62,529 bases of DNA from NCBI GenBank assembly GCA_943353835.1, contig CALRBA010000002.1, positions 1-62,529 of the forward strand, in the 5' to 3' direction. Under the pieces are notes generated by a model. That model had not been told where the DNA came from. It ran no database searches and saw only the letters and a program-made list of their open reading frames with translations. A program made the position numbers and the translations under genes. Numbering within the stretch: position 1 is the first letter of the stretch; each line of letters starts with the position of its first letter. The stretch comes from Candidatus Nomurabacteria bacterium (GTDB taxonomy: Bacteria > Patescibacteriota > Minisyncoccia > Phycocordibacterales > Phycocordibacteraceae). Below are positions 1 to 62,529 of this stretch, piece after piece.

Positions 1-177
1 AAAAGAAAGTATGAGACGGCAGGGCGAAGGGCGGCCCCGCGAGTCCGCGAGCGGGGCGAGCGCCGAGGCTCTGCGAGGCGCGAGTGATCATTGCTTCGGG
101 CTCTGGGTGAAATAGGTTCGAGTTTGGTAGTATAGAGCCACCATACAAGGGACAATTTTTTGTGATATCGTAGATAA

Positions 178-1137
178 ATGAGCGAACAAAAACCAGTTCT
201 AGTCTCCGGAATTAAGCCGACCGGAGAACTGCATATCGGGAACTATTTTGGCGCGATGCGCCAGTTTGTCGAGCTGACCAATGGAGGGAAGTATCGCCCC
301 TTTATCTTCGTCGCCGACTATCACGCCCTGAACACAATGCAGGATGCCGAGGAGATGCGTCGGCGCACCCGCGAGCTGGTGATGACGTATCTCGCCATCG
401 GCCTTGACCCCAAGGATGTCGTCCTTTTCAAGCAGTCAGATGTGTCAGCGCACACAGAGCTATGTTGGATATTTGACACTATCACGACGATGCCGTACCT
501 CCAGCGCGCACACGCCTTTAAGGATGCTGAAGCAAAGAATAAAGAAATCTCTGTCGGCACCTTCAACTATCCGATGCTAATGGCCGCCGACATCCTACTC
601 TATGACGCAGATGTCGTGCCGGTGGGCGCTGACCAGAAACAGCATATTGAAATTGCCCGTGACACCGCAGAGAAGTTCAACCGCACTTTCAAGACTGATG
701 TTTTCAAGCTCCCAGAGCCGCACATTATGCCCGAGGTTGCGGTTGTCCCCGGCACCGACGGGAAGAAGATGAGTAAGAGTTCTGGGAATGTCATCCCACT
801 TTTCGGCTCACGCGACGAAATCGCCAAAGCAGTAATGAGTATTGTGACCGACTCCTCGGGCGACCGCCCAGAAAATGTGTACCAGATACACCGACTCTTC
901 AGAAGCGATGTGAACTTAAACGCACTTTACGACGAACATCGTGGTAATTACAAAGCGTTGAAGGAAACGCTTATTGAGGACTTGGACCGCTATCTCGCGC
1001 CGATGCGTGCGAAGTATGAAGAATTGAAAGAAAATCCTGATATTGTTGAAGAGGTGCTCGAGAGCGGGAAGCGCGAAGCACGCGCCGTGAGCGAGACGAA
1101 GATGGAGCAGGTACGCAAGGCTATCGGTGTGGCATAA
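178..1137 (+). CDS. trpS: Tryptophanyl-tRNA synthetase (class I)
   Basis: 319 aa. HIGH-type motif GELHIGNYFGA near the N-terminus and KMSKS motif (GKKMSKSSGN). Size is typical of TrpRS. Confidence 0.9.
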   Translation: MSEQKPVLVSGIKPTGELHIGNYFGAMRQFVELTNGGKYRPFIFVADYHALNTMQDAEEMRRRTRELVMTYLAIGLDPKDVVLFKQSDVSAHTELCWIFDTITTMPYLQRAHAFKDAEAKNKEISVGTFNYPMLMAADILLYDADVVPVGADQKQHIEIARDTAEKFNRTFKTDVFKLPEPHIMPEVAVVPGTDGKKMSKSSGNVIPLFGSRDEIAKAVMSIVTDSSGDRPENVYQIHRLFRSDVNLNALYDEHRGNYKALKETLIEDLDRYLAPMRAKYEELKENPDIVEEVLESGKREARAVSETKMEQVRKAIGVA

Positions 1138-1145
1138 TAGTTGAT

Positions 1146-2441
1146 ATGGACAGGATGCTTATCGGAGAGCTTGGGAAGCACGTCGGTGAGACGGTTTCCG
1201 TCTCGGGCTGGGTGGATGTGCGAAGAGACCAAGGGAAAATGGTCTTTTTTGATTTCCGCGACCGGAGCGGCTCAGTGCAGGGTGTTGTTCTCCCGAAAAG
1301 CAATGCGATGGAAACAGCAAAGGATGTTCGTAGCGAATATGTCGTTCGCGTCGGGGGAGTGGTGAACAAGCGTCCGGAGAAGAACACACAGGCCAATCGG
1401 CAGAACGGCGAGATAGAGCTTGAAATTATCAGCATAGAAGTGCTCTCCAAGGCGGAGATACCGTTTGAGCTTGGTGCCGAGGTCAATCTGGACACCTATC
1501 TTGACCATCAGCCATACACCCTCCGCAGCCAAAAGGCCCGTGACATATTCAAGGTGCAAGGAACGATCATCCAAGCATTTCGTGACAGTATGCGCACCCA
1601 AGATTTCGTAGAATTCCAAGCGCCTGCGCTCGTCGGCGGCGACGCCGAGGGTGGCGCGGCGGCGTTTGAGGTTGAATATTATTACGACCACAAAGCATAC
1701 CTCGCCACCTCCCCTCAATTTTATAAGCAGATTATGGTCGGAGTCTTTGAACGCGCCTTCACAACGCCGAAAGTGTTTCGAGGCGAGAAGCACAGCACCA
1801 CACGCCATCTGAGCGAATACAGTTCGCTTGATTTTGAAATGGGATTTATCAAAGACCATCTTGATGTGATGGCGGTGCTCACCCAGACTATTCGACATAT
1901 CGTTGACCGTACAGGACTATCGGTCGCACTGCCAAAAGAAATTCCCGTGCTTAAGTTACGCGAGGCGCAGAAAATCCTTGGTGTCAGCGAAGACCCCGAT
2001 CTTGAGCCGGAACATGAACGGGCGATATGCGCATGGGCGCTGAAGGAGAAGGGGAGCGATTTCGTCTTCGTAACGCATTATCCTGTCTCAAAACGCCCCT
2101 TCTATACCTACGAAGACGAGGCCGACCCCGGATATACTAAGAGCTTTGATCTCCTTTTTCGAGGACTTGAGGTCACCACCGGCGGTCAACGCATCCATAC
2201 CTACGAACATCTTGTGGAGCGTATAAAGGACAAAGGTCTTGACCCTGAGAAATTCAGTTTTTATCTTGAAGCATTCAAGGTCGGTATGCCACCGCATGGC
2301 GGCTCCGCTACGGGGCTTGAACGCCTCACCGCGCGCCTGCTGAACCTGCCGAATGTGAAAGAAGCTACTCTCTTCCCGCGCGACCTGAATCGTATTGATA
2401 CACTTCTTTCAACAGATGCAACTCTGGCCGAAGCTGATTAG
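1146..2441 (+). CDS. aspS: Aspartyl-tRNA synthetase, archaeal/eukaryotic-type short form (class II)
   Basis: 431 aa. N-terminal OB-fold region, motif FRGEKHSTTRHLSEY resembling archaeal AspRS FRAEEHNTTRHL, and GGQRIH motif 3 region. Confidence 0.8.
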   Translation: MDRMLIGELGKHVGETVSVSGWVDVRRDQGKMVFFDFRDRSGSVQGVVLPKSNAMETAKDVRSEYVVRVGGVVNKRPEKNTQANRQNGEIELEIISIEVLSKAEIPFELGAEVNLDTYLDHQPYTLRSQKARDIFKVQGTIIQAFRDSMRTQDFVEFQAPALVGGDAEGGAAAFEVEYYYDHKAYLATSPQFYKQIMVGVFERAFTTPKVFRGEKHSTTRHLSEYSSLDFEMGFIKDHLDVMAVLTQTIRHIVDRTGLSVALPKEIPVLKLREAQKILGVSEDPDLEPEHERAICAWALKEKGSDFVFVTHYPVSKRPFYTYEDEADPGYTKSFDLLFRGLEVTTGGQRIHTYEHLVERIKDKGLDPEKFSFYLEAFKVGMPPHGGSATGLERLTARLLNLPNVKEATLFPRDLNRIDTLLSTDATLAEAD

Positions 2442-2444
2442 CCC

Positions 2445-3860
2445 ATGAAGATGACTTTGAAGAATGGGAATATTAAAAGTGCGTCGAAGAGCTTTGTGCG
2501 CATCAGTCTTACCGATAAGCCGAAAGGCACAAAGAAATTTGTAAGACAAAATGGAATAGAAACGCTTGAAATCGGAGCGGGAAAGCCTTCCGAAATGAAT
2601 CTGCGCAAATTCATCATCCTTTGTCGCGCTATCGTGAACACAGCAAAGGCGAATAAGTGTAAGAAAATTGCGATTCAGTTTGACCGCACACTAGAACTTT
2701 TTAAGAATCTTCGCAGTGTCACTCCCGAACATATTTCTCAACTGGCTGCAGAGAACTTTGAGATGGCGAACTTTGACTTCAATCTCTTTAAGACAAAACC
2801 AAAAGAGGGTTGGGATATTGTCGAAGATGTATATATCTATGGGAAATTTTCGTTGGAAGTTGAAGAAGCTGTAAAAAAGGGGCAAGAGATCGGCAAAGCG
2901 GTAAATGCGTGCCGTATACTCGCGAACACACCTGGTGGTGATATGACACCGAGTATACTTGCTAAGGATGCAAAGAATGCCGTCAAGGGTTTACCAGTAA
3001 AAGTAACTACACTCGATAAGAAGCAAATTGGGAAGCTTGGTATGGGCGCGGTACTCGGAGTTGCAAAAGGTTCAACAGAAGAACCAAAATTCATAGTTCT
3101 TGAATACAAAGGCGGGAAAGGGAAGCCCGTAGTGCTTATCGGTAAGGGTGTTACGTTTGACAGTGGCGGACTGAATTTGAAACCTTCAAATTCTATATAC
3201 GAAATGCATATGGATATGTCTGGAGGCGCTTCGGGCATCCACGCGGTCGCGCTTGCCGCGCGACTGAAGCTGAAGCAGTCGGTCGTCGGACTCATTCCGG
3301 CAGTGGAGAATATGCCGAGGAATAATGCGCTCCGCCCCGGCGATGTGCTCACATCGCTCTTGGGCAAAACGATTGAGGTACTTGACACCGATGCCGAGGG
3401 TCGCCTTATTCTCGCTGACGCGCTCACCTATGCGAAGCGATTCAATCCTTCAGTTGTTATTGATATAGCGACGCTGACGGGTGCTGTGATTTCGGCACTC
3501 GGACTCTATGCGAGCGGACTGCTCACGCGCGATGATGCGCTTGCTGAGCAACTCGTGCGTGACGGCGAAATTTCTGGCGACTATGTATGGCGGTTGCCGC
3601 TTTGGGACGAATACGAGCACCGCGTGAAGGGAACCTTCGCTGACCTGAAGAATGTGCCGGGCGGGAGCACCAGCCGATACGGAGGCGCCACAGATGGCGG
3701 TATGTTCCTCTGGCAATTCGCGAAAGAGCTTGGATGCCCGTGGGCTCATCTCGACATAGCATCAAGAATGACTTCTGCCGAGGGCGACGAGCTCGCCAAG
3801 GGTGCGGCGGGGACACCTGTGCGACTCCTCATTCGCTTTATCGAACAAAATGCCGTTTAA
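2445..3860 (+). CDS. pepA: Leucyl aminopeptidase, M17 family
   Basis: Motifs NTPGGDMTP, VTFDSGGLNLKP and DTDAEGRLILADAL are typical of M17 cytosol aminopeptidases. Confidence 0.9.
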   Translation: MKMTLKNGNIKSASKSFVRISLTDKPKGTKKFVRQNGIETLEIGAGKPSEMNLRKFIILCRAIVNTAKANKCKKIAIQFDRTLELFKNLRSVTPEHISQLAAENFEMANFDFNLFKTKPKEGWDIVEDVYIYGKFSLEVEEAVKKGQEIGKAVNACRILANTPGGDMTPSILAKDAKNAVKGLPVKVTTLDKKQIGKLGMGAVLGVAKGSTEEPKFIVLEYKGGKGKPVVLIGKGVTFDSGGLNLKPSNSIYEMHMDMSGGASGIHAVALAARLKLKQSVVGLIPAVENMPRNNALRPGDVLTSLLGKTIEVLDTDAEGRLILADALTYAKRFNPSVVIDIATLTGAVISALGLYASGLLTRDDALAEQLVRDGEISGDYVWRLPLWDEYEHRVKGTFADLKNVPGGSTSRYGGATDGGMFLWQFAKELGCPWAHLDIASRMTSAEGDELAKGAAGTPVRLLIRFIEQNAV

Positions 3861-4572
3861 CATAAAAACAGATTCATACGAAGGCCCGTTTGAGCTCCTG
3901 CTTGACCTTATAGAGAAGCGTAAGCTCTTGGTGAACGACCTGGCTCTTTCCAATATCACAGAGGACTTCATTCAACATGTACGCGCACAATCAGCTTTTC
4001 CTGTTGAAGAGACCGCGAACTTTATTCAAATCGCGGCGACACTTCTTCTTATAAAATCAAAATCGCTAATTCCAGATATTGCGTTAACCGATGAAGAAAC
4101 TGCCGACGTTGAAGACCTGAAACGCAGATTGGAAGCATATGAAAAAGTGCGCGAGGCATCGCGTGAACTCTCGCGTATTTTCGGCAGAACAATGCTGTTG
4201 CCGGCCGGAGAGCGTGTTCCTGAAGTTTCATTCGCGCCGTCACACGACCTGTCTCCAGGCGCGCTCGCTGAAGCGCTCGCGCGCGTACTCTCCGCGCGCG
4301 AGGTGGTTGAAGAGCTCCCCACTGCGAGCGTGAAGCCTCTCGTAACAATTGAAGAAATGATGGACAGGCTCGCGAAGCGCGTTCAGAGCGCAATGACGCT
4401 CTCGTTCAACGAATTTTCCGGAACAACGAAGGAAAAAATAGAAATCATCGTATCTTTTCTAGCTCTTCTTGAGCTCGTGAAGCAGGGCGCTGTTGCCGCC
4501 GAACAATTTGGTACCTATGGCGACATTCGCATCAGCCACACTGCTCATTCCTCCGTCCCGCGGTACGGATAA
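3850..4572 (+). CDS. scpA: Segregation and condensation protein A (kleisin)
   Basis: The N-terminus MPFNIKTDSYEGPFELLLDLIEKRKL is typical of ScpA. I chose the internal ATG at 3850, which overlaps the pepA stop by 11 nt, rather than the ORF-track start at 3802. Confidence 0.85.
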   Translation: MPFNIKTDSYEGPFELLLDLIEKRKLLVNDLALSNITEDFIQHVRAQSAFPVEETANFIQIAATLLLIKSKSLIPDIALTDEETADVEDLKRRLEAYEKVREASRELSRIFGRTMLLPAGERVPEVSFAPSHDLSPGALAEALARVLSAREVVEELPTASVKPLVTIEEMMDRLAKRVQSAMTLSFNEFSGTTKEKIEIIVSFLALLELVKQGAVAAEQFGTYGDIRISHTAHSSVPRYG

Positions 4573-4575
4573 ATA

Positions 4576-4971
4576 ATGACTGAAGAAAAAATAAAACACG
4601 ATTGGTGGCAGAAGGGACGAGGACTTGACCTATGGTCCATTCCTCATTTCCTCTTCGGAATTCTCACCGGGTTTTTACCATCGCTTATAGGGATATCGTT
4701 TCTTACCGCGCTTACCCTTACACTCATACTCGCGATGTCGTGGGAAATATATGAAAAATTCGTTGGCATTAAAGAAACCATTCAGAACAGTGTACTGGAT
4801 ATTATCTTACCTATTTTTTCTTTCACGCTCACATCCTTTATTCTCCTTGTTTATCCTCTGCACCCCAACGACCTTCTGGTCGTCGCTATCGCTGTTTTGG
4901 CTCTTTACATATTTACTAATCTTTCCGGCTGGTTAGCCTACCGTCGCCGACAACGCGATTTTATGAATTGA
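4576..4971 (+). CDS. Hypothetical integral membrane protein (about 4 TM segments)
   Basis: 131 aa, hydrophobic helices. Located between scpA and scpB with tight spacing. Confidence 0.5.
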   Translation: MTEEKIKHDWWQKGRGLDLWSIPHFLFGILTGFLPSLIGISFLTALTLTLILAMSWEIYEKFVGIKETIQNSVLDIILPIFSFTLTSFILLVYPLHPNDLLVVAIAVLALYIFTNLSGWLAYRRRQRDFMN

Positions 4972-5026
4972 ACATCCCCAGTATAGGACGTTGCCGAGGA
5001 GAGGCCAGACGGTTATGATTAGATGA

Positions 5027-5536
5027 ATGCTTACTCCTCCAGCCGCACTTGAAGCCCTGCTTTTCGCCAATGGCGGACCGATTGATAAAAAACAGCTGGT
5101 GAGACTTCTTGCTCTCAACGACGCAGAACTGGCAGTGACTCTCGGGGTTTTGTCTGACTCACTCAAAGAACGCGGTATTACGATTGTTGAGACTGCAGGA
5201 GAAGTAGAACTTCGCACAGCTCCTGAAGCATCGGTTATAGTTAAGAAACTGCGCGAAAGTGAACTCTCTCGCGACCTAGGGAAGGCTAGTATGGAAACTC
5301 TGGCAGTTATTGCATACCAGACTGGAACGACGCGCGGTGAGATAGACTGGGTTCGCGGAGTTAACTCATCCGCGTCACTCCGCACGCTTCTCATTCGCGG
5401 TCTTATAGAGGGCAGGGAGGACGAACGCGATAAGCGCCGTATACGTTACAGTCTGACAACGGACGCTCTTGCATACTTAGGAATTTCTCGTGCTGAAGAG
5501 TTGCCGCGCGCCAAGGAATTTATGAAATCTGTATGA
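5027..5536 (+). CDS. scpB: Segregation and condensation protein B
   Basis: 169 aa. N-terminal EALLFANGGPI motif and two winged-helix-like halves. Confidence 0.85.
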   Translation: MLTPPAALEALLFANGGPIDKKQLVRLLALNDAELAVTLGVLSDSLKERGITIVETAGEVELRTAPEASVIVKKLRESELSRDLGKASMETLAVIAYQTGTTRGEIDWVRGVNSSASLRTLLIRGLIEGREDERDKRRIRYSLTTDALAYLGISRAEELPRAKEFMKSV

Positions 5537-6474
5537 ACATACCAGATTTACGACAACTCGCCCACGATACCCGCTCTATGCGCGAAGCAGGCATTACTCT
5601 TCTTATAGCATCGGCAGTTCTACTTCTTTTTCTCTTAGTACCGTTTGGGCCAAAGACCGTACCCGTCGAACCTGTCGCCACTAAGATAGTGCCGGACTCA
5701 TTTACTAATATCCCACTTCAAGCAAATGCCGTTATCGTCTATGACCTTGTAACAAAAGAGACTTTATATGCGAAGAATGCCGATGCACAGCTCCCGCTTG
5801 CCTCGCTCACAAAGCTTCTCACAGTCTATGCCGCACTCACGATATTATCGCCTGAAACTCCGATAATTATTCCTGAAAGCGCAGTATCGATTGACGGACC
5901 ACACACATTCTCTGTAGGACAGACATTTTCTCTTTCTGATTTAGCCCGTCTGACTCTGACCGCATCGTTAAATGACGGTGCCGTTGCTATAGCCAGCGCG
6001 ACTGCAGAGCGAGAAAGCCGGTCAGAGAGTGAGATGCTCGCTGGCGCGGCAGCCGCGCTTAATCTCTCGCAAACGTATGCGGTTAACGGTAGCGGTCTTG
6101 ACGTGAACACTATTATTTCAGGTGGCTATGGTTCTGCACGAGATTTAGCTCGTCTAGCAGGCGCAATTGTTGAAAAGGCTCCGTATATTGCGGAGGCTAC
6201 AACACAGAGCTTTGCAAAGGCAGTATCAGCAGGAGGAACGCTCTTTTCGGTAAAAAATACCGACCCGATAATCGGTTCAGTACAACGATTGCTTCTTTCC
6301 AAAACAGGCTACACGGACCTCGCGGGCGGTAATCTGGTACTCGTATTTGATGCTGGAATAAATCATCCGATAGCAGTCGTCGTTCTCGGCTCTTCGCTCC
6401 CGGAGCGATTCACTGACGGAGTCGCTCTTGTGGCAGCTACCATTGCACACTTCGCCGGAGTTGCATCTCTATGA
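5533..6474 (+). CDS. D-alanyl-D-alanine carboxypeptidase (S11 low-MW PBP), membrane anchored
   Basis: SxxK (ASLTKLLT), SxN (SLND) and KTG (SKTGYT) motifs, with an N-terminal TM helix. Confidence 0.8.
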   Translation: MNIPDLRQLAHDTRSMREAGITLLIASAVLLLFLLVPFGPKTVPVEPVATKIVPDSFTNIPLQANAVIVYDLVTKETLYAKNADAQLPLASLTKLLTVYAALTILSPETPIIIPESAVSIDGPHTFSVGQTFSLSDLARLTLTASLNDGAVAIASATAERESRSESEMLAGAAAALNLSQTYAVNGSGLDVNTIISGGYGSARDLARLAGAIVEKAPYIAEATTQSFAKAVSAGGTLFSVKNTDPIIGSVQRLLLSKTGYTDLAGGNLVLVFDAGINHPIAVVVLGSSLPERFTDGVALVAATIAHFAGVASL

Positions 6475-7550
6475 TTGACAGCACCAGCATTATTAAGGTA
6501 TTCATCCCTGCTACGGCGGCATTCGCAATCGGAATTTTATTCGCTCCGGTCCTCACACATTATCTGTACAAATATAAGATATGGAAGAAGGTGACGGGCA
6601 AGATTGCTCTAGACGGATCTACGGCCACCGAATTTGCAAAGCTACGCGAAAATCTTCACGCGGACACGGAAACAAGAACTCCAAGAATGGGAGGAATACT
6701 CATATGGGCGACGGTCGTTTTTGTTACTCTCGGGATATGGATACTCGCACAGATATTACCGTTTCCGTTTATTCAAAAACTTGATTTTTTCAGCAGAAGC
6801 CAGACATGGGTACCGCTTTTTACTCTCGTCGCCGGCGCTATAGTCGGATTCGTAAACGATGTTCTTGACGTACATCCTTCGGGAGAGAAGGGGATACGCC
6901 TGCGTACGCGACTCTTGTTCGTCTTGCTCATCTCAAGTTTTATAGGATGGTGGTTCTACGTAAAGTTGGGTATGGTTTCCATCGGCATTCCAGCGGACGG
7001 AACGCTGTATCTTGGTGCGCTTATTGTTCCTCTGTTTATGCTTGTGTCGCTCGGGCTCTACGCCGGAGGAGTAATAGACGGCATTGACGGACTTGCGGGA
7101 GGAATTTTCAGTACCGCTTTTATGGCATACGCCGGAATCGCATATTTTCAGAATCAGGTTAATCTGGCAGCATTTTCAGCGACATTGACCGGAGCGATAC
7201 TCGCTTTCCTTTGGTTCAATATTCCACCGGCACGTTTCTGGATGACGGAAACAGGTACCATGGGGCTCACTCTCACACTCGCAGTCATAGCATTCATGAC
7301 CGATACTCCGGGTAATGGTTACGGTATCGCGGCGCTTCCAATTATCGCATTTCCACTCGTCATCACAGTTTTTTCAAACATAATTCAAGTCGCGTCAAAG
7401 AAGATTCGCGGGAAAAAGGTTTTTAGAATCGCCCCTCTACACCACCATTTTGAGGCTATAGGCTGGCCTTCATATAAAGTGACTATGCGATACTGGATTA
7501 TTTCAATCGTCTGCGCAATTGTCGGTATGATAATCGCTCTTATTAAATAG
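6471..7550 (+). CDS. mraY: Phospho-N-acetylmuramoyl-pentapeptide transferase
   Basis: 359 aa polytopic membrane protein with APLHHHFE motif. ATGA-type overlap with the upstream gene. Confidence 0.9.
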   Translation: MIDSTSIIKVFIPATAAFAIGILFAPVLTHYLYKYKIWKKVTGKIALDGSTATEFAKLRENLHADTETRTPRMGGILIWATVVFVTLGIWILAQILPFPFIQKLDFFSRSQTWVPLFTLVAGAIVGFVNDVLDVHPSGEKGIRLRTRLLFVLLISSFIGWWFYVKLGMVSIGIPADGTLYLGALIVPLFMLVSLGLYAGGVIDGIDGLAGGIFSTAFMAYAGIAYFQNQVNLAAFSATLTGAILAFLWFNIPPARFWMTETGTMGLTLTLAVIAFMTDTPGNGYGIAALPIIAFPLVITVFSNIIQVASKKIRGKKVFRIAPLHHHFEAIGWPSYKVTMRYWIISIVCAIVGMIIALIK

Positions 7551-7552
7551 GT

Positions 7553-8650
7553 ATGAAATTTGTTTCCGGCGATAAAGTATTTTTCATGCTCATGCTCTGC
7601 ATTGTACTCGCTGGTCTTGCCATATTTTCTTCCGCTTCTCTTGGATTACTCGCCAGAGAGAGCAGTTCAGTATCAAAGGACATTTTGCTTCAGGCTGGAT
7701 TGGGACTCGGTCTCGGATTTTTAGCGTTGTTTCTCGCGCGTGTGACACCTCTTACCAGTATAAAACTCCTGTCGCCTTATATTTATGTAATCACGATTTT
7801 ATTCACAGCTCTAGTTTTTGTTCCCGGAATAGGATTTCAGTCAGGAGGCGCCACACGCTGGATAGATATAGGCTTCACGACCGCACAGCCATCTGAATTC
7901 TTGAAAATCGGATTTGTCTTGGTTCTCGCGTGGTGGCTCGCTCCGCGCGCGCGCCATCTCGCGGACTTTAAAAAAGGACTACTTCCGTTTATTTTTATAC
8001 TTGTTCTTCCGAGTGCTCTTCTTCTAGCACAACCGAATACTTCCACAACGCTTCTTATTCTGGCAACAGGTTCTGTTATGTACTTCGCCGCCGGAGCGCC
8101 GTGGAGAGACTTCTGGATTCTCGCACTCGGTGTAATTCTCGCCCTCGTCATTATCGTTTCAGTACGACCATATGTACTGGAACGAATAAAGACATTCATT
8201 GATCCGTCTGCGAATTCATTGACCAGCGGATATCAGATACAGCAGTCTCTAATCGCCATCGGCTCCGGCGGTCTGCTCGGAAGAGGGATGGGGCAAAGTG
8301 TGGGAAAGTTTAATTATCTTCCGGAGCCCGATGGTGATTCTATATTTGCCGTATTCGCAGAGGAGGCGGGATTCGTCGGGTCGTTTATTCTTATAGCGCT
8401 CTTTTTAGCTTTATCTGCGAGAGGAATAGTGATATCAGGATATTCTCAAGACCTTTTCGGTGGTCTTGTAGCACTCGGACTGTCGTTCTTAATTATTTTT
8501 CAGGCGTTTATTAATATAAGCGCGATGCTTGGAATTATTCCTCTAACTGGAATGCCTCTGCCGTTCATATCTCGCGGTGGTACCGCGCTTGTGGCCGTTC
8601 TAATCATGTGCGGTCTCATCCTCAACGTCGCATCCAATAAAAAAGCTTAA
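7553..8650 (+). CDS. ftsW: SEDS-family peptidoglycan glycosyltransferase (FtsW/RodA)
   Basis: 365 aa polytopic. LPEPDGDSIFAVFAEEAGFVG motif. Positioned between mraY and murG. Confidence 0.85.
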   Translation: MKFVSGDKVFFMLMLCIVLAGLAIFSSASLGLLARESSSVSKDILLQAGLGLGLGFLALFLARVTPLTSIKLLSPYIYVITILFTALVFVPGIGFQSGGATRWIDIGFTTAQPSEFLKIGFVLVLAWWLAPRARHLADFKKGLLPFIFILVLPSALLLAQPNTSTTLLILATGSVMYFAAGAPWRDFWILALGVILALVIIVSVRPYVLERIKTFIDPSANSLTSGYQIQQSLIAIGSGGLLGRGMGQSVGKFNYLPEPDGDSIFAVFAEEAGFVGSFILIALFLALSARGIVISGYSQDLFGGLVALGLSFLIIFQAFINISAMLGIIPLTGMPLPFISRGGTALVAVLIMCGLILNVASNKKA

Positions 8651-8669
8651 AAGCTGATATAGTTTAAAT

Positions 8670-9809
8670 ATGACCATCGTGTTTACCGGAGGGGGGAGTG
8701 GAGGACATTTTTATCCTATTATCGCCATTGCCGAGGCTCTGCAGGACCTCGTGCGCGAGAAGCATCTCATAGAACCGAGACTCTACTACCTCGCGCCAAC
8801 TTCCTTTGACGAGCAGTCGCTCTTTGCGAATGGCATAACCTTTATCAGAACACCGGCAGGGAAGGTACGCCGTTATGCATCAATTAGGAATTTCACCGAT
8901 TCTTTCATTACGTTAATCGGCACAATTTCCGCAATCTTCACTCTCTTCAGATTGTATCCCGACGTTGTGATGAGCAAGGGCGGGTACGGGAGCGTTCCGA
9001 CGACCCTAGCGGCGCGCATCCTTGGTATTCCTGTCATCATTCACGAGTCAGACGCTAAACCAGGCAGGGCGAATCTTCTTGCATCCAGGTGGGCGTTAAG
9101 AATCGCAATATCATTTGAAAGTGCCGTGAAATTTTTTCCGGAGAAAGTCAGAAGTAAAATAGCCAGAACTGGCATTCCGATACGCAAGGCGCTCATGCGT
9201 GTAGAGACAAAGGGCGCGCGACAATATCTCGGTCTTGAAGAAGGCATACCGACCGTTCTTGTTCTCGGAGGGTCGCAGGGCGCGATGAGTATAAACGAGG
9301 TTTTCGTCTCTGCACTACCTGACCTAGTATCATTCGCGAATATAATTCACCAAACAGGACAGGCAAATTTCAAAAATGTTCAAGAAATTTCTCAAGTCGT
9401 TCTGACTAAAAATCCGCATGCAGAACGCTATCACCCGATAAACTACTTAAACGAGATATCGCTACAAAGAGCCGCTGGCATTGCGGACATAGTAGTTTCG
9501 CGCGCAGGAGCAGGCTCAATAGCCGAGATAGGCATTTGGAAGAAGCCGGCGATACTTATTCCGATTCCGGAGTCTGTAAGTCACGACCAGCGAACAAACG
9601 CCTACGCATATGCGAGAACAGGAGCAGCCGTGGTTCTTGAAGAAGAAAATCTGACGCCTCACCTTATCGTTTCTGAAATTAAGCGCATCACGAGTAATCC
9701 GGAACTTAGAAAGCGAATGAGTGCTTCCGCACAAGGATTCACGGACCCTGACGCATCCCGTATTCTCGCCGGTGAGGTACTGTCCATTGCGCTTACTCAC
9801 GAATCATGA
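8670..9809 (+). CDS. murG: UDP-N-acetylglucosamine:LPS-pentapeptide GlcNAc transferase
   Basis: N-terminal GGGSGGHFYP glycine loop, GT28 architecture and dcw context. Confidence 0.9.
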   Translation: MTIVFTGGGSGGHFYPIIAIAEALQDLVREKHLIEPRLYYLAPTSFDEQSLFANGITFIRTPAGKVRRYASIRNFTDSFITLIGTISAIFTLFRLYPDVVMSKGGYGSVPTTLAARILGIPVIIHESDAKPGRANLLASRWALRIAISFESAVKFFPEKVRSKIARTGIPIRKALMRVETKGARQYLGLEEGIPTVLVLGGSQGAMSINEVFVSALPDLVSFANIIHQTGQANFKNVQEISQVVLTKNPHAERYHPINYLNEISLQRAAGIADIVVSRAGAGSIAEIGIWKKPAILIPIPESVSHDQRTNAYAYARTGAAVVLEEENLTPHLIVSEIKRITSNPELRKRMSASAQGFTDPDASRILAGEVLSIALTHES

Positions 9810-11143
9810 ACTCTGTTGTCACACGATTCGCTCCATCACCTACCGGACTTCTACATGCCGGCAATTATCGAACGGCAGTATTCGCGTATCTCTTTGCAAA
9901 ACATTCCGAAGGCAAGTTTATTGTACGCATAGAGGATACTGACGCGGCTCGGTCCAAACCGGAATATGAAGCGAACATAATTGATGCACTTACTTGGCTT
10001 CGTTTGCCTGCTGACGAACAATATCGCCAGAGTGAACACAGGCCTAGACACAGAGAATTGCTTGAAAAGCTTATCACTGACGGTATGGCATATATTTCAA
10101 AAGAAATTCCGAAGAATCCTGGTGACAGAGAGAAGGTAATCCGTTTCAAGAACCCGGGAGGTGCAATAACGTTCACCGATGTCATCCGCGGAGATATCAC
10201 AACTGATATCGGCGATCTTGGAGATTTCATCATCGCTCGGTCTCTTGATGAGCCTGTCTTTCATTTTGCGGTTGCAGTAGATGATTCTGACGAGGGTGTG
10301 ACGCACGTTATCCGAGGCGCGGACCACATATCCAACACCGCTCGACAAATGCTTATTCAGCGTGCTCTCGGTTTTCCGACTCCACTGTACGCCCATCTGC
10401 CTCTCATCATGGACAGTAATCATAAAAAGCTCGGTAAGCGTAGTGGCGCGAAGGCGATAACGGAATACCGCGATGAGGGAATTCTGCCGGAGGCGATGCT
10501 TAATTATCTAGCATTTCTCGGCTGGAATCCCGGCGATGTTCGTGAATATTTGTCACGCGAAGAACTTGTTCAGGCATTTGATATATCGCGCGTACAGAAG
10601 GGGAGCGCAATCTTTGACGAGGTTAAACTTTTTTCGGTAAATCAACATTGGATGCGAAAACTTTCTGATGACGATTTTATTACAATGTCCGACCTTGGGA
10701 AACTTGCGTTAAGGTCGGACATTGTTTTGAAAGTTGTTCCTCTACTGAAGGAGCGTGCGAAGACTTTTAAAGAGGCGCGTGAGATGCTTACCGGCGAATT
10801 GTCATGCTTCTTCAATAAGCCGGAACTTGATAAAAACCTGCTTCTCGCGAAGGAACCGCCAGAACGTCCAGGCATAGCAATATCGGCCTTAAAAGGCCTT
10901 TTAGAGCCCATAAAAGCTCTCCCAAAGGGTGTATCGGCCGAAGTAGTCAAGACCATAATTATGCCGTTTTCTGATGCCGAAGAGGCGAAAGGGAAGGGTG
11001 GCAGGGGCGCTGTGTTATGGCCGTTACGATATGCGCTCTCCGGAGTTGAACGCTCTCCGGACCCGTTCACAATCATTTCAATTCTAGGTACTGATGAATC
11101 AATTTCGCGCATAAGTAAGGCTATTGCTATACTTGAAGGATGA
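9806..11143 (+). CDS. gltX: Glutamyl-tRNA synthetase
   Basis: RFAPSPTGLLHAGNYRTA (HIGH-type) and KLGKRSG (KMSKS variant). 445 aa. Confidence 0.9.
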   Translation: MNSVVTRFAPSPTGLLHAGNYRTAVFAYLFAKHSEGKFIVRIEDTDAARSKPEYEANIIDALTWLRLPADEQYRQSEHRPRHRELLEKLITDGMAYISKEIPKNPGDREKVIRFKNPGGAITFTDVIRGDITTDIGDLGDFIIARSLDEPVFHFAVAVDDSDEGVTHVIRGADHISNTARQMLIQRALGFPTPLYAHLPLIMDSNHKKLGKRSGAKAITEYRDEGILPEAMLNYLAFLGWNPGDVREYLSREELVQAFDISRVQKGSAIFDEVKLFSVNQHWMRKLSDDDFITMSDLGKLALRSDIVLKVVPLLKERAKTFKEAREMLTGELSCFFNKPELDKNLLLAKEPPERPGIAISALKGLLEPIKALPKGVSAEVVKTIIMPFSDAEEAKGKGGRGAVLWPLRYALSGVERSPDPFTIISILGTDESISRISKAIAILEG

Positions 11144-12480
11144 TTCGTTACTTGTTTTTTATTTTTCTTTTCTTATTGTCCGCCGGTTTCTTTTTTGGAA
11201 TTACCGGGTTCGTTTTAGCGGATACCGTCTCTGATATTCAAAGACAGATTAGTGTGAACAACAAACAGGTTGAAGCGCTTCAGGCAGAAATCGTATCGTT
11301 CCAAAAGGAACTTGATGTTCTCGGGGCTAAGAAGAATACACTCCAATCTACAATCAGTTCTCTAACTCTCTCGCAGAAAAAACTCTCAAGCGAGATTAAA
11401 GTCACGCAGAGTAAAATCGCATCGGCTAATCTTAAAATAAAAGAACTTACACTTTCAATCGGCGATAAAGAAACAGCTATAGCTAAAAATCAGAACTCCA
11501 TCGCTAAAGCGCTTAGAATTATTGCCGAGAACGAACAGGTACCGCTTGTTGCCAGACTCATTTCTTCTAATTCTCTGCGGGAAGCATGGCAGACAGCCGA
11601 CTATGCCGTTCAATTCAATCGGGCGCTCGCGAATGATATAAATGACCTGCGAGTTGTGCGCACCAGACTCGCGACTAACCGCGATGAGGTTTCAACAACA
11701 AAGGCAAGTCTTGTCGCCCTACAAAAGGATCTGTCTCTGCAGAAACGCTCTGTAGATGCGAGCAAGACCGCCCAACAACAGCTTCTGTCTCAAACTAAGA
11801 ATCAGGAGGTCAACTATCAGCAATTAATAGCACAGAAGAAGGCTGCGGAAAAAACATTTGAGATGGAACTCATAAATCTTCAGAGACAACTTAATCTCAT
11901 TGTTAATCCGGGCTTACTACCGAAGGTAGGTTCTGGAGTCCTCTCGTGGCCGTTCTCTACCGCTTTTATGAATAATTGCATGCAGAGAAAAAATTTGTTC
12001 GGAAATCTTTTCTGCATCACACAATATTTCGGCAACACATCTTTTTCTACGGCAAATCCGCAAATTTATAACGGTAGTGGGCATAACGCTATTGATATAG
12101 CTGCGCCAATCGGTACGGCCGTTAAGTCTGCGCTTGCAGGAGTAGTTCTGGCGACAGGAAACACTGATCTAGTCAGGGGGTGCTATTCATTCGGCAAGTG
12201 GATAATGGTGGTGCATAGCAACGGTATCAGCACAATCTATTCACATCTCTCCGAAATTGACGTTGATAAAGGGCAGTCGGTAAATACAGGACAAACTCTT
12301 GGACTGTCAGGAATGACAGGATACGCCACCGGACCGCATATACATTTCGGGGTATATGCGACGGACGGCACGCAGATTATGACACTTAAACAATTTAGAG
12401 GAGCAAATGTCGGATGCTCCAACGCCACAATGCCGGTGGCAACTCTCACGGCTTATCTAAACCCGCTTTCTTATTTATAA
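11140..12480 (+). CDS. M23 metallopeptidase with N-terminal coiled coil (EnvC-like murein hydrolase/activator)
   Basis: Signal/TM segment, a long Q/K/L-rich coiled coil, and a C-terminal M23 domain with motifs HNAIDI and GPHIHFGV. Confidence 0.85.
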   Translation: MIRYLFFIFLFLLSAGFFFGITGFVLADTVSDIQRQISVNNKQVEALQAEIVSFQKELDVLGAKKNTLQSTISSLTLSQKKLSSEIKVTQSKIASANLKIKELTLSIGDKETAIAKNQNSIAKALRIIAENEQVPLVARLISSNSLREAWQTADYAVQFNRALANDINDLRVVRTRLATNRDEVSTTKASLVALQKDLSLQKRSVDASKTAQQQLLSQTKNQEVNYQQLIAQKKAAEKTFEMELINLQRQLNLIVNPGLLPKVGSGVLSWPFSTAFMNNCMQRKNLFGNLFCITQYFGNTSFSTANPQIYNGSGHNAIDIAAPIGTAVKSALAGVVLATGNTDLVRGCYSFGKWIMVVHSNGISTIYSHLSEIDVDKGQSVNTGQTLGLSGMTGYATGPHIHFGVYATDGTQIMTLKQFRGANVGCSNATMPVATLTAYLNPLSYL

Positions 12481-12529
12481 AATAGAAATCTCGGCTGGAC
12501 GGGATGCGAAATAGTAAAAGGGGAGAGAA

Positions 12530-12712
12530 GTGTGGTATAATATATGTATGCTCCATCTGATATTTTCCGTCTTTGTTCTCCTTTTGGCTTTATCATTCTT
12601 CGGTATATCAATTCAGGCCATCATCAACTCGCCAATAGGCCAAGAGAATCTTAATTACCTGTTATATCTCGTATCCCAAGCATGGCAATGGATAATCGCA
12701 TACGTGAAATAA
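12530..12712 (+). CDS. Small hypothetical membrane protein
   Basis: 60-aa ORF with one hydrophobic helix. The sequence TGGTATAAT lies at the 5' end, so the true start may be ATG 12548. Confidence 0.35.
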   Translation: MWYNICMLHLIFSVFVLLLALSFFGISIQAIINSPIGQENLNYLLYLVSQAWQWIIAYVK

Positions 12713-12798
12713 TAGCGTCTAATCGTTCTGAATTGTTATCCACATTTACTTCGTTTTACATATATTGTGCGAATGATGTTCTTTAGTATAATTAGCTC

Positions 12799-13761
12799 AT
12801 GAGAAGCCATGACCCACTACCCAAACACATACTCCCCTTCCTAGAATACTGCGAGATTGAAAAAGGATTGTCTAATAATACCCAGCGCAATTACGAACAG
12901 TATCTTAAATTATTTACTGGCTGGCTTAAAAAATCCGAACAGTTATCTCTTCTGCCGCATGAGTTGGCAGCAAAGCACATATGGGATTATCGTCTATACC
13001 TCGCACGAATCTATAAAACCCCCTCCGGAGAGTATCTCTGCAAGAAATCGCAGAACTATTATCTCATCGCTCTACGCTCGTTCTTGAATTATCTTACCGA
13101 CCGAGACATTGAGACTCTACCTTCTTCTAAAATAAAACTGGCAAAACAAAAAGAAGACCACACTGTTTCGTTCTTAGAAGTAAGCGACATAGAGAAGGTG
13201 CTCGTCGTCCCTGACATATCAACACCGGCAGGACTGCGCGATCGTACCATAATGGAACTATTTTTTTCGTCCGGTATGCGTATATCAGAGCTCGTATCTC
13301 TAAATGCCGACCAATTCACCTTTCTAAGTGATAAGAGCCGCACGAGAACATTTGAACTCTCAATTCTTGGCAAAGGTAAGTATGTCCGAACTATCTTTAT
13401 CTCTCCCAGAGCCGCTGAATGGATACGAACATATCTCGCCTCTCGGCGTGATGTTTTTGAACCCTTGTTCATCAATCTTCGCTCAAAAGACGAAGATGCT
13501 AAACGGCTTACTCCGCGCTCCATCCAAATAATGATATCCCGCTCGGCAATGCTTGCCGGAATTTCCAAGAAAGTGACCCCTCATACACTGCGTCACTCCT
13601 ACGCTACAGACCTTCTTTCTCATGGCGCGGATTTGCGCAGTGTTCAGGAATTACTAGGACATAAGAATGTCGCAACCACACAAATTTATACTCATGTTAC
13701 GAATAAACGACTTCGTGATATACACGAGAAATTCCATGGTGGAACCAATCTTAAGAAATAA
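12799..13761 (+). CDS. Tyrosine recombinase, XerC/XerD-like
   Basis: HTLRHSYAT and LLGHKNVATTQIYTHV catalytic-domain motifs, with an N-terminal SAM-like core-binding domain. Confidence 0.85.
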   Translation: MRSHDPLPKHILPFLEYCEIEKGLSNNTQRNYEQYLKLFTGWLKKSEQLSLLPHELAAKHIWDYRLYLARIYKTPSGEYLCKKSQNYYLIALRSFLNYLTDRDIETLPSSKIKLAKQKEDHTVSFLEVSDIEKVLVVPDISTPAGLRDRTIMELFFSSGMRISELVSLNADQFTFLSDKSRTRTFELSILGKGKYVRTIFISPRAAEWIRTYLASRRDVFEPLFINLRSKDEDAKRLTPRSIQIMISRSAMLAGISKKVTPHTLRHSYATDLLSHGADLRSVQELLGHKNVATTQIYTHVTNKRLRDIHEKFHGGTNLKK

Positions 13762-13800
13762 GTATGGATAATACCTATTTGTAAAAGTGAAACTCTTGTG

Positions 13801-14544
13801 TTAACAAGTTACATTCGCGATTATGTAATCATATGCCTCGTCAACCGAGTCAACAAGCGTATATAGCCTCATATCGCTCTCATCAATGGCGGCATTCTGC
13901 TCATAGAGAGTTTTTTCAATAAAAGAAAGAAGAGGCTCCCAATATGACTTGTCAAATAGGACAATCGTAACGTTACTAATCTTTTTAGACTGTACTAGTG
14001 TAACTATTTCAAAAAATTCATCCAAAGTACCGAAACCTCCAGGAAAATATACGTATACTTTTGACGCATACGTGAGCATTACTTTCCGCACGAAGAAATG
14101 GTCAAATCCGAACTTCTCTGTAAGATAATGATTGTAAGTCTGTGTCGCCGGCAGATTGATATTAAGTCCGACTGAAGCGCCACCGGCCTCAAACGCTCCT
14201 TTGTTCGCCGCCTGCATAACACCCGAACTGCCTCCTGTAATAATAGCAAATCCTTTTTTCGCGAGACGTCCGGCGAGCTCGGTCGCATGTTTATAAACAT
14301 CGTCCTCAAGAGTGGCGCGCGAACTGCCGAAGAATGTTACCGCGAGTCCGTAACGGCGGATAATATCAAATCCCTCTATGAATTCCACCATTATCTTAAA
14401 TATGCGCCACGACTCTATCTTTTTCGGTTTACAGACCATAAGAGGACGATCTTCAGGCATTGTTCTGTGCCCTTCGTGAATAATACGCGCCAACTTTTCA
14501 GCAGTATCATGAATTGAATTATCACGCATCAAATCGTCATTCAT
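13801..14544 (-). CDS. LOG-family (TIGR00730) nucleotide phosphoribohydrolase
   Basis: GGSSGVMQAANKGA and PGGFGTLDEFFE motifs. Confidence 0.85.
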   Translation of the reverse strand: MNDDLMRDNSIHDTAEKLARIIHEGHRTMPEDRPLMVCKPKKIESWRIFKIMVEFIEGFDIIRRYGLAVTFFGSSRATLEDDVYKHATELAGRLAKKGFAIITGGSSGVMQAANKGAFEAGGASVGLNINLPATQTYNHYLTEKFGFDHFFVRKVMLTYASKVYVYFPGGFGTLDEFFEIVTLVQSKKISNVTIVLFDKSYWEPLLSFIEKTLYEQNAAIDESDMRLYTLVDSVDEAYDYIIANVTC

Positions 14545-14590
14545 ATTTTTAAATCATAGCAGACGATGCCTCATCGTGCCCGTATGGGCG

Positions 14591-14926
14591 CTAAATGCCT
14601 TCACAATTCGCCGCTGGCGTATAACCTGCCGCGCGGGCTGAGTCGGTTGAGGCGAACCACACCTTATTCGCGTCGCTGATGCGACCAGCGGCTGCACATG
14701 TCGGTAAATAATATTTTGTTCCGGACTTTGATGCGACGAACTTCCCTGTTTCTATGGACTGGCTCAACGCGCAGGCAACATCAGGCACGTGGACATCAAG
14801 TCCTGCGAGATAACCTAGTCCGAAGCTTACCGATGACGCTACTATCAGAATAGCAAGGATTAAAGCGTCTCTTGGCACTTTAGCTGTCAGACTTTTGCAT
14901 TTATCACGCAGGTCTGCTATAGTCAT
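14591..14926 (-). CDS. Membrane-anchored sunset-domain-like protein
   Basis: N-terminal TM helix. The C-terminal KYYLPTCAAAGRISDANKVWFASTDSARAAGYTPAANC matches the KYH-P-C...GY-P-C pattern of sunset/Ada-like metal-binding domains. Confidence 0.55.
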   Translation of the reverse strand: MTIADLRDKCKSLTAKVPRDALILAILIVASSVSFGLGYLAGLDVHVPDVACALSQSIETGKFVASKSGTKYYLPTCAAAGRISDANKVWFASTDSARAAGYTPAANCEGI

Positions 14927-14945
14927 ACGGTAAAACTATACCATT

Positions 14946-15218
14946 ATGGCATCAACAAAGGCAGGCGGGTCAGCAAAAAACCTTAATACTTCAAATCCAA
15001 AATACCTCGGAGTGAAGCTCTCCGACGGAGCTTCCGCACGACCTGGAATGGTTATTGTTCGCCAGCGCGGAACCAAGATTGAGGCTGGTAAAAACGTCGC
15101 CGTTGGCCGAGACCATACTCTTTTTTCTCTTGCAGCAGGCACAGTAGCCTACCGAACACGCCGTAAAACAAACTTCACCGGTCGTATCATCACCAAAACA
15201 GTCGCTGAGGTCCTTTAA
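14946..15218 (+). CDS. rpmA: 50S ribosomal protein L27
   Basis: MASTKAGGSAKNLNTSNPKYLGVK... and RQRGTKIEAGKNVAVGRDHTLF are typical of L27. Confidence 0.95.
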   Translation: MASTKAGGSAKNLNTSNPKYLGVKLSDGASARPGMVIVRQRGTKIEAGKNVAVGRDHTLFSLAAGTVAYRTRRKTNFTGRIITKTVAEVL

Positions 15219-15697
15219 ACATTCAGTTTGTCGTTCCAATAGTAAGCTAGTATTTCTCGTTTTGCTTTTCCGTTTGAAAAAGTTCCAAACGTCGGATGAT
15301 GTTTGGCAACAACGCGTGTAGACGAGTCGTTGCTAATGGCAGTTTCGTTATCTATAAAAAATCCAAGGTGACGATGTTTTCCTTGCGTTCCATCATCTTT
15401 CTTTTTATAACCCCAGAGTATAATCGCTCCATTTTTGGGTTTCTCAATTTCATACCACCCAGACTGTAGGATGTCCTCAATCGTTGCAACAACTGTAGTA
15501 TGTCGTTCTTTAATCAAACCGAAAATGTATAAAATAGTTGTTACATATATCGCGCAGGACAAGTCACCGTCATCAAGAACGTCAATTACTTCACCTTCAA
15601 TACGAAAATAAAGATTTCTAAATAGATTTGAACCAATACTATTCTCAATTGCTTTAGTATAAGAAATAAAAATTTCAAGCCTTGGCTTTTCTACCAT
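15215..15697 (-). CDS. Hypothetical protein, possible papain-fold (NlpC/P60- or CHAP-like) hydrolase
   Basis: Candidate Cys (DLSCAIYV) and His (KHRHLGFF) spaced as in papain-like amidases. Start moved to the internal ATG (M26) to avoid overlapping rplI. Confidence 0.4.
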   Translation of the reverse strand: MVEKPRLEIFISYTKAIENSIGSNLFRNLYFRIEGEVIDVLDDGDLSCAIYVTTILYIFGLIKERHTTVVATIEDILQSGWYEIEKPKNGAIILWGYKKKDDGTQGKHRHLGFFIDNETAISNDSSTRVVAKHHPTFGTFSNGKAKREILAYYWNDKLNV

Positions 15698-15704
15698 ATC
15701 CAAA

Positions 15705-16151
15705 TTATTTTTCTGCCTCAATCGTAATAGAGAATTTGCCGAATGTATCAGCGGTAGCAACTGGTATATCAAAAGTACCGAGTTCTTTAATAGGCTTATC
15801 TAGTTTAATCGCGTCCTCAGGTATATCAATATGTGCCTGTTCCTTAGCGGCTTTCGCAATATCAGACTCCCCTACTGCGTCGTAGAGATGACCTTTTTCA
15901 TTCGCTTTTACTTTAATAACAATGTGCGCTTCTGCAAGGGCGGAAATATTTTGTGTCAAGAGCGCTGAATTAATCTCCGTTCGGTCTGCTGCCTGTTTAC
16001 GGCGCAGTTCGGCCTCTTTTATAGCTGTTAATGTCGCAGGAATGGCAAGATTCTTTGGAATAAGGTAGTTCAGTGCATGACCGTCCTTAACCTCCACAGC
16101 CTCATGAGCGCGTCCTATTCCCTTAACATCTTTAATTAAAATGACTTTCAT
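15705..16151 (-). CDS. rplI: 50S ribosomal protein L9
   Basis: The N-terminus MKVILIKDVKGIGRAHEAVEVKDGHALNYLIP is canonical L9. Confidence 0.95.
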   Translation of the reverse strand: MKVILIKDVKGIGRAHEAVEVKDGHALNYLIPKNLAIPATLTAIKEAELRRKQAADRTEINSALLTQNISALAEAHIVIKVKANEKGHLYDAVGESDIAKAAKEQAHIDIPEDAIKLDKPIKELGTFDIPVATADTFGKFSITIEAEK

Positions 16152-16201
16152 CTTTTCATCTTACCGTATCTGATTTACATAGTCCATAGTCAAAATGTTT
16201 G

Positions 16202-16235
16202 TTCCTTATGCTGGCCTATAGGCTCCGATATGGAA
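16202..16235. repeat. 34-bp dyad-symmetric element, copy 1 (TTCCTTATGCTGGCCTATAGGCTCCGATATGGAA)
   Basis: 8-nt arms TTCCTTAT/ATATGGAA around the palindromic core GCCTATAGGC. Lies 3 nt downstream of the PaaX-like stop codon. Confidence 0.8.
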
Positions 16236-16238
16236 TAT

Positions 16239-16832
16239 TCAACTAAGAGGAACTGGACCGAGATGGAAGTGTTCACGCAGGCTCTTATCTGATTCAAGAG
16301 CTTCCGCGACAAAAGAACGTACTTCACCAACTCCGCTCTTGAGATGAGCACGAACAAGCGAAACGAATTCATCGCATGGATACGGATACACCCATACGCT
16401 GTCTTGAATTCTCACGAACCCAGCGCCATCTAATAACCGACGAAGTTGGTTGCGTATACGCCTTCGTCGCTCACTAATATCAAAAATAAATACACGCCAC
16501 TTCCCGTCCCAAAACGCTTGCTCTTGGATGGTGTATTCTCCAAATTCAATTTCTACCATCGTTTTTCGTCCCTTTTCGGTAATCAGAATTCGCCGCGCAC
16601 CGCGCTCTCCAGAAACCGTCACGAAACCACCCTCTTCAAGCCTGATCACTCCTTGTCGAATGCGCTGATAGAGTTGGGCGCGATTCTTGGCAGGGCGATC
16701 CAGATGCTTCAAAAGCCGAATCATTTTGGGTGCCACAAGAGCGACACTGATAACCCCTGCAATGGCAAACGAACGTAGTAGTAAATTCGTAATCGGAACT
16801 CTCTTTTGCTTCTGCATTTTTCTTATTTTCAT
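16239..16832 (-). CDS. PaaX-like winged-helix regulator with Cas2/VapD-like ferredoxin-fold domain
   Basis: wHTH-like segment (LYQRIRQGVIRLEEGGFVTVSGERGARRILITEKG) followed by WDGKWRVFIFDISERRRRIRNQLRRLLDGAGFVRIQDSVWVYPYP, as in the PaaX family. Confidence 0.6.
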   Translation of the reverse strand: MKIRKMQKQKRVPITNLLLRSFAIAGVISVALVAPKMIRLLKHLDRPAKNRAQLYQRIRQGVIRLEEGGFVTVSGERGARRILITEKGRKTMVEIEFGEYTIQEQAFWDGKWRVFIFDISERRRRIRNQLRRLLDGAGFVRIQDSVWVYPYPCDEFVSLVRAHLKSGVGEVRSFVAEALESDKSLREHFHLGPVPLS

Positions 16833-16834
16833 TA

Positions 16835-16868
16835 TTCCTTATTGTAGCCTATAGGCTCTCATATGGAA
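16835..16868. repeat. 34-bp dyad-symmetric element, copy 2 (TTCCTTATTGTAGCCTATAGGCTCTCATATGGAA)
   Basis: Same architecture as copy 1. It ends 2 nt upstream of the PaaX-like ATG. On the mRNA strand its arm supplies AAGGAA just before the ATG. Confidence 0.8.
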
Positions 16869-16949
16869 CATTGGTTATTTAGATGGTGTGTTGAGAACTG
16901 CTGTGTAGTGAAATAGAAAACAAAAAGCCACGCGGGTCCTGTGTCGCAA

Positions 16950-18203
16950 TCATTTACCCGTAGTCAAAAATTTGATGGCACGCGCCATTTGAGGGTCTTT
17001 TTTCGCTATGGCGTCCGCTTGCGTGAATGGAATTATAATATCAGGAGTAACGCCGTTGCCCATAATCCAATTGCCGGCTGGAGTTATCCAGCGAGCGACG
17101 GTGACTTTCAGAGAACCGTCTCCGAGGTCTATCAGAGTTTGCACGGAACCCTTGCCAAATGACTTCGTACCGATAACAGTCGCCACCTTATGGTCCTGTA
17201 GCGCGCCAGCAAATATTTCTGAAGCAGAGGCTGAACCTCCGTCAATGAGCACTACTATTTTAGTTCCGTCAGGCACGTCATTGTAGCCGAGACTTGTGTG
17301 AATCTGATTTTCTTCTTTATTGTCAAAATCTTCAGTTACTACGGTAGTACCCTTAGGCAGGAAGTGGCTTGCGATATCCACAGCTGAATCAAGGTATCCT
17401 CCCGGATTACCTCGCAGGTCTATGACAAGTTTCTTTGAACCCGAGTTTTTAAATCGTACGAACGCCTGATTGAAAAGGTCGGCAGAACTGGCTGTGAACT
17501 GATAGAGCGCGATATGATACACACCGCTTGCTTCATCCAGACCGTCTTCAGTTTCAGGGACTTGAATCGTATCTCTGATAATCTTTATTTCTATAGCTTT
17601 ACCGTCGCGAATAATTGTGAATTCAACAGTCGTGCCGACAGGACCGCGGATCTGGCTAACGGCCTTTTCTACCGAGAGACCGTCGGTGGACTTACCGTCA
17701 ATCGTAATGATTTGGTCGCCAGCCTTAATGCCTGCATCATCAGCCGGAGTGCCCTTTAACGGCGCTACAACAGTTAAAACATCGTTCTTAATGCTAATCT
17801 CCATCCCGACACCGGCGAAGCTACCTGAAATACTTTCTGCAAATACCTTAGCCTCTTTCGGCGGGAAATAAACCGTATATGGGTCACCGTACGAAGAAGC
17901 TAATCCCTCTATTGCTCCGAATATACGTTCTTTTATTGAAGGTGCTGTTGAAGATGCGTTCGTAATAACATAATTCGTTTCAAGTGCATTCCACGCTTTC
18001 CAGAAATCGGTAAGGTCGGCGCTCGGATTCGGAGTCGCATCAAGTCCGTCTCCGATGAGCGGAATGCGCGAGACGATTGATTGTGTTGAACCGCTACCAC
18101 CAACGAAGAGTCCTACTCCAAACGCTATTGCAGCTACAAGCGCGAAGGAAGCACCGCGAACGGCGATTGCATGCCCACGTCTATAGGCTTCTCTGGAATC
18201 CAT
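16950..18203 (-). CDS. ctpA: Carboxy-terminal processing protease (S41) with PDZ domain
   Basis: PDZ segment GIKAGDQIITIDG and S41 motif DLRGNPGGYL, with an N-terminal TM anchor. Confidence 0.85.
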   Translation of the reverse strand: MDSREAYRRGHAIAVRGASFALVAAIAFGVGLFVGGSGSTQSIVSRIPLIGDGLDATPNPSADLTDFWKAWNALETNYVITNASSTAPSIKERIFGAIEGLASSYGDPYTVYFPPKEAKVFAESISGSFAGVGMEISIKNDVLTVVAPLKGTPADDAGIKAGDQIITIDGKSTDGLSVEKAVSQIRGPVGTTVEFTIIRDGKAIEIKIIRDTIQVPETEDGLDEASGVYHIALYQFTASSADLFNQAFVRFKNSGSKKLVIDLRGNPGGYLDSAVDIASHFLPKGTTVVTEDFDNKEENQIHTSLGYNDVPDGTKIVVLIDGGSASASEIFAGALQDHKVATVIGTKSFGKGSVQTLIDLGDGSLKVTVARWITPAGNWIMGNGVTPDIIIPFTQADAIAKKDPQMARAIKFLTTGK

Positions 18204-18258
18204 TTGCGGTAGTTTAACACACCATTTAGTCGGAATGTGTGTATGTTATTCTAAACGC

Positions 18259-19179
18259 ATGATATTCAGGCATGAGTATAAGGGCGGCGTGTGGGTTGAC
18301 CTTGAACAGCCGAGTGAAAATGATATACGTCAGATTGCCGAAGAATTCTCAGTCTGCGAACACATTGAGAAAGAGCTTATCTACCCTACCCCAATGCCAC
18401 TTGTGTCCGTTGACGAGAATATGGCGTTGTTGGTACTCCACTTTCCCACGCACGGCGTAAACGACGGAGAAATAAAGAGCCAGGAAGTTGACATAGTAGT
18501 CGGAAAAAATTTCATCATAACCGTACGCTATGAGGTCGTTGCACCACTGCATCACTTGAAGAAACTTCTTGAAGCACAGAGTCTGGTTGAAGGCCATACA
18601 CAAATTACGACCGATGTTATGCTGGAAGTTCTTTTCGCACATCTCTATACGTCGGTACGCGACCACATCAATCACGTAGCCGATAACCTCTCACGCGTTG
18701 AAAAGGAAATGTTTGACGGTCGTGAGAGGATGACGGTGCGTTCAATTTCAAATATCAGCCGTGAATTCCTACATGCCGAAGCATCTCTCGCCACTCAAGA
18801 AGAATCTTTAAGCGATTTTATGAGAGCTATGTCCCAACTTAAATTTTTTGACGAATCTTTCAAGTTACGAGCTGAGCGTATAAAAACCGTGCGTTCAAAC
18901 GTGGCGAGGGTAGTTAAGACGCATAGAGCAGTCGCCACGGAACTAAGGGAAACAAATATCGCCCTCCTTTCTGCGAAACAGAACGAGATAATAAAAATAC
19001 TGACAGTGGTGAGTTTCATCTTCCTCCCGCTTGCCTTTATTGCCAAAATCTTCGCCATGAAGGTTGAGTACATGCCATTTGTAGACGACCCGAATGGTTT
19101 CTGGATAATCCTCGGCTTCATGTTTTTCATCGCGCTCGCGCTTATGTTCTATGTTTCAAGAAAACGCTGGATCAATTAG
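18259..19179 (+). CDS. CorA-family divalent cation transporter-like protein with non-canonical pore motif
   Basis: CorA-like length and architecture with two C-terminal TM helices. The position of YGMNF-x-MPE is occupied by FAMKVEYMPF. Start set at ATG 18259. Confidence 0.65.
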   Translation: MIFRHEYKGGVWVDLEQPSENDIRQIAEEFSVCEHIEKELIYPTPMPLVSVDENMALLVLHFPTHGVNDGEIKSQEVDIVVGKNFIITVRYEVVAPLHHLKKLLEAQSLVEGHTQITTDVMLEVLFAHLYTSVRDHINHVADNLSRVEKEMFDGRERMTVRSISNISREFLHAEASLATQEESLSDFMRAMSQLKFFDESFKLRAERIKTVRSNVARVVKTHRAVATELRETNIALLSAKQNEIIKILTVVSFIFLPLAFIAKIFAMKVEYMPFVDDPNGFWIILGFMFFIALALMFYVSRKRWIN

Positions 19180-19183
19180 AAAT

Positions 19184-20644
19184 ATGGAGTGGTTACGTAC
19201 CATATTCGGGATCCGTGAGCGAAAAAAGCATGGCCTGCCATCACCTGTTTTTCTCACCAACACGCTCTCGGGCAAGAAAGAACTTTTCATATCACAGCGA
19301 CCCGGGATCGTTCTCTTTTATTCCTGCGGGCCGACGGTCTACGGTCCGGCATTGATTGGTAATCTCCGCGCATACGTCTTTTCAGACACGATTGCTCGGG
19401 TATTACAATGCGCCGGCTACAGAGTACAACGCGTAATCAATATCACCGATGTCGGACATATGGTCGGTGACAATGATGTTGGTGAAGATAAAATGAGTGT
19501 TGGTGCAAAACGAGAAAAGGCCACACCGGAAGAAATTGCCGATCGCTACACCAAACTTTTTATTGAAGATCTAGAGGACTTGCATATACACACTGAAGAT
19601 ATTCAATTCCCTCGCGCAACTGCATATATAAAAGAACAAATAGCACTAGCAAAAACACTAGAAGAAAAAGGGATTGCTTATCGTCTGTCGGACGGTCTCT
19701 ACTTTGACACGCAAAAGTTTCCAAACTACGGGAAGCTAGGAGGTCTCTCTGGTGTAAAACTTGAAGCCGGTGCGCGCGTGAAGGTCGTACAAGGAAAGCG
19801 TCATCCTGCCGACTTTGTCCTCTGGAGAGTCGCAAAGCCAAACGATCTCCAGCAGTGGGACAGCCCGTGGGGACGTGGGAATCCCGGTTGGCATATAGAA
19901 TGTTCAGCTATGATTCGCTCGCTCCTAGGACAAGAAATAGACATCCACAGCGGAGGAGAAGACCTTATCGCGACTCATCACAACAATGAAATCGCTCAGT
20001 CAGAAGCGATAAGTGGCCGAACATTTGTTCATTATTGGATGCACAATGCATTTCTAACTATGGGTGGCGAGAAAATCTCAAAATCGCTTGGGAATGGTTT
20101 TTCTCTCTCTGATGTTGTCTCAAAAAGATTCCATCCTCTTTCTGTACGTTACTTTTTCTTACAGGCACACTACCGCACTCCCCTTTCCTTCTCGTGGGAA
20201 GCACTCGCGGGAGCAGAAAGCGCTCTTGATAGGCTTTGGAAAATCTCACGCAATGTTGCGGGTGAGTCCAGACGCAAGGGAGCACATTCCGAGGTACGCG
20301 AACGATTCCTCGCATCTATGCGTGACGACCTTGCTACCCCGCAAGCGCTTGGCATTCTTTGGGACTCTCTGAAAAGCGAGGATTACACACCTGAAGAAAA
20401 ATGGGGACTGATTGAAGATGCAGATACACATCTTGGTCTCTCACTTGTTAATACTCCTCCGGTTGATGCTCTAAAAGAAGAAGATATCCCGATTCAGATA
20501 CGAGATCTTCTCATGCGTCGCGAAACTGCGCGCGCTCATAAGGATTTCAAGACAGCCGATCGCATTCGTGATGAAATAGAAAAGAGTGGATATCATGTGG
20601 ATGACGGCCCATTTGGAGCAGTGTTGACTCGGACGACTTTTTGA
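19184..20644 (+). CDS. cysS: Cysteinyl-tRNA synthetase
   Basis: CGPTVYGP...IGNLRAY (HIGH region) and KISKSLGN (KMSKS). Start set at ATG 19184, just after the corA-like stop. Confidence 0.9.
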   Translation: MEWLRTIFGIRERKKHGLPSPVFLTNTLSGKKELFISQRPGIVLFYSCGPTVYGPALIGNLRAYVFSDTIARVLQCAGYRVQRVINITDVGHMVGDNDVGEDKMSVGAKREKATPEEIADRYTKLFIEDLEDLHIHTEDIQFPRATAYIKEQIALAKTLEEKGIAYRLSDGLYFDTQKFPNYGKLGGLSGVKLEAGARVKVVQGKRHPADFVLWRVAKPNDLQQWDSPWGRGNPGWHIECSAMIRSLLGQEIDIHSGGEDLIATHHNNEIAQSEAISGRTFVHYWMHNAFLTMGGEKISKSLGNGFSLSDVVSKRFHPLSVRYFFLQAHYRTPLSFSWEALAGAESALDRLWKISRNVAGESRRKGAHSEVRERFLASMRDDLATPQALGILWDSLKSEDYTPEEKWGLIEDADTHLGLSLVNTPPVDALKEEDIPIQIRDLLMRRETARAHKDFKTADRIRDEIEKSGYHVDDGPFGAVLTRTTF

Positions 20645-20658
20645 TACAATTGGTCTTA

Positions 20659-22026
20659 ATGGCTACCATTACAGACCGGAACAGAGTTCCTCCACAGTCT
20701 CTTGAATCGGAGCGAGCCCTCTTGGGCGCGCTCCTACTGAAGCCAGACGCTATTCATGATGTTCTGGACATTATTCATTCGGACTCATTCTATGCTGAGA
20801 AACACCGTCTTATATTCGGCGCGATGCACGAGCTCGCGGGACGTGGAGAGCCGATTGACCTTCTCACTCTCTCGCAGAAGATGCAGGACCAGGGGCTTCT
20901 GGAGCGTGGTGGAGGGCGTTCTTATCTAGCTGAGCTTGTCGGTTCGGCTCCGGCTCCGGGAAATTTTTCTCATTATGCCGAGCTCGTCTCGCGTAAATCA
21001 CTGATGCGTTCATTGATTGATGCCGCATACAATATCGGCGAACTAGCATACGACGAAGCGCGCGACACAATGGAGGTGTTAGATGAAGCAGAAAAAAGTA
21101 TTTATGCCATCGGGGATGCCTCTTCAGCACATACATTCACAGCCATCGGCGACAAGATTCACGAGGCATGGGACCGCATTGAAGCGTTGTCTAAGAAAGA
21201 GGGGGGTATTCGCGGTGTGCCATCGGGTTTCCCCGACCTGGACAATCTCCTTTCTGGCTTCCACCCATCAGACCTCATTATTATCGCGGCACGTCCGTCA
21301 GTCGGCAAGACCTCGCTCGCTCTGGATATCGCTCGTAACGCCGCAGTGCGCCACAACGTCCCCGTCGGCATCTTCTCGCTTGAAATGAGCTCCGAGCAGA
21401 TTATTGACCGTATGCTTTCTGCAGAATCATTCGTAAACTCATGGAAACTGCGCACGGGACAAGTTAAGGAGGAAGAGGATTTCAATCGTATCCGCGACGC
21501 GTTGGAAACGCTTTCAAAGGCTCCAATCTACATTGACGATAAGCCGGGCAACAACATTCTCGCGATGCGCGCGGTCGCGCGAAGACTCAAACGCGACCGC
21601 GGTATCGGGCTTATTATAGTTGACTATCTTCAACTCATGGCGCCGACTTCAACAAAGGCTTCTGACTCTATGGTCCAGCAAGTGACTGAAATCTCACGCT
21701 CGTTGAAGGGCCTCGCGCGCGAACTTAAAGTGCCGGTCATCGCGCTCTCCCAGCTCTCACGCGCGGTAGAACAGCGCGGAGGCAGGCCTCGCCTCTCCGA
21801 CCTGCGCGATTCTGGAAGCATTGAACAGGATGCCGACGTTGTTATATTCATACATCGCGACGATAAGACAAATAAAGAAAGCGAGCGCCCGAACATCGCA
21901 GAAATTATGATAGAAAAGCATCGTAACGGCCCGATTGGTAAAGTGGAATTGTACTTTGACAATAAACGCACGACCTTCCAGCCGGTAGATAAGTCGGGCT
22001 ACGGCGAACTGGCCGCAGAATTCTAA
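20659..22026 (+). CDS. dnaB: Replicative DNA helicase DnaB
   Basis: N-terminal PPQSLESERALLGALL and Walker A ARPSVGKTSLAL. Normal length, so no intein. Confidence 0.95.
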   Translation: MATITDRNRVPPQSLESERALLGALLLKPDAIHDVLDIIHSDSFYAEKHRLIFGAMHELAGRGEPIDLLTLSQKMQDQGLLERGGGRSYLAELVGSAPAPGNFSHYAELVSRKSLMRSLIDAAYNIGELAYDEARDTMEVLDEAEKSIYAIGDASSAHTFTAIGDKIHEAWDRIEALSKKEGGIRGVPSGFPDLDNLLSGFHPSDLIIIAARPSVGKTSLALDIARNAAVRHNVPVGIFSLEMSSEQIIDRMLSAESFVNSWKLRTGQVKEEEDFNRIRDALETLSKAPIYIDDKPGNNILAMRAVARRLKRDRGIGLIIVDYLQLMAPTSTKASDSMVQQVTEISRSLKGLARELKVPVIALSQLSRAVEQRGGRPRLSDLRDSGSIEQDADVVIFIHRDDKTNKESERPNIAEIMIEKHRNGPIGKVELYFDNKRTTFQPVDKSGYGELAAEF

Positions 22027-22631
22027 TGGACCATATTGAAGAACTCGCGCGTGCGCTAGCCAAGCTTCCCGGTATAGGGCCGAGGCAGGGTAAGCGTTTT
22101 GTGTATTATCTACTCTCAGCTCCTGTGACTGAACGCGCAAAGCTCGCTGAACTTATTACATCGCTCGGAAAAGATGTTAGACAATGCTCTGAGTGCTTAC
22201 GTTTTTATAACGGAGGAAGTACAGCAACTATTTGTAATTATTGTTCCGACAAAACGCGCGATGATGCACTCCTGATGCTGGTAGAAAAAGACCAGGACCT
22301 TTCTGCAGTAGAGCGCGCCGGTACCTATCGCGGGCGCTACTTCGTCCTAGGCGGAGTACTGACCCTTTCTGGCAAGGGCACTATTCGTGAAAAAGAATTA
22401 TTAAAAATTGTTGAAAAAAGATTGGAAAATAATTTGAAGGAGATAGTCCTCGCGCTCTCGGCGACCAGCGAGGGCGAGCATACTACAGACCGCGTACGCG
22501 AACTCCTCGCGCCGTATCGCGACCATTTAAAAATTTCAGAACTCGGTCGCGGTCTTGCTACCGGCAGTGAGCTGGAATACTCCGACGCCGAGACCCTGCG
22601 CGCCGCCCTCACCAACCGCAAAGAAACTTAA
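22026..22631 (+). CDS. recR: Recombination protein RecR
   Basis: LPGIGPRQGKRFVYYL HhH motif, Cys4 zinc finger (CSEC...CNYC) and Toprim segment. Confidence 0.95.
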   Translation: MDHIEELARALAKLPGIGPRQGKRFVYYLLSAPVTERAKLAELITSLGKDVRQCSECLRFYNGGSTATICNYCSDKTRDDALLMLVEKDQDLSAVERAGTYRGRYFVLGGVLTLSGKGTIREKELLKIVEKRLENNLKEIVLALSATSEGEHTTDRVRELLAPYRDHLKISELGRGLATGSELEYSDAETLRAALTNRKET

Positions 22632-22637
22632 CAGATT

Positions 22638-23978
22638 CTAGCGGCCTTGAACGAAAGTGAGAGCCTTCCCTTTGAGAGCAGCACGACCGGTACGACCGAT
22701 ACGGTGGATGTAATCCTCGTAGGTGGATGGCAGGTCGTAATTGATAACGTGTGAGACGGCAGGAATGTCTATACCGCGGGCCGCTACGTCGGTCGCCACG
22801 AGCACACTCACCTTCCCTGCCTTAAAGGTCTCCAGCGCCCGCTGGCGCGCACCTTGGGTCTTATTGCCGTGGATGCTCTCGGCGTGAATGTGCAGCCGCG
22901 AGAGCGCCTTGGCGAGCTTCTCTACACCGAACTTGGTCCGACCGAAGACAAGCACCTTGCTGAATTCGCGGTCTTTGAGCATCTCGGCGAGTACATCAAA
23001 CTTATCCTTCCCTCTTGGGATGCGCACAATGTCTTGGTCAACGCTTGATGGTGTATCACGAGTCTTTACTGAGATAATGACCGGCTGGTCTAGAAAATCG
23101 CCAATGAGTTTTTGAATATCCTTCCCCATCGTCGCCGAGAAAAATAGCGTGTGGCGCTCCTTACGCATCTTGGAAAGAATCGTGCGCATATCATCTATGA
23201 AGCCCATGTCCAACATGCGGTCTGCTTCGTCAAGAACAACAGTGCCAAACCCAGTGAGTACAAGCGCGCGTCGCTCCATTAGGTCTTTCAGTCTACCTGG
23301 TGTGCCGATAACGAATGCTGGGTCGTGCTTCAGTTGAGAAATCTGCGGGCTGATGTTGGCACCACCAACAGCGACCATACCGCGGAAGCCAAGACCCCTC
23401 GCGAAGCCAGCAAGCTCCTTCTCTATCTGTACCGCAAGCTCGCGGGTGGGCGCCATAATGAGCACGCGCTCGCCCTTCTGCTTCATCACCTTATCAATAA
23501 GCGGAATAAGAAATGCCGCTGTCTTACCCGTTCCTGTCGCGGCGAGGCCGACAACATCTTGGCCCAAGAGAGCATGCGGAATAGCCTTGTCTTGAATCGG
23601 CGTAGGCGATACGTAATGGCGTGCTTCAATATTTTTCTTTAAATGCGAGTTGATATCAAAGTCAGAGAATTTGTGTTCCGGCACAAATACTGGTTCTTCG
23701 GTCGTGACGACCGTTTTGTTCATAAATTTAGAAATCTCGGCTTCGGTCTCGCCGAATACGCCGAAACCGCCTCGGCGCGCTGGTGCGCGTCCGCGACTGC
23801 TGAAACTTGATTTGCTACCGTACCCACCGCGTGCTGAACGTCCCGAAGGGAAGCGATTTTCTCCGCGACTGGCTGGAGCATTCTGATGCGACCCGAAGGA
23901 GCGAGAAAATCGCTTCCCCGAGGGACGACTACTACTCCCACTATTAGATGATTGATGATTCCAACGTCCTACTTGCAT
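22638..23978 (-). CDS. DEAD-box ATP-dependent RNA helicase with N-terminal R/G/S-rich tail
   Basis: AATGTGKTAAF, VLDEADRMLDMGF, SAT and HRIGRTGRA motifs. The first ~85 aa are low-complexity and Arg/Gly/Ser-rich. Confidence 0.9.
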   Translation of the reverse strand: MQVGRWNHQSSNSGSSSRPSGKRFSRSFGSHQNAPASRGENRFPSGRSARGGYGSKSSFSSRGRAPARRGGFGVFGETEAEISKFMNKTVVTTEEPVFVPEHKFSDFDINSHLKKNIEARHYVSPTPIQDKAIPHALLGQDVVGLAATGTGKTAAFLIPLIDKVMKQKGERVLIMAPTRELAVQIEKELAGFARGLGFRGMVAVGGANISPQISQLKHDPAFVIGTPGRLKDLMERRALVLTGFGTVVLDEADRMLDMGFIDDMRTILSKMRKERHTLFFSATMGKDIQKLIGDFLDQPVIISVKTRDTPSSVDQDIVRIPRGKDKFDVLAEMLKDREFSKVLVFGRTKFGVEKLAKALSRLHIHAESIHGNKTQGARQRALETFKAGKVSVLVATDVAARGIDIPAVSHVINYDLPSTYEDYIHRIGRTGRAALKGKALTFVQGR

Positions 23979-23994
23979 AATTGTTTGTTGCTAT

Positions 23995-24021
23995 AAATAA
24001 AAGCACAGGCCGAAGCCTTTG
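23995..24021 (-). terminator. Probable intrinsic terminator downstream of rplU
   Basis: On the minus strand: CAAAGGC-UUCG-GCCUGUG hairpin with a UUCG tetraloop, followed by CUUUUAUUU. Confidence 0.55.
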
Positions 24022-24050
24022 TATTGAAGTCTGCTCTCGAATGTAAGACG

Positions 24051-24368
24051 TTAAGAAATGGAGTCGATCTTGACCTTCAGAATTGGCTGGCGATGCCCTT
24101 TGCGCTTGTAGTAGCGACTCTTTGGCTTATACTTCACCACCTCGACTTTCTTATCTAATCCGGCGAGAACAACGGTGCCCTTGACCTCTGCACCCGAAAT
24201 CACGGGCACACCGATGGTCGTGTCCGAGCCGTTGTCTACGAGGAGCACCTCGTTAAATACAACCGTGTCACCCTTTTTCAAATCCCCTGGGAGCTTCTCT
24301 ATCTGAATAATGTCGCCATTAGAGACGACATACTGCTTCCCACCGGTCTTGATTACGGCCACTTCCAT
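24051..24368 (-). CDS. rplU: 50S ribosomal protein L21
   Basis: MEVAVIKTGGKQYVVSNGDII... is typical of L21. Internal ATG chosen (105 aa). Confidence 0.9.
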   Translation of the reverse strand: MEVAVIKTGGKQYVVSNGDIIQIEKLPGDLKKGDTVVFNEVLLVDNGSDTTIGVPVISGAEVKGTVVLAGLDKKVEVVKYKPKSRYYKRKGHRQPILKVKIDSIS

Positions 24369-24443
24369 AGTGCCTGTACCATAGCATTTGCTAGATAAAA
24401 AGACAAGGCGAGCCGTAGCTCGCCTTTTGCTGTATCGCACGGC

Positions 24444-24767
24444 TTACCCTGTCTGAGCCGCGAGCGACCCCTTCCTTACGATGCCCTTCTTCAGAGCCTG
24501 AGAAAGGCTCCGGTGCTTCTTGTACAAGAACGGCCACAGCTTGACCGGACCATATTTGCCTTCGCGGTAAAACACCTTGAAGACCAGATTGCCCGCCGCC
24601 TTATTTTTGACCAGCTTCGAGACGAACCGATAATCGCATTCCCAGAAATCTCGCTTCAAGCAGTCCTGGCACAGTACGCCCTTATGCATATTTTCAGACG
24701 GCAACTCAGTAGCGATTACCTCATTCGTGTGTGCGGTTGCTTCTACATACCATGTTTTGTTAGACAT
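24444..24767 (-). CDS. Hypothetical small protein (107 aa)
   Basis: ORF directly upstream of rplU. Start set at MSNKTWY, which is preceded by AAGGAGG. Confidence 0.5.
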   Translation of the reverse strand: MSNKTWYVEATAHTNEVIATELPSENMHKGVLCQDCLKRDFWECDYRFVSKLVKNKAAGNLVFKVFYREGKYGPVKLWPFLYKKHRSLSQALKKGIVRKGSLAAQTG

Positions 24768-24839
24768 CTCTGCCTCCTTATCTGTAATGAACCAGCCCAA
24801 ACTATATCAAAAAATAAAAAAGCTTCAACGTAACATTTA

Positions 24840-24873
24840 CTCCTTATTTCTTCCTATAGGACAAAATAAGGAG
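24840..24873. repeat. 34-bp dyad-symmetric element, divergent copy (CTCCTTATTTCTTCCTATAGGACAAAATAAGGAG)
   Basis: Same 8+5+8+5+8 layout with core CCTATAGG and arms CTCCTTAT/ATAAGGAG. Lies in the intergenic region downstream of rmuC. Confidence 0.7.
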
Positions 24874-24912
24874 CTAGTAATGTACACATCTACCGAAGTT
24901 TAACTTCGATAT

Positions 24913-25947
24913 TTACTCAAGCTCGGCCATTGGTTTATCTAGAAGTTCGGGTTCAATACCTATTTTAGCGTCGGCGATGCGGTAGACGTCTTTGTCTATC
25001 TTGCCGAGCTCTTTATAGCCGGCGTTATAGTGGCTGACTGAAGTGCCGAGCGAGACACCAAGCTTTTTATAAAATGACTCATAGGCAGCGACATGCTTCC
25101 CGAGCTCCCCTACCCTTTGCTGAATCTCCACTGCCTTTTCTTCTATTTTGAGCGCCTTGAGCCCCTGCATAACTGTTTGTAAATAAGCCAGAAAAGATGT
25201 TGGGGAAACTATAATGACTTTGTATTTGCTCGCCGCACGCTGAATGAGATTCTCATCTTCGCCACCACCGACCTGATTGGTCAGAAGGTCATAGTAGATG
25301 CCTTCGGATGGGATGAACATGAAGGCGAAGTCCATCGTTCCTTCCTCGGGACGGATATACTTCGCCGTCTCAGTGATGCGCATCTTGAGGTCGTTCACAA
25401 ATGCCTTCTCAAACGCCGGACGCTCCGCGTCCGGCGCATGCACTAGACGGTTGTAGTTATCGAGCGAGAACTTAGAGTCTATCGGCACGATTTTGTCGCT
25501 GACAAAAACAGCCGCATCAACTATTTCCCCATTTTTAAATGCATACTGCATCTGATACATCCCGGGGGGTAACACATTTTTCAGAACAGTTTCTAGATAA
25601 TACTCGCCGAGAATGCCGCGCTGTTTCGGATTTTTTAGAATGTCTTGCAGATTTTGCAACTGTTCGGCAAACCCTTGGGTCTGTCGACCGATTTCTTTTA
25701 CCGAAGTCACTTCCTGCGTAATTTCTTTAATGAGCCGGTTGGATTCAGAAAATTGTTTGTGGTAGCTTTCTTGCATTGCTTTAGAGGATTCTGCAACGCG
25801 CGCATCCAGCGTGCGTGCGAGCTCTTGCATCTGTTGTTGGAGGAGCACCATCCCGCTCCCCTCTTCGGGCGGTGCTTCGCGCTTGCGAAACAGGAGATAT
25901 ACGAGAACCAATACGGCGATAATGAGTGCAACAGCGACGATATCCAT
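24913..25947 (-). CDS. rmuC: DNA recombination protein RmuC
   Basis: N-terminal TM helix (MDIVAVALIIAVLVLVYLLF), coiled coil, and a C-terminal nuclease-like region with FMFIPSEGIYY. Start set at ATG 25947. Confidence 0.8.
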   Translation of the reverse strand: MDIVAVALIIAVLVLVYLLFRKREAPPEEGSGMVLLQQQMQELARTLDARVAESSKAMQESYHKQFSESNRLIKEITQEVTSVKEIGRQTQGFAEQLQNLQDILKNPKQRGILGEYYLETVLKNVLPPGMYQMQYAFKNGEIVDAAVFVSDKIVPIDSKFSLDNYNRLVHAPDAERPAFEKAFVNDLKMRITETAKYIRPEEGTMDFAFMFIPSEGIYYDLLTNQVGGGEDENLIQRAASKYKVIIVSPTSFLAYLQTVMQGLKALKIEEKAVEIQQRVGELGKHVAAYESFYKKLGVSLGTSVSHYNAGYKELGKIDKDVYRIADAKIGIEPELLDKPMAELE

Positions 25948-25968
25948 TCGTATAGTATACTCTGTCAT

Positions 25969-26424
25969 ATGGCTATCCACGAAACACTTAAGAAATCTAT
26001 TCCTGATGCACTTCGGGCGCATGACGAGGTAAAGCTTCGGACAATCCGCTCGCTCGTCACAGCGATGACGAACGAGGTCGTCGCCAAGAAACGAAAACCA
26101 GATGAATACCTCACCGACGATGAGGCATTCGTTGTTATTAAGCGTGCGGTCAATCAGCGCAAAGACTCTATAGAACAATTTGAGAAGGCATCCAGAAATG
26201 ACTTAGTAAAGCCCGAGAAAGCCGAACTAGTTATTCTGGAATCATATCTTCCCGCTATGATGAGTCGCGCCGAGATTATGACTATTGCAAAAGCAAAAAT
26301 GACCGAACTCGGCGTATCAACCAAGGCCGACGTCGGGAAATTCACTGGTACTTTAATGAAAGAGTTAAAGGGAAAAGCCGATGGCGGCGATGTGAAAGCT
26401 GTTGTGGACAGCTTGTTGTCGTGA
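25969..26424 (+). CDS. yqeY: GatB/YqeY-domain protein
   Basis: MAIHETLKKSIPDALRAHDEVKLRTIRSLVTAM... has typical YqeY length (151 aa) and pattern. The upstream part of the 259-aa ORF is antisense to rmuC. Confidence 0.8.
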   Translation: MAIHETLKKSIPDALRAHDEVKLRTIRSLVTAMTNEVVAKKRKPDEYLTDDEAFVVIKRAVNQRKDSIEQFEKASRNDLVKPEKAELVILESYLPAMMSRAEIMTIAKAKMTELGVSTKADVGKFTGTLMKELKGKADGGDVKAVVDSLLS

Positions 26425-26473
26425 TGAAAATAAGGTTTAATAATGGTCAGATTGTAACCACGGAGAATAATCC

Positions 26474-26719
26474 ATGAAAACGGAAGGAAAACCAAAACAA
26501 GTCCAGGAGGCGCGTTACCACGATGACCGCAAAGCTTTAAGCGCCATGGGTCGTAAAGGTGCGAGAATAGCTGCCGAGAATCGGGAACTGCAGAAAATAC
26601 GGAAGCAAAAAATCGTTGAAGAAGTAGCTGCAGAACAGGCCAAATTTCTCACTCTCTCGCCCGAAGGAGATGTTCTTCCGCCTGACCAAAATATAATTGA
26701 AGATTTTAAGAATCAATAG
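26474..26719 (+). CDS. Hypothetical small basic protein (weak KGG stress-repeat-like motif MGRKGA)
   Basis: 81-aa ORF followed by a strong intrinsic terminator. Confidence 0.45.
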   Translation: MKTEGKPKQVQEARYHDDRKALSAMGRKGARIAAENRELQKIRKQKIVEEVAAEQAKFLTLSPEGDVLPPDQNIIEDFKNQ

Positions 26720-26740
26720 ATTCTACGCGGATGGAGACTT

Positions 26741-26768
26741 AGCCGGTGACAACGCCGGCTTTTTTTTG
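26741..26768 (+). terminator. Intrinsic terminator
   Basis: AGCCGG-tgacaacg-CCGGCT hairpin followed by a T8 run. Confidence 0.85.
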
Positions 26769-26776
26769 TTATAAAA
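26760..26776 (+). promoter_or_regulatory. Extended -10 promoter box TTTTTTTTGTTATAAAA, copy 1
   Basis: TGT-TATAAA extended -10 preceded by a T-tract. An identical 17-mer precedes tRNA-Glu at 27159-27175. Confidence 0.55.
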
Positions 26777-26781
26777 GAAAT

Positions 26782-27141
26782 GAGGCCCTATCGTCCTTGA
26801 CTAAGAATATAAACACTACTACTCTGTACCATAGTAAGTAGCCCTTTCCACGGAACTCAACGAGAGGAGATACATCGAGCGCGGCGGAAGTTCCTTGTCG
26901 TTGCCTGAAGAATGCGGTGGCATTTTTTCTTTCAGGCGCAGGAATGGAGCGTCTGGCGAAAGCGTGGTTCTTGATTGGTGATCTAAGGACCATCCCGATA
27001 TCTCTATCTTCCTCCTTTAAGATAGGATCAACTTGATGTCCCGTGGTCACTAAGCTTGCTCTGCCATCGCAAGTTTCATTGCGGGCAAGAAAAGAACTGA
27101 ATCCATTCACGCACCCAGTATTACGGGTGCGTTCTATTTTT
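26782..27141 (+). ncRNA. Candidate structured ncRNA of unknown family (~360 nt, promoter to terminator)
   Basis: No plus-strand ORF of 60 aa or more. Bounded by the stable-RNA-like promoter box and a terminator (ACGCACCC-agtattac-GGGTGCGT followed by TCTATTTTTAT). Multiple internal hairpins, for example GCCTGAAGAATGC-GGTG-GCATT..TTCAGGC and CTATCTT-CCTCCTTT-AAGATAG. Confidence 0.5.
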
Positions 27142-27158
27142 ATACTTCCCTCTCTCAG

Positions 27159-27175
27159 TTTTTTTTGTTATAAAA
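27159..27175 (+). promoter_or_regulatory. Extended -10 promoter box TTTTTTTTGTTATAAAA, copy 2 (tRNA-Glu promoter)
   Basis: The -10 TATAAA ends 8 nt before the mature tRNA 5' end. Confidence 0.6.
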
Positions 27176-27182
27176 CATACAT

Positions 27183-27254
27183 GGCTCCATCGTCTAACGG
27201 TTAGGACAAGGCCTTCTCAAGGCTTAAATCGGGGTCCGATTCCCCGTGGAGTCA
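27183..27254 (+). tRNA. tRNA-Glu (anticodon CUC), no encoded CCA
   Basis: Manual cloverleaf: acceptor GGCTCCA/TGGAGTC, D stem GTCT/GGAC, anticodon stem AGGCC/GGCTT with loop TTCTCAA, T stem CGGGG/CCCCG with loop TCCGATT. Confidence 0.85.
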
Positions 27255-27263
27255 CACATTAAA

Positions 27264-28538
27264 TTACGCCTTTCGCTTCCACTCTTTTTCCTGACGGACG
27301 AGAAGTGAAGCGTCGAAAGGATCGGCGAGGAGTGCTTCTACGATGCGTTCTGTGCGGATAGATTGCGAGCCTTTTACTAGAACAACATCGCCTTCTATAA
27401 TTAGATTTGGAATAGCGAGCGCGGCAGAGCTAGCATTATCAAACAACATAACATTCGTACTTCCGTGTGCTGTGGCGAATGCTCTCGCGCGGATGCCTAT
27501 GGCGACGATTATATCGGCGGATTCGCTCGCGAGCGCTCCGATTCGCTCGTGCTCCATTACCGAGTAACGGCCGAGCTCCAGCATATCGCCAAGCACTGCA
27601 ATGCGCCGTTTCGCATGAGGAAACGATTTCAAAGTTGTGAGAGCTTCTTCAACCGCCACAGGCGATGCGTTATAGGAGTCATCAATAATAATAGAGTTAT
27701 TCTTACCGGTGAGCAGACGACCACGGCCCGGTGGCGGTTCATAACTTTTAAGCGCCTTCAATGCTTCATTAAGCGATATATTAAAAGCGCTCGCAGTAGC
27801 GAGCGCGGCCGCAACTGGCAGAATCTGGGTCGTCCCGACAGAGCCTTTCACGACCAAATCTTCTTTTTCTCCGTTTATAACCACACTCGCCTTCATTCCG
27901 ATAACCTTCCCGTCAATTTCATAAAATCCGACATCGTTGATTCTTACCATAGCATCGTCGGTAATGCCGTACGAAATTATACGTGCAGACGTTCTGACTG
28001 CATTATCCAGAGCGTACGGGTCGTCTACAGAGATGATTAGCGGCGCTCCAGTAGAAAGCGAATACGCAGGAAAAAATTCTTCTTCGCGTACGGCCTCCGG
28101 CGTCGCATACGCTTCAACATGTACAGGTATCTCCGGCAAACGCGTAACAACGACTGTATCAGGCGTAGCGATACGCAGTATTCTGAATAGGTCTCCCGGC
28201 TTATCGGCGCCTACTTCCAGCACGAGCATATTTGGATAATGATTCGGCAAAAAAATGAGTGCGAGAGAATTTTTTATAATTGAAACCCACGCGAGAGGAT
28301 TGCACCACGGATTTTTAACTCCAAGAATGGTAAACGGGACTCCGAACTCGCTGTTAAAACTCTTTTCACTCTTACGCACTAAGAAACGTTTTGATAACAC
28401 GGCAGCCACAGCATCTTTAGTAGAAGTCTTACCAACCGAGCCTGTTACCATCACGATGTGCGGTTTATATCTGCGCACAACCGTTCCTGCTATGAAAGCT
28501 AGAACTCCGGCGACAATAATTTTTAATAAGTTTTTCAT
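27264..28538 (-). CDS. murF: UDP-MurNAc-tripeptide:D-Ala-D-Ala ligase
   Basis: Mur ligase P-loop VTGSVGKTSTKD. 424 aa. Adjacent to ftsI. Confidence 0.85.
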   Translation of the reverse strand: MKNLLKIIVAGVLAFIAGTVVRRYKPHIVMVTGSVGKTSTKDAVAAVLSKRFLVRKSEKSFNSEFGVPFTILGVKNPWCNPLAWVSIIKNSLALIFLPNHYPNMLVLEVGADKPGDLFRILRIATPDTVVVTRLPEIPVHVEAYATPEAVREEEFFPAYSLSTGAPLIISVDDPYALDNAVRTSARIISYGITDDAMVRINDVGFYEIDGKVIGMKASVVINGEKEDLVVKGSVGTTQILPVAAALATASAFNISLNEALKALKSYEPPPGRGRLLTGKNNSIIIDDSYNASPVAVEEALTTLKSFPHAKRRIAVLGDMLELGRYSVMEHERIGALASESADIIVAIGIRARAFATAHGSTNVMLFDNASSAALAIPNLIIEGDVVLVKGSQSIRTERIVEALLADPFDASLLVRQEKEWKRKA

Positions 28539-30292
28539 TGTGTGTCTCCGCCGGAGGCGGGCCCGCCTTCTGCGGAAAAGCCACGATCCGGAGGTATTGC
28601 GTAATAATCAATGAGAAAATGAACTAGGTCAAGAAATGTGGCGTCAAGGGTTTCTGACGCATACTGTACTCCCTTCGGGTCGTTCGTATAGAGCAGGATG
28701 ATAAAACGCGGATTGTATGACGGGAAGAATCCTACAAACGAATGGAAAAAACGATCGTCATAATAACCTCCATTAGGCTTGGTTAGTTGCGCCGTGCCTG
28801 TCTTAACAGCGACTGACATTGTAGGAATCTTGGCTTTGCCGTTATACAAAATCTCGTCATTCAGCGCATTCATCATTGCAATAGTCTCGTGTGTAGATGT
28901 AGCTGAAAACACTAGAATTTTTTTCCCCAAATCCAGCTTGCGCTCTATGCCTGAATTAAGGCGTATGGCGTTTACCAGATGAGGCTGTACCATTATGCCG
29001 TCATTCGCGACGGCCCCAAGAGCTCGAATCATCTGCATTGGCGTTACGGCGATTCCTTGTCCGAATGCGGCGGTGTCATAGCCGATTTGCTGAGGCTTAC
29101 TAAGATTGCCTAGCAGAGCGCCGGTCTCGTTCGGCAAGTCCACGCCGGTTTTTTCTCCGAAAAGCTTAGTGAAATATGAGCGAAACTTGTCCTGCCCAAG
29201 CTGGTCTGCAATCCATGAAGCACCTAGATTGAGAGATTGCATAATAACCTGCCGCATCGGGATTACACCGCGTGCCTTCGCATCCCAGTTGCAGATTTTA
29301 GCCGTATTGACTGTAATGCATCCCGTATCGTTATATGTAGTCTCCGGAGTTATAACGCCAGCATCAAGCGCCGCCGTCATGGTAATCGGCTTCATAATTG
29401 AACCAAATTCATATACGTGTTCAACGAAATGGTTACCAAGCAGTGTCGGATTAACGCTTTGTAGATTGTTTCCGTCATATGTCGGGTGGCTCGCAATCGC
29501 AATAATCGCTCCGGTAGAAGGGTCCATGATGATTCCCCCGGACTCTTTACTGTCGTAACGCTGGTTTAGTTTCGCAATATTACTGGCGAGACGAGTCTGC
29601 ACCTCTGGCTCAATCGTCGTAATGATGTCGCCTTCGCGTGCGTCCTTCGCATTCACCAAAAGATTTCCGACATTAGAAAAAAGTTCCGCGAAAAAATTCC
29701 TGTAGAGCGAGTCGCCAGGACGCGAGAGTGTACTTTCGTATATAGCTTCAAGTCCGGTACGGCCGGCTAACGTGTCGCCGGAACCATAAGAAACGATACC
29801 TATAGACTGTGCAGCGAGCTCTCCGCCTGGATACTGCCGCCAGCGCTCGCGAAACACTTGTACTCCGGGAATCTTTTTTTTAGAAAGAGCCTGTCCGTTC
29901 TCTTCAGAGAGACGACGTGCGACCTCTATATACACACGTGTCTTTTTATTGGTTGCGGCAAGAAATGCTTCGCGTGAGATTGTTGAAGAAGCAGTTGACG
30001 ATATGGCGTTATATGCGAGTTCTGGGTCGGAGAGTATCTGCGGATTTATCGCAACAAGAAAACCCGTGGATAGCGTTGCTGCTGATATAAGAGTACCGTC
30101 CTTACGCGTGAAGTAGATGGAACCACGATCAAAGAGTCCGCCGCTGTTGGCAGAAAACTGCCTGTCGGCCTTAAGCGAATACTCTTCTCCGTTTACAATC
30201 TGAACGAAATAGAGACGTAATATGATGCCGAATGCGACAATAATTAGAAAAGCCAGAATGAGCCTGATGCGTGATCTAAATTGTGCGCGCAT
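28535..30292 (-). CDS. ftsI: Penicillin-binding protein, class B transpeptidase (FtsI-like)
   Basis: N-terminal TM anchor, SxxK (GSIMKP) and KTG (VKTGTAQ). Sits in the dcw cluster after ftsL. Confidence 0.85.
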   Translation of the reverse strand: MRAQFRSRIRLILAFLIIVAFGIILRLYFVQIVNGEEYSLKADRQFSANSGGLFDRGSIYFTRKDGTLISAATLSTGFLVAINPQILSDPELAYNAISSTASSTISREAFLAATNKKTRVYIEVARRLSEENGQALSKKKIPGVQVFRERWRQYPGGELAAQSIGIVSYGSGDTLAGRTGLEAIYESTLSRPGDSLYRNFFAELFSNVGNLLVNAKDAREGDIITTIEPEVQTRLASNIAKLNQRYDSKESGGIIMDPSTGAIIAIASHPTYDGNNLQSVNPTLLGNHFVEHVYEFGSIMKPITMTAALDAGVITPETTYNDTGCITVNTAKICNWDAKARGVIPMRQVIMQSLNLGASWIADQLGQDKFRSYFTKLFGEKTGVDLPNETGALLGNLSKPQQIGYDTAAFGQGIAVTPMQMIRALGAVANDGIMVQPHLVNAIRLNSGIERKLDLGKKILVFSATSTHETIAMMNALNDEILYNGKAKIPTMSVAVKTGTAQLTKPNGGYYDDRFFHSFVGFFPSYNPRFIILLYTNDPKGVQYASETLDATFLDLVHFLIDYYAIPPDRGFSAEGGPASGGDTQ

Positions 30293-30297
30293 GATGC

Positions 30298-30591
30298 TTA
30301 GCGCAGTGCTGTCACATTCTTAGTCTGCACAAACATCGTAGTATAGGGACGAACGTAGCCTTCAGCGCTATAGTCGGTCGTGGTTGTACGCGATACGTTA
30401 TAAAGATACTTTCCCTCAAGAACGGCTACTTCCGCCCCATCATTTCTGACGGATTGTGAAAATTCAATTGTAAGAGCCGCATAGCTCATAACGGTCGCGA
30501 TAAGACCGATATAAATAACAAATAACAGCGCAACGACACCGATACAGAATCTCACAGGAGAAAACGGGAAATGTAAACGAAGTTTATGCAT
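30298..30591 (-). CDS. Small bitopic membrane protein, FtsL-like by position
   Basis: 97 aa with a single TM helix, between rsmH and ftsI. Confidence 0.45.
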   Translation of the reverse strand: MHKLRLHFPFSPVRFCIGVVALLFVIYIGLIATVMSYAALTIEFSQSVRNDGAEVAVLEGKYLYNVSRTTTTDYSAEGYVRPYTTMFVQTKNVTALR

Positions 30592-31531
30592 AGGAGAGAG
30601 TGTGCGTATCGGAACCTACTTGTTCTGCGTGAACTGCCGACCGTTCAAAAACACGTAGTTTAGCACTCCGAGCCCTGCGATTCACCAGAATTTCAGCTCG
30701 TGTTGGAGCAATCGGCTTCTTCGGCGACATAGCCCCAAGACCGTTGCTTGCCGCATCGCGTAACATGTTTTTAACAATGCGGTCCTCAATGCTATGGAAC
30801 GAGATAATAGCGAGTCTCCCGCTCGGAGCTAGAGCGTCAAGAGCGGAAAAAATTCCTTCGCGCAGTGCGCCGATTTCATCGTTGACAGCAATACGAAGCG
30901 CCTGAAATGTTTTTGTCGCCGGATGAATTTTCCCTTCGTGATACCTCTTCGGCGTACCGAGATAAATGGCGGAGACGAGCGAGGATGTCGTGAGGATGCG
31001 TTCTTTTGAACGCGCCTTAACAATCGCGCGCGCGATACTGCGCGCGAAACGCTCCTCGCCGTACGTGAAGATAATATCGGCAAGAATAGTCTCTGAAGAA
31101 CTGTTAACGATATCGGCGGCCGTCTCTCCCCCTTCTCCATACTCCATGAGAAGCGGCTCGTCATTCTGAAACGAAAATCCGCGCGGAGCAGAAATCTGGA
31201 ATCCGCTCCAGCCAAGGTCAAAAAGTATTGCATCTGCTTCTCCGACACCGAGCCTCTCCAATATGCGCCCGAGATTGCGGAAATTATCGTTCACAAGGTG
31301 GGCGATTGGTCGTTCAGGTCGACGGTCCTGTGCGTACGCTTCGCGCCCGCGCTCAACCGCCGAAGCATCGGCATCAATACCGATAATCGTGCCTCCTTCA
31401 CCGAGCTCCGCGAGAAGCGCCTTGAAATGGCCTGCCCCGCCCAAGGTCGCATCAACAACGGTATCGCTTGGCTGTACGGTAAGAGCCTTTATAACTTCAT
31501 TCATCAATACGCTGTCGTGTCTGGATTCCAT
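30584..31531 (-). CDS. rsmH: 16S rRNA (cytosine1402-N4)-methyltransferase
   Basis: DATLGGAGH SAM motif and DLGWSGFQ. Start set at MESRHDSVLMNEV (ATG 31531), directly after the mraZ stop. Confidence 0.9.
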   Translation of the reverse strand: MESRHDSVLMNEVIKALTVQPSDTVVDATLGGAGHFKALLAELGEGGTIIGIDADASAVERGREAYAQDRRPERPIAHLVNDNFRNLGRILERLGVGEADAILFDLGWSGFQISAPRGFSFQNDEPLLMEYGEGGETAADIVNSSSETILADIIFTYGEERFARSIARAIVKARSKERILTTSSLVSAIYLGTPKRYHEGKIHPATKTFQALRIAVNDEIGALREGIFSALDALAPSGRLAIISFHSIEDRIVKNMLRDAASNGLGAMSPKKPIAPTRAEILVNRRARSAKLRVFERSAVHAEQVGSDTHTLSYA

Positions 31532-31532
31532 A

Positions 31533-31961
31533 TCAATTTCTGTTGTCAACTTTTTCAGCGAACGCATCAGCATCTCGTTCAATATCGGCCGTGTACTTCT
31601 TCCACGCGTTCTCCTCCCAGATTTCAACTCTGTCTGCAACACCAGCGATAACTGCTTTCTCCTTAATAGACGCGAAGGATTTCAGATTTTCAGGAATTAG
31701 AACACGGCCTGAGCCGTCAACATCAGCGAGAAATGAGCCGGCGAGAAAAAGTCTAGCAAGGCCTCGCCTTGCTGAACTCCCGTTCACTGCAGTTGCGTGC
31801 ACCTGCGCCTCACGCTCCCACGCTTTACGCGAATAGACGTAGAGACAATGATCAAGGCCGCGAGTCACGACGACTACACGGCCTAAATCCTTCCGGAACT
31901 TTGAGGGGACCGAAATGCGATTCTTCGTATCAAATGTGTGAAAGTATTCTCCGAGGAACAT
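31533..31961 (-). CDS. mraZ: Transcriptional regulator MraZ
   Basis: Two SpoVT/AbrB-like repeats (FDTKNRISVPSKFR and DGSGRVLIPENLK). Internal ATG gives 142 aa. Confidence 0.9.
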   Translation of the reverse strand: MFLGEYFHTFDTKNRISVPSKFRKDLGRVVVVTRGLDHCLYVYSRKAWEREAQVHATAVNGSSARRGLARLFLAGSFLADVDGSGRVLIPENLKSFASIKEKAVIAGVADRVEIWEENAWKKYTADIERDADAFAEKVDNRN

Positions 31962-32025
31962 AATCAGATGGTCGCCAGGGGGAAACGGCCATGACTCCGC
32001 TTCCCACTTCACTAACCATTTCAGC

Positions 32026-32055
32026 ATTATATCCCACTACTCCCCACTACCCTAC
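32026..32055 (-). promoter_or_regulatory. mraZ promoter -10 (TATAAT) with overlapping GTAGTGGG direct repeats (candidate MraZ operator)
   Basis: Minus strand reads GTAGGGTAGTGGGGAGTAGTGGGATATAAT. Two exact GTAGTGGG units lie 10 bp apart immediately upstream of TATAAT. Confidence 0.6.
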
Positions 32056-32075
32056 AAATAGTTATCCCCATATGC

Positions 32076-32100
32076 AAAACTGGCACGCCAGAAGCGCGCC
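32076..32100 (-). terminator. Possible intrinsic terminator about 200 nt downstream of lysS
   Basis: Minus strand: GGCGCGC-UUCUG-GCGUGCC (one G-U pair) followed by AGUUUUGC. Confidence 0.45.
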
Positions 32101-32297
32101 GATTGCGCTATATCCTTGCTATTTATTCAGAAATCGTCGTGCCAGTCCACATAAAGGACTATTTTCTCGGAAATAATAAAGCCAGCGAATCGAGTTTCGC
32201 GATAATCATATCTAACTTCATTTCAATTCTGTGTCTTATTTCTAGAATCCCATCCAATCTAGATTTAATGTCTCTTGTACGCATATTGTTTGTCACA

Positions 32298-33764
32298 CTA
32301 TCGCGGGCGCAGGAGCGGGAAAATCTGGGCCTCGCGGATGGAGACTCCTTCAAAGAAACTGAAGAGACGCTCGGAAATGCCAAAACCAAATGCAGGAGGC
32401 ATGCCGTATTCAAGCGCTTCAACGAATTCGTGGTCGAACATCTGTGCCTCTTCGTCGCCGGCATCGCGCAACGCCTGCTGATGTTTAAATCTTTGTTCTT
32501 GATCAATTGGATCATTTAATTCGCTGAAGCCCTTGCCCATTTCAGAACCGCCTAAAATAACCTGAAAGCGTTCCACGACACGCGGATCCACGCTACTCTT
32601 TTTCGCGAGAGGTTCCATAGAGACCGGCACATTGATGAGAAAGCCGGGACCACCGAGAGTCTTACGTATCTGCTTCCACATTGTGTCCATTCCACGCTCT
32701 AGATTAAATCCTTTTTGTTCATACTGTATGCCTTTATTTTCAAGCACTTTTTGCACTTCGTCTGCAGAGGTCGTGAGAGGATCAATGCCAAATTCTTTTT
32801 TGGTTAGCTCGCAGAAGTCGTATCGCTTCCAGTCTGCACCTAGGTCAATAGTGAAATCTTTTATTTTAAAAACTCGTGTTCCATATACTTTATCTGCAAC
32901 AGTACGGTACAGATTTGTAACCATCTCCATTCCCGCTTCGTAATCTTTAAATGCTTCGTAAAATTCAATCTGCGTGTAGTCCTGCGCGTGTTCGTACGAC
33001 ATTCCCTCATTGCGGAATATCCGGCCAATCTCAAACACCTTCGGCAGACCGGCGACCAGAAGACGCTTCTGCCACAACTCCCCGGCCGAGATGCGCAGAT
33101 ACACGTCCATATCAAGCGCGTTGTGATGAGTGATGAATGGGCGCGCATCTGCTCCACCTGTCGTGGTCTCCAGCACGGGCGTCTCTACTTCAATAAAATC
33201 TCTCTCTAATAGAAACTGTCGGAAAGTATTCCAGAAAACAGAGCGCCGTCTGATTCTATCTGCCAAATCTTTTGTAAGCAGAATATCCAGATAACGTTTA
33301 CGGAATCTTTCATCTTCGTCCTTGATGCCGAACCACTGGTCTGGAACGGGAGAGAGCGACTTTGCGAGCATATGCCACTTGTTACCTAGCATGGATGGCA
33401 TTCCACGCTTCGTCGTGAAGGCGACACCGCCAACTTCAATAATGTCGCCCGTGTCTACGAGAAGCAAAAAATTATCAAAGAGTCCTTCTGCGAGATTTTC
33501 TTTTTTGAAATAAACCTGTGCCTTCACCGAGCCGTCAAAGATGTCTACAAAGAGTGAGCCGCCGTGCTCGCGTATGGACATCACTCGCCCAGCCAAAATC
33601 ACTTCTTCACTATTTTTTAGAAGTGTCTCGTGATTCTCAAGAAACTGGTCAACAGTGTGTGTGCGATCTGTGCGAGCTGGATACGCCTCCATTCCTGCTT
33701 CTTTCAGACGTTCTGTCTTCGCGAGCCTCTCGGCGCGCACGGTTTCTATAAGTGCCATACGCAC
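32298..33764 (-). CDS. lysS: Lysyl-tRNA synthetase (class II)
   Basis: 488 aa. OB-fold N-domain and class II core with IFRNEGMSYEH. Confidence 0.9.
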   Translation of the reverse strand: MRMALIETVRAERLAKTERLKEAGMEAYPARTDRTHTVDQFLENHETLLKNSEEVILAGRVMSIREHGGSLFVDIFDGSVKAQVYFKKENLAEGLFDNFLLLVDTGDIIEVGGVAFTTKRGMPSMLGNKWHMLAKSLSPVPDQWFGIKDEDERFRKRYLDILLTKDLADRIRRRSVFWNTFRQFLLERDFIEVETPVLETTTGGADARPFITHHNALDMDVYLRISAGELWQKRLLVAGLPKVFEIGRIFRNEGMSYEHAQDYTQIEFYEAFKDYEAGMEMVTNLYRTVADKVYGTRVFKIKDFTIDLGADWKRYDFCELTKKEFGIDPLTTSADEVQKVLENKGIQYEQKGFNLERGMDTMWKQIRKTLGGPGFLINVPVSMEPLAKKSSVDPRVVERFQVILGGSEMGKGFSELNDPIDQEQRFKHQQALRDAGDEEAQMFDHEFVEALEYGMPPAFGFGISERLFSFFEGVSIREAQIFPLLRPR

Positions 33765-33783
33765 TACTATACCACCTGCTTCG

Positions 33784-34257
33784 CTAAGCTACTTTCTCTA
33801 TGGTATATGTATGCTTGCCTGCCGGAGTTTCAAACGTGAAGACGTCCCCCTTCTTCTTACCCATCAGGGCGCCGCCGAGTGGAGACATATGCGAGAGTTT
33901 CTTGACCCTCATATCGGCCTCTTCGCTACCGACAATCGTGTATTCGTGCAAGTCCTCACTCCCTTCTTTCTTAATAGAAACTTTAGAGTTGAAACCGACC
34001 TCACTCTTCTTCTTTCCGTCAGTGAGAATCTTCGTGTACTTCACCAATTCTTCAAGCTTCTTGATGCGTTCCTCTGTAGCAGCCTGCAGATCGCGCGCCT
34101 CCTGATACTCAGCGTTCTCCGAGAGGTCTCCGAGCGAGCGGGCGTACTCCAGATTCTTGGCAATCTCGGTACGACGCACCGTCTTCAGGTGCTCAAGCTC
34201 CTTAACCATCTCGTCAAACTTTTCTTGCGAGACGACGCTCTCGTGTATATCACTCAT
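33784..34257 (-). CDS. greA: Transcription elongation factor GreA
   Basis: Coiled-coil N-domain with GDLSENAEYQEARD. 157 aa from the internal ATG. Confidence 0.9.
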   Translation of the reverse strand: MSDIHESVVSQEKFDEMVKELEHLKTVRRTEIAKNLEYARSLGDLSENAEYQEARDLQAATEERIKKLEELVKYTKILTDGKKKSEVGFNSKVSIKKEGSEDLHEYTIVGSEEADMRVKKLSHMSPLGGALMGKKKGDVFTFETPAGKHTYTIEKVA

Positions 34258-34286
34258 AGTAGTGAAGGCATTGTACGCGAGCATAG

Positions 34287-35981
34287 CTATTGCGCAATAG
34301 TGTTTGTTATCGCAGAGCCACCGACGTATGGGGAGTTGGCGGCGTACAGAGAGTCAAAGAGTTCGCGCATAACGTTCACAGCCTGCGAGCCGGAACCTTG
34401 AGGACCTCTTTCAAGCACAACGGTGAACGCGTATTGCGGATTCTCGTACGGGAAAAATCCAATCACCCACGAATTGCCGTATTGATTACGCGTTCCAGTC
34501 TGCGCGGTGCCGGTCTTGGCGGCTACTGTTACATACGGCAGATTAAGAGCTCCTGCCAATGCTCTCGTAACTGTTCGGCGCATGCCCTCTCGAACTACAG
34601 TAAGTGAAGAGTCAGAGACCGGAACTGTCGTATACATCGGCTCCTTATCTAATAGAAGAGTCGGAGTAAAGAGCTTTCCTCCGTTCGCTATCACGGCTAC
34701 AGCCTTAACCATCTGTATCGGCGTCACCCGCATTGAATATTGTCCGATTGCCGTGAAATAGGTGTCGCCGAGATACCAAGGTTCGTTGAATGCTTCTCTC
34801 TTCCACTTCGGAGTTGGGAGTAAACCGTTTGATTCCCCCGGCAGATCTATGCCTGTTATGCTTCCAAGTCCGAACTGCTGATACCAATAGTTGAGGCGGT
34901 CTATGCCAAGACCTTTTTGATTTCCAAATCCACCGCCAACGGTATAGAAAAATATGTTAGATGACCACGCCAGAGCGTCTCTCACATCGAGAGGACCGAG
35001 CTTTTTCCATCCTTTAAATATAAAAAATTTGCCGGGATTGTACGGGTCCGGCAGAGAAATAAATCCAGGGTCATCAATAATGGTAGATGGAGTGATGAGC
35101 TCGTCCGTGAGCGCTCCGGAAGCGATAAACGGCTTTACGATAGAACCCGGAGCATATACTCCGCTCACAGTGTGGTCCAGGAACGGACGTCCGGGGTTTG
35201 ACGTGTATGAAGCAATAATTTCCGGCGAACCACCGTTTGACATTACATTCGGGTCATAACTCGGATATGAGACGATGGCGCGCACGGCGCCCGTGTCCAC
35301 AGACATTATGACTCCAGCGCCTGCGATGAATCCGTGCCTTATCACGATATTGGATATTGCACGTGCGAAAAGCCGTTCCAAATTCACATCTATTGACAGA
35401 CGCAACGTTTGTCCCGCTTCTGCCTTTACTATTGTTCCTTCAGAGCGGACTTTTCCGAATGCATCCGTTTCAGTTAATAATTGACCGTTTGAACCGGAGA
35501 GATGTGCGTCGTACTCGGCTTCTAAGCCTGCGATGCCTGTCTCTGTCGTATCGTAATAAATTCCTTTTGAATCTTTCTTCGGATACGAGACATAGCCGAT
35601 AACCTGCCCGAGAGACGGTAGTAGATAATTGCGCTTCACACTACCGTCTTCCATTATCGTGTTCTCTACAAGCACGGTACCGTTAACGTCCGTGATGATT
35701 CCGCGAAGAGCAAAAATTGTTTTTGATTCAAGACTGTTGCTCTTGCTTTCAACTGCGAACGCTTCGCCGTTAGTGATTTGAAGATTCCAAGTTCTGGTTA
35801 TCAGAATAAAAAACAAAAGAATGAGCACAGCCGTAAGGTAGAAGAAAGTCCCTTGTGAAAGCGGTTTTTCCAGCCGTCCTTCAAAGCGCGCTCTGTCAAA
35901 CGCGGGTGCGTTTGACGCATCAAGAAATATTTCATCCGGTTCAATTTCCGTATTCTGATATTGCCTGCGCCACCATTTCAT
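34287..35981 (-). CDS. mrdA: Penicillin-binding protein 2 (elongasome transpeptidase)
   Basis: TM anchor, GSIVKP (SxxK) and AKTGTAQ (KTG). Directly downstream of mreBCD. Confidence 0.85.
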   Translation of the reverse strand: MKWWRRQYQNTEIEPDEIFLDASNAPAFDRARFEGRLEKPLSQGTFFYLTAVLILLFFILITRTWNLQITNGEAFAVESKSNSLESKTIFALRGIITDVNGTVLVENTIMEDGSVKRNYLLPSLGQVIGYVSYPKKDSKGIYYDTTETGIAGLEAEYDAHLSGSNGQLLTETDAFGKVRSEGTIVKAEAGQTLRLSIDVNLERLFARAISNIVIRHGFIAGAGVIMSVDTGAVRAIVSYPSYDPNVMSNGGSPEIIASYTSNPGRPFLDHTVSGVYAPGSIVKPFIASGALTDELITPSTIIDDPGFISLPDPYNPGKFFIFKGWKKLGPLDVRDALAWSSNIFFYTVGGGFGNQKGLGIDRLNYWYQQFGLGSITGIDLPGESNGLLPTPKWKREAFNEPWYLGDTYFTAIGQYSMRVTPIQMVKAVAVIANGGKLFTPTLLLDKEPMYTTVPVSDSSLTVVREGMRRTVTRALAGALNLPYVTVAAKTGTAQTGTRNQYGNSWVIGFFPYENPQYAFTVVLERGPQGSGSQAVNVMRELFDSLYAANSPYVGGSAITNTIAQ

Positions 35982-36232
35982 TCTCCGATAATACCCGTCT
36001 TTAGCCTGCTACGCACTAAGAAAGCCACCGCGGTTAAGAGAGCTCCGTAGAACGTAAAAACAGGCAGACCGCCAGATAGAGGAACGTAATAAAGAGTGTC
36101 GGCGAACAGACCAATAGAGAGAGCTACTAGAGGTTCAAAGATAGAGGCACCAAGTGTGAGAAGAATCGTAAGAGGCCAAGGAAAAAACACTGTAGAAATA
36201 AAAGAAATTATAGTTAAAATTCCTCGCATCAT
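35978..36232 (-). CDS. mreD: Rod shape-determining protein MreD-like
   Basis: Small polytopic membrane protein after mreC. The ATG overlaps the mreC TGA (ATGA). Confidence 0.55.
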   Translation of the reverse strand: MMRGILTIISFISTVFFPWPLTILLTLGASIFEPLVALSIGLFADTLYYVPLSGGLPVFTFYGALLTAVAFLVRSRLKTGIIGE

Positions 36233-37023
36233 GGCAGAGATATACCCGTATCGCGGATAACTACCCACGCAACCGAGAAGAGATTCAGTGCAGGCATAAT
36301 TCTTAGGGTTACTGACGGTGATGATGCGTCGCTGTCTACACGAACGACTCTGCCTATTGGGAGCATTCCCGGGCCAGGTGCGTACACAATGTCTCCTATA
36401 GAAATTTCTGCGGAACGCGGAACAGAAGCGTCCATAACGCCTGCTCCGGCGCCGTTGATTGTTATGGGAATGCTTGCATTCCCGACCCAGCCGTTCGTGG
36501 ACATTCTAGGAGCAGAGAACAGAGTCGCGCGAGAGAAGTTTTCATACACTGCGGAAATGATTCCTAGTGGTACATTGCCGATGCCGAATACTTTCATACC
36601 GAGCACAATACCGTCCGCGCTTCCTGCAGATAGAGCAAGCGTATCATAAGCGCTCTCCGGCGGACGAGCTACCACTCCGGCTATAATTCCCGTATCGTAT
36701 GGCACGAGTCCGGACAGGTTTTCTATTTTTTTAATTAAAATCCGGTTCTCATTCGCGAGCGCGGTATTTTCACTTATCAGCTTTTCATTTTGAAACGCCA
36801 GTTTCGCAGTGTTGCCGAAACTGTTAAAGAATAAATAGCTCGTCTCTGAAAGTGAATCAGATGCGCGAAATATTGGCGTAAATACAGTCCAAAAAAGATT
36901 CGGTGCAACTAGACGTACAAGAAGCAGAAAGATAGAAAATATAAGAGCAAACGCACCCCACGAAAAGTTCGTGGGGGACAAGAGCGCGTTACGCCTAATT
37001 AAGTATGTCTTCTTCATCAACAA
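36229..37023 (-). CDS. mreC: Rod shape-determining protein MreC
   Basis: N-terminal TM helix, short coiled coil and beta-rich C-terminal domain. Sits between mreB and mreD. Its 5' end overlaps the mreB 3' end by about 20-29 nt. Confidence 0.7.
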   Translation of the reverse strand: MLMKKTYLIRRNALLSPTNFSWGAFALIFSIFLLLVRLVAPNLFWTVFTPIFRASDSLSETSYLFFNSFGNTAKLAFQNEKLISENTALANENRILIKKIENLSGLVPYDTGIIAGVVARPPESAYDTLALSAGSADGIVLGMKVFGIGNVPLGIISAVYENFSRATLFSAPRMSTNGWVGNASIPITINGAGAGVMDASVPRSAEISIGDIVYAPGPGMLPIGRVVRVDSDASSPSVTLRIMPALNLFSVAWVVIRDTGISLP

Positions 37024-38041
37024 AAAAATCTTCGTACGGCGCAGGGTCCTCGGTCACTATGCCCGCCCCGCGCACAACCGTGGTAAGCGGGTCTGGTGCG
37101 ACTCGGACCGGCACACCAAGCATCTTCGCGAGTATCTGCGGGAGACCGCGCAGAAGCGCTCCTCCGCCGAAGACTGTCACTCCGTGCTGTAGCACGTCGG
37201 AGAGCAATTCTGGCGGAGTCGCTTCAATAACCTCTTTTATTGTATCCATAAGCACATCCAGAGACGGAGCGATTGCATCGCGAATATGAGCATCAGTCAA
37301 TATGATTTCTCTTGGAAGTCCGGTGGCGAAATCGCGTCCGCGAACGCTCCGTGTAAGCGCTTCCGAGAGCGGTATCACAGCACCGATTGCAATTTTTACG
37401 TCCTCGGCGGTACGCTCTCCTATGCCTAGTTTAAATTCGCTTCGTACGAATTCAATAATATTGTCGTTGAAGCGGTCGCCGGCGACATGCGAGCTCGAAG
37501 AGGCGACGACGCCTTTGAGCGCAATGACGGCGATGTCTGTGGTCCCACCACCGATGTCCAAGACCATCGTCCCGACCGCTTCAGAGACAGGTAGTTTCGC
37601 GCCGATGGCTCCAGCGACAGGCTCTTCCAAAATAATCGCTTCGCGCGCCCCAGCGTTTTTAGCTGCGTCGCGCACGGCTCGGCTCTGCACGTTCGTCACG
37701 CCGGTTGGCACTCCTATCACAACCCGAGGACCGAAGAGACGCATTCTGCCTCCCTGAGCTTTGTTTATGAGATACGTAAGCAACTCTTCCGTCACTTCAA
37801 AATCGGAGATGACGCCGTGGGAGAGAGGACGCACTACGCGGATATGCGCTGGCGTTTTGCCGAGCATAATCTTCGCCTCTTTCCCGACCGCGACGACCTG
37901 ATGCGTCTTGTCGTTGACTGCGACAACCGAAGGCTCGTTGATAACAATACCCTTCCCTCGCACATAGACGAGTGTGTTGGTGGTCCCAAGGTCAATCGCG
38001 ATATCGTTGCTGAAGAGCAGACTCTTTGAGAATCGTGGCAT
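36995..38041 (-). CDS. mreB: Actin-like rod-shape protein MreB
   Basis: DIAIDLGTTNTLVYV phosphate-1 motif and DIGGGTTD. 348 aa. Confidence 0.9.
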   Translation of the reverse strand: MPRFSKSLLFSNDIAIDLGTTNTLVYVRGKGIVINEPSVVAVNDKTHQVVAVGKEAKIMLGKTPAHIRVVRPLSHGVISDFEVTEELLTYLINKAQGGRMRLFGPRVVIGVPTGVTNVQSRAVRDAAKNAGAREAIILEEPVAGAIGAKLPVSEAVGTMVLDIGGGTTDIAVIALKGVVASSSSHVAGDRFNDNIIEFVRSEFKLGIGERTAEDVKIAIGAVIPLSEALTRSVRGRDFATGLPREIILTDAHIRDAIAPSLDVLMDTIKEVIEATPPELLSDVLQHGVTVFGGGALLRGLPQILAKMLGVPVRVAPDPLTTVVRGAGIVTEDPAPYEDFFVDEEDILN

Positions 38042-38047
38042 ACTGAA

Positions 38048-39307
38048 TTAGTTTGCAGTTTGCAGTTTGCAGTTTGCGAGAAGTTCAGAACGAGGAACTT
38101 TTTTTACAGCCCCTGTTGCGCGATTCACCACTTCAAAAACGCTCGTAGCAACAGCTTCTTTACCGACCACTATCCTTTTTGGAATCCCGAGCAAATCGCT
38201 TTCTGCGAACTTCTCTCCCGCGCGCACGTCTCTGTCGTCGTACAGGACTTCAACTCCAGCTTTCACCAAATCATCACAAAGAGTGTCTGCTGTCTTGGAG
38301 ATTTCATCGCCAACTTTCCCGAGTGAGACGAGATGTACTGCGAACGGTGCAACGCTCTCGGGCCAGACGAGTCCCTTTTCGTCAGCGAGTGTTTCAACAA
38401 GAGTTCCCATAAGGCGTGTTGTGCCGAGCCCATAGCATCCGACAATGGGTGTCTGATCCTTTCCTTCCTTATCTTTATATGTAAATGCAAACGCCTTCGG
38501 ATATTTCTGCCCGAGGTCAAATACATTGCCGACTTCTGTGGCACGCGCCTTCTTCAAATTTCCCTTCCCGCATTTTGGGCAGGTATCACCCTCTTTCTCC
38601 CTCGCTACTTCCACGTTCGCACAGTGCGTGCACAATTGGCAGTAGACAATGTCGTCTTCTCCGGCGTCGGTTAATGCCATGAATTCATATGATAATTTTT
38701 CAGAGAATGCGCCGCCCGAGGCTTCGGTCACCTTCACATCAAGACCACAGCGCTTGAAGGTCTTAAGATATGACGCTTTCACAACTTCATAAAATTTCTC
38801 AAAATCTTCTTGTGTTTCGTGGAAGCTATACATATCTTTCATCCCGAACTCTCTGCCGCGCATGATACCGGACTTCGCGCGCAACTCGTCGCGGTATTTC
38901 TGACCAATCTGATATATCGCGACCGGCAGGTCTTTGTATGATTGGACAAATTCTTGCGCGATTGGCGTGACAATTTCTTCTTCACTCTGTCCGAGCGCGT
39001 ATTCTTTTTCAGTTCGACTTTGAATCTTGAACAGGACGTCCACACCATCCCAACCGCCTGTCTGCTTCCAATTCTCCGATGGGTGTAGCGTTGCCATGCG
39101 GATCTCTTGTCCACCAATAGCGTCCATTTCTTCACGAACGATATTTTCAATATTAGCGAGAACTTTCCGCCCGAGCGGGAGATAGGAGTAAACGCCCGCC
39201 ATCTCTTTATGGATATAGCCGGCGCGCACGAGGAGCTGTGCATTCTTGGCGACCTCGTCTGCGGGCGCCTCCCTCCGCGTCTTAGTGAAGATCTTTGACT
39301 GTCTCAT
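38048..39307 (-). CDS. proS: Prolyl-tRNA synthetase, bacterial-type core lacking the INS editing domain
   Basis: Bacterial ProRS N-terminus (KNAQLLVRAGYI) and motif 2 RGREFGMKDMYSF. Only 419 aa. A Cys-rich knuckle (CQLCTHC...CPKC) sits where INS would be. Confidence 0.85.
   Translation of the reverse strand: MRQSKIFTKTRREAPADEVAKNAQLLVRAGYIHKEMAGVYSYLPLGRKVLANIENIVREEMDAIGGQEIRMATLHPSENWKQTGGWDGVDVLFKIQSRTEKEYALGQSEEEIVTPIAQEFVQSYKDLPVAIYQIGQKYRDELRAKSGIMRGREFGMKDMYSFHETQEDFEKFYEVVKASYLKTFKRCGLDVKVTEASGGAFSEKLSYEFMALTDAGEDDIVYCQLCTHCANVEVAREKEGDTCPKCGKGNLKKARATEVGNVFDLGQKYPKAFAFTYKDKEGKDQTPIVGCYGLGTTRLMGTLVETLADEKGLVWPESVAPFAVHLVSLGKVGDEISKTADTLCDDLVKAGVEVLYDDRDVRAGEKFAESDLLGIPKRIVVGKEAVATSVFEVVNRATGAVKKVPRSELLANCKLQTAN
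38051..38078. repeat. Tandem heptamer repeat (GTTTGCA x3 plus GTTTGCG)
   Basis: Four head-to-tail 7-nt units that encode the last 9 codons of proS. Confidence 0.9.
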
Positions 39308-39351
39308 AGGTCACAGTATACGCCTTCCCTCTGCCAGAGGCAAAAGAAGAA

Positions 39352-40452
39352 CTACCCGACAATCTTGAAGATGTCGTTGGCAGTAACGACGAGCATAAGG
39401 AGGATGAGGGCAATGAAGCCGAAGGCGTTCACTGCATGCGCGATATTCGGTTTGATCGGTCGGTGAATAATACTTTCAACAATAACAAAAAGGAGTCGTC
39501 CGCCATCTAGAGCTGGAATTGGTATTAGGTTGATTAGAGCGAGATTGATAGAAATAATTGCCGTGATAGAAAATAGGTAGCCGAGTCCCTGCGCCGAAGC
39601 GCTTCCGACGATGCCAGCGATGCCGACTGGGCCCGCGACCTGCGATAGATCGGCCGAGAGAGTGAAAACTCCGTAAAAGAAATGCCAGAGCCCTTGTGCG
39701 GTGAGAATCGTCGCGCCCCATGTAAGGCGCGCACCTTCAATAATTGCAGAGCCGAAGGAGAGCGGGACGACTCCGATGGTGGCGACTTCAATTCCGAGCG
39801 CGTAACGCGATGGGTCGCCGGAAGCGACGCCCGCAACTGGCGTCGCGATTATTGTTTGTTCTGTTCCATTGCGTTTTACACTAAGCGTAACGGCGCTCCC
39901 GTGACTCGCATTTATAAATGCAGAAAAACTCTTTGGGTCTACGGCCTTCCACTCTCCTGCAGAGTCACTAGCGCTAATAATAGAATCTCCCGGGACGAGT
40001 CCTGCGAGCAAAGCCGGAGAATCAGGAAGCACGTTTGCTATCGCAAGTTCTACATTTTTTGCACCAGCAATTTCACTATCAGAAAGAGCACGTGGTGTAC
40101 CCATAATGAGGGCGCCTGTGATAAGTATATATGCGAAAAGCAAATTCATCGCAATACCGGCAATAAGCACAAGCGCCTGCAGAATGCGAGGGCGCGCCGA
40201 GAATGCTCGTGGGTCGGGTGCATCTCCTGGAACTTTTCCGTCTTCACCATAAATTTTCACGAAGCCACCGAACGGAAGCCAGTTGAGCGTATACTCGGTC
40301 TCGCCAATCTTACCGATAACCATCGCGCGAGGCGGATACCCGAGTCCAAACTCATCAACGCGCATGCCCGACCACTTCGCCACTACGAAATGCCCGAACT
40401 CGTGCACCACTATGAGCGCAACGATAACAACAATAAAAATTAAAATACTCAT
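39352..40452 (-). CDS. rseP: Site-2 protease RseP (M50) with PDZ domain
   Basis: HEFGHF zinc motif in the first TM helix. Polytopic. PDZ-like central region. Confidence 0.85.
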   Translation of the reverse strand: MSILIFIVVIVALIVVHEFGHFVVAKWSGMRVDEFGLGYPPRAMVIGKIGETEYTLNWLPFGGFVKIYGEDGKVPGDAPDPRAFSARPRILQALVLIAGIAMNLLFAYILITGALIMGTPRALSDSEIAGAKNVELAIANVLPDSPALLAGLVPGDSIISASDSAGEWKAVDPKSFSAFINASHGSAVTLSVKRNGTEQTIIATPVAGVASGDPSRYALGIEVATIGVVPLSFGSAIIEGARLTWGATILTAQGLWHFFYGVFTLSADLSQVAGPVGIAGIVGSASAQGLGYLFSITAIISINLALINLIPIPALDGGRLLFVIVESIIHRPIKPNIAHAVNAFGFIALILLMLVVTANDIFKIVG

Positions 40453-40459
40453 TTTATAT

Positions 40460-41011
40460 CTACTGTGCTATTTCAGTTTCTTTTTTCTCCAAAACTTTCA
40501 GAAGCGCATCGTTACCGGCATCAATAAGCTTTTGAATTTCTGCCTTCAGACGCTTGACTTCATCCTCTCCGATACCTCCAGCATCTTCAGCCGTATCAAG
40601 CGCCTTGAGTGCGTCAGTTCTATGTGAACGAAGCGTCACTTTTGCTTGTTCAGTCTTATCTCCGGCTATTTTGGAAAGTTGCGTACGCCGTTCGCTCGTG
40701 AGTTCCGGGAATGAGACGCGGAGTCCTTGGTCGTCGGTAGAGACACCAACTCCAAAATCTGCGTCGGTAATCCCTTTCTCTATCGCTTTTAATAAGCCTT
40801 TATCCCATGGGATAATACGGAGCGTGCGTGCATCTTCAACAGAAACAGCGCCAAGTTCTCGCAATGGCGTGCGCGTGCCGTATGCCTCCGGCTTAATACC
40901 GTCTAGCAGTGTCGGTGTCGCGCGCCCCGTGCGTACACCAGAGAGCTCACGCGTGAGCCACTCCTCTGTTTCTTTAATATTTGCTTTCAATTTTGAAAAG
41001 TCATAAGCCAT
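40460..41011 (-). CDS. frr: Ribosome recycling factor
   Basis: 183 aa with the characteristic RRF pattern (LDGIKPEAYG..., VSFPELTSERR). Confidence 0.9.
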   Translation of the reverse strand: MAYDFSKLKANIKETEEWLTRELSGVRTGRATPTLLDGIKPEAYGTRTPLRELGAVSVEDARTLRIIPWDKGLLKAIEKGITDADFGVGVSTDDQGLRVSFPELTSERRTQLSKIAGDKTEQAKVTLRSHRTDALKALDTAEDAGGIGEDEVKRLKAEIQKLIDAGNDALLKVLEKKETEIAQ

Positions 41012-41021
41012 AGTGTTTTTA

Positions 41022-41714
41022 TTATACCAAATTCTTCGGGAGAACGAGCGAGAGATGCTCCAGAATAATTCTTACCGGCGCACTTCGGTCGTGTAAATAT
41101 CCTCGCAATACCTGTATATCTCCAAGCAATTCCCGATGTCGGAACGTACTACGTCCCGACATATAAGCTACCACTTCAATGCCGTTCACAATCGCAATCG
41201 CTTCCTCGCGAAGTTCCCTTCGCTCTTCTTCATCTTTGCCGCTGGTGAGTTTCTTAATTATTGCACTTCGTTTTTCTTTGCTTGCGGCAAGAAATTGCTC
41301 CGCAGCTCCCTCAATTTCTTGTCGTCCCGAGCGAAGTCGAGGGACTGCTCCTTTCAAGATTTGCACCCGTGACCGGAAAGTCGGCAACAGTCCACCGAGC
41401 GACGGCATGATTAAAAATAAAAACGTTCCTCGTGGAGGTTCTTCAAAAAGTTTTAAGAGCGCGTTCTGCGCTTCGTGATACGCGCGATTCGCAGAGATAA
41501 CAACCACTTTATGTTCTCCGACAAACGGCGCACCAGCGACCTTCTCAGCTACTCCTCGAGCATCTTCTACAGAGAAAAGCCCGTAGCGCAGTATGCTTAT
41601 ATCGGGATTATTTTTTATTACCATTCCAAGCTCACTCTCAGCCCACTCCTGTGCTATAGCAATTCCCTCCTCCGCTCTCGCTTCTATCACAAACGCATGA
41701 TGCATATTTCTCAT
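41022..41714 (-). CDS. holB: DNA polymerase III delta-prime-like clamp-loader subunit (short form)
   Basis: AAA+-like fold without an intact P-loop. Contains NALLKLFEEPP, the motif typical of HolB/DnaX. Confidence 0.55.
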   Translation of the reverse strand: MRNMHHAFVIEARAEEGIAIAQEWAESELGMVIKNNPDISILRYGLFSVEDARGVAEKVAGAPFVGEHKVVVISANRAYHEAQNALLKLFEEPPRGTFLFLIMPSLGGLLPTFRSRVQILKGAVPRLRSGRQEIEGAAEQFLAASKEKRSAIIKKLTSGKDEEERRELREEAIAIVNGIEVVAYMSGRSTFRHRELLGDIQVLRGYLHDRSAPVRIILEHLSLVLPKNLV

Positions 41715-42745
41715 CGCTTCGCGAGAATGCTCTTCTGATACGTGTCCAAATGTTTCAGCGCGACTCCGGTCCCGCGCGCGACGCAGAAGTAAGGGTCTGT
41801 CCCCAGCTTTGCGACGACGCCGGTACGGCGGTAGACAAGCTCGGGCATCATTCGCATTTGTGAAGAACCGCCCGTGAGAATTATGCCATTGTCAATAATG
41901 TCGGCGGCGAGCTCCGGCGGAGTGTCCTGAAGCACCTTGCGTATCGCCTGCGTCATCTCTCTAAGCTCCTTCGCCATCGCGGTAACGAGCTCGTTGGTGG
42001 AGATTTCAACAGTGCGCGGGAGCCCGCTCATGAGGTCTCGCCCCTTAACCGCCATGGTGAGTTCTTCATTAATCGGCACTGCGGCGCCTACCTTTATCTT
42101 CAATTCTTCCGCAGTTTTCTCTCCGATGGCGAGATTGTGAGTTTTCTTCACATGGTCAATAATCGCGCGGTCTAGCCGGTCTCCCGCACATTTCACGCTT
42201 GTTGATGCGACGATTCCGCCGAGAGATATCACAGCTACATCTATCGTTCCGCCACCGATGTCCGCGACCATTCTGCCCATAGGCTCGTGTATTGGAATAC
42301 CTGCACCGATAGCTGCGAGTATCGGCTCCTTAACCACATATGCGTTCTTAGCGCCGGCTCGCATAGCCGCTTCAATAACGGCGCGCTTCTCCGTTGATGT
42401 AACTCCTGCCGGAACAGACAGAAGTACCGTCGGCTTAAACGGATTCCTGCCGAGTGCCTTCTTCATAAAATATCGGAGCATTGCCTCGGTGATGCGGTAA
42501 TCCGAAATCACTCCGTCCTTCATCGGGCGATATGCGATTATATCGTCCGGTGTTCTACCTATCATCTGCTTGGCCTCTTCGCCGATGGCGAGGATTTTAT
42601 TGCCACCGCGATTACCGTGAGACTTACCCACCGCAACCACAGACGGTTCGTTGATAATGACACCCTTACCGGGCACAAATACCAAAACATTGGTAGTTCC
42701 TAGGTCTATGCCGAGTTTTGGAGAAAAGAAGGACATTGAAGCCAT
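41711..42745 (-). CDS. Second MreB/Mbl-like actin homologue
   Basis: SPKLGIDLGTTNVLVFV and DIGGGTID. Start chosen at MASMSFF (ATG 42745). The ORF track extends to a TTG at 42772. Confidence 0.8.
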   Translation of the reverse strand: MASMSFFSPKLGIDLGTTNVLVFVPGKGVIINEPSVVAVGKSHGNRGGNKILAIGEEAKQMIGRTPDDIIAYRPMKDGVISDYRITEAMLRYFMKKALGRNPFKPTVLLSVPAGVTSTEKRAVIEAAMRAGAKNAYVVKEPILAAIGAGIPIHEPMGRMVADIGGGTIDVAVISLGGIVASTSVKCAGDRLDRAIIDHVKKTHNLAIGEKTAEELKIKVGAAVPINEELTMAVKGRDLMSGLPRTVEISTNELVTAMAKELREMTQAIRKVLQDTPPELAADIIDNGIILTGGSSQMRMMPELVYRRTGVVAKLGTDPYFCVARGTGVALKHLDTYQKSILAKR

Positions 42746-42766
42746 CATAAGTGGTACTATGCCCCC

Positions 42767-44071
42767 ATGCAAGGAGAAATGAATTTCGTTGTTCTAGGCG
42801 GGAAAAAACTCTCGGGGAGAGTTGAAACTTCGCGGTCTAAGAACGGCGCTGTCGCTCTGCTCGCAGCATCACTCCTAAATAAAGGCATTACAACACTAGA
42901 ACATATGCCGAGGATAGAAGAAGTAAACAGGCTTATTGAAGTGCTTCTTTCTATCGGCGTTTCTGTGAAGTGGCTGGGTACAAATGTTGTTATAACTCCA
43001 CCTAATAAAATTACTCTTAAGACAATTGACCGAGTTGCTGCGACTAAGACACGAAGCATCCTGATGTTCATAGGCTCTCTCATTCATCTGTTCAAAAAGT
43101 TTGATTTACCGCAATCAGGCGGATGTACGCTCGGACTCCGAAGTGTGCGGTCGCATCTTCTCGCTTTAGAAAAATTTGGTGTTGATATAGAAGCACGCTC
43201 AGGGAGTTACAGCGTCACTCACACAAAGCTCGCACCAGCAGAAGTGATTCTCTATGAATCAAGTGACACGGCGACCATCAATGCGCTCCTCGCCGCCGCA
43301 CGAATAAACGGCACATCGGTTATTAAGTACGCCTCGGCCAATTACCAAGTGCAGGAAGTGTGCGGATTTCTACGAGTTCTCGGTGTCGGTGTTGACGGTA
43401 TTGGTTCGACTACGCTCACCATAAACGGCCTTAAAAATATCAACAAAGACGTTTCTTACAGTGTTGCCGAGGACCCGACTGATGCGATGTTCTTCATTTC
43501 CTCTGCAATCCTAACGAACTCCGCCATCACTATTACCGCCGTTCCTATTGAATTTCTGGAAGTTGAATTATTAATTCTTGAAAAAATGAGGCTGAAGTTC
43601 AAAATATCAAAACCAAGATTGTCGGAAAATGGCATCACAAAGCTCGTTGATATTTTTATTAAACCTTCAAAACTTATTGCCTTCCACGAAAAGATTCACG
43701 CGCGTCCGTATCCGGGTTTAAATATTGACAATCTGCCATTCTTCGCTGTTATAGCGACGCAGGCCAAGGGTACGACGCTTATCCACGATTGGGTCTATGA
43801 GAAGCGTGCTATTTATTACACAGAGCTAGACCGGCTCGGCGCGACGACTAATCTTCACGACCCGCATCGTATCTCTATTGAGGGTCCTAAGAAGTTGATG
43901 GCCACAGAACTCGTCTGCCCGCCTGCGCTACGCCCTGCGACAATTATCCTCGTCGCTATGCTTGGTGCCTCTGGCCGTTCAACTCTGCGAAATGTTTACA
44001 GCATCAACCGCGGTTACGAGGATATCGTGAATCGTCTTCAGAAACTGGGGGCATCTATTGAAGTATCATGA
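42767..44071 (+). CDS. murA: UDP-N-acetylglucosamine 1-carboxyvinyltransferase
   Basis: N-terminal GGKKLSGRVETSRSKNGAVALLAASLL and the catalytic-loop Cys in PQSGGCTLG. 434 aa. Confidence 0.9.
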   Translation: MQGEMNFVVLGGKKLSGRVETSRSKNGAVALLAASLLNKGITTLEHMPRIEEVNRLIEVLLSIGVSVKWLGTNVVITPPNKITLKTIDRVAATKTRSILMFIGSLIHLFKKFDLPQSGGCTLGLRSVRSHLLALEKFGVDIEARSGSYSVTHTKLAPAEVILYESSDTATINALLAAARINGTSVIKYASANYQVQEVCGFLRVLGVGVDGIGSTTLTINGLKNINKDVSYSVAEDPTDAMFFISSAILTNSAITITAVPIEFLEVELLILEKMRLKFKISKPRLSENGITKLVDIFIKPSKLIAFHEKIHARPYPGLNIDNLPFFAVIATQAKGTTLIHDWVYEKRAIYYTELDRLGATTNLHDPHRISIEGPKKLMATELVCPPALRPATIILVAMLGASGRSTLRNVYSINRGYEDIVNRLQKLGASIEVS

Positions 44072-44352
44072 AGTCTATTCGCGATATTTTGCCCGATATT
44101 AGGAAAAAAGCGGAGAGTGCGCCAAGAGGGAGGAAGCGCCAGACCGAACGCGGTGAAATAATGCGGTTCTTTCTCCGTCATCTTAATTATTCGCGCAAAC
44201 AGGACGGGCTCATACCTATGACGATGGCACATTTGGGCACCGTACTTGAAAAAATCCCGACGCAAGATTTGTACTATTTAAAAAGCGTCTGCAGTCAGGC
44301 GAAAAGTTTCAGTAAAACCTTCTGGTGGGAACTGGACCCAACTAAACACTAA
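44068..44352 (+). CDS. Hypothetical protein (94 aa)
   Basis: ORF overlaps the murA stop (ATGA). No recognisable motif. Confidence 0.4.
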   Translation: MKSIRDILPDIRKKAESAPRGRKRQTERGEIMRFFLRHLNYSRKQDGLIPMTMAHLGTVLEKIPTQDLYYLKSVCSQAKSFSKTFWWELDPTKH

Positions 44353-44358
44353 ATTTAT

Positions 44359-45726
44359 ATGAAAGAAATTATACAGGACGGTGCGGAGGTGCTACGAGAA
44401 ATCGCAAAGCCAGTGCCGGAAAATATGTTCGACTCGGCAGAATTGTCGCGCCTTATTGCTGACATGACCGAAGCGCTCGACGCATTTCCTGAAGGTGTGG
44501 CTATTGCAGCACCACAGATTGGCGTTTCGTATCGTCTATTTCTCGTGCGGAAGGATCGGACATTGCCTCCGCCTCCCGGTAACCAAGGTCAAACCTTGGC
44601 CCAGAATTCTCAAGGTTTGACCTTAAAGCCGGAAGTGGAAGTGTATATAAATCCTGAAATCGTGAAGACTTCGCGTAAGAGAGCGAAGGCAGACGAAGGG
44701 TGCCTATCTGTGCACGGCGTCTACGGGACGACCACGCGACATGAACGCGCCACAATTAAGGCTCGCCGTATTGACGGTTCGCATTTTGAGCGAGGAGCGG
44801 GCGGACTTATGGCGCAGATATTTGAACACGAAGTAGACCATTTAAACGGTATTTTATTTATTGACCACGCAGAACATATAATTCGTATCCCTCACGTGTC
44901 GGAACATCGTTTTGCGTACTTCGGCACTCCAACGGTTGCCGCCCACACACTCGCGGAGCTCATAAAAAAAGGTTTTATACCAGATGTTGTCGTGACGTCT
45001 CCTGATACACAAAAGGGGCGTGGTCTAGTTCTTACACAGTCAGAAACAAAAACTCTCGCTCTCACACACAGCATTCCAGTCATAACTCCAGAAAAATTGG
45101 ACGGGACAGCGATAAAAGATATAAGCGCGTTCGGGTGCGAGTATGCTGTTTGTGTCGCATACGGCAAAATATTTCCGGAAACACTCATAAATGTATTTCC
45201 GATGGGCGTGTTAAATGTGCACTACTCTCTACTGCCGAAGTATCGTGGTGCAACGCCTCTTGAGACGGCACTTCTTAACGGCGAGAATGAAACAGGAGTT
45301 ACTATTCAGAAAATGGTTAGAGAACTTGACGCAGGAGACATACTCGCGCAGGAAGCGACGCCTATCGGGAAGGATGAAACGGCACGCGAACTGCGACCTC
45401 GTCTAATCCAGATGGGCGCAAACCTACTCACCGAAACACTCCCCGCATATCTCTCTGGCGCCATTACGCTGTTCGTACAGGATGCAACATTGGCGACGCG
45501 CGCGTATAAAATTAAAAAAGAAGACGGGCTTCTGTACTTATCTGCTCCCGCAGAAGAAAACTGGAACAAGTATCGCGCGTACGCTGACTCAATCGGTACG
45601 TATTTTTTTGAAAACGGTAAAAGAATTAAAATCACGCTCGCGGAATTCGCCAAAGGCGAATTCCGCGTTCTGCGTGTCATCCAAGAAGGCAAACGCGAAA
45701 CTGTGTATGCCGATCTCTTCCAATAA
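44359..45726 (+). CDS. Fusion protein: peptide deformylase (N) plus methionyl-tRNA formyltransferase (C)
   Basis: Def motifs GVAIAAPQIG, EGCLS and HEVDHLNG, followed after about 20 aa by Fmt motifs (FAYFGTP, SPDTQKGRG, NVHYSLLPKYRGATP, LDAGDIL) in a single uninterrupted 455-aa ORF. Confidence 0.85.
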   Translation: MKEIIQDGAEVLREIAKPVPENMFDSAELSRLIADMTEALDAFPEGVAIAAPQIGVSYRLFLVRKDRTLPPPPGNQGQTLAQNSQGLTLKPEVEVYINPEIVKTSRKRAKADEGCLSVHGVYGTTTRHERATIKARRIDGSHFERGAGGLMAQIFEHEVDHLNGILFIDHAEHIIRIPHVSEHRFAYFGTPTVAAHTLAELIKKGFIPDVVVTSPDTQKGRGLVLTQSETKTLALTHSIPVITPEKLDGTAIKDISAFGCEYAVCVAYGKIFPETLINVFPMGVLNVHYSLLPKYRGATPLETALLNGENETGVTIQKMVRELDAGDILAQEATPIGKDETARELRPRLIQMGANLLTETLPAYLSGAITLFVQDATLATRAYKIKKEDGLLYLSAPAEENWNKYRAYADSIGTYFFENGKRIKITLAEFAKGEFRVLRVIQEGKRETVYADLFQ

Positions 45727-45778
45727 ATTTTATATATTGGTATACTGTCTATCTTCTTAATAAATAATAAAAACTACC

Positions 45779-46330
45779 ATGGCCCACGCACCGCTTTCAG
45801 AGGAAGTCCACATTCCCGACGTGGTTTTTAAAACGCGCGTGCGCGACGAGTCCGTCGGTGGCGAAAATCCGTACCGTTGGCAGGACGTTTCTTCAAAAGA
45901 AATTTTTGACGGCAAGAAAGTCGTCGTTTTCGGGCTCCCGGGCGCGTTTACACCAACCTGCTCATCTACGCATGCACCAGGCTTTGAAAAGAAGTATGAC
46001 GATTTCAAAGCTGTTGGCATTGATGAAGTCTACTGCGTGTCAGTCAATGACGCGTTCGTGATGAAGCAGTGGGCCGATAAGCTTGGCATCACGAAGGTGA
46101 AGATGCTCCCCGACGGCAACGCCGCCTTTACTCGCGGCATGGGTATGCTCGTGAAGAAAGAGGACCTAGGCTTTGGCGATCGGAGTTGGCGCTACTCCAT
46201 ACTCGTGGAAGACAGTGTCATCAAGAAACTCTTCATTGAACAGGGGCTCACCGATAACTGCCCCGACGACCCGTTTGAAGTATCGGACGCCGACACGATG
46301 CTCACCTACCTCAAGGGGCGTACCACGTAG
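45779..46330 (+). CDS. Peroxiredoxin (Prx5-like, AhpC/TSA family)
   Basis: PGAFTPTCS peroxidatic-Cys motif. 183 aa. Confidence 0.85.
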   Translation: MAHAPLSEEVHIPDVVFKTRVRDESVGGENPYRWQDVSSKEIFDGKKVVVFGLPGAFTPTCSSTHAPGFEKKYDDFKAVGIDEVYCVSVNDAFVMKQWADKLGITKVKMLPDGNAAFTRGMGMLVKKEDLGFGDRSWRYSILVEDSVIKKLFIEQGLTDNCPDDPFEVSDADTMLTYLKGRTT

Positions 46331-46348
46331 GTAAACTCTTTTCTTACC

Positions 46349-46711
46349 CTACTGCCCGAAGCGCAACATCCGCTTAATAGCGGCTCCGCCACGCTTCCAG
46401 AGCTTTCTCGCGCGACCACGAGATTTACGAATTTCTGATTCAAGCTCGCTCCTTACTCTGTCTGCGGCGCTCTCTGGAGAGGGCTTCACCGCTTCGGCGT
46501 GATAGACCTGACCGTCAACAACGAGTCGCGCGACGAGACGACAAGGTTTGGACGAACGCCCCTCTGATGGAGCCTGTTCAATCTCTATTTCAAGTAATGC
46601 ATTATCTCCTTTTTCTCCAAGCAGACGGAGCGGGGCTACAAGCTTCTCTTCAATAATCGCTTCTGTCTCTGGAGAAAGCCTGTACTTCGTCGCATTGATT
46701 GTGATGTTCAT
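46349..46711 (-). CDS. Ribosome hibernation factor (HPF/RaiA-like, short form)
   Basis: MNITINATKYRLSPETEAIIEEKL start and length (~120 aa) fit the sigma-54 modulation/HPF family. Confidence 0.6.
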   Translation of the reverse strand: MNITINATKYRLSPETEAIIEEKLVAPLRLLGEKGDNALLEIEIEQAPSEGRSSKPCRLVARLVVDGQVYHAEAVKPSPESAADRVRSELESEIRKSRGRARKLWKRGGAAIKRMLRFGQ

Positions 46712-46722
46712 AGTGCAAAAAA

Positions 46723-46962
46723 TTAGTGTTTAGGATATTGTGCTCGCAGATACGCGATTATGTCGCCCGATTCGTACATTTCCACACCGTGTTCGCTGTC
46801 CACGAGATACGGCACTTGCCTTTTCCCTCCGCGCGCGACAAGCTCTGTCGCCACAGCGTCATCTGCGATATTCTTCTCTTCAAATTCAATTCCCAATTCC
46901 TTCCCCGTGTTCAGTACTTTCGCGCAAAACGGACATCCTGTTTTTACATAGAGTGTAAGCAT
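46723..46962 (-). CDS. Glutaredoxin-like protein
   Basis: 79 aa. CPFC active site at the N-terminus. Thioredoxin-fold length. Confidence 0.75.
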   Translation of the reverse strand: MLTLYVKTGCPFCAKVLNTGKELGIEFEEKNIADDAVATELVARGGKRQVPYLVDSEHGVEMYESGDIIAYLRAQYPKH

Positions 46963-47041
46963 TTGATAAGTATAGCAGATACGCTAGAATGCATTCACGC
47001 ATCTCCGCCAGCTGGCGGATCGCGACGCGCGTTAGTGACAT

Positions 47042-47113
47042 TCCGCGGTAGCTCAGTGGTAGAGCGGCTCCCTGTTAAGGAGTTGGTCGTAGGTTCGAAT
47101 CCTACCCGCGGAG
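47042..47113 (+). tRNA. tRNA-Asn (anticodon GUU), no encoded CCA
   Basis: Manual cloverleaf: acceptor TCCGCGG/CCGCGGA, D stem GCTC/GAGC, anticodon loop CTGTTAA, T arm GTAGG-TTCGAAT-CCTAC. Confidence 0.9.
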
Positions 47114-48703
47114 CAAGACAGGATTTTTAGAGTAGAGTTCGTCCAAATCACTAGCATTTAAGCCGTTACTTAGCGGTTCGAACCTATCGTTGATTTCTCG
47201 TGCAACCGGCGCGGCTGTTTCGAGGCGTTTAAGAGAGTCCGGTAGCAAAACACTGAATACTTTGTTGAAAAGCTGGAGGTTCGAACCAAGAGCATAAAGA
47301 ATCTCTTTTTTCTTCGCCAGCGTACCATTCTTAAATTCTGAAGCTGCTCGCTCTGCAAAGGCGAGATGTTTCTCGACATCATCAAGCCAACTATCAAAGC
47401 GACCATGCGCATCGTTCAGTAATTCCTCGGCCCGCGCCTTCTCTTGCGTCAGAATTCCTTTCCGGTGCGTAAACTCCTCTGCAGTAATCTCACCGGCGGC
47501 TCGTAGATCAATCAGGTTATCGAGCTTCTTGGCTATCTGGTCGTACTCCTTTCGCTGTCCTGTCATAATCTTCTCCCGAGTCTCTGCCTCTCCCTTATTC
47601 TGCTCTCGCAAGACGCTCATTGCCCATGTACGGAAAGAAGGCGGGATTTCAATTCGTCCGAGAACCGTGGCTATCTGCTTCTCCAACGTTGCTTCTTCAA
47701 TAACTTTCTGGCTACATTTAACTTCCTTCCGCTTCGTGCAGTGATAGTAAATATAATTATGAACCTTTCCATTCTTCTGCCGCTTCAGCTTATGTTCAGC
47801 CGTAATCATCGCTCCGCACTCTCCACAGAAGATTGGGCCTCGCAGAGCAAAATCATATTCCTTTGGACGCGTCGATACCTTACCTAAAAGAAACTGGATC
47901 TTGTCGAACTCTTCGCGCGTAATCATTGGCTCATGATTTCCGTGATGCAAAGTTCCTTTCGGATATTCAAAATCGCCATAATAAAAAGGGTCACTAAAAA
48001 TCCTATATACCGTGGCTCGTGCTATTTTATTTCCCTGCCGTGTCGTCAGTCCCCATTTTCCACTAGCAACCTCCCATACCTTTTGAGGGTTGTATTGACC
48101 CGTCAGCATCAAGTCCCACATCTTCCGCACTAACGGGAATCGCTCTGCATCTACAATTATTTCTTTCTCGCCTTTGAACTTGAGAGGGTTGGACATGTAG
48201 CCGATGGTCGCGTAGGTCGGATACCATCCTCGCTCCGCTTTTGCTCTCAAACCACGCTTTGTATCAACGCTTAAATCACGAATGAACTGATTGGCCATGC
48301 CAAGCTCAACGGCCATCATAAGAACATTGTCAGTCGAGTAGTAAGCCCTTCCGAAGGTCTGAATTTGCCTCAAGACGCCCTGTTGGAGCATCCAGCTTAT
48401 CTGGCCACCGTCGATAGGGTTGCGGGCCAAACGGTTGAGTTTCCAGCATAGAATCCCATCCGCTTCTCCTGCCTGAACCCGCATCAGCATCTGATTAAAG
48501 ACTGGACGACCTGGACCCTTGGCGGACTGCGATTCCGAAAATCTATCCACCACCTCTAAACCCATTTCGTCAGCAATCTTCTGAAGCTCTGCAATTTGTG
48601 AATCAATAGAGGCCATCTGCCGGTCTTCACTTTCCGAGGACTTTCGGGCGTACAGGAAATATCGCACCTTCTCTCGTCCTGCATCCATCTTCATATACCT
48701 CAT
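47102..48703 (-). CDS. Large serine recombinase (integrase)
   Basis: Resolvase catalytic domain (YARKSSESEDRQ..., CWKLNRLARN), recombinase domain, zinc ribbon (CGECG...YYHC) and C-terminal coiled coil. 533 aa. Confidence 0.9.
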   Translation of the reverse strand: MRYMKMDAGREKVRYFLYARKSSESEDRQMASIDSQIAELQKIADEMGLEVVDRFSESQSAKGPGRPVFNQMLMRVQAGEADGILCWKLNRLARNPIDGGQISWMLQQGVLRQIQTFGRAYYSTDNVLMMAVELGMANQFIRDLSVDTKRGLRAKAERGWYPTYATIGYMSNPLKFKGEKEIIVDAERFPLVRKMWDLMLTGQYNPQKVWEVASGKWGLTTRQGNKIARATVYRIFSDPFYYGDFEYPKGTLHHGNHEPMITREEFDKIQFLLGKVSTRPKEYDFALRGPIFCGECGAMITAEHKLKRQKNGKVHNYIYYHCTKRKEVKCSQKVIEEATLEKQIATVLGRIEIPPSFRTWAMSVLREQNKGEAETREKIMTGQRKEYDQIAKKLDNLIDLRAAGEITAEEFTHRKGILTQEKARAEELLNDAHGRFDSWLDDVEKHLAFAERAASEFKNGTLAKKKEILYALGSNLQLFNKVFSVLLPDSLKRLETAAPVAREINDRFEPLSNGLNASDLDELYSKNPVLLRG

Positions 48704-48888
48704 ATGGTACCGCTAATTTGCCTCCCAGAGACGAGTTTCCCCTTCCACCCCTCAGGCGCATATACCGCTTCCACAAGCCTTACAATCGTCGTCCCGAGCC
48801 TCTCTGCCTCCTTCCTATCCAGATCCACGCCGTACTCAGCTCTATAGAGAGCTATAAGTTCATCGAGGCGAGAATCCGAGATCTTCAT
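48700..48888 (-). CDS. Small hypothetical protein (62 aa), translationally coupled to the recombinase
   Basis: ATGA overlap with the recombinase start. Helical. Could be an accessory or directionality factor, but this is speculative. Confidence 0.45.
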   Translation of the reverse strand: MKISDSRLDELIALYRAEYGVDLDRKEAERLGTTIVRLVEAVYAPEGWKGKLVSGRQISGTI

Positions 48889-48912
48889 ACTCCTAACTTT
48901 TCTCCTGCTTCC

Positions 48913-50277
48913 TTAGAAAGGAATGTCCTCGGGACGAATATCCATCTCCGTCTTGTCTACATCTGTAGTAACGTTCACAATGTTCACGTCATTCACTTCG
49001 CCTTTGATATCAAAGTCTGTGATTCCAAGCCGTTCTTTCCAGAGATCAATACGTTCTTGATTTCTCGAAATTGACAAGCAAAATCCACGACTAGTTCGAT
49101 CTGCTTTCAAATGTAGCCTAGCGCGAAGAATCCAGCCCACTTTCTTTGCGCTTACTGACTCACCGCTCTCCCAATCCAGATTCATCTCTTTCGCAATCTC
49201 TTTAACTAGAACCCCATCGATCTCCGTTTTCTCGTGAATACGTAAGAGCGCGATAATAGCTTCAGACTCCCAAGAAAGTGCGCGATCGGCGATTAGTTCT
49301 TTGTGATAACGCCTGACATGCTCTAAAAGCGTCTCCTGAATCTCTGGGTCTGGCATAACAGCCAGTAAGGGAATGATTATTTGTTGGAGACGTGGGTGAA
49401 GTCCCTCAATTGGCTTGTCCTCGAAAACTAGTGGGTTCCGATAGTTACGAAAGCGCCACGTGAGGAGTTTATTCCGGAGTTCCCGTGCCTCCTCCCAAAA
49501 GCCATCATCTAGACGTATAGGGATGTCAGCACGTAATTTCACCCGCCCCATATCTTCTATGAGAAAGCGGCTCTCTAAGGCTTGGTCATCAAAATTATGC
49601 CTCGTAGCAACGATTTTGGGGCCATATACGTCATAGCTCTTCACGTTGAACGCTCCTTTACCGTTACCTTCTGAACGCAAAACCGCTGTGCCTCTCTGGT
49701 ATCCCGTATTGAGTATCTTTACAAGATCGTTTTTTGCATCGCTGAAGTTCAGATCGGCCTCATCGAGAATTAACGTACCATGCACTTGGTCCAGGATGCG
49801 GAATATCGGGGATGTCGTCGTCGCGCCTGCGGTAAAGATTGGTCGATAGCAGATGGAACCAATCACTTGGAGGAATCGACTTTTGCCACTGCCATAATCA
49901 CCTCGCGCACGTAGATAGGGAAGTTCATTAAGGCGATCATAAATCCATGACAAAAATACATACTGGGTAGCAATTCGTTCAAATGCGGGAGAAATATCTA
50001 CCCGCTTATGAATGAAGGCTTGGATTTCCTCAAGCAATTCTTTGTTCGTGCCATATTCCGCCGCTCGAGAAGGAAAGAGGACTACATTTTTGGCAACTAT
50101 ATCGCTACAAGCATCGAGAGGATAAACCTCTCCGTCTGCTGTGCTGATTGATGGGGCGTGCTGTGCTTTTCCATTCTGATAAATGTAGAAACCAGTTTCC
50201 TTGAGTATTGGGTCGTAGATGGTTTCGGCGATTAAGTCGGTTTGAACAACTGAAGCCTTATGGTTTTTCTTTTTCAT
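48913..50277 (-). CDS. P-loop NTPase, phage/plasmid replication-associated type (DUF3631/primase-C-like)
   Basis: Walker A GDYGSGKS, Walker B LILDEADL, and a C-terminal winged-helix-like segment. 454 aa. Confidence 0.6.
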   Translation of the reverse strand: MKKKNHKASVVQTDLIAETIYDPILKETGFYIYQNGKAQHAPSISTADGEVYPLDACSDIVAKNVVLFPSRAAEYGTNKELLEEIQAFIHKRVDISPAFERIATQYVFLSWIYDRLNELPYLRARGDYGSGKSRFLQVIGSICYRPIFTAGATTTSPIFRILDQVHGTLILDEADLNFSDAKNDLVKILNTGYQRGTAVLRSEGNGKGAFNVKSYDVYGPKIVATRHNFDDQALESRFLIEDMGRVKLRADIPIRLDDGFWEEARELRNKLLTWRFRNYRNPLVFEDKPIEGLHPRLQQIIIPLLAVMPDPEIQETLLEHVRRYHKELIADRALSWESEAIIALLRIHEKTEIDGVLVKEIAKEMNLDWESGESVSAKKVGWILRARLHLKADRTSRGFCLSISRNQERIDLWKERLGITDFDIKGEVNDVNIVNVTTDVDKTEMDIRPEDIPF

Positions 50278-50279
50278 AT

Positions 50280-50335
50280 ATCCATCGCGTGTCCTGTGGT
50301 CGCTCTAGGTGGCGATGGATTCACTTCACCTAGAG
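50280..50335 (-). promoter_or_regulatory. Interleaved 9-bp inverted repeats in the 5' leader of the P-loop gene
   Basis: ATCCATCGC (50280-88) pairs with GCGATGGAT (50312-20). CTCTAGGTG (50303-11) pairs with CACCTAGAG (50327-35). The topology allows a pseudoknot or two alternative hairpins. Confidence 0.5.
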
Positions 50336-50395
50336 CTGCCGCAAGAAACAAGAGTTAGTGATTAAAGTGGACTTACTTATGCACCCCGCGTCCCC

Positions 50396-50454
50396 ATAAA
50401 AAACGAGACGGCAATCGTTGGAAAGATTTCTCTTTCGCTACGATTGCCGTCTCG
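50396..50454 (-). terminator. Intrinsic terminator after the 95-aa gene
   Basis: Perfect 16-bp inverted repeat ACGAGACGGCAATCGT/ACGATTGCCGTCTCGT with a 21-nt loop, followed on the minus strand by UUUUAU. Confidence 0.6.
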
Positions 50455-50546
50455 TGTCGAGGTTCGGGCGGAACTTATCGGGGGTGTTGTTTAAACTATA
50501 TCACTCACGAATATCAAATCAAGATTTCATCCACATGTGGAGAGCC

Positions 50547-50834
50547 CTAGGGCGTACTTTCAGAGAGGTTCGCTAGGCTCATAATCGGTGGCGGCAGGAT
50601 GGGCGTTCCACGAGGGCCACTAATCTCCGTGGCTTGTACTGCCTTGCCCCACGACCGGTCAAATAGCTCCTTAGCGGCCGCTACATCCCCATTCTTGGCC
50701 TTAATGATCAGTGCCTGTGCAATGGGCTGAATTTCCCTCATTGTCATCTCGGCGAACAGCTTTCGCGCCTCCTCGGAGCTCTTAGCTGCGAAGCCCTTTT
50801 TGCGCCCTGCACCTGGTCTGTAGCCGCCTTTCAT
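50547..50834 (-). CDS. Small basic protein with N-terminal GGYRPGAGRKKG motif (phage-type DNA-binding?)
   Basis: 95 aa. The N-terminal Gly/Arg/Lys motif is common in small phage DNA-binding or terminase-small-like proteins. It has its own promoter and terminator. Confidence 0.5.
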   Translation of the reverse strand: MKGGYRPGAGRKKGFAAKSSEEARKLFAEMTMREIQPIAQALIIKAKNGDVAAAKELFDRSWGKAVQATEISGPRGTPILPPPIMSLANLSESTP

Positions 50835-50933
50835 GATGGATAAGAATCAATGGATTCAATGCCTTTATTATACGCTTTCTCAGCCAAAATGCTCGATTTC
50901 TGTGGATGAAAGTGGGGTGCAGCGCACTGGTTA

Positions 50934-51107
50934 CCCGCCACAACGTCATTCTCCTGTGCTATGGTTTGACACAGAAGAGCCTAAACCTTCTTGCGTTGGC
51001 AAGGGCATGGTTCGAAATCGCAGAACACAGAAACCCCGTCATCAGGGGCGTGTTCTGCGTTATAGGGGGAAACTCCTATAGGGCCGCAAGGCCCACCTGG
51101 TGGCGGG
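50934..51107 (+). ncRNA. Candidate structured RNA domain (five hairpins closed by a long-range helix), family unknown
   Basis: CCCGCCAC (50934-41) pairs with GTGGCGGG (51100-07). Inside this helix: CTCCTGTG/CACAGaaGAG; CTTGC-GTTG-GCAAG; CGCAGAACAC...GTGTTCTGCG with an inner CCCC-gtcatca-GGGG; TATAGGGG-GAAA-CTCCTATA; GGGCC-GCAA-GGCCC. The GNRA loops read correctly only on the + strand. Confidence 0.5.
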
Positions 51108-51157
51108 ATTTGTGTTCCTATACAAAACCTCCTCAGGCTTTATTTAATAGATTGAAA

Positions 51158-52213
51158 ATGAATATGAAAAAAATTCTACCAGTGCTTGTCATCCCGTTTT
51201 TCATGTTGCCGTCAATATCGTTTGCTGCGGCTCTCACCCCGCAACAGTCGTCTAGCCTCATTGCTGTTGTTCAGTCATCCCCAGGTACACCGGCAAGTGC
51301 TTTCGTTTCTCTCATAACTGCTTTCTCGAACATAACGACAGTTCAGGCCGCTAGTCTCATCACAGTTATTCAAGCAGCTCCTAGTGTACCCGCGAAAGCT
51401 TTTGTAGATCTTCTAACTTCTTTTACTATCGACGCAGCAACACAAGTAACGAGTCAGGCGATGACTCCAACAACACAAAATCCGACAGTGCCGGCAATAG
51501 CTGTGCAGTCAACGCAGTCAGCAACGCCAGCAGCTCCAGCAACTCCTTCTTCGTCAACAACTCCAGCAGTACCAGCAACACCAGCGGTACCCGCAAACCC
51601 ACAACCTACAACCCAAGCACCAACAAGCCCAACGACCCTTCTGCAAGATAGTTTTGATTCCTACACAGATGGAACCTTATTGGGTCAAGGCGGATGGCAG
51701 AACTATTCCAGCGGACAAAATTTTATCGTGCGAAGTGCCACTACTTCTGCGGGTACAGTCGTTGTGTACAATAACTCTATTGGAGACAGTGTTATCTCAA
51801 AAGACGGTGTGTACTTACCAGATGGCAAACAAGCGGTGTACATCAAAACAGAAAACAGATTAAATTGGGGTGCATATGGAGATGGAAATGCACAGGTACG
51901 TATATCGCAAGGAAAATCCTTTGCTTCTGATATTTTTGCTTCTGTTTCTTTCAAGAAAGACGGGAACGTTGCTTATTACGACTCCAGTTACATGTATCAA
52001 AACTTTGCGACTTACAACGACAATGAATGGACTCTCCTAGAAATCCAATGGCGTTCGAGTGATAAGAAAGTGAGATATAGAGTCAATGAAGGTGTATGGA
52101 CAGACTGGTTGATGTTCAAAGGAGCATCTGCTTTCACTGGCTTTAACAATCTTGGATTCGACTTCTACCTACCAAGTGGTTCAGGCGGAGTTTACTACGA
52201 TAATCTTCACTAA
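51158..52213 (+). CDS. Secreted protein: signal peptide, two ~30-aa repeats, Pro/Thr/Ala linker, C-terminal beta-rich (LamG/lectin-like) domain
   Basis: MNMKKILPVLVIPFFMLPSISFAAA signal peptide. Repeats SSLIAVVQSSPGTPASAFVSLITAFS and ASLITVIQAAPSVPAKAFVDLLTSFT. PT-rich linker. The upstream part of the 435-aa ORF is discounted. Confidence 0.7.
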   Translation: MNMKKILPVLVIPFFMLPSISFAAALTPQQSSSLIAVVQSSPGTPASAFVSLITAFSNITTVQAASLITVIQAAPSVPAKAFVDLLTSFTIDAATQVTSQAMTPTTQNPTVPAIAVQSTQSATPAAPATPSSSTTPAVPATPAVPANPQPTTQAPTSPTTLLQDSFDSYTDGTLLGQGGWQNYSSGQNFIVRSATTSAGTVVVYNNSIGDSVISKDGVYLPDGKQAVYIKTENRLNWGAYGDGNAQVRISQGKSFASDIFASVSFKKDGNVAYYDSSYMYQNFATYNDNEWTLLEIQWRSSDKKVRYRVNEGVWTDWLMFKGASAFTGFNNLGFDFYLPSGSGGVYYDNLH

Positions 52214-52295
52214 CTCATCTTCGTCGAAACGTGATAGCCATTCGAGGCGCTAGATTGTCTTTAAATCTATCTCGGGAGTAGAATGCGGGTGAAGT

Positions 52296-53450
52296 ATGAA
52301 AGCGATTAAAGAGCTACAAGAAGATATCGAGAAATTGAATGTGGAAAACCTAGCCTTTCATAAAAGTTATGAAAATCGAACTGGTCACGGCTGGGCGCAA
52401 TGGAGTGAATATCAAAAGTGGATCAATTTCAATGTCGGAACGCTAGACAGTATTCAGACTTTAGTTAAGGAGCACCGTTATCGAGACTGCTATATTCTGA
52501 TTCGCCCCGTTCTGGAAGCATACCTACTTATTAAATTATCAATGCTCGGTAATACGATCTTTTTTGACCTGCTTCCAAAAAAGAACGGGAAGGTAATGGA
52601 ATCTAAAGAGGAGCTACTCGCAAGGGCAAAGAACGATCCTGAATTAAAAAAAGCGGACGTAGTGAAAATGAAATTGATTAAAGATGAGAGTGGTTATAGA
52701 GTTCGGATTTTATTTCGCGAGAAACCAGTTGGGGGCTCGCGCGAATTCGTCCCACGCCATTATTTCTTTGCTAAAGAATATGACCCTGATACTCAGTATT
52801 TGAGCGATTTAATTCTGAAAAATCAATGGCACGGAATAAAATATCCTACAAAAGACCACAAGAAAAAGAATCGTGATATTCAGAGAAACTTTCTTCGCAT
52901 AGGTGCTCTGCTCGATTTCTTTAGCGTAAAAAAGTTTGCATCTCCAAGAGAGCGCCAAGCAATTTTTGTACACTATAGTTATCTGAGCAAATTTACTCAT
53001 TCAACTGTTAGAGCATACGACTCGTTGGCTAAAAACCATAATGGATCGAACCCCTCAAATCTAGAATCCTTGTTTAAGAAAAATACCTTGCATGAGTTAC
53101 TCATCCTGCTTTATTGTGCCTTCCTTTCTCTTTACTTTTTAAAACTTCAACTTGACTATTTTGGGAGAGAATCAGATCTGGTCATTAGGGCGAAACGCAG
53201 GAAAGAGATTAGAGAACTTACAAAAGCAATAGAAGATAAATACTCATTCTTTTGGTTTATTTACAATAAGCCACATACGTTCGATCTTTGGCAGTACCAA
53301 TCCAAAAGAGAGATATCGCAGAACGCCAATAAAAAAATTCCTATTCCTTATTACGTAGATCCATATCATCGTCTAGAGGGCTTGATGTCGACCTGGAGCA
53401 ACCCTATCTTAGGCAGACACGAGCCACCCCCAATCCTTAGAGCTGAATGA
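52296..53450 (+). CDS. Hypothetical cytoplasmic helical protein (384 aa), possible Abi-like/DUF5677-like
   Basis: Lys-rich and AT-rich. Contains IRPVLEAYLLIKL and YSYLSKFTHST, reminiscent of the R..xE and Y..LS...H helices of AbiV-type proteins. Assignment from memory only. Confidence 0.6.
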   Translation: MKAIKELQEDIEKLNVENLAFHKSYENRTGHGWAQWSEYQKWINFNVGTLDSIQTLVKEHRYRDCYILIRPVLEAYLLIKLSMLGNTIFFDLLPKKNGKVMESKEELLARAKNDPELKKADVVKMKLIKDESGYRVRILFREKPVGGSREFVPRHYFFAKEYDPDTQYLSDLILKNQWHGIKYPTKDHKKKNRDIQRNFLRIGALLDFFSVKKFASPRERQAIFVHYSYLSKFTHSTVRAYDSLAKNHNGSNPSNLESLFKKNTLHELLILLYCAFLSLYFLKLQLDYFGRESDLVIRAKRRKEIRELTKAIEDKYSFFWFIYNKPHTFDLWQYQSKREISQNANKKIPIPYYVDPYHRLEGLMSTWSNPILGRHEPPPILRAE

Positions 53451-53632
53451 GTAAGGTCTGATAATTACATTTAAGAAAAAATTTGTGAGAGCGTATATCC
53501 ATCGGTTCGACAACATCGGCTGACTGGCATGGTGGGGTCTGCCAATTAGTCTGAGTCGCTCAGAAATAGCTGTGAACATGTGTACATAATGAACATCATT
53601 CCTGCAGTAAAAGGTCGACTTCTCTACGCAAC

Positions 53633-53665
53633 AGAGGTTCGAACATCCTCTATCCAGCGGAGCCA
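53633..53665 (+). other. Degenerate tRNA 3'-half-like fragment (candidate attR or old att remnant)
   Basis: AGAGGTTCGAACATCCTCTATCCAGCGGAGCCA shares AGGTTCGAA and GCGGAGC with the T arm and acceptor of tRNA-Asn (GTAGGTTCGAATCCTACCCGCGGAGCA). No complete tRNA can be folded here. Confidence 0.4.
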
Positions 53666-53666
53666 G

Positions 53667-54479
53667 TTAGTAGGTGTTAAACCAAAATCCAAAACCGTTC
53701 CACAATGAGACGTATTTTCCTATTTTCGTGCGTCTGATGGAGAGTGTCAGAGCTTCTGTGCGAAGCGACTTGCCGATACGACCCGCGAGCGAGCGCATAT
53801 ATGTTCCAGAACCGCATATTACTTTCAAACGTATAACAGTAAAATTTCTTTCATGTGAGGATTCAAAAAGCTGTTCCCATTTTTCTAGAATAGAATCTAC
53901 GCGAAAGTCTTCTCCCATACGTTTAGACGGCTCGTCAGTTCTCTGAACATAATCAAGGAGTCTAGATATCCTTCCGGCGAGTTCTTTGCAGGAAATCATG
54001 TATAAATTTATAAGCTTTATTTTGAAAATGCGCTCAAAATGCTTTGGTATTTCAATATCTTTTAATTTTCCTTCAAGTGCATAAAGAAAAAGCGGTTTGC
54101 CGTTTACTGTTTTTGACGAAAACTTCGGATACTCGCGCAGATGCTCACCGAGTTCATCACGAAGAGTGTTCACAGTGACTCGTTCGTCTGGAGTAGTAGT
54201 CTGACTAGAATACTCCGGTATGCCGAGTACGTCGCCAGTATCGCTACCGATATCTAGTAATACTTCTATTTCATACTCTTTATCCAGATTTGTATATTCT
54301 CTTTGTCGTTTACACTCATCTCCGAGAAGTATTAGTAATTTGCCGGACGCCATCGGGTCTAGACGGCCCGCATAGCTGGCTGATACATTTTTGTATTCTA
54401 GATTTTTTATTCTCCATGCGTGTATCGCCGACAGTGGCGTCTCGCCGACTTTCTTATCCAATACTACGAATCGTTTCAT
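53667..54479 (-). CDS. truB: tRNA pseudouridine synthase, TruB family
   Basis: GRLDPMASGKLLILLG catalytic Asp motif. 270 aa. Confidence 0.7.
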   Translation of the reverse strand: MKRFVVLDKKVGETPLSAIHAWRIKNLEYKNVSASYAGRLDPMASGKLLILLGDECKRQREYTNLDKEYEIEVLLDIGSDTGDVLGIPEYSSQTTTPDERVTVNTLRDELGEHLREYPKFSSKTVNGKPLFLYALEGKLKDIEIPKHFERIFKIKLINLYMISCKELAGRISRLLDYVQRTDEPSKRMGEDFRVDSILEKWEQLFESSHERNFTVIRLKVICGSGTYMRSLAGRIGKSLRTEALTLSIRRTKIGKYVSLWNGFGFWFNTY

Positions 54480-55540
54480 TCTGATTGCTTTGAAGAATTA
54501 GGATGTATGGAGATTAGCGCGAAGAGAAGACTGGCGCAGAGAGGACCGAGAAATATCCCAGCGGGACCGAAGAATGCCAGTCCGCCAAACACAGATAGGA
54601 GAACAATGAGCGGATGAATCTTCATACCCTTCCCTACCAATTTTGGCCCAAGCAGATTATCTATCAGTCCGACTGCGACAACGCTCCATATTAAAAGCCC
54701 TATCGCAGGAGTCGTCGCGCCGATTACGAATAGATATGCGATTCCCGGAGCGAGAACGAGCGAAGTGCCGATACCCGGTATGAGAGCCGCGAGAGCCGCT
54801 ACAACTCCCCAAAGAATACTGTTCGGCACGCCGAAGAATGCGAATCCGATTCCTGTCAGTACTCCCTGTATAAGAGCAATCGTTAAACTACCTCGTATGA
54901 CAGAGTTTATCGCCTGTTCAAGACGCGTGAGTACCGCATTGTCGTCCGTATCTCTTAGCGGACTAACGTCAATAATCGTTCGCTTAAGCTTCTCTCCGTC
55001 ACGAAGAAAGTAGTAGAGCGCGATTAAGAAAATGAAAAGACTAAGAAGTAATCTGGCTATTCCGCCGAACGCTCCGCCAAGATTATGAACGAGCCACGCG
55101 AGACCGTCTTTTATATATTGGTCAACAGAGGCTGACAGGTCTGCTCCAGAGAGCGCGAGACTGGGGAAATATTGCGCCGTAACGCCGCCAACTGATTTTA
55201 TTATCGTATTTATATATGTTTCTCCTCCGCCGTTTGTTATAGAGGCGTACAGATTCTTTGCTTCATCAGATATTTGTATCGTAATGAACGTAAGAGGTAT
55301 CAGAATACACACGACTGATATCAACATTGTTATGAGTGATGCTAGCCCGGGAGATGCGCTCATACGCCGAAGAACGCTCTTGTAGAGCGGTTGTAATACT
55401 ACTGCGAATACTATCGCGAGCACCAAGACTACAATGAACGGACGGAAGATAAAAAAGGTCAATACTGAAGAAACGGCTATTAAAGTTATAAGAAAATACG
55501 GCTGAAGTGTGTTCATTTTCATATAAAAACAGTATAGCAT
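54476..55540 (-). CDS. AI-2E family transporter (PerM/YhhT-like permease)
   Basis: 354-aa polytopic membrane protein with the Gly-rich C-terminal TM pattern typical of the family. Confidence 0.7.
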   Translation of the reverse strand: MLYCFYMKMNTLQPYFLITLIAVSSVLTFFIFRPFIVVLVLAIVFAVVLQPLYKSVLRRMSASPGLASLITMLISVVCILIPLTFITIQISDEAKNLYASITNGGGETYINTIIKSVGGVTAQYFPSLALSGADLSASVDQYIKDGLAWLVHNLGGAFGGIARLLLSLFIFLIALYYFLRDGEKLKRTIIDVSPLRDTDDNAVLTRLEQAINSVIRGSLTIALIQGVLTGIGFAFFGVPNSILWGVVAALAALIPGIGTSLVLAPGIAYLFVIGATTPAIGLLIWSVVAVGLIDNLLGPKLVGKGMKIHPLIVLLSVFGGLAFFGPAGIFLGPLCASLLFALISIHPNSSKQSE

Positions 55541-55553
55541 TTCTTATCTTTTT

Positions 55554-55802
55554 GTGGTATTATTAGAAGCAATGAAACTGCCTGATGTGGATAAAGAGAG
55601 GAGCGAGCGTCCGCTCTCTTTCTCGGACTTTATGAAGTTATACAACGAGGACCTTCCTCTGCATTTTCCTCGCGTATCACTCGCGCTCCTGCGTGAATTT
55701 AGAAAGATGCACGCGACACTCTTTAAGGGCAGTAATTTATGGTCACTGGACCAGCACCGTAAGAAGGTGATGGATTGGCTAACCTCACGCAACAGAGTTT
55801 AG
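55554..55802 (+). CDS. Hypothetical protein (82 aa)
   Basis: ORF only. No motif recognised. Confidence 0.35.
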   Translation: MVLLEAMKLPDVDKERSERPLSFSDFMKLYNEDLPLHFPRVSLALLREFRKMHATLFKGSNLWSLDQHRKKVMDWLTSRNRV

Positions 55803-55898
55803 TAAACTGTTACAATAAATGTAATGAGGCGTATTTTTGGACAGTAACAACTTCCCTCTACAAGCATCCTCTTTGAGCTCGCTACGCGGAACGAGCTT

Positions 55899-56558
55899 TT
55901 ACTTTTGCATTTGTCCAATGAGCTCATAGTCGCGCGGGAAGAGATATTGGGCGATTTTAAATATACCGTACGCCATAAACGGCGCTGCGAGAACGTCTAT
56001 GGAGTAGTGAACATGGGCCAGAAGTACGGCAACGGCAAATATAAATGACAGCGACAAAAGTGCGTAACGTACTCTCTTGTTATCCCAAAAGATGACGGCT
56101 ACAAGAAACGGGAGCCCCGTGTGGCCGGAGAAGAACAATCCGGTCTGGAAGTTAAGATAGGTATATATGGAATCAAATAACCCGAGCCCAGGCGCTATAC
56201 TCTCTGGATGAATGCCGACATGCGTAAGAGAAATAAATACTGCTCTGATAATTATAAAAAGAGCCACTGCTTTCAATGTAAACAGAAAGTATCTCGGCCT
56301 GTAAAGAACGAACAGAGTTACTAGAACAATTGATATGAGGGCGACTTCAATGATTATGAAGTTTATGTCAAGAACCGGAACATTATCCAAGACGATGTCT
56401 CCGACATAATTAGAGGTCGGGCGCTGTGAATAATCAAATGCGTAGATATTAGCGAAGTACTCAGCCACATACGCGGCGCCCAGCAGGGCGAACGCGCCGA
56501 TAAGCGACGGAAGCCTCTCACGGGAGAATATATCTCTCAAGGTAAAGTCCCCTTGCAT
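55899..56558 (-). CDS. PAP2_C / sphingomyelin-synthase-like membrane phosphotransferase
   Basis: Six TM segments with FSGHTG and HVHYSIDV motifs, matching the SGHT and HYTxDV signatures of the PAP2_C/SMS family. Confidence 0.6.
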   Translation of the reverse strand: MQGDFTLRDIFSRERLPSLIGAFALLGAAYVAEYFANIYAFDYSQRPTSNYVGDIVLDNVPVLDINFIIIEVALISIVLVTLFVLYRPRYFLFTLKAVALFIIIRAVFISLTHVGIHPESIAPGLGLFDSIYTYLNFQTGLFFSGHTGLPFLVAVIFWDNKRVRYALLSLSFIFAVAVLLAHVHYSIDVLAAPFMAYGIFKIAQYLFPRDYELIGQMQK

Positions 56559-56681
56559 TTATATAGAGTATATGCTACTGTTAAAAAATCAACCAGCGCC
56601 GGTCCAGAGAAGTGGGATCGAGCTTCTAACTTCGGCTACTGATTTGATATATTAGACACACAATCATCTCAATCTATAGCT

Positions 56682-56891
56682 ATGCAAAACGGCACAGTAA
56701 TCAAGAAGAACGAGAAGGGCTTCGGCTTTATTAAAGTCGACGGCGCGTCGGAAGGCGCAAAGGATCTTTTCTTCCATTCCAACGAGCTCCAGAACATTTC
56801 GTTCGATGAGCTTCAGGAAGGTGACAAGGTTTCTTTCACGATCGGAGACAGTCCGAAGGGCCCGAACGCCCTCGGCGTCAGCAAGGTCTAA
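56682..56891 (+). CDS. Cold-shock protein (CspA family)
   Basis: KGFGFI RNP-1 motif. 69 aa. A 120-nt 5' leader, as is usual for csp genes. Confidence 0.9.
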   Translation: MQNGTVIKKNEKGFGFIKVDGASEGAKDLFFHSNELQNISFDELQEGDKVSFTIGDSPKGPNALGVSKV

Positions 56892-56911
56892 GTAAAATTA
56901 GATTAAGCAAC

Positions 56912-56948
56912 AAAAACGTCCCGCTTCTAGCGGGACGTTTTTGTTTTG
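56912..56948. terminator. Bidirectional intrinsic terminator
   Basis: AAAAACGTCCCGC-ttcta-GCGGGACGTTTTT is a 9-bp GC-rich stem flanked by an A-tract and a T-tract. Confidence 0.85.
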
Positions 56949-57043
56949 TGTATCATACCCATCATGCCTTCCACGCGACAACCCAGCCGGTCAGGACTCT
57001 GAGATGACACCCTTCTTCCTCGTCCGTAAAATATAAATCAATG

Positions 57044-57077
57044 TTCCTTATGGTGGCCTATAGGCTCTGATAAGGAA
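57044..57077. repeat. 34-bp dyad-symmetric element, copy 3 (TTCCTTATGGTGGCCTATAGGCTCTGATAAGGAA)
   Basis: Perfect 8-nt arms TTCCTTAT/ATAAGGAA around GCCTATAGGC. Lies 2 nt downstream of the stop of the 211-aa gene. Confidence 0.8.
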
Positions 57078-57079
57078 TA

Positions 57080-57715
57080 TCAGGTGCGTGGGTCGGAGGC
57101 GCGCCATTCTATTAACTTCCCGGCCTTGAGTTCCATAGAGTCTGCTCTGCGCACATAGCGCCAGTTCCCTTTCGGTACCAGAAAATAATGCTTTCTTTCA
57201 CTCAAGGCATCTGCAATATTCCATAAATCTTTTTCAGATGTTATCCAGTCAGTGCCAAATTTACGCATATCTAGCGGTTTTGAATAGCACTCTAGCGTCT
57301 TCTCTCCAGTCTCGTTCATAAACCATTCGTGGAAGTAGGAGAGCGCGAGCTCGCGTGGCGTGCGATATATCGGGTCGCGGAAGCGGAGTACCGAGTGATT
57401 CGTCTTACTTATGGCGCCCCAATAACCGCCTCGTTTATAGAGCGCGACGACGTGGTCAACATCTCCCCTCCCGAGTCTGGACGAGAGGTTCATTATGAGA
57501 GGAGGTTCGCCGGCGAGCCAGAGAGCAGTGACGGCGAGCAGAGCGCCTTCAATACAATGTGCTTTCTTTTCTCGCAGGACTCTGCGCGGAGACATATGTG
57601 TGTCACCGTTCTTCTCCCAGTTCATCGGTAGTTTATTTAAAAAATCTTGAATTTTTACGGGAGTAGAGAGACTGCGCAGCGTGTGTTCCTCCCCTTTCGT
57701 TAGACCAAATATCAT
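57080..57715 (-). CDS. Hypothetical protein, transglutaminase-like / papain-fold candidate
   Basis: Candidate Cys (KKAHCIEGALL), then His/Asp (DVDHVVALY). 211 aa. Confidence 0.45.
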   Translation of the reverse strand: MIFGLTKGEEHTLRSLSTPVKIQDFLNKLPMNWEKNGDTHMSPRRVLREKKAHCIEGALLAVTALWLAGEPPLIMNLSSRLGRGDVDHVVALYKRGGYWGAISKTNHSVLRFRDPIYRTPRELALSYFHEWFMNETGEKTLECYSKPLDMRKFGTDWITSEKDLWNIADALSERKHYFLVPKGNWRYVRRADSMELKAGKLIEWRASDPRT

Positions 57716-57718
57716 TAA

Positions 57719-58264
57719 CTATAGTGTAACAAGTCTAGCGAGTTCTCTCTGCGTCTTAGGGAGACGGCTGGGATAGGTAATGTCAATATATCCGACAACG
57801 CGGATAGAAGCGCCGTTACAGATGCCGAGTATCGTACCGGCATTCTTAACTTTACCGTCCTTCATAGTGTAATTAGAATCTGTATGAAATAGAATATCTA
57901 TACGGCTGGTGTAGCGAGCATTCATAGTGTCCGCGATAACGCGATAGCCGACGATAGGCGCCACGATGCCGTATCCGCAATTATTATTCGGAGTAGACGG
58001 ACCGACAATCTCAATAATCGTACCGAATGGTAGTTCGTCTTTGAGGTCGCGTGAGCGCGCCGCGACGACCTCTGGATTAGAGAATGAGCCGGAGGCTGTA
58101 ACAAGTGGGTCGCCGTCAGTCTGCTCGGGTACGGCGTTATACGCGGTAAGAGTCACCGCGTAATTGGGCAATGGCGGAACGCTTGGTGCATTCGCGTAAG
58201 CGGGTAATGCACTCATGGCGCCGGACAAAAGTAAAAAGCCCATAAGGGCTCCTATGATGGTCAT
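57719..58264 (-). CDS. Secreted 3D-domain protein (MltA/RlpA-like double-psi beta-barrel)
   Basis: Signal peptide, then LTAYNAVPEQTDGDPLVTASG...TIIEI, typical of 3D domains. Confidence 0.7.
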   Translation of the reverse strand: MTIIGALMGFLLLSGAMSALPAYANAPSVPPLPNYAVTLTAYNAVPEQTDGDPLVTASGSFSNPEVVAARSRDLKDELPFGTIIEIVGPSTPNNNCGYGIVAPIVGYRVIADTMNARYTSRIDILFHTDSNYTMKDGKVKNAGTILGICNGASIRVVGYIDITYPSRLPKTQRELARLVTL

Positions 58265-58308
58265 ATAATGTAAGTACCGAAATAGCCAATAGCTACCTCG
58301 TTATTTGT

Positions 58309-58339
58309 ATACTAGCATATTGACAATATCTTGTCAATA
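58309..58339 (-). promoter_or_regulatory. Sigma-70-type promoter with palindromic -35 region for the 3D-domain gene
   Basis: Minus strand: TTGACA, 17-nt spacer, TGC-TAGTAT (extended -10). The -35 lies within the perfect inverted repeat TATTGACA-N6-TGTCAATA (58318-58339). Confidence 0.55.
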
Positions 58340-58349
58340 GGTTGGAATC

Positions 58350-59987
58350 CTAAAATTCTTGGAAGACCGGCACAACGTTGACCGTCACTGAGCTAGTTAT
58401 CGGTGCGCCATTGGTCTGGCAGGTGATGGTGAAGGTAGACTGCACGGATATGGTGACCGAATACGAACCAGTCAAACCAGTTTTTGAGAGACCGGGGACG
58501 GTACAGCTCGACACGCCAGATGCTTCCCAAGATATCAATGAGCTTGAGCCAGCCTGTACGCGCGCAGGGCTCGCGCCGATTGAGACGGCCGGTTGTAATA
58601 CCGTTATGCTCTCATTGTCTGTGGCAGAACCGCCAGGTCCGGTACAAGTGACGCTGTACGATGTTGGATTTTGTGTGAGAGGACCGGTGGAGCGACTTCC
58701 TGAAGTGCCTCCGGCTGTGAAGCCAGTACCTGTACAGCCATTCGGCGCGTTCGTGGAGTTCCACGAGAGAGTTGAGGACTGTCCCTTGTCAATGACAGAA
58801 GGAGAGGCGGAGAGTGTGGCGGTAGGGGTGAATGTACTGCAGGAAGGCGGGTTTAGAGCACTGTTGTTGCAGGAGAGCCCGCCGGTGGGGTTCCCAGAGG
58901 AGCCACCAGCACCCGTACATCCTCCGTTACCGCAGGCGACACAGGAGCCGTTCACAAAAGCGAGATTCGTCGGGCATTGATCGCACGCAAGCGGATTGTT
59001 GGCGCCGTTTGAACAGGTGGGTACAGCAACAGTGACCGTCGCAGATTGAAGCGGCGAAGTCCCGCCGGGACCGGTACATTGGAAAGTGAAGGTGGTCGTG
59101 GTGGTAAGAGGATCGGTTAACCCGCTGCCTGAGAGGGTGCCAGAGTTGGACCAATTCCCGCTCGGTGCGGTGCAGCTCGTGGCGTTGGCGGAGCTCCATG
59201 AGAGCGTGGAGCGAGTGTTGTATGCAATTGAGAGAGGAGAGGCGGAGAGTGTGGCGGTTGTAGACGGACAGCTGGCGTTTGACGGAGTTGAGGCAGAGCA
59301 CGCACCACTGCAACTGATGGTACCTGAGTTTGTTTGTCCGCAGGCGTTGGCAGATGAGGTACAGGCGTTGCCGTAGCCAGCTGGGTTGGCAGATGGATAA
59401 CACGCGTTAGCGGAGCTCACTGCAATATCCAACTCTCTCGTCACATGGACCATATATCCTATCCAACGCGAACAATCGAGGGTGTAGTGGGTGTTGCTGT
59501 ACAAGGGGCCTGTGGCGAGCGGGTCTACCACTGGGCTCAGCGATGCTCCATTATAGACCTCTGTGTATGTTCCGTTTGACCCGATGATGACACAGCCATT
59601 GGCGTAGGTATTTGCTTCAACGATATAGTAGAGATTAGCCGCCCCGCCATACGACACGCTGTAGGTGTCTGCCCAGAAGTTCATTACACAATCATGATTG
59701 CTGGGGGCATACCCAGGGGGAGGGGCGCTGTCACAACTCGCAGGTAGCACCGAGCCCGCATTACCCGCTGACTGTTCAATAAAGGCGAGCTCGGAGGTGT
59801 GCGGGGTCACCCCACGCGTAGAGAAGAAGAGTGCGAGTACGAGAACACCGCACCCGACTACGGTGACCAGACCGAGATATGAAGTCTTGTGTCGTCTGAC
59901 GTGGTGCTTCAGTCGTTTGTGTACCGTTCGCATAGAGAGATAGATAAACTCTAACACGGCTACCCCCTGTCGAGACCAGTTGTGCAC
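58350..59987 (-). CDS. Membrane-anchored Cys-rich surface protein with three Ig-like repeats
   Basis: N-terminal TM anchor. About 30 Cys. Three ~75-aa repeats (ATLSASP...STLSW.S.NA..C...TCTGPGG) separated by Cys-rich linkers (CSNGANNPLACDQCPTNLAFVNGSCVACGNGGC). Confidence 0.7.
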   Translation of the reverse strand: MHNWSRQGVAVLEFIYLSMRTVHKRLKHHVRRHKTSYLGLVTVVGCGVLVLALFFSTRGVTPHTSELAFIEQSAGNAGSVLPASCDSAPPPGYAPSNHDCVMNFWADTYSVSYGGAANLYYIVEANTYANGCVIIGSNGTYTEVYNGASLSPVVDPLATGPLYSNTHYTLDCSRWIGYMVHVTRELDIAVSSANACYPSANPAGYGNACTSSANACGQTNSGTISCSGACSASTPSNASCPSTTATLSASPLSIAYNTRSTLSWSSANATSCTAPSGNWSNSGTLSGSGLTDPLTTTTTFTFQCTGPGGTSPLQSATVTVAVPTCSNGANNPLACDQCPTNLAFVNGSCVACGNGGCTGAGGSSGNPTGGLSCNNSALNPPSCSTFTPTATLSASPSVIDKGQSSTLSWNSTNAPNGCTGTGFTAGGTSGSRSTGPLTQNPTSYSVTCTGPGGSATDNESITVLQPAVSIGASPARVQAGSSSLISWEASGVSSCTVPGLSKTGLTGSYSVTISVQSTFTITCQTNGAPITSSVTVNVVPVFQEF

Positions 59988-60005
59988 ATCGAGGAGCGAA
60001 GGACG

Positions 60006-60740
60006 CTACTGCTTCCCTTCCAATAGCTTCAAGTTACTCGCTATCGAGAGCCTCATTGCTTGCAAGCCCGTCCCATAGACCCGCGGGTCATTCCCCGGAT
60101 ATGCCCTACCCCACGCCTCTTCGGTCATACTATCTGCAACCCGTTGAGCATTCTCAAATGCCTCCCGTGCCTCTTGATAGCGACCCTTATTTAACAGCAG
60201 CGTGCCATAGGTATTCTGCACCCATGGGTTCTCGGTACTTGTGGCGACCGGCAGTAGGGTCGCGAGTGCGCCGTCGATGTCGCCAATGCGGAATTGGAGC
60301 CACGCCTTATCGTTCTTCGCTGCCCAACTCTCTGGTTTATGCTCGATAAAGGTACCAAACGCCTCTATCGCCTCCTTCTCTCTGTTCATATACCCGAGCG
60401 TGAGCCCGATGATGTAATAGGTGTTCCAGTGCTCGGGATATATCTCAAGCTCTTTTTGCGCCTCTGCGAGCGCTACGTCTAACTGCCCTCGGATAAAGTA
60501 GGTGCGCGAGAGCTGGTGGTGGGCAAAGGGCGGAATGCTCCCAACAATCGGGTTGGTGGCACGAGCGAAGAAGAAGTTCGCGAGCGTGACGTTATAGAGC
60601 GCCGGCACCCCACCGAAAAAGACATTTCCAATTTTGAAATGAGTGTCGGGAGACAAGAGGATGTAGAGGAAAACGAGTACTACGACGAACCATAGAATCC
60701 ATACTCGAACTCTATAAAAAATTTCTTGTATCTTTCTCAT
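60006..60740 (-). CDS. Membrane-anchored TPR-repeat protein
   Basis: N-terminal TM helix followed by TPR-like helical repeats (YYIIGLTLGYMNREKEAIEAF, GTLLLNKGRYQEAREAFENA). Confidence 0.65.
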   Translation of the reverse strand: MRKIQEIFYRVRVWILWFVVVLVFLYILLSPDTHFKIGNVFFGGVPALYNVTLANFFFARATNPIVGSIPPFAHHQLSRTYFIRGQLDVALAEAQKELEIYPEHWNTYYIIGLTLGYMNREKEAIEAFGTFIEHKPESWAAKNDKAWLQFRIGDIDGALATLLPVATSTENPWVQNTYGTLLLNKGRYQEAREAFENAQRVADSMTEEAWGRAYPGNDPRVYGTGLQAMRLSIASNLKLLEGKQ

Positions 60741-60745
60741 TATTT

Positions 60746-61135
60746 CTAGCAGATATGTTTTCTGCCGAAGAGGAAAAATCTGCTTTTATTAATAGCGCCA
60801 TACAGCGCATCACGCACCGGAGCTGGAACTATGATACCCACATACAGAAGAGACCACGGCCACCCAATCCCCTTAAGAATCTCGAGCACCGCCCGAGACT
60901 TTGTGTAGTATCGTCCGTCCTTAAACAGAATAATGGTCTCCTCGGTCGTATTGAGCGGGAGGCCGGCGCGTACCTTGAGTTCTTGGGCTAGAGCATCATC
61001 TTTATTAATTAGAAGAAATCTTTTTACTTTATCGCGAGCAACTATAAAAGCGATTGCCCTGTTGCATAAATTACATGTGCCATCGAAAATTACTTTTTCT
61101 TGTAACTTTTTCATAGCTTTTACGAATACTACCAT
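60746..61135 (-). CDS. DCC-family thiol-disulfide oxidoreductase (DUF393)
   Basis: N-terminal FDGTCNLCN (CxxC) motif. About 125 aa. Confidence 0.7.
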   Translation of the reverse strand: MVVFVKAMKKLQEKVIFDGTCNLCNRAIAFIVARDKVKRFLLINKDDALAQELKVRAGLPLNTTEETIILFKDGRYYTKSRAVLEILKGIGWPWSLLYVGIIVPAPVRDALYGAINKSRFFLFGRKHIC

Positions 61136-61241
61136 GGACTTTATATGTGGATAGATACTGTTCCCTTTCTAAGGACGAAAATAGGTGCACTTAAGCACAT
61201 CCATTTTGCCAGAACGAAATTCGAGAGCGAGCTTATTCCAC

Positions 61242-62327
61242 TTACATTGAGATTGCTTTATTCGCCACCTCCTTAAAGTAAGGCGATATAGTAAATAGGC
61301 TACTGATGCCACGCCATGTCGCGCCGTTGCGTTGCGACTCATTTTTCAAAAAACGGATGAATACGCTCGTCTCTGGTTGCAACACGGTATTAAGTGCGGT
61401 GGCGAGCAGGTCGGCCTGTATTTTCGCTGAAACGCTGTCGTCATTGCGCAAAAGGAGCTGGGCGTAAAAAAGACGGCCGTAGAGGATGTATTCTTCAGCG
61501 AGGATGTTCTGCTGTCCTTTCGCAAATGTGAAGAAGTTCTCGAATTCAGTGCGGTAGTCGCTGAGGTACGGCTCTCCCTTCTGCACCGAGAGGCGACCGA
61601 TAATGACTGCCCGCCAATAGCGATACACGAGGTAGCGGGTGCTATCGCCATAAGTAGGGTCTTGTTTAGCCTCTTCCTCTGAGGCTGTAGCACCCTTACT
61701 CAGCCATTCTTCGGCCGTCGCCGCATATTCTGTCGTAATGGTCCGCGGCTGATCCCGATTCAAGATGACCTGCTCCGTGTACCAGCTCGCAATACCGATA
61801 GCCGCGTTCGATGTCGGGAGAAGGCTGTAGGACCACTCGTACAGTTTACGAGCTGATAGATCAGGGTCGCCCTTCGCGAGATACTGGTCGAACGGAGCGT
61901 CCTTGTATATCTCCATAAAAACAGCGTTATCCCGGCCCGAAATCGAATACTGTCCTGCGAGAACATTTAATATGTTGACCCGTACTTTACCTGAAACCGT
62001 CGCATCGAGAATTGCTTTTTTCATATTGCGAATGTCTACGAGACGTGTTTCTGGGTCACCGGTCAGGCGGTATTGTATACCGAGTGACGCATAGAGAGCG
62101 AGTGCTTTCTCGTCAGCGCTCTTGTTCACGTCGCCTTGGATGGAAAGTGTCTTCACGGACGCTTCCTCGAAATCGCCACTTCGAACGTCTTGAACAAGTT
62201 CCGGTAGTGCACTTGTCCGTACAGGGCCAAAACCTTCGTTGAAGTAAAAGTATAGGAGGCCTGCTCCTACTGCAAGTGTTGCTAGAAACACGAGAATGGC
62301 AACTATATATGATCGTTGCTGTGGCAT
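61242..62327 (-). CDS. Hypothetical membrane-anchored helical protein (361 aa)
   Basis: Single N-terminal TM helix. The remainder is helical. No motif recognised. Confidence 0.5.
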   Translation of the reverse strand: MPQQRSYIVAILVFLATLAVGAGLLYFYFNEGFGPVRTSALPELVQDVRSGDFEEASVKTLSIQGDVNKSADEKALALYASLGIQYRLTGDPETRLVDIRNMKKAILDATVSGKVRVNILNVLAGQYSISGRDNAVFMEIYKDAPFDQYLAKGDPDLSARKLYEWSYSLLPTSNAAIGIASWYTEQVILNRDQPRTITTEYAATAEEWLSKGATASEEEAKQDPTYGDSTRYLVYRYWRAVIIGRLSVQKGEPYLSDYRTEFENFFTFAKGQQNILAEEYILYGRLFYAQLLLRNDDSVSAKIQADLLATALNTVLQPETSVFIRFLKNESQRNGATWRGISSLFTISPYFKEVANKAISM

Positions 62328-62328
62328 T

Positions 62329-62523
62329 TTATTTACTACCTACTGGGCTATCGGTTGGGACGTCCGCATACGCGATACCAAAATCATTTGTACCGAGCGG
62401 TGAAAGAAGACCTTTCTGATCGTGACCTGGGATCCTGCCAACAGCGAAGAATACCGCAAAAAAACCGACTACCACAAACGCAGTATTCCCCATTCTCTTC
62501 ATCCATCCGTGCATTATCCACAT
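62329..62523 (-). CDS. Small membrane-anchored hypothetical protein (64 aa)
   Basis: One TM helix. Its stop is 1 nt from the next gene's start. Lies at the window edge. Confidence 0.35.
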   Translation of the reverse strand: MWIMHGWMKRMGNTAFVVVGFFAVFFAVGRIPGHDQKGLLSPLGTNDFGIAYADVPTDSPVGSK

Positions 62524-62529
62524 TATCCA

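Follow-up and report, generated by a model that had tools for sequence, protein, structure and literature searches.

The 360-nt segment located at positions 26782–27141 is, with a probability of roughly 0.7, a remnant, specific to this strain, of a DNA rearrangement at the tRNA-Glu(CUC) locus, and the RNA predicted from it would be a by-product without conserved function. The segment lies in the window, that is, the whole 62,529-nt stretch of DNA that was analysed. Its anatomy is composite, it is absent from relatives, and it matches no known RNA family. The unit is a mosaic of a tRNA promoter with a 12-nt tRNA stump, an orphan sequence, and a p81-type 3′UTR with its terminator. Two independent metagenome assemblies (contigs of 45.6 kb and 47 kb from two runs) are identical across 26300–27700; thus, the arrangement is not an assembly artefact.

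Anatomy of the unit and its neighbourhood

The source of the window is, by its sequence, a Kaiserbacteria-like member of Patescibacteria (CPR). The Mur-ligase (murF-like) gene at 27264–28538 on the minus strand encodes a protein that shows 62–75% identity to those of 36 MAG loci labelled Kaiserbacteria, Paceibacterota, or Parcubacteria. The gene order around the segment is RmuC (−), YqeY (+), p81 (+), the 360-nt segment, tRNA-Glu(CTC) (+), the murF-like gene (−), and a PBP gene (−). Many relatives possess an identical gene order without the segment. The Pfam domains found in the neighbour genes are YqeY, RmuC, Mur-ligase, and transpeptidase, while p81 has no family match.

The p81 ORF (26474–26719, plus strand) encodes a small conserved protein of 81 aa with the motifs ALSAMGRKGA and SPEGDVLPP. 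Its codon-usage score of 0.245 is like that of real genes. Eleven homologues with 46–68% identity were found, none of them with a Pfam domain, and in relatives the gene is located directly upstream of tRNA-Glu. The members of the family (P0001–P0012) are 72–92 aa in length and lie, wherever detected in the clade, between YqeY and tRNA-Glu. The first motif, in the form ALSAMG[RK]KGA, and the second one look invariant, and the divergence of the N-terminal two-thirds is too high for an 85% alignment even to the close relative. The terminator of p81 (26741–26768, plus strand) consists of the hairpin AGCCGGTGACAACGCCGGCT and a T-run, which is common to this terminator and the promoter that follows. 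The same arrangement of terminator and promoter was found in the L010 locus.

This promoter, copy A (26760–26776, plus strand), comprises T8 and GTTATAAAA, with an extended −10 element TG-T-TATAAA at 26767–26775. The whole box, TTTTTTTTGTTATAAAA, has exactly two copies in the 62.5-kb window (26760–26776 and 27160–27176), with a distance of 399 nt; hence the earlier observation that identical boxes precede the unit and tRNA-Glu is correct, and they form an exact 17-nt repeat. This repeat is the core of a longer direct repeat of 36 nt with the same spacing and 81% identity, which takes in the first 12 nt of tRNA-Glu and is perfect only across the promoter box, not in the tRNA part. In an alignment of eight sequences (A1), copy A occupies invariant columns. 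It is followed by a tRNA-Glu stump (26784–26795, plus strand), GGCCCTATCGTC, corresponding to nucleotides 1–12 of the usual allele of the clade; these are the first 12 nt of tRNA-Glu in L010, L006, L020, L039, L040, and others. Copy A follows the family consensus through the stump, and the homology stops exactly after GTC. Past this point, copy A reads CTTGACTAAG, and all seven other sequences continue into the D-arm TA[A/T/G]CGG[T/C]TAGGAC.

The next part of the unit is an orphan body of 246 nt (26796–27041, plus strand), which has no DNA or protein homologue. It contains a hairpin with the loop CCUCCUUU at 27011–27018. The body is succeeded by a stranded 3′UTR module (27042–27141, plus strand) with a hairpin at 27055–27094 and an intrinsic terminator with a U-tract at 27109–27132. 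The terminator scan found this terminator-like hairpin together with its T-tail, in agreement with the intrinsic terminator reported earlier for 27109–27141. The module is homologous to the p81 3′UTR of the L041 locus (positions 2468–2571; nhmmer E-value 4.8e-9, 74.5% identity over 106 nt), where the matching stretch comprises the stop codon of the p81 homologue, a two-hairpin 3′UTR, and the terminator, and is followed by the tRNA-Glu promoter. The two-hairpin fold is common to the module in the window and to L041 (z = −2.95 and −4.22, respectively), and the sequences of the inner stem differ. A metagenome scan with two conserved anchors of this 3′UTR gave no match. The description of the segment as a promoter-to-terminator transcription unit free of convincing ORFs is supported, since copy A is identical to the tRNA-Glu promoter of a close relative and the terminator then follows.

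The second promoter region, copy B (27137–27176, plus strand), contains an TTTTTATACTTCCCTCTCT block, T8, and GTTATAAAA. It is typical of the clade and is kept in L006, L020, L021, L023, L026, L041, L009, and L032. Between the preceding terminator and the T-run of the tRNA-Glu promoter there is a conserved pyrimidine block, TTTATACTTCCCTCTCT (27137–27159), which is also present in L006, L020, L021, L023, L026, and L041, is placed differently in L010, and is missing from copy A; it may be a promoter-upstream or regulatory element.

Copy B precedes an intact tRNA-Glu(CUC) gene (27183–27255, plus strand) with the acceptor strand GGCTCCA, the anticodon stem AGGCC/GGCTT, and the T-loop TCCGATT. The tRNA-Glu now in use is an odd allele for the clade. 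It is different throughout, has a matching 3′ acceptor strand, and is not a chimera. It shows 96% identity to the tRNA-Glu of the distant Parcubacteria L043–L045, which it matches in the anticodon arm and whose murF is only 43% identical. A metagenome scan with the anticodon arm of this allele revealed four distant Parcubacteria contigs, and their upstream DNA is unrelated to the segment. Among the aligned tRNAs, the T-loop TCCGAYT is found only in the tRNA-Glu(CUC) of the window and in that of L041 (2599–2671), while the other copies of the clade have TTCGAYT. It has a C where U55 is nearly universal; the tRNA of the window still scores 55 bits with the tRNA model.

The locus in relatives

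A close relative is represented in the freshwater runs X5–X7. Its murF is about 99% identical to that of the window over 27501–28500 (12 differences), and its YqeY is 91% identical. The contig of the relative spans 26711–26795; its three differences all precede the promoter box, and past 26795 it reads TAGCGGCTAGGACACATCC... and TAGCGGCTAGGACACATCCTTCTCAAGGAT, an intact tRNA-Glu. Its contig on the murF side begins with TCATGCGATTTTGTTTATGATTTG, the tRNA 3′ end and spacer, 24 nt before 27274. Read depth in X5–X7 over 26817–27157 is zero at ≥85% identity, and the flanks are covered 7–100× (about 100× in X5 and X6). Given that the contigs of the relative continue into an intact tRNA and into murF, 26796–27273 appears to have replaced nucleotides 13–72 of the native tRNA and a short spacer, the state of the relative being reconstructed from short unitigs that are linked by similar depth only and not physically. 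The reverse event, a deletion between the repeats in the relative, was also considered and rejected; it would have left the tRNA body of the window, and both the tRNA body and the spacer of the relative differ from it.

The gap between p81 and tRNA-Glu is 84–121 nt in L002, L016, L021, L023, L026, and L036, which leaves no room for the segment in these relatives. The 31-mers of the orphan body were found in the index of public runs in only three runs, all from one lake-water study. Another study (X4, a sediment sample) contains a 151-nt contig that is 97% identical over 27011–27161, which indicates that the junction between the orphan and the 3′UTR exists in a second sample and is not unique to one population. 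Possibly, this arrangement is being maintained.

When comparing murF of the window with that of the close relative, an uneven distribution of differences can be noted: 27 differences are located in the 227 nt of 27274–27500, against the 12 in 27501–28500. The divergent patch at 27330–27414, in the 3′ part of the gene (minus strand), has 22 listed differences, and no difference was seen in the 56 murF nucleotides closest to the junction. The patch is AT-richer, with at least 22 of its 85 positions differing, mostly T/A in the window against G/C in the relative. This suggests a short gene-conversion tract.

Other relatives carry their own unrelated DNA and partial tRNA copies at the same place; hence the tRNA-Glu(CUC) locus is clearly a recurrent rearrangement hotspot. 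The L009 locus (5270–6660, as read on the minus strand) contains a promoter, a partial copy of tRNA-Glu, 135 nt of other sequence, an intact tRNA-Glu, and an insert of about 1 kb. The partial copy extends from nucleotide 1 to about 50 and has its anticodon loop mutated to CTTCCCAAG. The insert, with a 204-aa ORF without a Pfam match, is flanked by the direct repeat CCCGGTAGGGTCAC, which is the tRNA 3′ end, and looks like an integration scar. In L020 (about 5547–5625) and L032 (about 6538–6616), both on the minus strand, an element of about 80 nt separates the tRNA-Glu promoter from the tRNA. The element starts in a tRNA-like manner with GGCCCTACAGCCTAACGG, folds with a z-score of −3.71, and is closed in L032 by the perfect 12-bp stem GGCTGTAGGGCC, which has one mismatch in L020. 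It can be read either as a degenerate tRNA copy with an internal deletion or as a structured leader. A leader of 29 nt is present at the locus in L002, L016, and L036. Among L001–L036, tRNA-Glu(CUC) is codirectional with murF in ten relatives and runs opposite to it in sixteen, and the distance between the two genes varies from 1 nt to about 1.2 kb. Unrelated small ORFan genes are located downstream of murF in the close relatives L039, L040, and L010.

RNA families, homologues, and coding potential

The sequence-only reading had proposed that the segment might encode a structured ncRNA, perhaps RNase P RNA or tmRNA in a divergent form. This proposal is not supported: the segment matches no family and is absent from the close relative, and its body has no homologue in the collections searched. 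At the gathering score, the Rfam 15 matches in the whole window are two tRNAs and a LOOT RNA, and the unit itself has none. A scan of 26600–27300 with permissive filters did not reveal RNase P RNA, tmRNA, 6S, SRP RNA, or any other family at E ≤ 10 or at the gathering score; the weak scores obtained are far under the gathering thresholds and fall on terminators or the tRNA. Covariance models of RNase P RNA (RF00010, RF00011, and RF00373; core helices P1–P4, CR-I to CR-V) have no match in the unit, and tmRNA (RF00023 and its variants) was found in the window neither by ARAGORN nor by Rfam. The 5′ sequence GGCCCTA is without a complementary 3′ strand inside the unit. In eight related loci, the Rfam scan found tRNAs only.

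Neither nhmmer nor blastn nor tblastx found a homologue of the body in 41 loci, of which 40 are from relatives, or in the rest of the window. This absence at the related loci is the kind of outcome that the sequence-only reading had itself named as speaking against an RNA gene. A blastn search of phage and plasmid collections gave no match to the body, and three 18-mers from it gave in IMG/VR either no match or seed-only chance matches that do not extend. Since no homologue of 26796–27041 was found in any collection searched, there are no covarying homologues and covariation cannot exist in the current data.

The body folds with a z-score of −1.53, and 15 of 200 shuffled sequences fold as well as it does. 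Such a fold is no better than that of shuffles; its stability thus counts against a structured ncRNA. The segment had been called rich in hairpins, which holds only weakly: with z-scores of −1.99 (plus strand) and −1.91 (minus strand), the whole unit is barely more stable than shuffled sequence, and its stability stems mostly from the final 91 nt (z = −2.95). As for the supposed long-range pairing, CCGTGG lies at 27041–27046 as described, while CCACGG is at 26848–26853 and not at 26847–26852. The 6-bp pairing is missing from both the MFE and centroid structures and is no more than would be expected by chance.

There is virtually no chance that the unit is a divergent or reduced RNase P RNA, tmRNA, 6S, or SRP RNA, and this reading can be considered effectively refuted. 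Its length of about 350 nt fits, GGAAGTTCC is indeed located at 26886–26894, and GGAAGUUCC loosely resembles CR-I. However, the likeness to RNase P RNA and tmRNA is in length only, since the unit lacks a covariance-model match, a tRNA-like domain, a tag ORF, and conservation in relatives. Its ends are demonstrably a tRNA stump and the 3′UTR of another gene. The segment is missing from the close relative, none of the relatives has it at the syntenic site, and a housekeeping RNA could not be absent from a sibling lineage; thus, the unit is not a housekeeping RNA. Its transcript is best read as a recombination by-product and not as a housekeeping or conserved ncRNA. A protein gene on the minus strand (26769–27110, 113 aa) is highly improbable as well. 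This frame is the sole long ORF, as had been stated earlier, it is open across the whole unit, and its codon score of 0.043 exceeds that of 92% of off-frame chunks. However, 95% of the real-gene chunks score higher, a plus frame has the same score, the putative GTG start falls within the terminator stem, the frame runs through the promoter box, and by eye no ribosome-binding site can be seen. The ORF has no Pfam match and was left uncalled by the gene caller on the contig of the same strain. It has 0 matches among 5.8 billion proteins and a lone marginal match of 36 aa (E-value 4e-4) among 1.84 billion representatives.

The plus strand gives a similar picture. The statement that it contains no ORF longer than 30 codons is not accurate when GTG and TTG starts are allowed: ORFs of 31 aa (26746–26841), 39 aa (26917–27036), and 53 aa (27043–27204) appear, and two of the three extend beyond the unit. 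Codon-usage scoring revealed no gene-like score in any plus frame of the segment; the best frame in the body reaches 0.043, compared with 0.242 ± 0.09 in real genes. Gene calling on the contig of the same strain placed no gene in the segment. A 64-codon open stretch of the plus strand, like the minus ORF, gave no meaningful match in the protein searches.

Several other sources of the segment were checked and rejected. Tandem duplication of local DNA is not apparent: outside the 36-nt repeat, the segment scores 21 against the downstream 540 nt, the mean for shuffled sequences being 19. As for an interrupted, intron-like tRNA, the 3′ tRNA-like piece GATGTCCCGTGGTCAC is at chance level. The HMM of the p81 family has no match in the six-frame translation, which speaks against a decayed p81 paralogue, and tblastn and tblastx gave no match to the small ORFs that relatives possess at this site.

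Origin of the rearrangement

The following course of events may be proposed. The ancestral layout, still seen in relatives, would have consisted of p81, its terminator, the T-run/GTTATAAAA promoter, tRNA-Glu, and the convergent murF-like gene. The native tRNA-Glu was presumably cut after nucleotide 12, and this point is now followed by about 480 bp, comprising the 246-nt orphan, the p81-type 3′UTR with its terminator, a second full promoter, and a different tRNA-Glu allele. Copy A has the sequence of the relative over the T-run, TG-n-TATAAA, and the first 12 tRNA bases and should therefore fire. In the relative, a promoter of this type drives the only tRNA-Glu(CUC) copy seen at the locus, and the same arrangement serves L010. 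Because of this identity with the tRNA promoter of the relative, the unit is probably transcribed, and we infer both its transcription and its lack of function from the sequence. RNA polymerase would most likely start near 26782 from the intact copy A, continue across the 12-nt stump and the orphan body, and terminate at 27109–27141, the stranded terminator. The resulting RNA of about 350 nt would be an accidental by-product without conserved function, while the working tRNA would be made from copy B.

We favour, as the origin of this scar, an import, from a related lineage, of DNA that would have been joined by homology at one end, in murF, and illegitimately at the other, within the tRNA gene. 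Homology-facilitated illegitimate recombination is defined by one homologous end and one junction without homology (PMC3240628), and discontinuous donor segments have been described after natural transformation (PMC13344027). At this locus, there is a divergent murF patch at 27330–27414 and an abrupt junction at 26795/26796. The combination of clustered murF divergence with a junction devoid of homology fits the import of diverged DNA. Like mosaic imports of this kind, the scar has clustered, discontinuous divergence at its homologous murF end, and its other end lies without homology in the tRNA. The 56 identical murF nucleotides nearest the junction imply that the import tract would be a mosaic and not one clean block. 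The organism of the window is presumably competent, which we take from the general gene content of CPR.

The main alternative on the origin is a scar made by a site-specific integrase, which we consider unlikely. A small element with its own promoter and a tRNA 5′ end would have entered tRNA-Glu in its 5′ part, with the 36-nt repeats as attL and attR and the 399-bp insert as a decayed remnant. tRNA genes are classical integration sites and well-known hotspots (PMC4891358, PMC11476347). As in the att-type scars of genomic islands and prophages at tRNA loci, direct repeats of tRNA-gene sequence bracket strain-specific DNA that is missing in relatives, a functional tRNA is kept at one end and a dead fragment at the other, and the locus has been hit repeatedly; the same tRNA shows in L009 a classical 3′-end duplication around the insert of about 1 kb. 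However, in the segment the duplicated part is the promoter and 5′ end instead of the 3′ end, which is reportedly the part usually duplicated at such scars. The insert is only 399 bp long, and no integrase or recombinase gene was found in it or in the neighbours scanned with Pfam; the murF-like gene and RmuC are without recombinase domains, and no ORF of the insert has a homologue. The whole tRNA allele past the repeat differs, not just one side of a crossover, and the repeat itself is imperfect in its tRNA part. The divergence also reaches into murF, and integrase recombination would not cause such a patch. Quite unlikely, too, is a young strain-specific regulatory sRNA that captured the tRNA promoter and whose predicted loop at 27011–27018 would pair with the Shine-Dalgarno sites of its mRNA targets. 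In favour of such an sRNA, the promoter and terminator are intact, the anti-SD-like loop is displayed on a 7-bp stem in both the MFE and centroid folds, and the orphan–3′UTR junction recurs in the second study. Like independent promoter-to-terminator sRNA genes of bacteria, the unit combines an extended −10 element with an intrinsic terminator, and its roughly 350 nt contain no convincing ORF. In contrast to such genes, it has no homologues, covariation, or unusual fold stability, and its promoter and terminator are borrowed from neighbouring genes; moreover, conservation is absent, the close relative lacks the segment, and a C/U-rich loop in 246 nt is not rare. It is most doubtful that promoter capture has created here a de novo sRNA gene whose RNA would be kept as a regulator of translation in a reduced CPR genome.

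Read as a rearrangement scar, the segment shows that a clean, ORF-free promoter-to-terminator unit with the length of RNase P RNA can be a mere product of recombination, and that comparison with a sibling lineage quickly settles the choice between a scar and an RNA gene. Rearrangement scars at tRNA loci are ordinary events; what is unusual here is the organism. With its recurrent partial tRNA duplication, insertion, and inversion, the Kaiserbacteria-like tRNA-Glu(CUC) locus offers a small view of recombination in reduced genomes of uncultivated bacteria. From the comparison, a conserved tRNA promoter (a T-run and TGnTATAAA) also emerges for a group in which little is known about promoters.

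Elsewhere in the window, the LOOT RNA (RF03000) is located at 50978–51094 on the plus strand and scores 73.6 bits against a gathering score of 46.4. An extended −10-like element, TGCTATGGT, lies about 25 nt upstream of it.

Follow-up and report, generated by a model that had tools for sequence, protein, structure and literature searches.

A probable 6.5-kb integrative element at tRNA-Asn in a Candidatus Nomurabacteria genome, with a LOOT RNA ahead of its cargo genes

The window analyzed here, a 62,529-nucleotide stretch of DNA from Candidatus Nomurabacteria bacterium (contig CALRBA010000002.1), carries between a tRNA-Asn gene and truB a block of genes whose nature and mobility are in question. 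A reading made from the letters alone (the sequence-only reading) had described positions 47042-53665 as an integrated element of about 6.5 kb, and every feature that it listed was found at or close to the place given there (Table 1). In our view the block is quite probably a site-specific integrative element, 6.5 kb long and of phage or plasmid ancestry, that still excises and is one member of a modular family found in Patescibacteria (CPR).

Table 1. Features of the element and its flanks (positions in the window)
Feature	Position	Strand	Basis
tRNA-Asn (GTT), integration target	47042-47114	+	ARAGORN; Rfam tRNA, 74.4 bits
Large serine recombinase (integrase), 533 aa	47102-48703	-	Pfam, PHROGs
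Left att core GCGGAGC (attL crossover region), last 7 nt of tRNA-Asn	47108-47114	.	Identical to 53657-53663
62-aa ORF, overlaps int start	48700-48888	-	ORF list
Helicase-type P-loop ATPase, 454 aa	48913-50277	-	Walker A/B
Inverted repeat GCTCTAGGTG / CACCTAGAGC, just upstream of ATPase start	50289-50349	.	Repeat search
Intrinsic-terminator-like hairpin after 95-aa gene	50403-50455	-	Repeat search and direct reading
95-aa basic DUF5681-like protein, first gene of leftward module	50547-50834	-	Pfam, PHROGs
LOOT RNA	50977-51112	+	Rfam RF03000
Secreted cargo protein, 351 aa	51158-52213	+	
Helical cargo protein, 384 aa, weakly DUF5677-like	52296-53450	+	Pfam
attP arm, tRNA T-arm/acceptor-3'-strand-like: GGTTCGAACATCCTCTATCCA plus core GCGGAGC	53636-53663	+	Sequence
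Right att core GCGGAGC	53657-53663	.	Identical to 47108-47114
truB, abutted by tRNA-like fragment	53667-54479		

Boundaries and gene content

The element comprises 6,549 bp between two direct repeats of a 7-bp core. The integrase ORF crosses the left core, so that its last two codons and its stop lie inside the tRNA; with this stop position and the tRNA-end repeat GCGGAGC at the far boundary, the locus has the layout of a tRNA-integrated element. The degenerate tRNA-3'-like fragment beside truB, already noted in the sequence-only reading, is present; as a displaced end of the host tRNA it was rejected because a homologous arm is conserved in a second element (L257), and sequence comparison identifies it as the element's own attP arm. 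The spacing of GGTTCGAA to the core end is 28 nt in this arm versus 23 nt in the tRNA/attB. The predicted junctions are ...TCGAATCCTACCCGCGGAGCCAGTTAGTAGGTG for attB and ...CATCCTCTATCCAGCGGAGCAAGACAGGATTTTTAG for attP, and the dyad symmetry of the reconstructed sites is weak (13-16/28 in the scan). As for the compositional shift that might mark an insertion, none was seen in GC content (0.457 in the element versus 0.484), but the deviation in tetranucleotide usage (0.207, versus a mean of 0.131 with a standard deviation of 0.023 in 6.5-kb windows) is the highest in the window and was reached by 0/86 host windows.

The gene that ends in the tRNA encodes a protein with the domains of a large serine recombinase: a resolvase catalytic domain (PF00239 Resolvase, 1.4e-19, residues 16-159), then Recombinase (PF07508, 3e-08, residues 190-271) and a zinc ribbon (PF13408 Zn_ribbon_recom, 1.2e-09, residues 287-347) within a C-terminal extension that exceeds 300 amino acids. 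It matches the integrase family phrog_95 over residues 7-479 (3.3e-63); its best NCBIfam matches, CcrB (1.5e-25), XisF and CcrC/A, all fall far below the family cutoffs. The 62-aa ORF matched no Pfam family. Its homologues lie directly upstream of a serine recombinase in four loci (L002, L249, L250, and L253), with tblastn matches in two more (L053 and L080), and it may be a directionality or accessory factor.

For the third gene, the sequence-only reading had proposed a replication-type ATPase. The Walker A (GDYGSGKSR) and Walker B (LILDEAD) motifs are indeed present and are invariant across 32 homologues; at least 2389 homologues were found, none with a Pfam domain. The top Foldseek matches are the NrS-1 helicase region (6k9e, 5e-6, probability 1.0), PriRep1 and MCM, with 7pds at 4e-5, at a TM score of about 0.3 and from a model with a pLDDT of 70 that falls below 50 at residues 146-218 (the P-loop core); a profile search of PDB sequences returned the Walker A match alone. 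Homologous ATPase domains are fused after the NrS-1 pol HBD in a Haladaptatus plasmid protein and in P0057, and after a Toprim/DnaG primase in Deinococcus pDrdII, and these fusion partners support a putative SF3/NrS-1-like helicase assignment. From fold and fusions, we infer that the protein corresponds to the helicase module found in primase-helicase replicases, here standing alone, and the element's replicative helicase or initiator. The helicase region of the NrS-1 primase-polymerase and the pRN1/PriRep1-type replicases are its best structural counterparts, from which it differs in lacking a primase or polymerase domain and in its negligible sequence similarity to the solved structures. The inverted repeat upstream of its start is kept in L002 and in L257, the latter showing a compensatory change, and is a candidate operator, origin or 5'-UTR hairpin.

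A serine recombinase was also present in the fetched flank at 55/80 genome loci with the ATPase, most CPR loci with the ATPase have a tRNA just past the integrase, and integrase, small ORF and ATPase are kept as a unit in many genomes. Relatives of both the ATPase and the integrase come largely from Patescibacteria, in keeping with the CPR-type host suspected earlier. The neighboring 95-aa protein has matches to Pfam DUF5681 (6e-05, under the family cutoff) and phrog_15261 (7.1e-08); the hairpin behind its gene, a perfect 16-bp stem followed by a T-run on the minus strand, agrees with its proposed independent termination.

Relatives, satellites and chromosome cassettes

L257 has 72% nucleotide identity over ATPase-orf62-int; it too lies at tRNA-Asn, where it shares the core and has an attP arm homologous to the present one, and its cargo and flank differ. 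Two more relatives (L030 and L029) are also at tRNA-Asn. Modules are exchanged in others: L253 keeps the layout, with large serine recombinase and LOOT, and has Prim-Pol/PriCT instead of the ATPase, while in L258 and L259 a tyrosine integrase and HTH_17 replace the serine recombinase and the small ORF.

Among the six ORFs, capsid, portal, terminase, tail and lysis genes had no match in Pfam, PHROGs or NCBIfam, and relaxase, coupling and type IV secretion genes had none in Pfam or NCBIfam; a primase, repressor, packaging or transfer gene is not recognizable in the element. The profile searches of the six ORFs (Pfam, PHROGs, NCBIfam, and PADLOC) thus identified an integrase and returned no structural, packaging, conjugation or defence match, and the earlier description of a minimal integrative plasmid or satellite-like element rather than a prophage is supported.

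Small excisable islands at tRNA genes or other conserved sites are known as PICI/SaPI, P4-like satellites and the tycheposons of marine cyanobacteria; a serine-type integrase is unusual for tRNA targets. Like these, the element combines an integrase with cargo and a replication module of primase/helicase type, has no full virion gene set, is apparently excision-competent, and belongs to a group in which integrase and replication genes are swapped modularly (L253 and L258). Unlike them, it lacks recognizable genes for packaging, capsid remodelling or helper sensing, falls below the usual PICI size, uses a serine integrase, and pairs a helicase that lacks a primase with a LOOT leader.

That the element is itself a phage satellite, spread in the particles of a helper from the LOOT-bearing serine-integrase CPR phage group, with which it has its regulatory and cargo architecture in common, is conceivable, and we hold it with some doubt. 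Its small size and its integrase and replication module without structural genes are those of a satellite, and the PHROGs match of the 95-aa protein is to a phage family. IMG/VR viral contigs of 20-40 kb carry more distant homologues of the ATPase, and in loci seeded on LOOT (see below) terminases, a methylase and Prim-Pol stand beside the same int-LOOT-cargo layout, which means that full-size phages with the same modules exist. However, a gene for packaging redirection or capsid size, a cos/pac site and a helper-sensing repressor were not identified in the element, no helper was identified in the window, and the ATPase family is present on small plasmids too.

A site-specific integrative element of this kind also recalls the staphylococcal SCC (SCCmec), in which the large serine recombinases CcrAB/CcrC lie downstream of a Cch helicase operon; SCC elements target rlmH, use a CcrAB pair and measure 20-60 kb. 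They have in common a large serine recombinase for integration and, here apparently, excision where a housekeeping gene has its 3' end, small ORFs and an ATPase of replicative-helicase type directly upstream of it on the same strand, and variable cargo without virion or conjugation genes. They differ in that the present element has a tRNA-Asn target, a single recombinase, a length of 6.5 kb, a CPR host and a LOOT RNA, and in that its ATPase is NrS-1-like by fold and fusion partners and is not assigned to Cch.

The LOOT RNA and the cargo genes

The structured noncoding region recognized in the sequence-only reading is real: the noncoding stretch 50835-51157 contains a full-length match to LOOT, Rfam RF03000 (50978-51094, model positions 1-121/121), which scores 73.6 bits (gathering score, 46.4; E = 7.5e-13). 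The motif originates in a survey of 224 candidate RNAs (PMC5737381), and CaCoFold counts some 43 base pairs for it, spread over six helices (PMC7657543). A custom covariance model scores 149.7 bits over 50960-51112, and the fold has a z-score of -4.5. P1 (50977-51013), P2 (51019-51059), P3 (51061-80) and P4 (51081-94) are all present, with GNRA/GAAA-capped hairpins; the apical P2 stem of the Rfam model lacks covariation support. Beyond the Rfam model, a pseudoknot to the 3' tail joins 51035-46 and 51096-51107 in 12 bp, which are 99% paired with 10/12 pairs compensatory in 92 distinct sequences, and a U-run follows (51108-12). A -10-like TATGGT precedes the RNA at 50960-65. A 435-aa ORF from 50906 reads through LOOT and was rejected as an artefact.

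We surveyed the context of LOOT in 127 LOOT-seeded loci. The commonest neighbor is a serine recombinase, found in 37/68 loci with at least 2 kb of upstream flank and in 20/30 where both flanks reach at least 3 kb; the other neighbors include small and large terminases, a methylase and Prim-Pol/primases. Only 7/31 of the serine recombinases in these loci adjoin a tRNA. A same-strand ORF follows LOOT in 103/107 loci at a tightly fixed distance from its GGAAAC (interquartile range, 64-96 nt), about 40 nt past the U-run, and 69/103 of these ORFs encode an N-terminal hydrophobic segment. Among loci with the ATPase, 16 carry LOOT, all of them CPR and none from other phyla. This survey shows that LOOT is associated with CPR serine-recombinase elements and phages, ahead of mostly secreted or membrane-protein genes. 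A search of the accessible literature found no paper on its genomic context or its pseudoknot; both these and its fixed place before such cargo ORFs add to the Rfam description.

LOOT could instead act in trans as an sRNA for immunity or copy control, ending at the U-run, as element RNAs such as the P4 CI RNA and plasmid antisense RNAs do; we regard this as unlikely. Rfam types it as an sRNA, a conserved U-run comes immediately after the GC-rich 12-bp pseudoknot helix, and LOOT sits in a divergent control region beside the int/rep operon, in many cases at 115-192 nt from where int starts. The U-run might be a full terminator, in which case LOOT would stand as a separate sRNA and the gene behind it would have to have a promoter of its own; but the roughly 40 nt between U-run and ORF are too short for an independent promoter and leader, and the narrow spacing recurs across the surveyed loci. 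Tandem LOOT-gene units (in L177) and co-orientation of LOOT with rep/int genes (in L257 and L001) also argue against it, as do conserved nucleotides (CCUAAAC/GCAUGG and the GAAA loop) that look structural rather than targeting; CCUAAAC/GCAUGG resembles a receptor.

The first cargo protein has a signal peptide, a repeat region, a Pro/Thr linker and a C-terminal domain (about residues 160-351) whose predicted structure (AlphaFold2, pLDDT 94.9) is a ConA-like beta-sandwich. Foldseek matched this domain to legume lectins, TtX122 and a sialidase CBM (E values, 1e-5 to 2.5e-7; TM scores, 0.5-0.66). There are 227 homologues, and in CPR proteins the domain is joined to other modules. A host-interaction role for this secreted lectin-fold protein is plausible. 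The second cargo protein matches Pfam DUF5677 at 8.2e-05, under the cutoff, and has just 6 homologues, one of which (55% identity) occupies the same distal position in L253. The suggestion in the sequence-only reading that the cargo could be a defence module is unsupported: none of the six element proteins has a PADLOC match, and the one DUF5677 ORF tested is not among the five reported to confer phage defence (PMC12632615).

Excision and a proposed cycle

We examined run ERR3719144, in which the same strain was assembled independently (Logan contigs). The sequence there is identical (0 mismatches) and split over three contigs: L094 ends at 47114, L084 covers 47108-53663 (6556 bp) and L086 begins at 53657, so that adjacent contigs share just the 7-bp core as overlap. 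Logan assemblies use k = 31, and 7-bp overlaps in such a graph point to branches on both sides of each core, consistent with the presence of attL, attR, attB and attP k-mers. From the contig ends and this k we infer excision; the pattern is as expected for coexisting integrated, empty-site and excised junctions, and the element appears to be excision-competent. Strain or host mixtures could give some of the same branches, and no attB/attP junction was seen at read or contig level. Together, the 7-bp repeats, the assembly breaks at both cores and the position of L257 at tRNA-Asn uphold the integration at tRNA-Asn proposed earlier.

A decayed prophage or island remnant fixed in the chromosome, with contig breaks due to strain mixture or assembly noise, would fit the even GC content, the lack of a directly recovered junction and the contigs of other samples that break within tRNA-Asn at varying positions, but is very improbable given that three ERR3719144 contigs end or start exactly at the cores with 0 mismatches, that the 6556-bp contig was found again (2 samples), that all six ORFs are intact, that integrase, small ORF and ATPase are conserved as a unit, and that L257 has the same core and attP arm with other cargo in another flank.

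For an element that still excises, we propose the following cycle. The recombinase would join attP to the tRNA-Asn end, leaving the tRNA body whole and changing only the encoded CCA to CAA; with the 62-aa candidate directionality factor, it would release a 6,549-bp circle. The circle might replicate through the element's helicase with host or helper primase and polymerase, and the inverted repeat upstream of the helicase gene would be a possible operator or origin. While the element is integrated, LOOT would be transcribed from a promoter some 10-20 nt ahead of it, and read-through of the pseudoknot and U-run would extend into the lectin-fold gene and perhaps the DUF5677-like gene too, making LOOT a cis leader or attenuator of the cargo rather than a recombination or replication cofactor. 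Transfer between cells would depend on external means, for example DNA uptake or a helper from among the CPR phages that bear LOOT.

The C terminus of the recombinase reads ...LLRG* in the integrated state and is predicted to read ...LLRWIEDVRTSVA* once excised. An integrase of at least 90% identity (P0249) ends in ...LLRE, which is how it is predicted to end after insertion into a tRNA-Asn variant like the one in L030.

Gene content and class of the element

The 6.5-kb element lies between two copies of a 7-bp core, GCGGAGC, the first of which is formed by the last bases of the tRNA-Asn acceptor strand. Every feature that the sequence-only reading had listed between tRNA-Asn and truB is present in this block, and its remark that no capsid, portal, or large-terminase genes are visible holds as well; terminase genes of any kind, relaxase genes, and secretion genes are likewise not detectable between tRNA-Asn and truB. 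Membership tests placed the element outside the prophages, in agreement with that reading, and outside the ICE/IME class. The three kinds of element that it most resembles functionally are SCC-type cassettes, in which cargo and a helicase operon located upstream of a serine recombinase occur without transfer genes; phage satellites and tycheposons; and integrative plasmids. In composition, the element stands out in tetranucleotide usage, in which it is the most deviant of all 6.5-kb segments (0.207 versus 0.131 ± 0.023; 0 of 86 host segments are as deviant), whereas its GC content is unremarkable.

Features of the element and its surroundings
Feature	Position	Description
def-fmt fusion gene, 455 aa	44359-45726	one gene; peptide deformylase and methionyl-tRNA formyltransferase N-terminal domains (Pfam listing)
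tRNA-Asn(GTT)	47042-47114	integration target
Core, tRNA-Asn side	47108-47114	GCGGAGC
Large serine recombinase, 533 aa		minus strand; Resolvase, Recombinase, and Zn_ribbon_recom domains; phrog_95 integrase match
62-aa ORF		overlaps start of serine recombinase
Walker A/B ATPase, 454 aa		adjoins recombinase/62-aa ORF module
Inverted repeat, window	50289-50349	
Inverted repeat, L257	4290-4370	
Inverted repeat, L002	about 9930-10000	
95-aa basic protein		weak DUF5681; phrog_15261; own perfect 16-bp terminator hairpin
Non-coding stretch		between 95-aa and 351-aa genes; contains LOOT
LOOT (RF03000)	50978-51094	full-length Rfam match
LOOT P2 loop	51035-51046	5' strand of pseudoknot helix
LOOT 3' tail	51096-51107	3' strand of pseudoknot helix
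U-run	51108-51112	
Signal-peptide protein, 351 aa	start 51158	start set by gene callers and RNA evidence; 435-aa mechanical ORF (50906-52213), which runs through LOOT, rejected
Linker repeat	51508-51600	9-nt period
384-aa protein		weak DUF5677
tRNA-like fragment		adjoins truB
Core, truB side	53657-53663	GCGGAGC
attL junction		...GGTTCGAATCCTACCCGCGGAGC / AAGACAGGATTTTTAGAG
attR junction		...GAACATCCTCTATCCAGCGGAGC / CAGTTAGTAGGTGTTAAAC
attB junction (reconstructed)		...GGTTCGAATCCTACCCGCGGAGC / CAGTTAGTAGGTGTTAAAC
attP junction (reconstructed)		...GAACATCCTCTATCCAGCGGAGC / AAGACAGGATTTTTAGAG

CPR/Patescibacteria are uncultivated, reduced-genome episymbionts, and to our knowledge their mobile elements have barely been described. 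Literature searches on CPR with serine recombinases or prophages, on the RNA family LOOT, and on DUF5681 returned nothing describing this element or the context of LOOT. Beyond one more instance, the locus contributes a CPR element whose limits are precise, whose serine integrase targets tRNA-Asn, and for which there is evidence of activity; a modular family around it; and, for LOOT, a genomic context and an extended structure.

Probable excision and att sites

The independent Logan assembly of run ERR3719144 contains the same strain, with 0 mismatches, divided into three contigs. The left chromosomal contig stops at 47114, a 6,556-bp contig found in two samples covers 47108-53663, and the truB-side contig begins at 53657; adjacent contigs overlap by the 7-bp core alone and not by k-1 bases. 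The Logan graph has k=31, and in a de Bruijn graph of this kind such overlaps require a branch on each side of each core. Contig breaks of this kind at the cores are expected where the reads contain attL, attR, and the attP junction together with an empty attB. This evidence for ongoing excision, drawn from contig ends rather than junction sequence, is strong but indirect, and the element is apparently still excising.

The reconstructed attB keeps the whole tRNA with its encoded CCA (GCGGAG-CCA); in the integrated state, CAA follows the tRNA-Asn gene and the encoded CCA is lost (47108-47117 versus 53657-53666). The fragment at truB, previously described as a degenerate tRNA 3' end, is present but is in fact the element's own attP arm, consisting of GGTTCGAACATCCTCTATCCA and then the core, and a homologous arm occurs in the related element L257. 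The arm resembles a tRNA T-arm in which the GGTTCGAA motif is 5 nt farther from the core than in the tRNA, an offset that recalls how the spacing of attP and attB differs by rule for serine integrases. Scanned for dyad symmetry, the reconstructed attB and attP showed centers too weak and ambiguous to place the crossover dinucleotide.

The integrase ORF spans the att core, and its final two codons and stop are supplied by the tRNA (47102-47116; 53640-53663). The protein ends in ...LLRG* when integrated and is predicted to end in ...LLRWIEDVRTSVA* when excised, which would make the excised form 9 aa longer. An integrase from elsewhere that is at least 90% identical has the C-terminus ...LLRE, as predicted for a different tRNA-Asn variant similar to the one in L030, a more distant relative. 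P0248, a 537-aa member of the same protein cluster, was considered as an excised-form integrase and rejected, as it is an N-terminally longer variant that ends in ...LLRG and carries no circle evidence. The precise att sites, with a serine integrase aimed at the last 7 nt of tRNA-Asn, can be tested in vitro, and together with the integrase they may be of use for genetic work in CPR, or as a new serine-integrase system directed at tRNA genes.

Putative replication module and related elements

The 454-aa ATPase has no match in Pfam, PHROGs, NCBIfam, or PADLOC. Its family comprises at least 2,389 matches, with 256 relatives among GTDB representative genomes, and is found mostly in Patescibacteria and also in Acidobacteriota, Alphaproteobacteria, Planctomycetota, and others. 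The flank retrieved with the ATPase contains a serine recombinase at 55 of 80 genome loci. In CPR this gene shares the strand of the ATPase and lies downstream of it, usually with a tRNA after it; elsewhere it is upstream and divergent. The non-CPR loci (L034-L082, from Acidobacteriota, Alphaproteobacteria, Planctomycetota, Nitrospinota, and others) carry the ATPase and a divergent large serine recombinase without LOOT.

For an AlphaFold2 model of the ATPase (pLDDT 70), the top structural match is the helicase region of the NrS-1 primase-polymerase, followed by PriRep1, MCM/ORC, and BrxL, all with low TM-scores. Homologous ATPase domains are found behind an NrS-1-polymerase HBD domain in a 17.6-kb Haladaptatus plasmid and in the homologous protein P0057, and behind a Toprim/DnaG-like primase domain in a 21.5-kb Deinococcus plasmid. 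In the otherwise analogous layout of the related locus L253 (669-10543), a Prim-Pol/PriCT_1 protein occupies the position of the ATPase. Taken together, the structural matches, the domain fusions, and this substitution lead us to read the ATPase as the putative replicative helicase or initiator of the element, here without a primase of its own. A sequence search of the PDB with the ATPase profile was uninformative, returning the MCM8 Walker A motif alone (E 0.5). Collections of cultured phages and of plasmids contain hardly any homologs: one virus from a metagenome and two plasmids, each with a hypothetical annotation. This family of putative stand-alone helicases numbers thousands of proteins from various phyla and has no Pfam model; as a candidate replicase of mobile elements, it is absent from annotation pipelines.

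Three elements have in common a conserved inverted repeat (GCTCTAGGTG/CACCTAGAGC), located 15-75 nt upstream of the helicase-like gene. Its L257 copy shows a compensatory change, and the repeat may serve as an origin, an operator, or a 5'-UTR hairpin. The small ORF that immediately precedes the recombinase belongs to a family that is conserved whatever the replicase type; for the 62-aa ORF, we infer a possible role as directionality factor.

Related loci differ by whole modules. L257, a second element with 72% nucleotide identity across the ATPase, the 62-aa ORF, and the integrase, has a tRNA-Asn with an identical core, and it differs in cargo (a Ser/Thr kinase) and in chromosomal flank. L253 carries LOOT in the corresponding divergent intergenic position and a homolog of the 384-aa cargo gene, and in L258 and L259 a tyrosine integrase and HTH_17 replace the serine recombinase and small ORF. 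Integrase, replicase, and LOOT-cargo may be interchangeable modules from which the family is built. L030 and L029 have relatives at tRNA-Asn that are more distant, in L029 with grx-hpf neighbors as in the window; a far boundary of L030 placed by the 7-mer core was rejected, being a single match at chance level without a tRNA-like arm. In a further locus (L249, identical to L009), the region directly past the integrase (13553-21362) encodes Peptidase_M78, a PLD-SNF2 helicase, and an MmeI/Eco57I-type methylase and looks like a defense-island neighborhood.

LOOT RNA and cargo proteins

The structured non-coding region noticed from the sequence proved to be the orphan family LOOT, with an Rfam match of 73.6 bits where the gathering score is 46.4. 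With a covariance model constructed for this analysis, LOOT was detected at 16 ATPase loci, all CPR, and at none of the non-CPR ATPase loci; its usual position is 0.5-3.5 kb upstream of the ATPase, in divergent orientation. Conversely, a search with a LOOT sequence pattern yielded 120 metagenome loci and 7 IMG/VR loci, of which the covariance model confirmed all 95 put to it. The commonest neighbor is a large serine recombinase, found at 37 of 68 loci with at least 2 kb upstream and at 20 of 30 with at least 3 kb on both sides, often divergent from LOOT and starting 115-192 nt away; others are an Sf6-like small terminase, a large terminase, a DNA methylase, and Prim-Pol/AAA_25. These neighbors identify LOOT as an RNA of temperate phages of CPR and of related elements with a serine recombinase, a group in which the element in the window is a small member without structural genes. 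A tie to the ATPase family was rejected, with 1 strong case (L188) and 2 weak ones among the 127 LOOT-seeded loci; there, the conserved partner is the serine recombinase and not the ATPase. No paper on the genomic context or extended structure of LOOT was found in the searchable library, which does not extend to the supplementary LOOT entry of PMC5737381.

Across 92 distinct sequences (alignment A4), the loop of helix P2 pairs with the 3' tail, which falls outside the Rfam model, in a 12-bp pseudoknot helix that is 99% paired, with compensatory changes in 10 of 12 pairs. None of 500 shuffles attains these values, and register-shifted helices are about 40% paired. An Rfam-like apical stem of P2 was rejected, having no covariation support (78.3% paired versus 76.8% in shuffles). 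A conserved U-run follows the pseudoknot, and a -10-like box precedes LOOT; most other LOOTs add a conserved ACAAYTGAATAA leader there. In the LOOT-seeded loci, this ACAAYTGAATAA-like motif lies about 10-35 nt upstream of helix P1, between a TATAAT-like -10 box and P1, and is probably the 5' end of the transcript.

At 103 of 107 unique loci, LOOT is followed by a same-strand ORF, which starts a median of 81 nt past the GGAAAC loop motif (interquartile range, 64-96) and about 40 nt past the U-run. These ORFs belong to many unrelated families, and 69 of the 103 have an N-terminal hydrophobic segment. One locus (L177) contains two tandem units about 650 nt apart (LOOT at 597-731 and 1385-1535), each copy with its own same-strand ORF. 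LOOT is best read as a promoter-proximal leader/attenuator of interchangeable cargo cassettes, with a discrete trans-acting sRNA as a live rival. From its occurrence in serine-recombinase phages and elements, its fixed distance to the secreted or membrane cargo genes behind it, and its additional pseudoknot, the orphan family gains a concrete biological context and a testable regulatory hypothesis. A wider picture is less likely than not and is offered tentatively: LOOT would be the signature regulatory leader of a large undescribed guild of CPR temperate phages and mini-derivatives, a compact 5' RNA held by a tetraloop/receptor-like contact and the pseudoknot. In this picture, the pseudoknot and U-run would control whether transcription enters exchangeable "moron" cassettes, whose secreted or surface products would remodel the episymbiont cell surface, and the element would represent the first recognized Patescibacteria family of phage satellites or replicative integrative plasmids.

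The suggestion that the cargo includes a defense module is without support as far as known systems go, PADLOC giving 0 matches for the six element proteins. The 384-aa protein has only six homologs in 5.8 billion clusters. DUF5677 is reported to be enriched beside serine recombinases, and one DUF5677 ORF assayed for phage defense was outside the five reported active (PMC12632615). The 351-aa protein is modular, with a signal peptide, repeats, a Pro/Thr linker, and a C-terminal domain for which a ConA-like lectin beta-sandwich is predicted (pLDDT 95); the signal peptide and this model bear out the proposal of a secreted lectin-like protein. Other CPR proteins join the same C-terminal domain to peptidoglycan-binding, collagen, PEP-CTERM, or trypsin modules. 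The linker, rich in Pro, Thr, and Ala, is encoded by a periodic repeat.

Follow-up and report, generated by a model that had tools for sequence, protein, structure and literature searches.

The LOOT RNA motif was described by Weinberg et al. in 2017 (PMC5737381), is listed in Rfam with the type 'Gene; sRNA' and appears in PMC7779021 as a 'metagenomic-based' family. ROOL and GOLLD are prophage-associated ornate RNAs of 580-800 nt (PMC5737381). Our literature search on LOOT function turned up only Rfam and CaCoFold mentions. LOOT is an orphan structured RNA class.

In this study, we analyzed a stretch of 62,529 nt from a Candidatus Nomurabacteria bacterium (contig CALRBA010000002.1), hereafter the window. 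A sequence-only reading had singled out a compact, multi-hairpin RNA-like domain at 50934-51107, could match it to no riboswitch or ribozyme consensus and had proposed an Rfam search. This search identified the region as LOOT. The model RF03000 aligns with 50978-51094 (+ strand) at 73.6 bits, above its gathering score of 46.4 (E = 5.9e-12), and the alignment runs end to end, over model positions 1-121 of 121. The hairpin cluster is, with virtual certainty, the gene for a LOOT RNA. As this RNA class is already in Rfam, the finding as first written was no discovery.

Helices of the LOOT RNA

Homologues were collected by pattern searches. The two-block pattern CCTAAACC-N6-24-GGGCATGG, run on viral and genome collections, returned mostly chance matches (true loci numbered about 20 of 120 in the genomes and 2-3 in the viruses), and a three-block pattern run on metagenomes gave about 111 real matches out of 120. 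Since the patterns demanded exact CCTAAACC and GGGCATGG, plus GGAAAC in the metagenome set, the invariance of those motifs is partly by construction, and our conclusions apply to that subfamily. The MAFFT alignment A1 was structurally inconsistent in the hairpins and was used only as the seed for an extended model, R1. This model matches 50958-51119 at 134.4 bits, and about 130 homologues span all of its 163 positions, the 5′ leader and the 3′ tail included. Covariation was counted in 101 distinct homologues in the model-based alignment A2, which was built by a model without any pseudoknot pairs.

The P1 domain (50978-51012, +) was delimited from the Rfam consensus alignment, and its outer pairs covary. 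It comprises a helix at 50978-81/51009-12, the pairs 50986-87/51004-05 and a GUUG-capped hairpin at 50990-94/50999-51003 (CTTGC-GTTG-GCAAG, 50990-51003). As in the Rfam consensus, it holds the CCUAAAC ... GGCAUGG internal loop with a variable hairpin inside, the loop in the window being CCUAAA (50980-85) opposite CAUGG (51006-10). The P1 helix, with both its outer and its inner pairs, had been overlooked in the sequence-only reading.

P2 (51019-51059, +) is the long hairpin. Its lower stem, CGCAGAACAC/GTGTTCTGCG at 51019-28/51050-59, encloses an A-rich 5′ internal loop (51029-33) and the apex; 10/10 of its pairs are substituted on both sides among the 101 sequences and rank with the highest-scoring pairs for mutual information. 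P3 (51061-51080, +) is an 8-bp hairpin, TATAGGGG-GAAA-CTCCTATA, with covariation at 8/8 pairs and 98.5% of cells paired. Its tetraloop (51069-72) is GAAA in 100/101 sequences, partly via the search pattern, and the Rfam consensus likewise gives GAAA in upper case. P4 (51081-51094, +) is a 5-bp hairpin, GGGCC-GCAA-GGCCC, whose pairs covary with about 99% of cells paired. Because its loop can be any of several stable tetraloops (GCAA 35, GAAA 23, UUCG 19 and GUAA 9), it is probably a stability element rather than a specific contact. Taken over the long hairpin, the GAAA-capped hairpin and the second tetraloop hairpin, double-sided changes occur at every pair, with 80-99% of cells paired.

The invariant GAAA may have a partner within the same molecule. 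The 11-nt receptor of the GAAA tetraloop reads C1C2U3A4A5G6/U7A8U9G10G11 (PMC2275092, PMC2615604), and the P1 loop of LOOT is identical to it at 9/11 positions, with GAAA present in the same RNA (100/101, partly by ascertainment). LOOT keeps C2:G10, U3, the A4-A5 platform, A8 and U9 but has A:C in place of the G6:U7 wobble. Docking is putative and could be intra- or intermolecular.

The apical stem that Rfam places on the long hairpin is unsupported in the subfamily studied here; the window itself can form it as CCCC/GGGG. This inner stem (CCCC-N7-GGGG, 51034-37/51045-48), which the sequence-only reading had put at the top of the long hairpin, is paired no better than shuffled sequences across the 101 homologues (61.7% of cells compared with 60.3%), and the 5′ nucleotides of the Rfam apical stem pair with the 3′ tail instead. 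The missing apical stem is a correction of the Rfam model and no argument against LOOT membership.

The sequence elements described at the outset are all present in the window where they had been placed, and a compact, multi-helical domain was borne out. Five consecutive hairpins inside an enclosing helix had been proposed. Four of the hairpins (the lower long stem, the GAAA hairpin, the second tetraloop hairpin and the GUUG hairpin) are LOOT helices with compensatory substitutions in the 101 homologues; the fifth hairpin and the 8-bp enclosing helix are not conserved, and the inner CCCC/GGGG stem is unsupported. The shuffled-sequence control named in the same reading agrees with a structured region, as its folding energy of -81.5 kcal/mol (z = -5.7) was reached by 0/200 shuffles. 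The minus strand folds as well (z = -6.1), so the strand is not assignable from energy alone. The + strand that had been claimed for the structure is instead supported by the retained GAAA loop and by two pseudoknot positions that are U.G in 74-84 of the 101 sequences. These U.G pairs would be A.C mismatches on the opposite strand, which argues for an RNA-level structure on the + strand.

An open frame at 50906-52213, in frame with the downstream gene, raises the alternative that the region is translated. However, gene callers put the start at 51158, at the beginning of a typical signal peptide, the frame is lost in homologues, loop insertions and deletions are frequent, and the substitutions follow the pattern of paired RNA columns. 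We therefore regard translation of the region as scarcely credible.

The 3′ tail and the predicted ends of the transcript

The apex of P2 (CCCGUCAUCA, 51035-51044, +) pairs with a conserved tail that lies beyond the end of the Rfam model (UGGUGGCGGG, 51098-51107, +). In the 101 sequences, this 10-bp helix has double-sided changes at 10/10 pairs, for example AU31/CG31/GC31 and AU52/GC47, with 95.4% of cells paired. RNAalifold predicts it unaided, and it came second in an unbiased mutual-information scan, whose top 24 pairs all fall within the nested-plus-pseudoknot structure. The tail 8-mer is fully paired with its own apex in 93/102 loci, compared with a mean of 4.85 pairs with the apexes of other loci, and the mean duplex energy is -21.3 kcal/mol, compared with -12.5 with foreign tails. 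In the window, the duplex reaches 12 bp and -24.5 kcal/mol. When all helices including this one are counted, 90.9% of cells are paired versus 66.6% in shuffled and 34-41% in slid controls. Covariation thus makes it very probable that 51035-44 and 51098-107 form an H-type pseudoknot, with the lower stem of P2 as its stem 1, and would be compatible with intramolecular or intermolecular (dimer) pairing alike. The sequence-only reading had overlooked the pseudoknot, and the tail appears there as the 3′ strand of its 'outer helix'.

Upstream of the RNA, the best TANNNT hexamer lies 25-38 nt before CCTAAAC in most loci (99 homologues). In the window, this conserved position holds a consensus match to an extended -10-like element, TGcTATGGT (TGCTATGGT, 50957-50965, +). 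LOOT is probably transcribed from its own promoter with this box, with a predicted start at about 50970-50973, close to a conserved ACAAYUKAAUA (about 50972 in the window). The predicted transcript, with an inferred start and an end at the U-tract described below, is about 145 nt long (50972-51116, +). This replaces the leader of about 280 nt that had been drawn from a -10 box at 50866. Similarly, the proposed fifth hairpin, a 'stem with a bulge' at 50954-74, overlaps the conserved -10 box position and corresponds to no conserved RNA helix.

These results bear on the architecture proposed in the sequence-only reading, in which an 8-bp helix (CCCGCCAC/GTGGCGGG, 50934-41/51100-07) would close five hairpins within a leader of about 280 nt starting from 50866-71. 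The complement is perfect in the window and is used by the minimum-free-energy fold, and a perfect 8-mer within about 170 nt has a chance of about 0.3%, a figure uncorrected for the many helices that could have been chosen. In the homologues, however, the best complement of the tail in its own 100-nt upstream flank averages 6.26 consecutive pairs, no better than the 6.34 found in unrelated flanks. The covarying partner of the tail is the P2 apex, with which it forms the stronger duplex, and with the -10 box at 50957-65, CCCGCCAC would lie in untranscribed promoter DNA, upstream of the transcription start. The mutual-information scan also showed no sign of pairing of the 5′ leader with the 3′ trailer, which would have made an alternative closing helix. 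We consider the enclosing-helix architecture very improbable.

Directly after the pseudoknot follows a U-rich tract (AUUUGUGUU, 51108-51116, +), which is likely the 3′ end or an attenuation point. At least 5 T occur within 8 nt after the tail in 94/101 homologues, with the consensus Y-UUU-(U/G)-U-G. The 8 nt before the pseudoknot 5′ strand are A-rich, with a mean of 4.8 A, and stem 2 of the pseudoknot terminates in GGG/CCC, so that the GC-rich helix and U-tract of an intrinsic terminator are both present. The A-rich tract before and the U-tract directly after stem 2 suggest that this stem acts as a terminator. It is not a simple hairpin with a short loop, and a consensus terminator scan called none on the + strand, as would follow from stem 2 strands that are 53 nt apart. 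On this pattern, we give the pseudoknot about an even chance of serving as a terminator or attenuator.

A serine-recombinase element and its cargo

LOOT is carried by an integrative element of 6,556 bp (47108-53663). The boundaries were delimited by an independent, separately assembled Logan contig, ERR3719144_646115 (locus L369), which equals exactly this interval at 100% identity. A GCGGAGC core is found at both ends, at 47108-14 in the 3′ end of tRNA-Asn and at 53657-63, and the right end carries a degenerate copy of the 3′ part of the tRNA. A large serine recombinase (integrase; 47102-48688, -) abuts the tRNA-Asn gene (47042-47114); it contains the Pfam domains Resolvase, Recombinase and Zn_ribbon_recom and matches the PHROG 95 integrase (3.3e-63). 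This recombinase and those near LOOT at 51 loci share one BLAST cluster, and among loci with 3 kb or more of sequence on each side, 21/24 carry the cluster. At least 13 loci share the arrangement tRNA(+), recombinase(-), LOOT(+), and TerL and TerS (phage terminase subunits) and a ParB-methylase are frequent neighbours. No att direct repeats of at least 10 nt were found to delimit elements at other loci, which is consistent with the short cores of serine recombinases. Labelled host genomes are Patescibacteria in all but three. These data show that LOOT resides in tRNA-integrating large-serine-recombinase elements. Besides the recombinase, the element in the window encodes a 95-aa DUF5681-like protein. 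The 454-aa protein of the window was tried as a diverged TerL and had no similarity to it; searches of Pfam, PHROGs, PADLOC and NCBIfam gave no family match for this protein.

The element context could point to a DNA-level function, with LOOT as a serine-recombinase site, an integron-like cassette-insertion site, a packaging site or an origin and the RNA structure being secondary. The recombinase gene is divergent and upstream, often directly adjacent; hypervariable cargo comes right after LOOT, and two 90%-identical elements cease to match 14 nt beyond the end of the model; about a quarter of loci have a DnaA-box-like motif upstream. Nevertheless, the strand-specific U.G pairs and the extensive compensatory change are features of RNA, the GAAA tetraloop and the 11-nt-receptor-like loop form an RNA tertiary motif, a promoter-like box and a U-tract stand at the two ends, and the actual att site of the window's element is at the tRNA, 3.8 kb off. 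A DNA-level element is thus highly unlikely. Among the three functions first put forward, the DNA-level site is disfavoured on the grounds of G.U covariation, the tetraloop/receptor motif, the promoter and the U-tract, which leaves the stand-alone ncRNA and the cis leader.

Downstream of LOOT in the window, a co-oriented gene is called at 51158-52213 (+), 41 nt after the U-tract. It encodes 351 aa with an N-terminal signal-peptide-like segment. The protein matched no family in Pfam, PHROG or PADLOC; its motif SFDSYTDGTLLGQGGW resembles, by eye, the cluster 4 proteins downstream of LOOT at 13 other loci. The nearest downstream ORF is co-oriented in 89/104 loci (86%), with a median gap of 35 nt, and a separate promoter would not fit into the gap at some loci, L350 among them. 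A hydrophobic N-terminus occurs in 75% of these downstream genes compared with 20% of other ORFs (p = 1e-24). The genes nonetheless belong to dozens of unrelated families, and at about 14% of loci LOOT is not followed by a co-oriented gene; at L323, for instance, the gene immediately after it is TerL, in convergent orientation. With regard to a trans-acting sRNA role, the context is therefore mixed. Nucleotide identity between related elements stops just past LOOT, which indicates that LOOT is conserved independently of its cargo.

We propose, with somewhat better than even confidence, that LOOT is a gene with its own promoter that produces a pseudoknotted RNA of about 145 nt and ends in a leaky terminator before an envelope-protein cargo. 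Transcription would begin downstream of the -10-like box at 50957-65. The RNA would fold into a P1 domain with a GAAA-tetraloop-receptor-like loop and an H-type pseudoknot, with two tetraloop hairpins placed in the long loop of the pseudoknot, and the invariant GAAA of P3 would probably dock into the P1 receptor. Stem 2, with the A-rich tract before it and the U-tract directly after it, may constitute an unusual intrinsic terminator. Most transcripts would stop at the U-tract, leaving a compact and stable RNA whose shape would be the basis of its action, and a minority would read through into the variable envelope-protein gene. LOOT would head the rightward transcription unit of the 6.55-kb element in the tRNA-Asn 3′ end. 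The evidence suggests that LOOT is a mixture of a stand-alone ncRNA and a cis-regulatory leader.

Alternatively, LOOT could be a purely cis-acting 5′ leader of the envelope-protein gene, such as a riboswitch-like or protein-controlled attenuator, an antiterminator or an mRNA stabiliser, with the short RNA being functionless. The tight coupling to a co-oriented gene fits this explanation equally well, and the strong enrichment of exported or membrane proteins among the following genes speaks for it; moreover, the pseudoknot 3′ strand abuts the U-tract, as in transcription-attenuating riboswitches. However, the loci that lack a co-oriented downstream gene and the conservation of LOOT independently of cargo are difficult to reconcile with it, and so many unrelated downstream families would be atypical for a metabolite riboswitch. 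For neither the tail nor the apex did we find a conserved, mutually exclusive partner (expression platform, antiterminator) above the level expected from composition, and leader and tail share no mutual-information signal. The apical hairpin, tried as a switch partner of the pseudoknot, was no better than composition predicts. A purely cis-acting role appears to us possible but unlikely.

Going beyond the leaky-terminator gene that we favour, LOOT might form the constant 'head' of an expression module that swaps its cargo within the serine-recombinase elements of Patescibacteria. Such a module would consist of a conserved promoter and a pseudoknotted RNA, the terminator-like fold of which would gate transcription into interchangeable envelope-protein genes. 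The RNA might additionally work with the recombinase or assemble intermolecularly through tetraloop/receptor or apex-tail contacts. We find this extended role decidedly doubtful.

LOOT among known systems

An orphan RNA so far described only from metagenomes gains Patescibacteria as a host clade and a genetic home in tRNA-integrating large-serine-recombinase elements with terminase-like genes. It also gains a consistent class of downstream partner, exported or membrane proteins, and its carriers include cultivable Saccharibacteria. The fold is corrected and extended by the 3′ pseudoknot and the U-tract, both missing in the Rfam model, and by the probable GAAA/receptor contact; the Rfam model merits an extension of about 25 nt at its 3′ end. 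If true, either of the added RNA roles of the cargo-swapping module, with the recombinase or in intermolecular assembly, would mean that lysogenic-conversion genes of the Candidate Phyla Radiation are under a new kind of RNA-based control.

Compared with LOOT in Rfam, the RNA in the window has the same P1, long hairpin, GAAA hairpin and second tetraloop hairpin, and the core has no differences. Beyond the 121-position model, we found a conserved 5′ leader and promoter position, the 3′ tail pseudoknot and the U-tract, together with the Patescibacteria hosts and the serine-recombinase context. Like a Rho-independent terminator, LOOT has a GC-rich helix with a U-tract directly after it and an A-rich tract before it. 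In contrast, its strands are 53 nt apart with three other helices between them, and the pseudoknot is a predicted terminator only.

In the immunity RNAs of phages and satellites, namely P4 CI RNA and the c4 RNA of P1 and P7, termination is tied to the pairing of a loop with a segment further downstream in its own transcript. LOOT is likewise a small structured RNA heading the operon of a temperate element, whereas its pairing would be a fixed cis pseudoknot. An Rfam C4 search of 46900-53800 gave no match at E <= 1. ROOL and GOLLD share with LOOT the character of orphan structured RNAs near tRNAs in prophage-like regions; LOOT, however, is only about 145 nt long, resembles them in neither sequence nor structure, and is tied to serine recombinases and Patescibacteria. 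With the integron (intI, Pc, attI and cassettes), LOOT elements have in common a recombinase divergent from a promoter-bearing conserved element that is followed by swappable cargo. The recombinase here is a large serine enzyme, as its domains attest, rather than a tyrosine IntI, and the conserved element carries RNA-type covariation.

A LOOT RNA folded as an H-type pseudoknot

When the whole window was scanned with Rfam 15, LOOT RNA (RF03000) matched over its full length at 50978-51094 (+), scoring 73.6 bits (gathering score, 46.4; E = 5.9e-12). A permissive Rfam scan of the island recovered the match again and gave nothing else noteworthy. The hairpin cluster at 50934-51107, for which a sequence-only reading had found no riboswitch or ribozyme consensus, is a member of this known family. 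LOOT originated in a 224-motif survey (Weinberg et al. 2017, PMC5737381), and that article's main text does not discuss it. Rfam 14 lists LOOT as a 'metagenomic-based' family (PMC7779021), and the CaCoFold paper assigns it ~43 base pairs in six helices (PMC7657543). Our literature search found no paper on its function.

All sequence elements listed in the sequence-only reading are present, and the region folds as RNA at -81.5 kcal/mol, 5.7 SD better than dinucleotide shuffles, the control proposed there. The complementary strand is equally stable (z = -6.1); therefore, stability alone gives no strand assignment.

LOOT loci were fetched from viral, genome and metagenome collections using exact-word patterns from conserved blocks, and of 14 candidate-phylum loci checked with Rfam, 13 were confirmed as LOOT. 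An extended covariance model (R1), built from the window and 13 homologues, extends the Rfam match by 20 nt on the 5' side and 25 nt on the 3' side and was given no pseudoknot pairs. It yielded ~130 full-length matches (60-141 bits), with the flanks covered in all; 102 of these were aligned to the model, giving 101 distinct rows (alignment A2). The patterns demanded exact CCTAAACC and GGGCATGG, and for the metagenome set also GGAAAC, so the invariance of these blocks in A2 is in part a product of the search. No search pattern included the pseudoknot, P2, P4 or the flanks.

The covariation check proposed for the stems supported three + strand helices, in which every pair has changed on both sides in A2: the P2 lower stem (51019-28/51050-59), P3 with its GAAA loop (51061-68/51073-80) and P4 (51081-85/51090-94). 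P1 (50978-81/51009-12 and 50986-87/51004-05, +) surrounds a variable GUUG hairpin; the sequence-only reading had seen this hairpin and missed the helix around it. Together, the nested helices and the pseudoknot are paired in 90.9% of cells, compared with 66.6% in shuffled and 34-41% in slid-partner controls. A translated region is disfavoured as an explanation beside such changes.

An 8-bp outer helix, CCCGCCAC (50934-41) with GTGGCGGG (51100-07), had been proposed to enclose five hairpins. Its 3' strand belongs to a tail, YGGYGGCGGG then YUUUKUG, that is conserved in every homologue, whereas its 5' strand has no counterpart in other loci. Moreover, the best complement of the tail in its own 100-nt upstream flank averages 6.26 consecutive pairs, compared with 6.34 in unrelated flanks, and the closed five-hairpin architecture is disfavoured. 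The tail pairs with the apex of P2, forming stem 2 on the + strand (51035-44, CCCGUCAUCA, with 51098-107, UGGUGGCGGG). All 10 pairs of stem 2 have changed on both sides in A2 (for example, AU31/CG31/GC31 at one pair and AU52/GC47 at another), with 95.4% of cells paired, and in three divergent loci (L166, L334 and L346) the stem-2 sequences are entirely different with complementarity kept. An unbiased mutual-information scan ranked a pseudoknot pair second and placed its top 24 pairs all within the nested-plus-pseudoknot structure; RNAalifold predicted the apex-tail helix from unconstrained A2. The mean energy of the apex-tail duplex is -21.3 kcal/mol (window: 12 bp, -24.5), compared with -5.1 for the apical hairpin, -2.5 for a tail hairpin and -12.5 for foreign tails. 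The CCCC/GGGG inner stem of the earlier reading, which is also in the Rfam consensus, is unsupported in this homologue set (61.7% paired against 60.3% shuffled). The overall fold is an H-type pseudoknot in which the P2 lower stem is stem 1, the apex-tail helix is stem 2, and P3 and P4 are located within the long third loop.

Two pseudoknot positions carry U.G in 74-84 of the 101 A2 sequences; therefore, the RNA strand is +, as the sequence-only reading had held. An element acting at the DNA level is disfavoured. Overall, the structure noticed from sequence is a real, non-random RNA of a known Rfam family, the global architecture first drawn for it being partly wrong.

The P1 internal loop, CCUAAA/CAUGG, resembles the classical 11-nt GAAA-tetraloop receptor, C1C2U3A4A5G6/U7A8U9G10G11, in which recognition is carried by C2:G10, the A4-A5 platform and A8 (PMC2275092, PMC2615604). 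LOOT retains all three and differs only in the G6:U7 wobble, which becomes A:C. The P3 loop is GAAA in 100 of 101 A2 sequences, whereas the P4 loop varies (GCAA, GAAA, GUAA, UUCG). This motif resemblance suggests that the P3 loop docks into the P1 loop.

Ends of the RNA and its downstream genes

For most of 99 homologues, the best -10-like hexamer is positioned 25-38 nt upstream of CCUAAAC, usually with a conserved ACAAYUKAAUA 3' of it. The window equivalent, TGCTATGGT at 50957-65 (+), is the putative LOOT promoter, with a predicted start near 50972. Such a start would leave CCCGCCAC and most of the supposed fifth hairpin (50954-74) in promoter DNA, and the conserved position disfavours the ~280-nt leader from 50866 proposed earlier.

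Intrinsic terminators consist of an A-tract, a GC-rich helix and a U-tract. The LOOT 3' end has all three: the 8 nt upstream of the stem-2 5' strand are A-rich, and in 94 of 101 sequences T occupies at least 5 of the 8 positions that follow stem 2. Unlike in an intrinsic terminator, the stem-2 strands are 53 nt apart, which is why a simple consensus terminator scan called none on the + strand. Stem 2 may act as a terminator, and the RNA would measure ~145 nt.

About a quarter of LOOT loci (including L232, L237, L162, L294 and L272) carry a DnaA-box-like TGT[TG]G[AG]TAA at a fixed -67 to -90 nt; its window counterpart is TGTGGATGA at 50901-09. A second promoter-like pair, CTTCGCAA-N17-TAGAAT, and then TAAGCTAG-ATGG follow it 3'. 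Within one element subfamily, the motif may serve as an operator or as a tandem promoter.

The main rival explanation is a purely cis-acting leader. In 89 of 104 loci, the nearest ORF downstream runs in the same direction as LOOT; measured from the model end to the longest possible start, the median gap is 35 nt, and some loci leave too little room for a separate promoter. Approximately 14% of loci have no co-oriented gene downstream; therefore, LOOT is able to stand alone. The downstream genes come from many unrelated families, yet 68 of the 91 specify a protein with a hydrophobic N-terminus, either a signal peptide or a membrane anchor; the share among the remaining ORFs of these loci is 20% (Fisher p = 1e-24). 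This difference establishes an association with exported-protein genes. Two elements are 90.6% identical over 3.3 kb upstream and through LOOT; all similarity ends 14 nt past the model end, and their cargo differs. In most other pairs, nucleotide-level conservation is confined to LOOT and 60-90 nt of promoter.

In the window, a mechanical ORF (50906-52213) spans LOOT in frame with the secreted-protein gene, whose called start is 51158. Longest-ORF annotation would wrongly absorb the LOOT gene, and the identical artefact occurs in several homologous loci. This downstream gene has no obvious Shine-Dalgarno sequence, and CCTCCTCAGG (51128-51137), an anti-Shine-Dalgarno-like CCUCC, lies between the U-tract and its start codon.

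Mobile elements carrying LOOT

A 6,556-nt contig assembled independently from another run (Logan ERR3719144_646115) equals window 47108-53663 exactly and has GCGGAGC at both ends, the left copy being the 3' end of tRNA-Asn (47042-47114); therefore, LOOT lies within an integrative element of 6.55 kb. At its right end is a degenerate copy of the tRNA-Asn 3' part. A contig ending exactly at the GCGGAGC cores suggests that the element is polymorphic or excised in the ERR3719144 sample. On the - strand are a large serine recombinase, a 62-aa ORF, a 454-aa protein without an assigned family (comparison ruled out a terminase) and a 95-aa DUF5681-like protein; LOOT, a 351-aa signal-peptide protein and a DUF5677-like protein are on the + strand. 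In the central divergent region, LOOT is the first gene of this rightward unit. A perfect inverted repeat of 16 bp (ACGAGACGGCAATCGT ... ACGATTGCCGTCTCGT, 21-nt loop, 50403-50455), situated between the genes for the 454-aa and 95-aa proteins, could be a terminator, operator or processing site of the leftward operon; a sub-threshold mir-4743 match there is meaningless.

Among 125 LOOT loci surveyed, a recombinase of the same BLAST cluster occurs in 51, upstream on the opposite strand in 49 of these and often directly adjoining, and in 21 of the 24 loci whose flanks each extend for 3 kb or more. A recurrent order is tRNA(+), recombinase(-), LOOT(+), seen with seven or more tRNA species. Genes often found nearby encode a terminase large subunit (PHROG 38, 6.5e-75), a small-subunit-like helix-turn-helix protein and a ParB-nuclease/DNA-methylase. 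A reverse transcriptase (cluster 6; Pfam RVT_1, 7.5e-23) lies within 5 kb of LOOT in seven loci, including L121, L294, L305 and L281; it has the IGxxxSQ motif typical of diversity-generating retroelements.

Seventeen of the 20 LOOT-bearing species genomes recovered are labelled Patescibacteria (Parcubacteria, Paceibacterota, Falkowbacteria, Taylorbacteria, Minisyncoccales, Saccharibacteria, Gottesman-, Curtiss- and Beckwithbacteria, Microgenomates). The others are an unclassified 'bacterium' contig (L121) and L161 and L184, labelled a Bathyarchaeota archaeon and a Pseudomonadales MAG. Both of the latter carry full LOOT RNAs, with a neighbouring serine recombinase in L184, and their labels may reflect mis-binning of mobile elements. 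Two full copies occur in L121 (3602-3766(+) and 4270-4430(-), convergent, ~500 nt apart) and in L305 (3573-3736(+) and 10403-10549(+), 6.7 kb apart), suggesting tandem or nested elements. Four weak R1 matches of 24-32 bits (L305 10689-10818(+), L297 9118-9247(-), L121 382-512(+) and L361 63-231(-)), two of which follow a full LOOT by 140 nt, may be divergent or degenerate LOOT-like copies.

A putative model for LOOT

We prefer a model in which LOOT is a self-contained transcription unit with partial read-through. The unit would yield a compact RNA acting through its shape, and a fraction of transcripts would read past the pseudoknot and U-tract into interchangeable envelope-protein genes. Beyond the known family, the analysis corrects and extends the fold of an orphan RNA and places it in a defined biological setting. 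In arrangement, the LOOT unit with its interchangeable cargo is similar to prophage morons.
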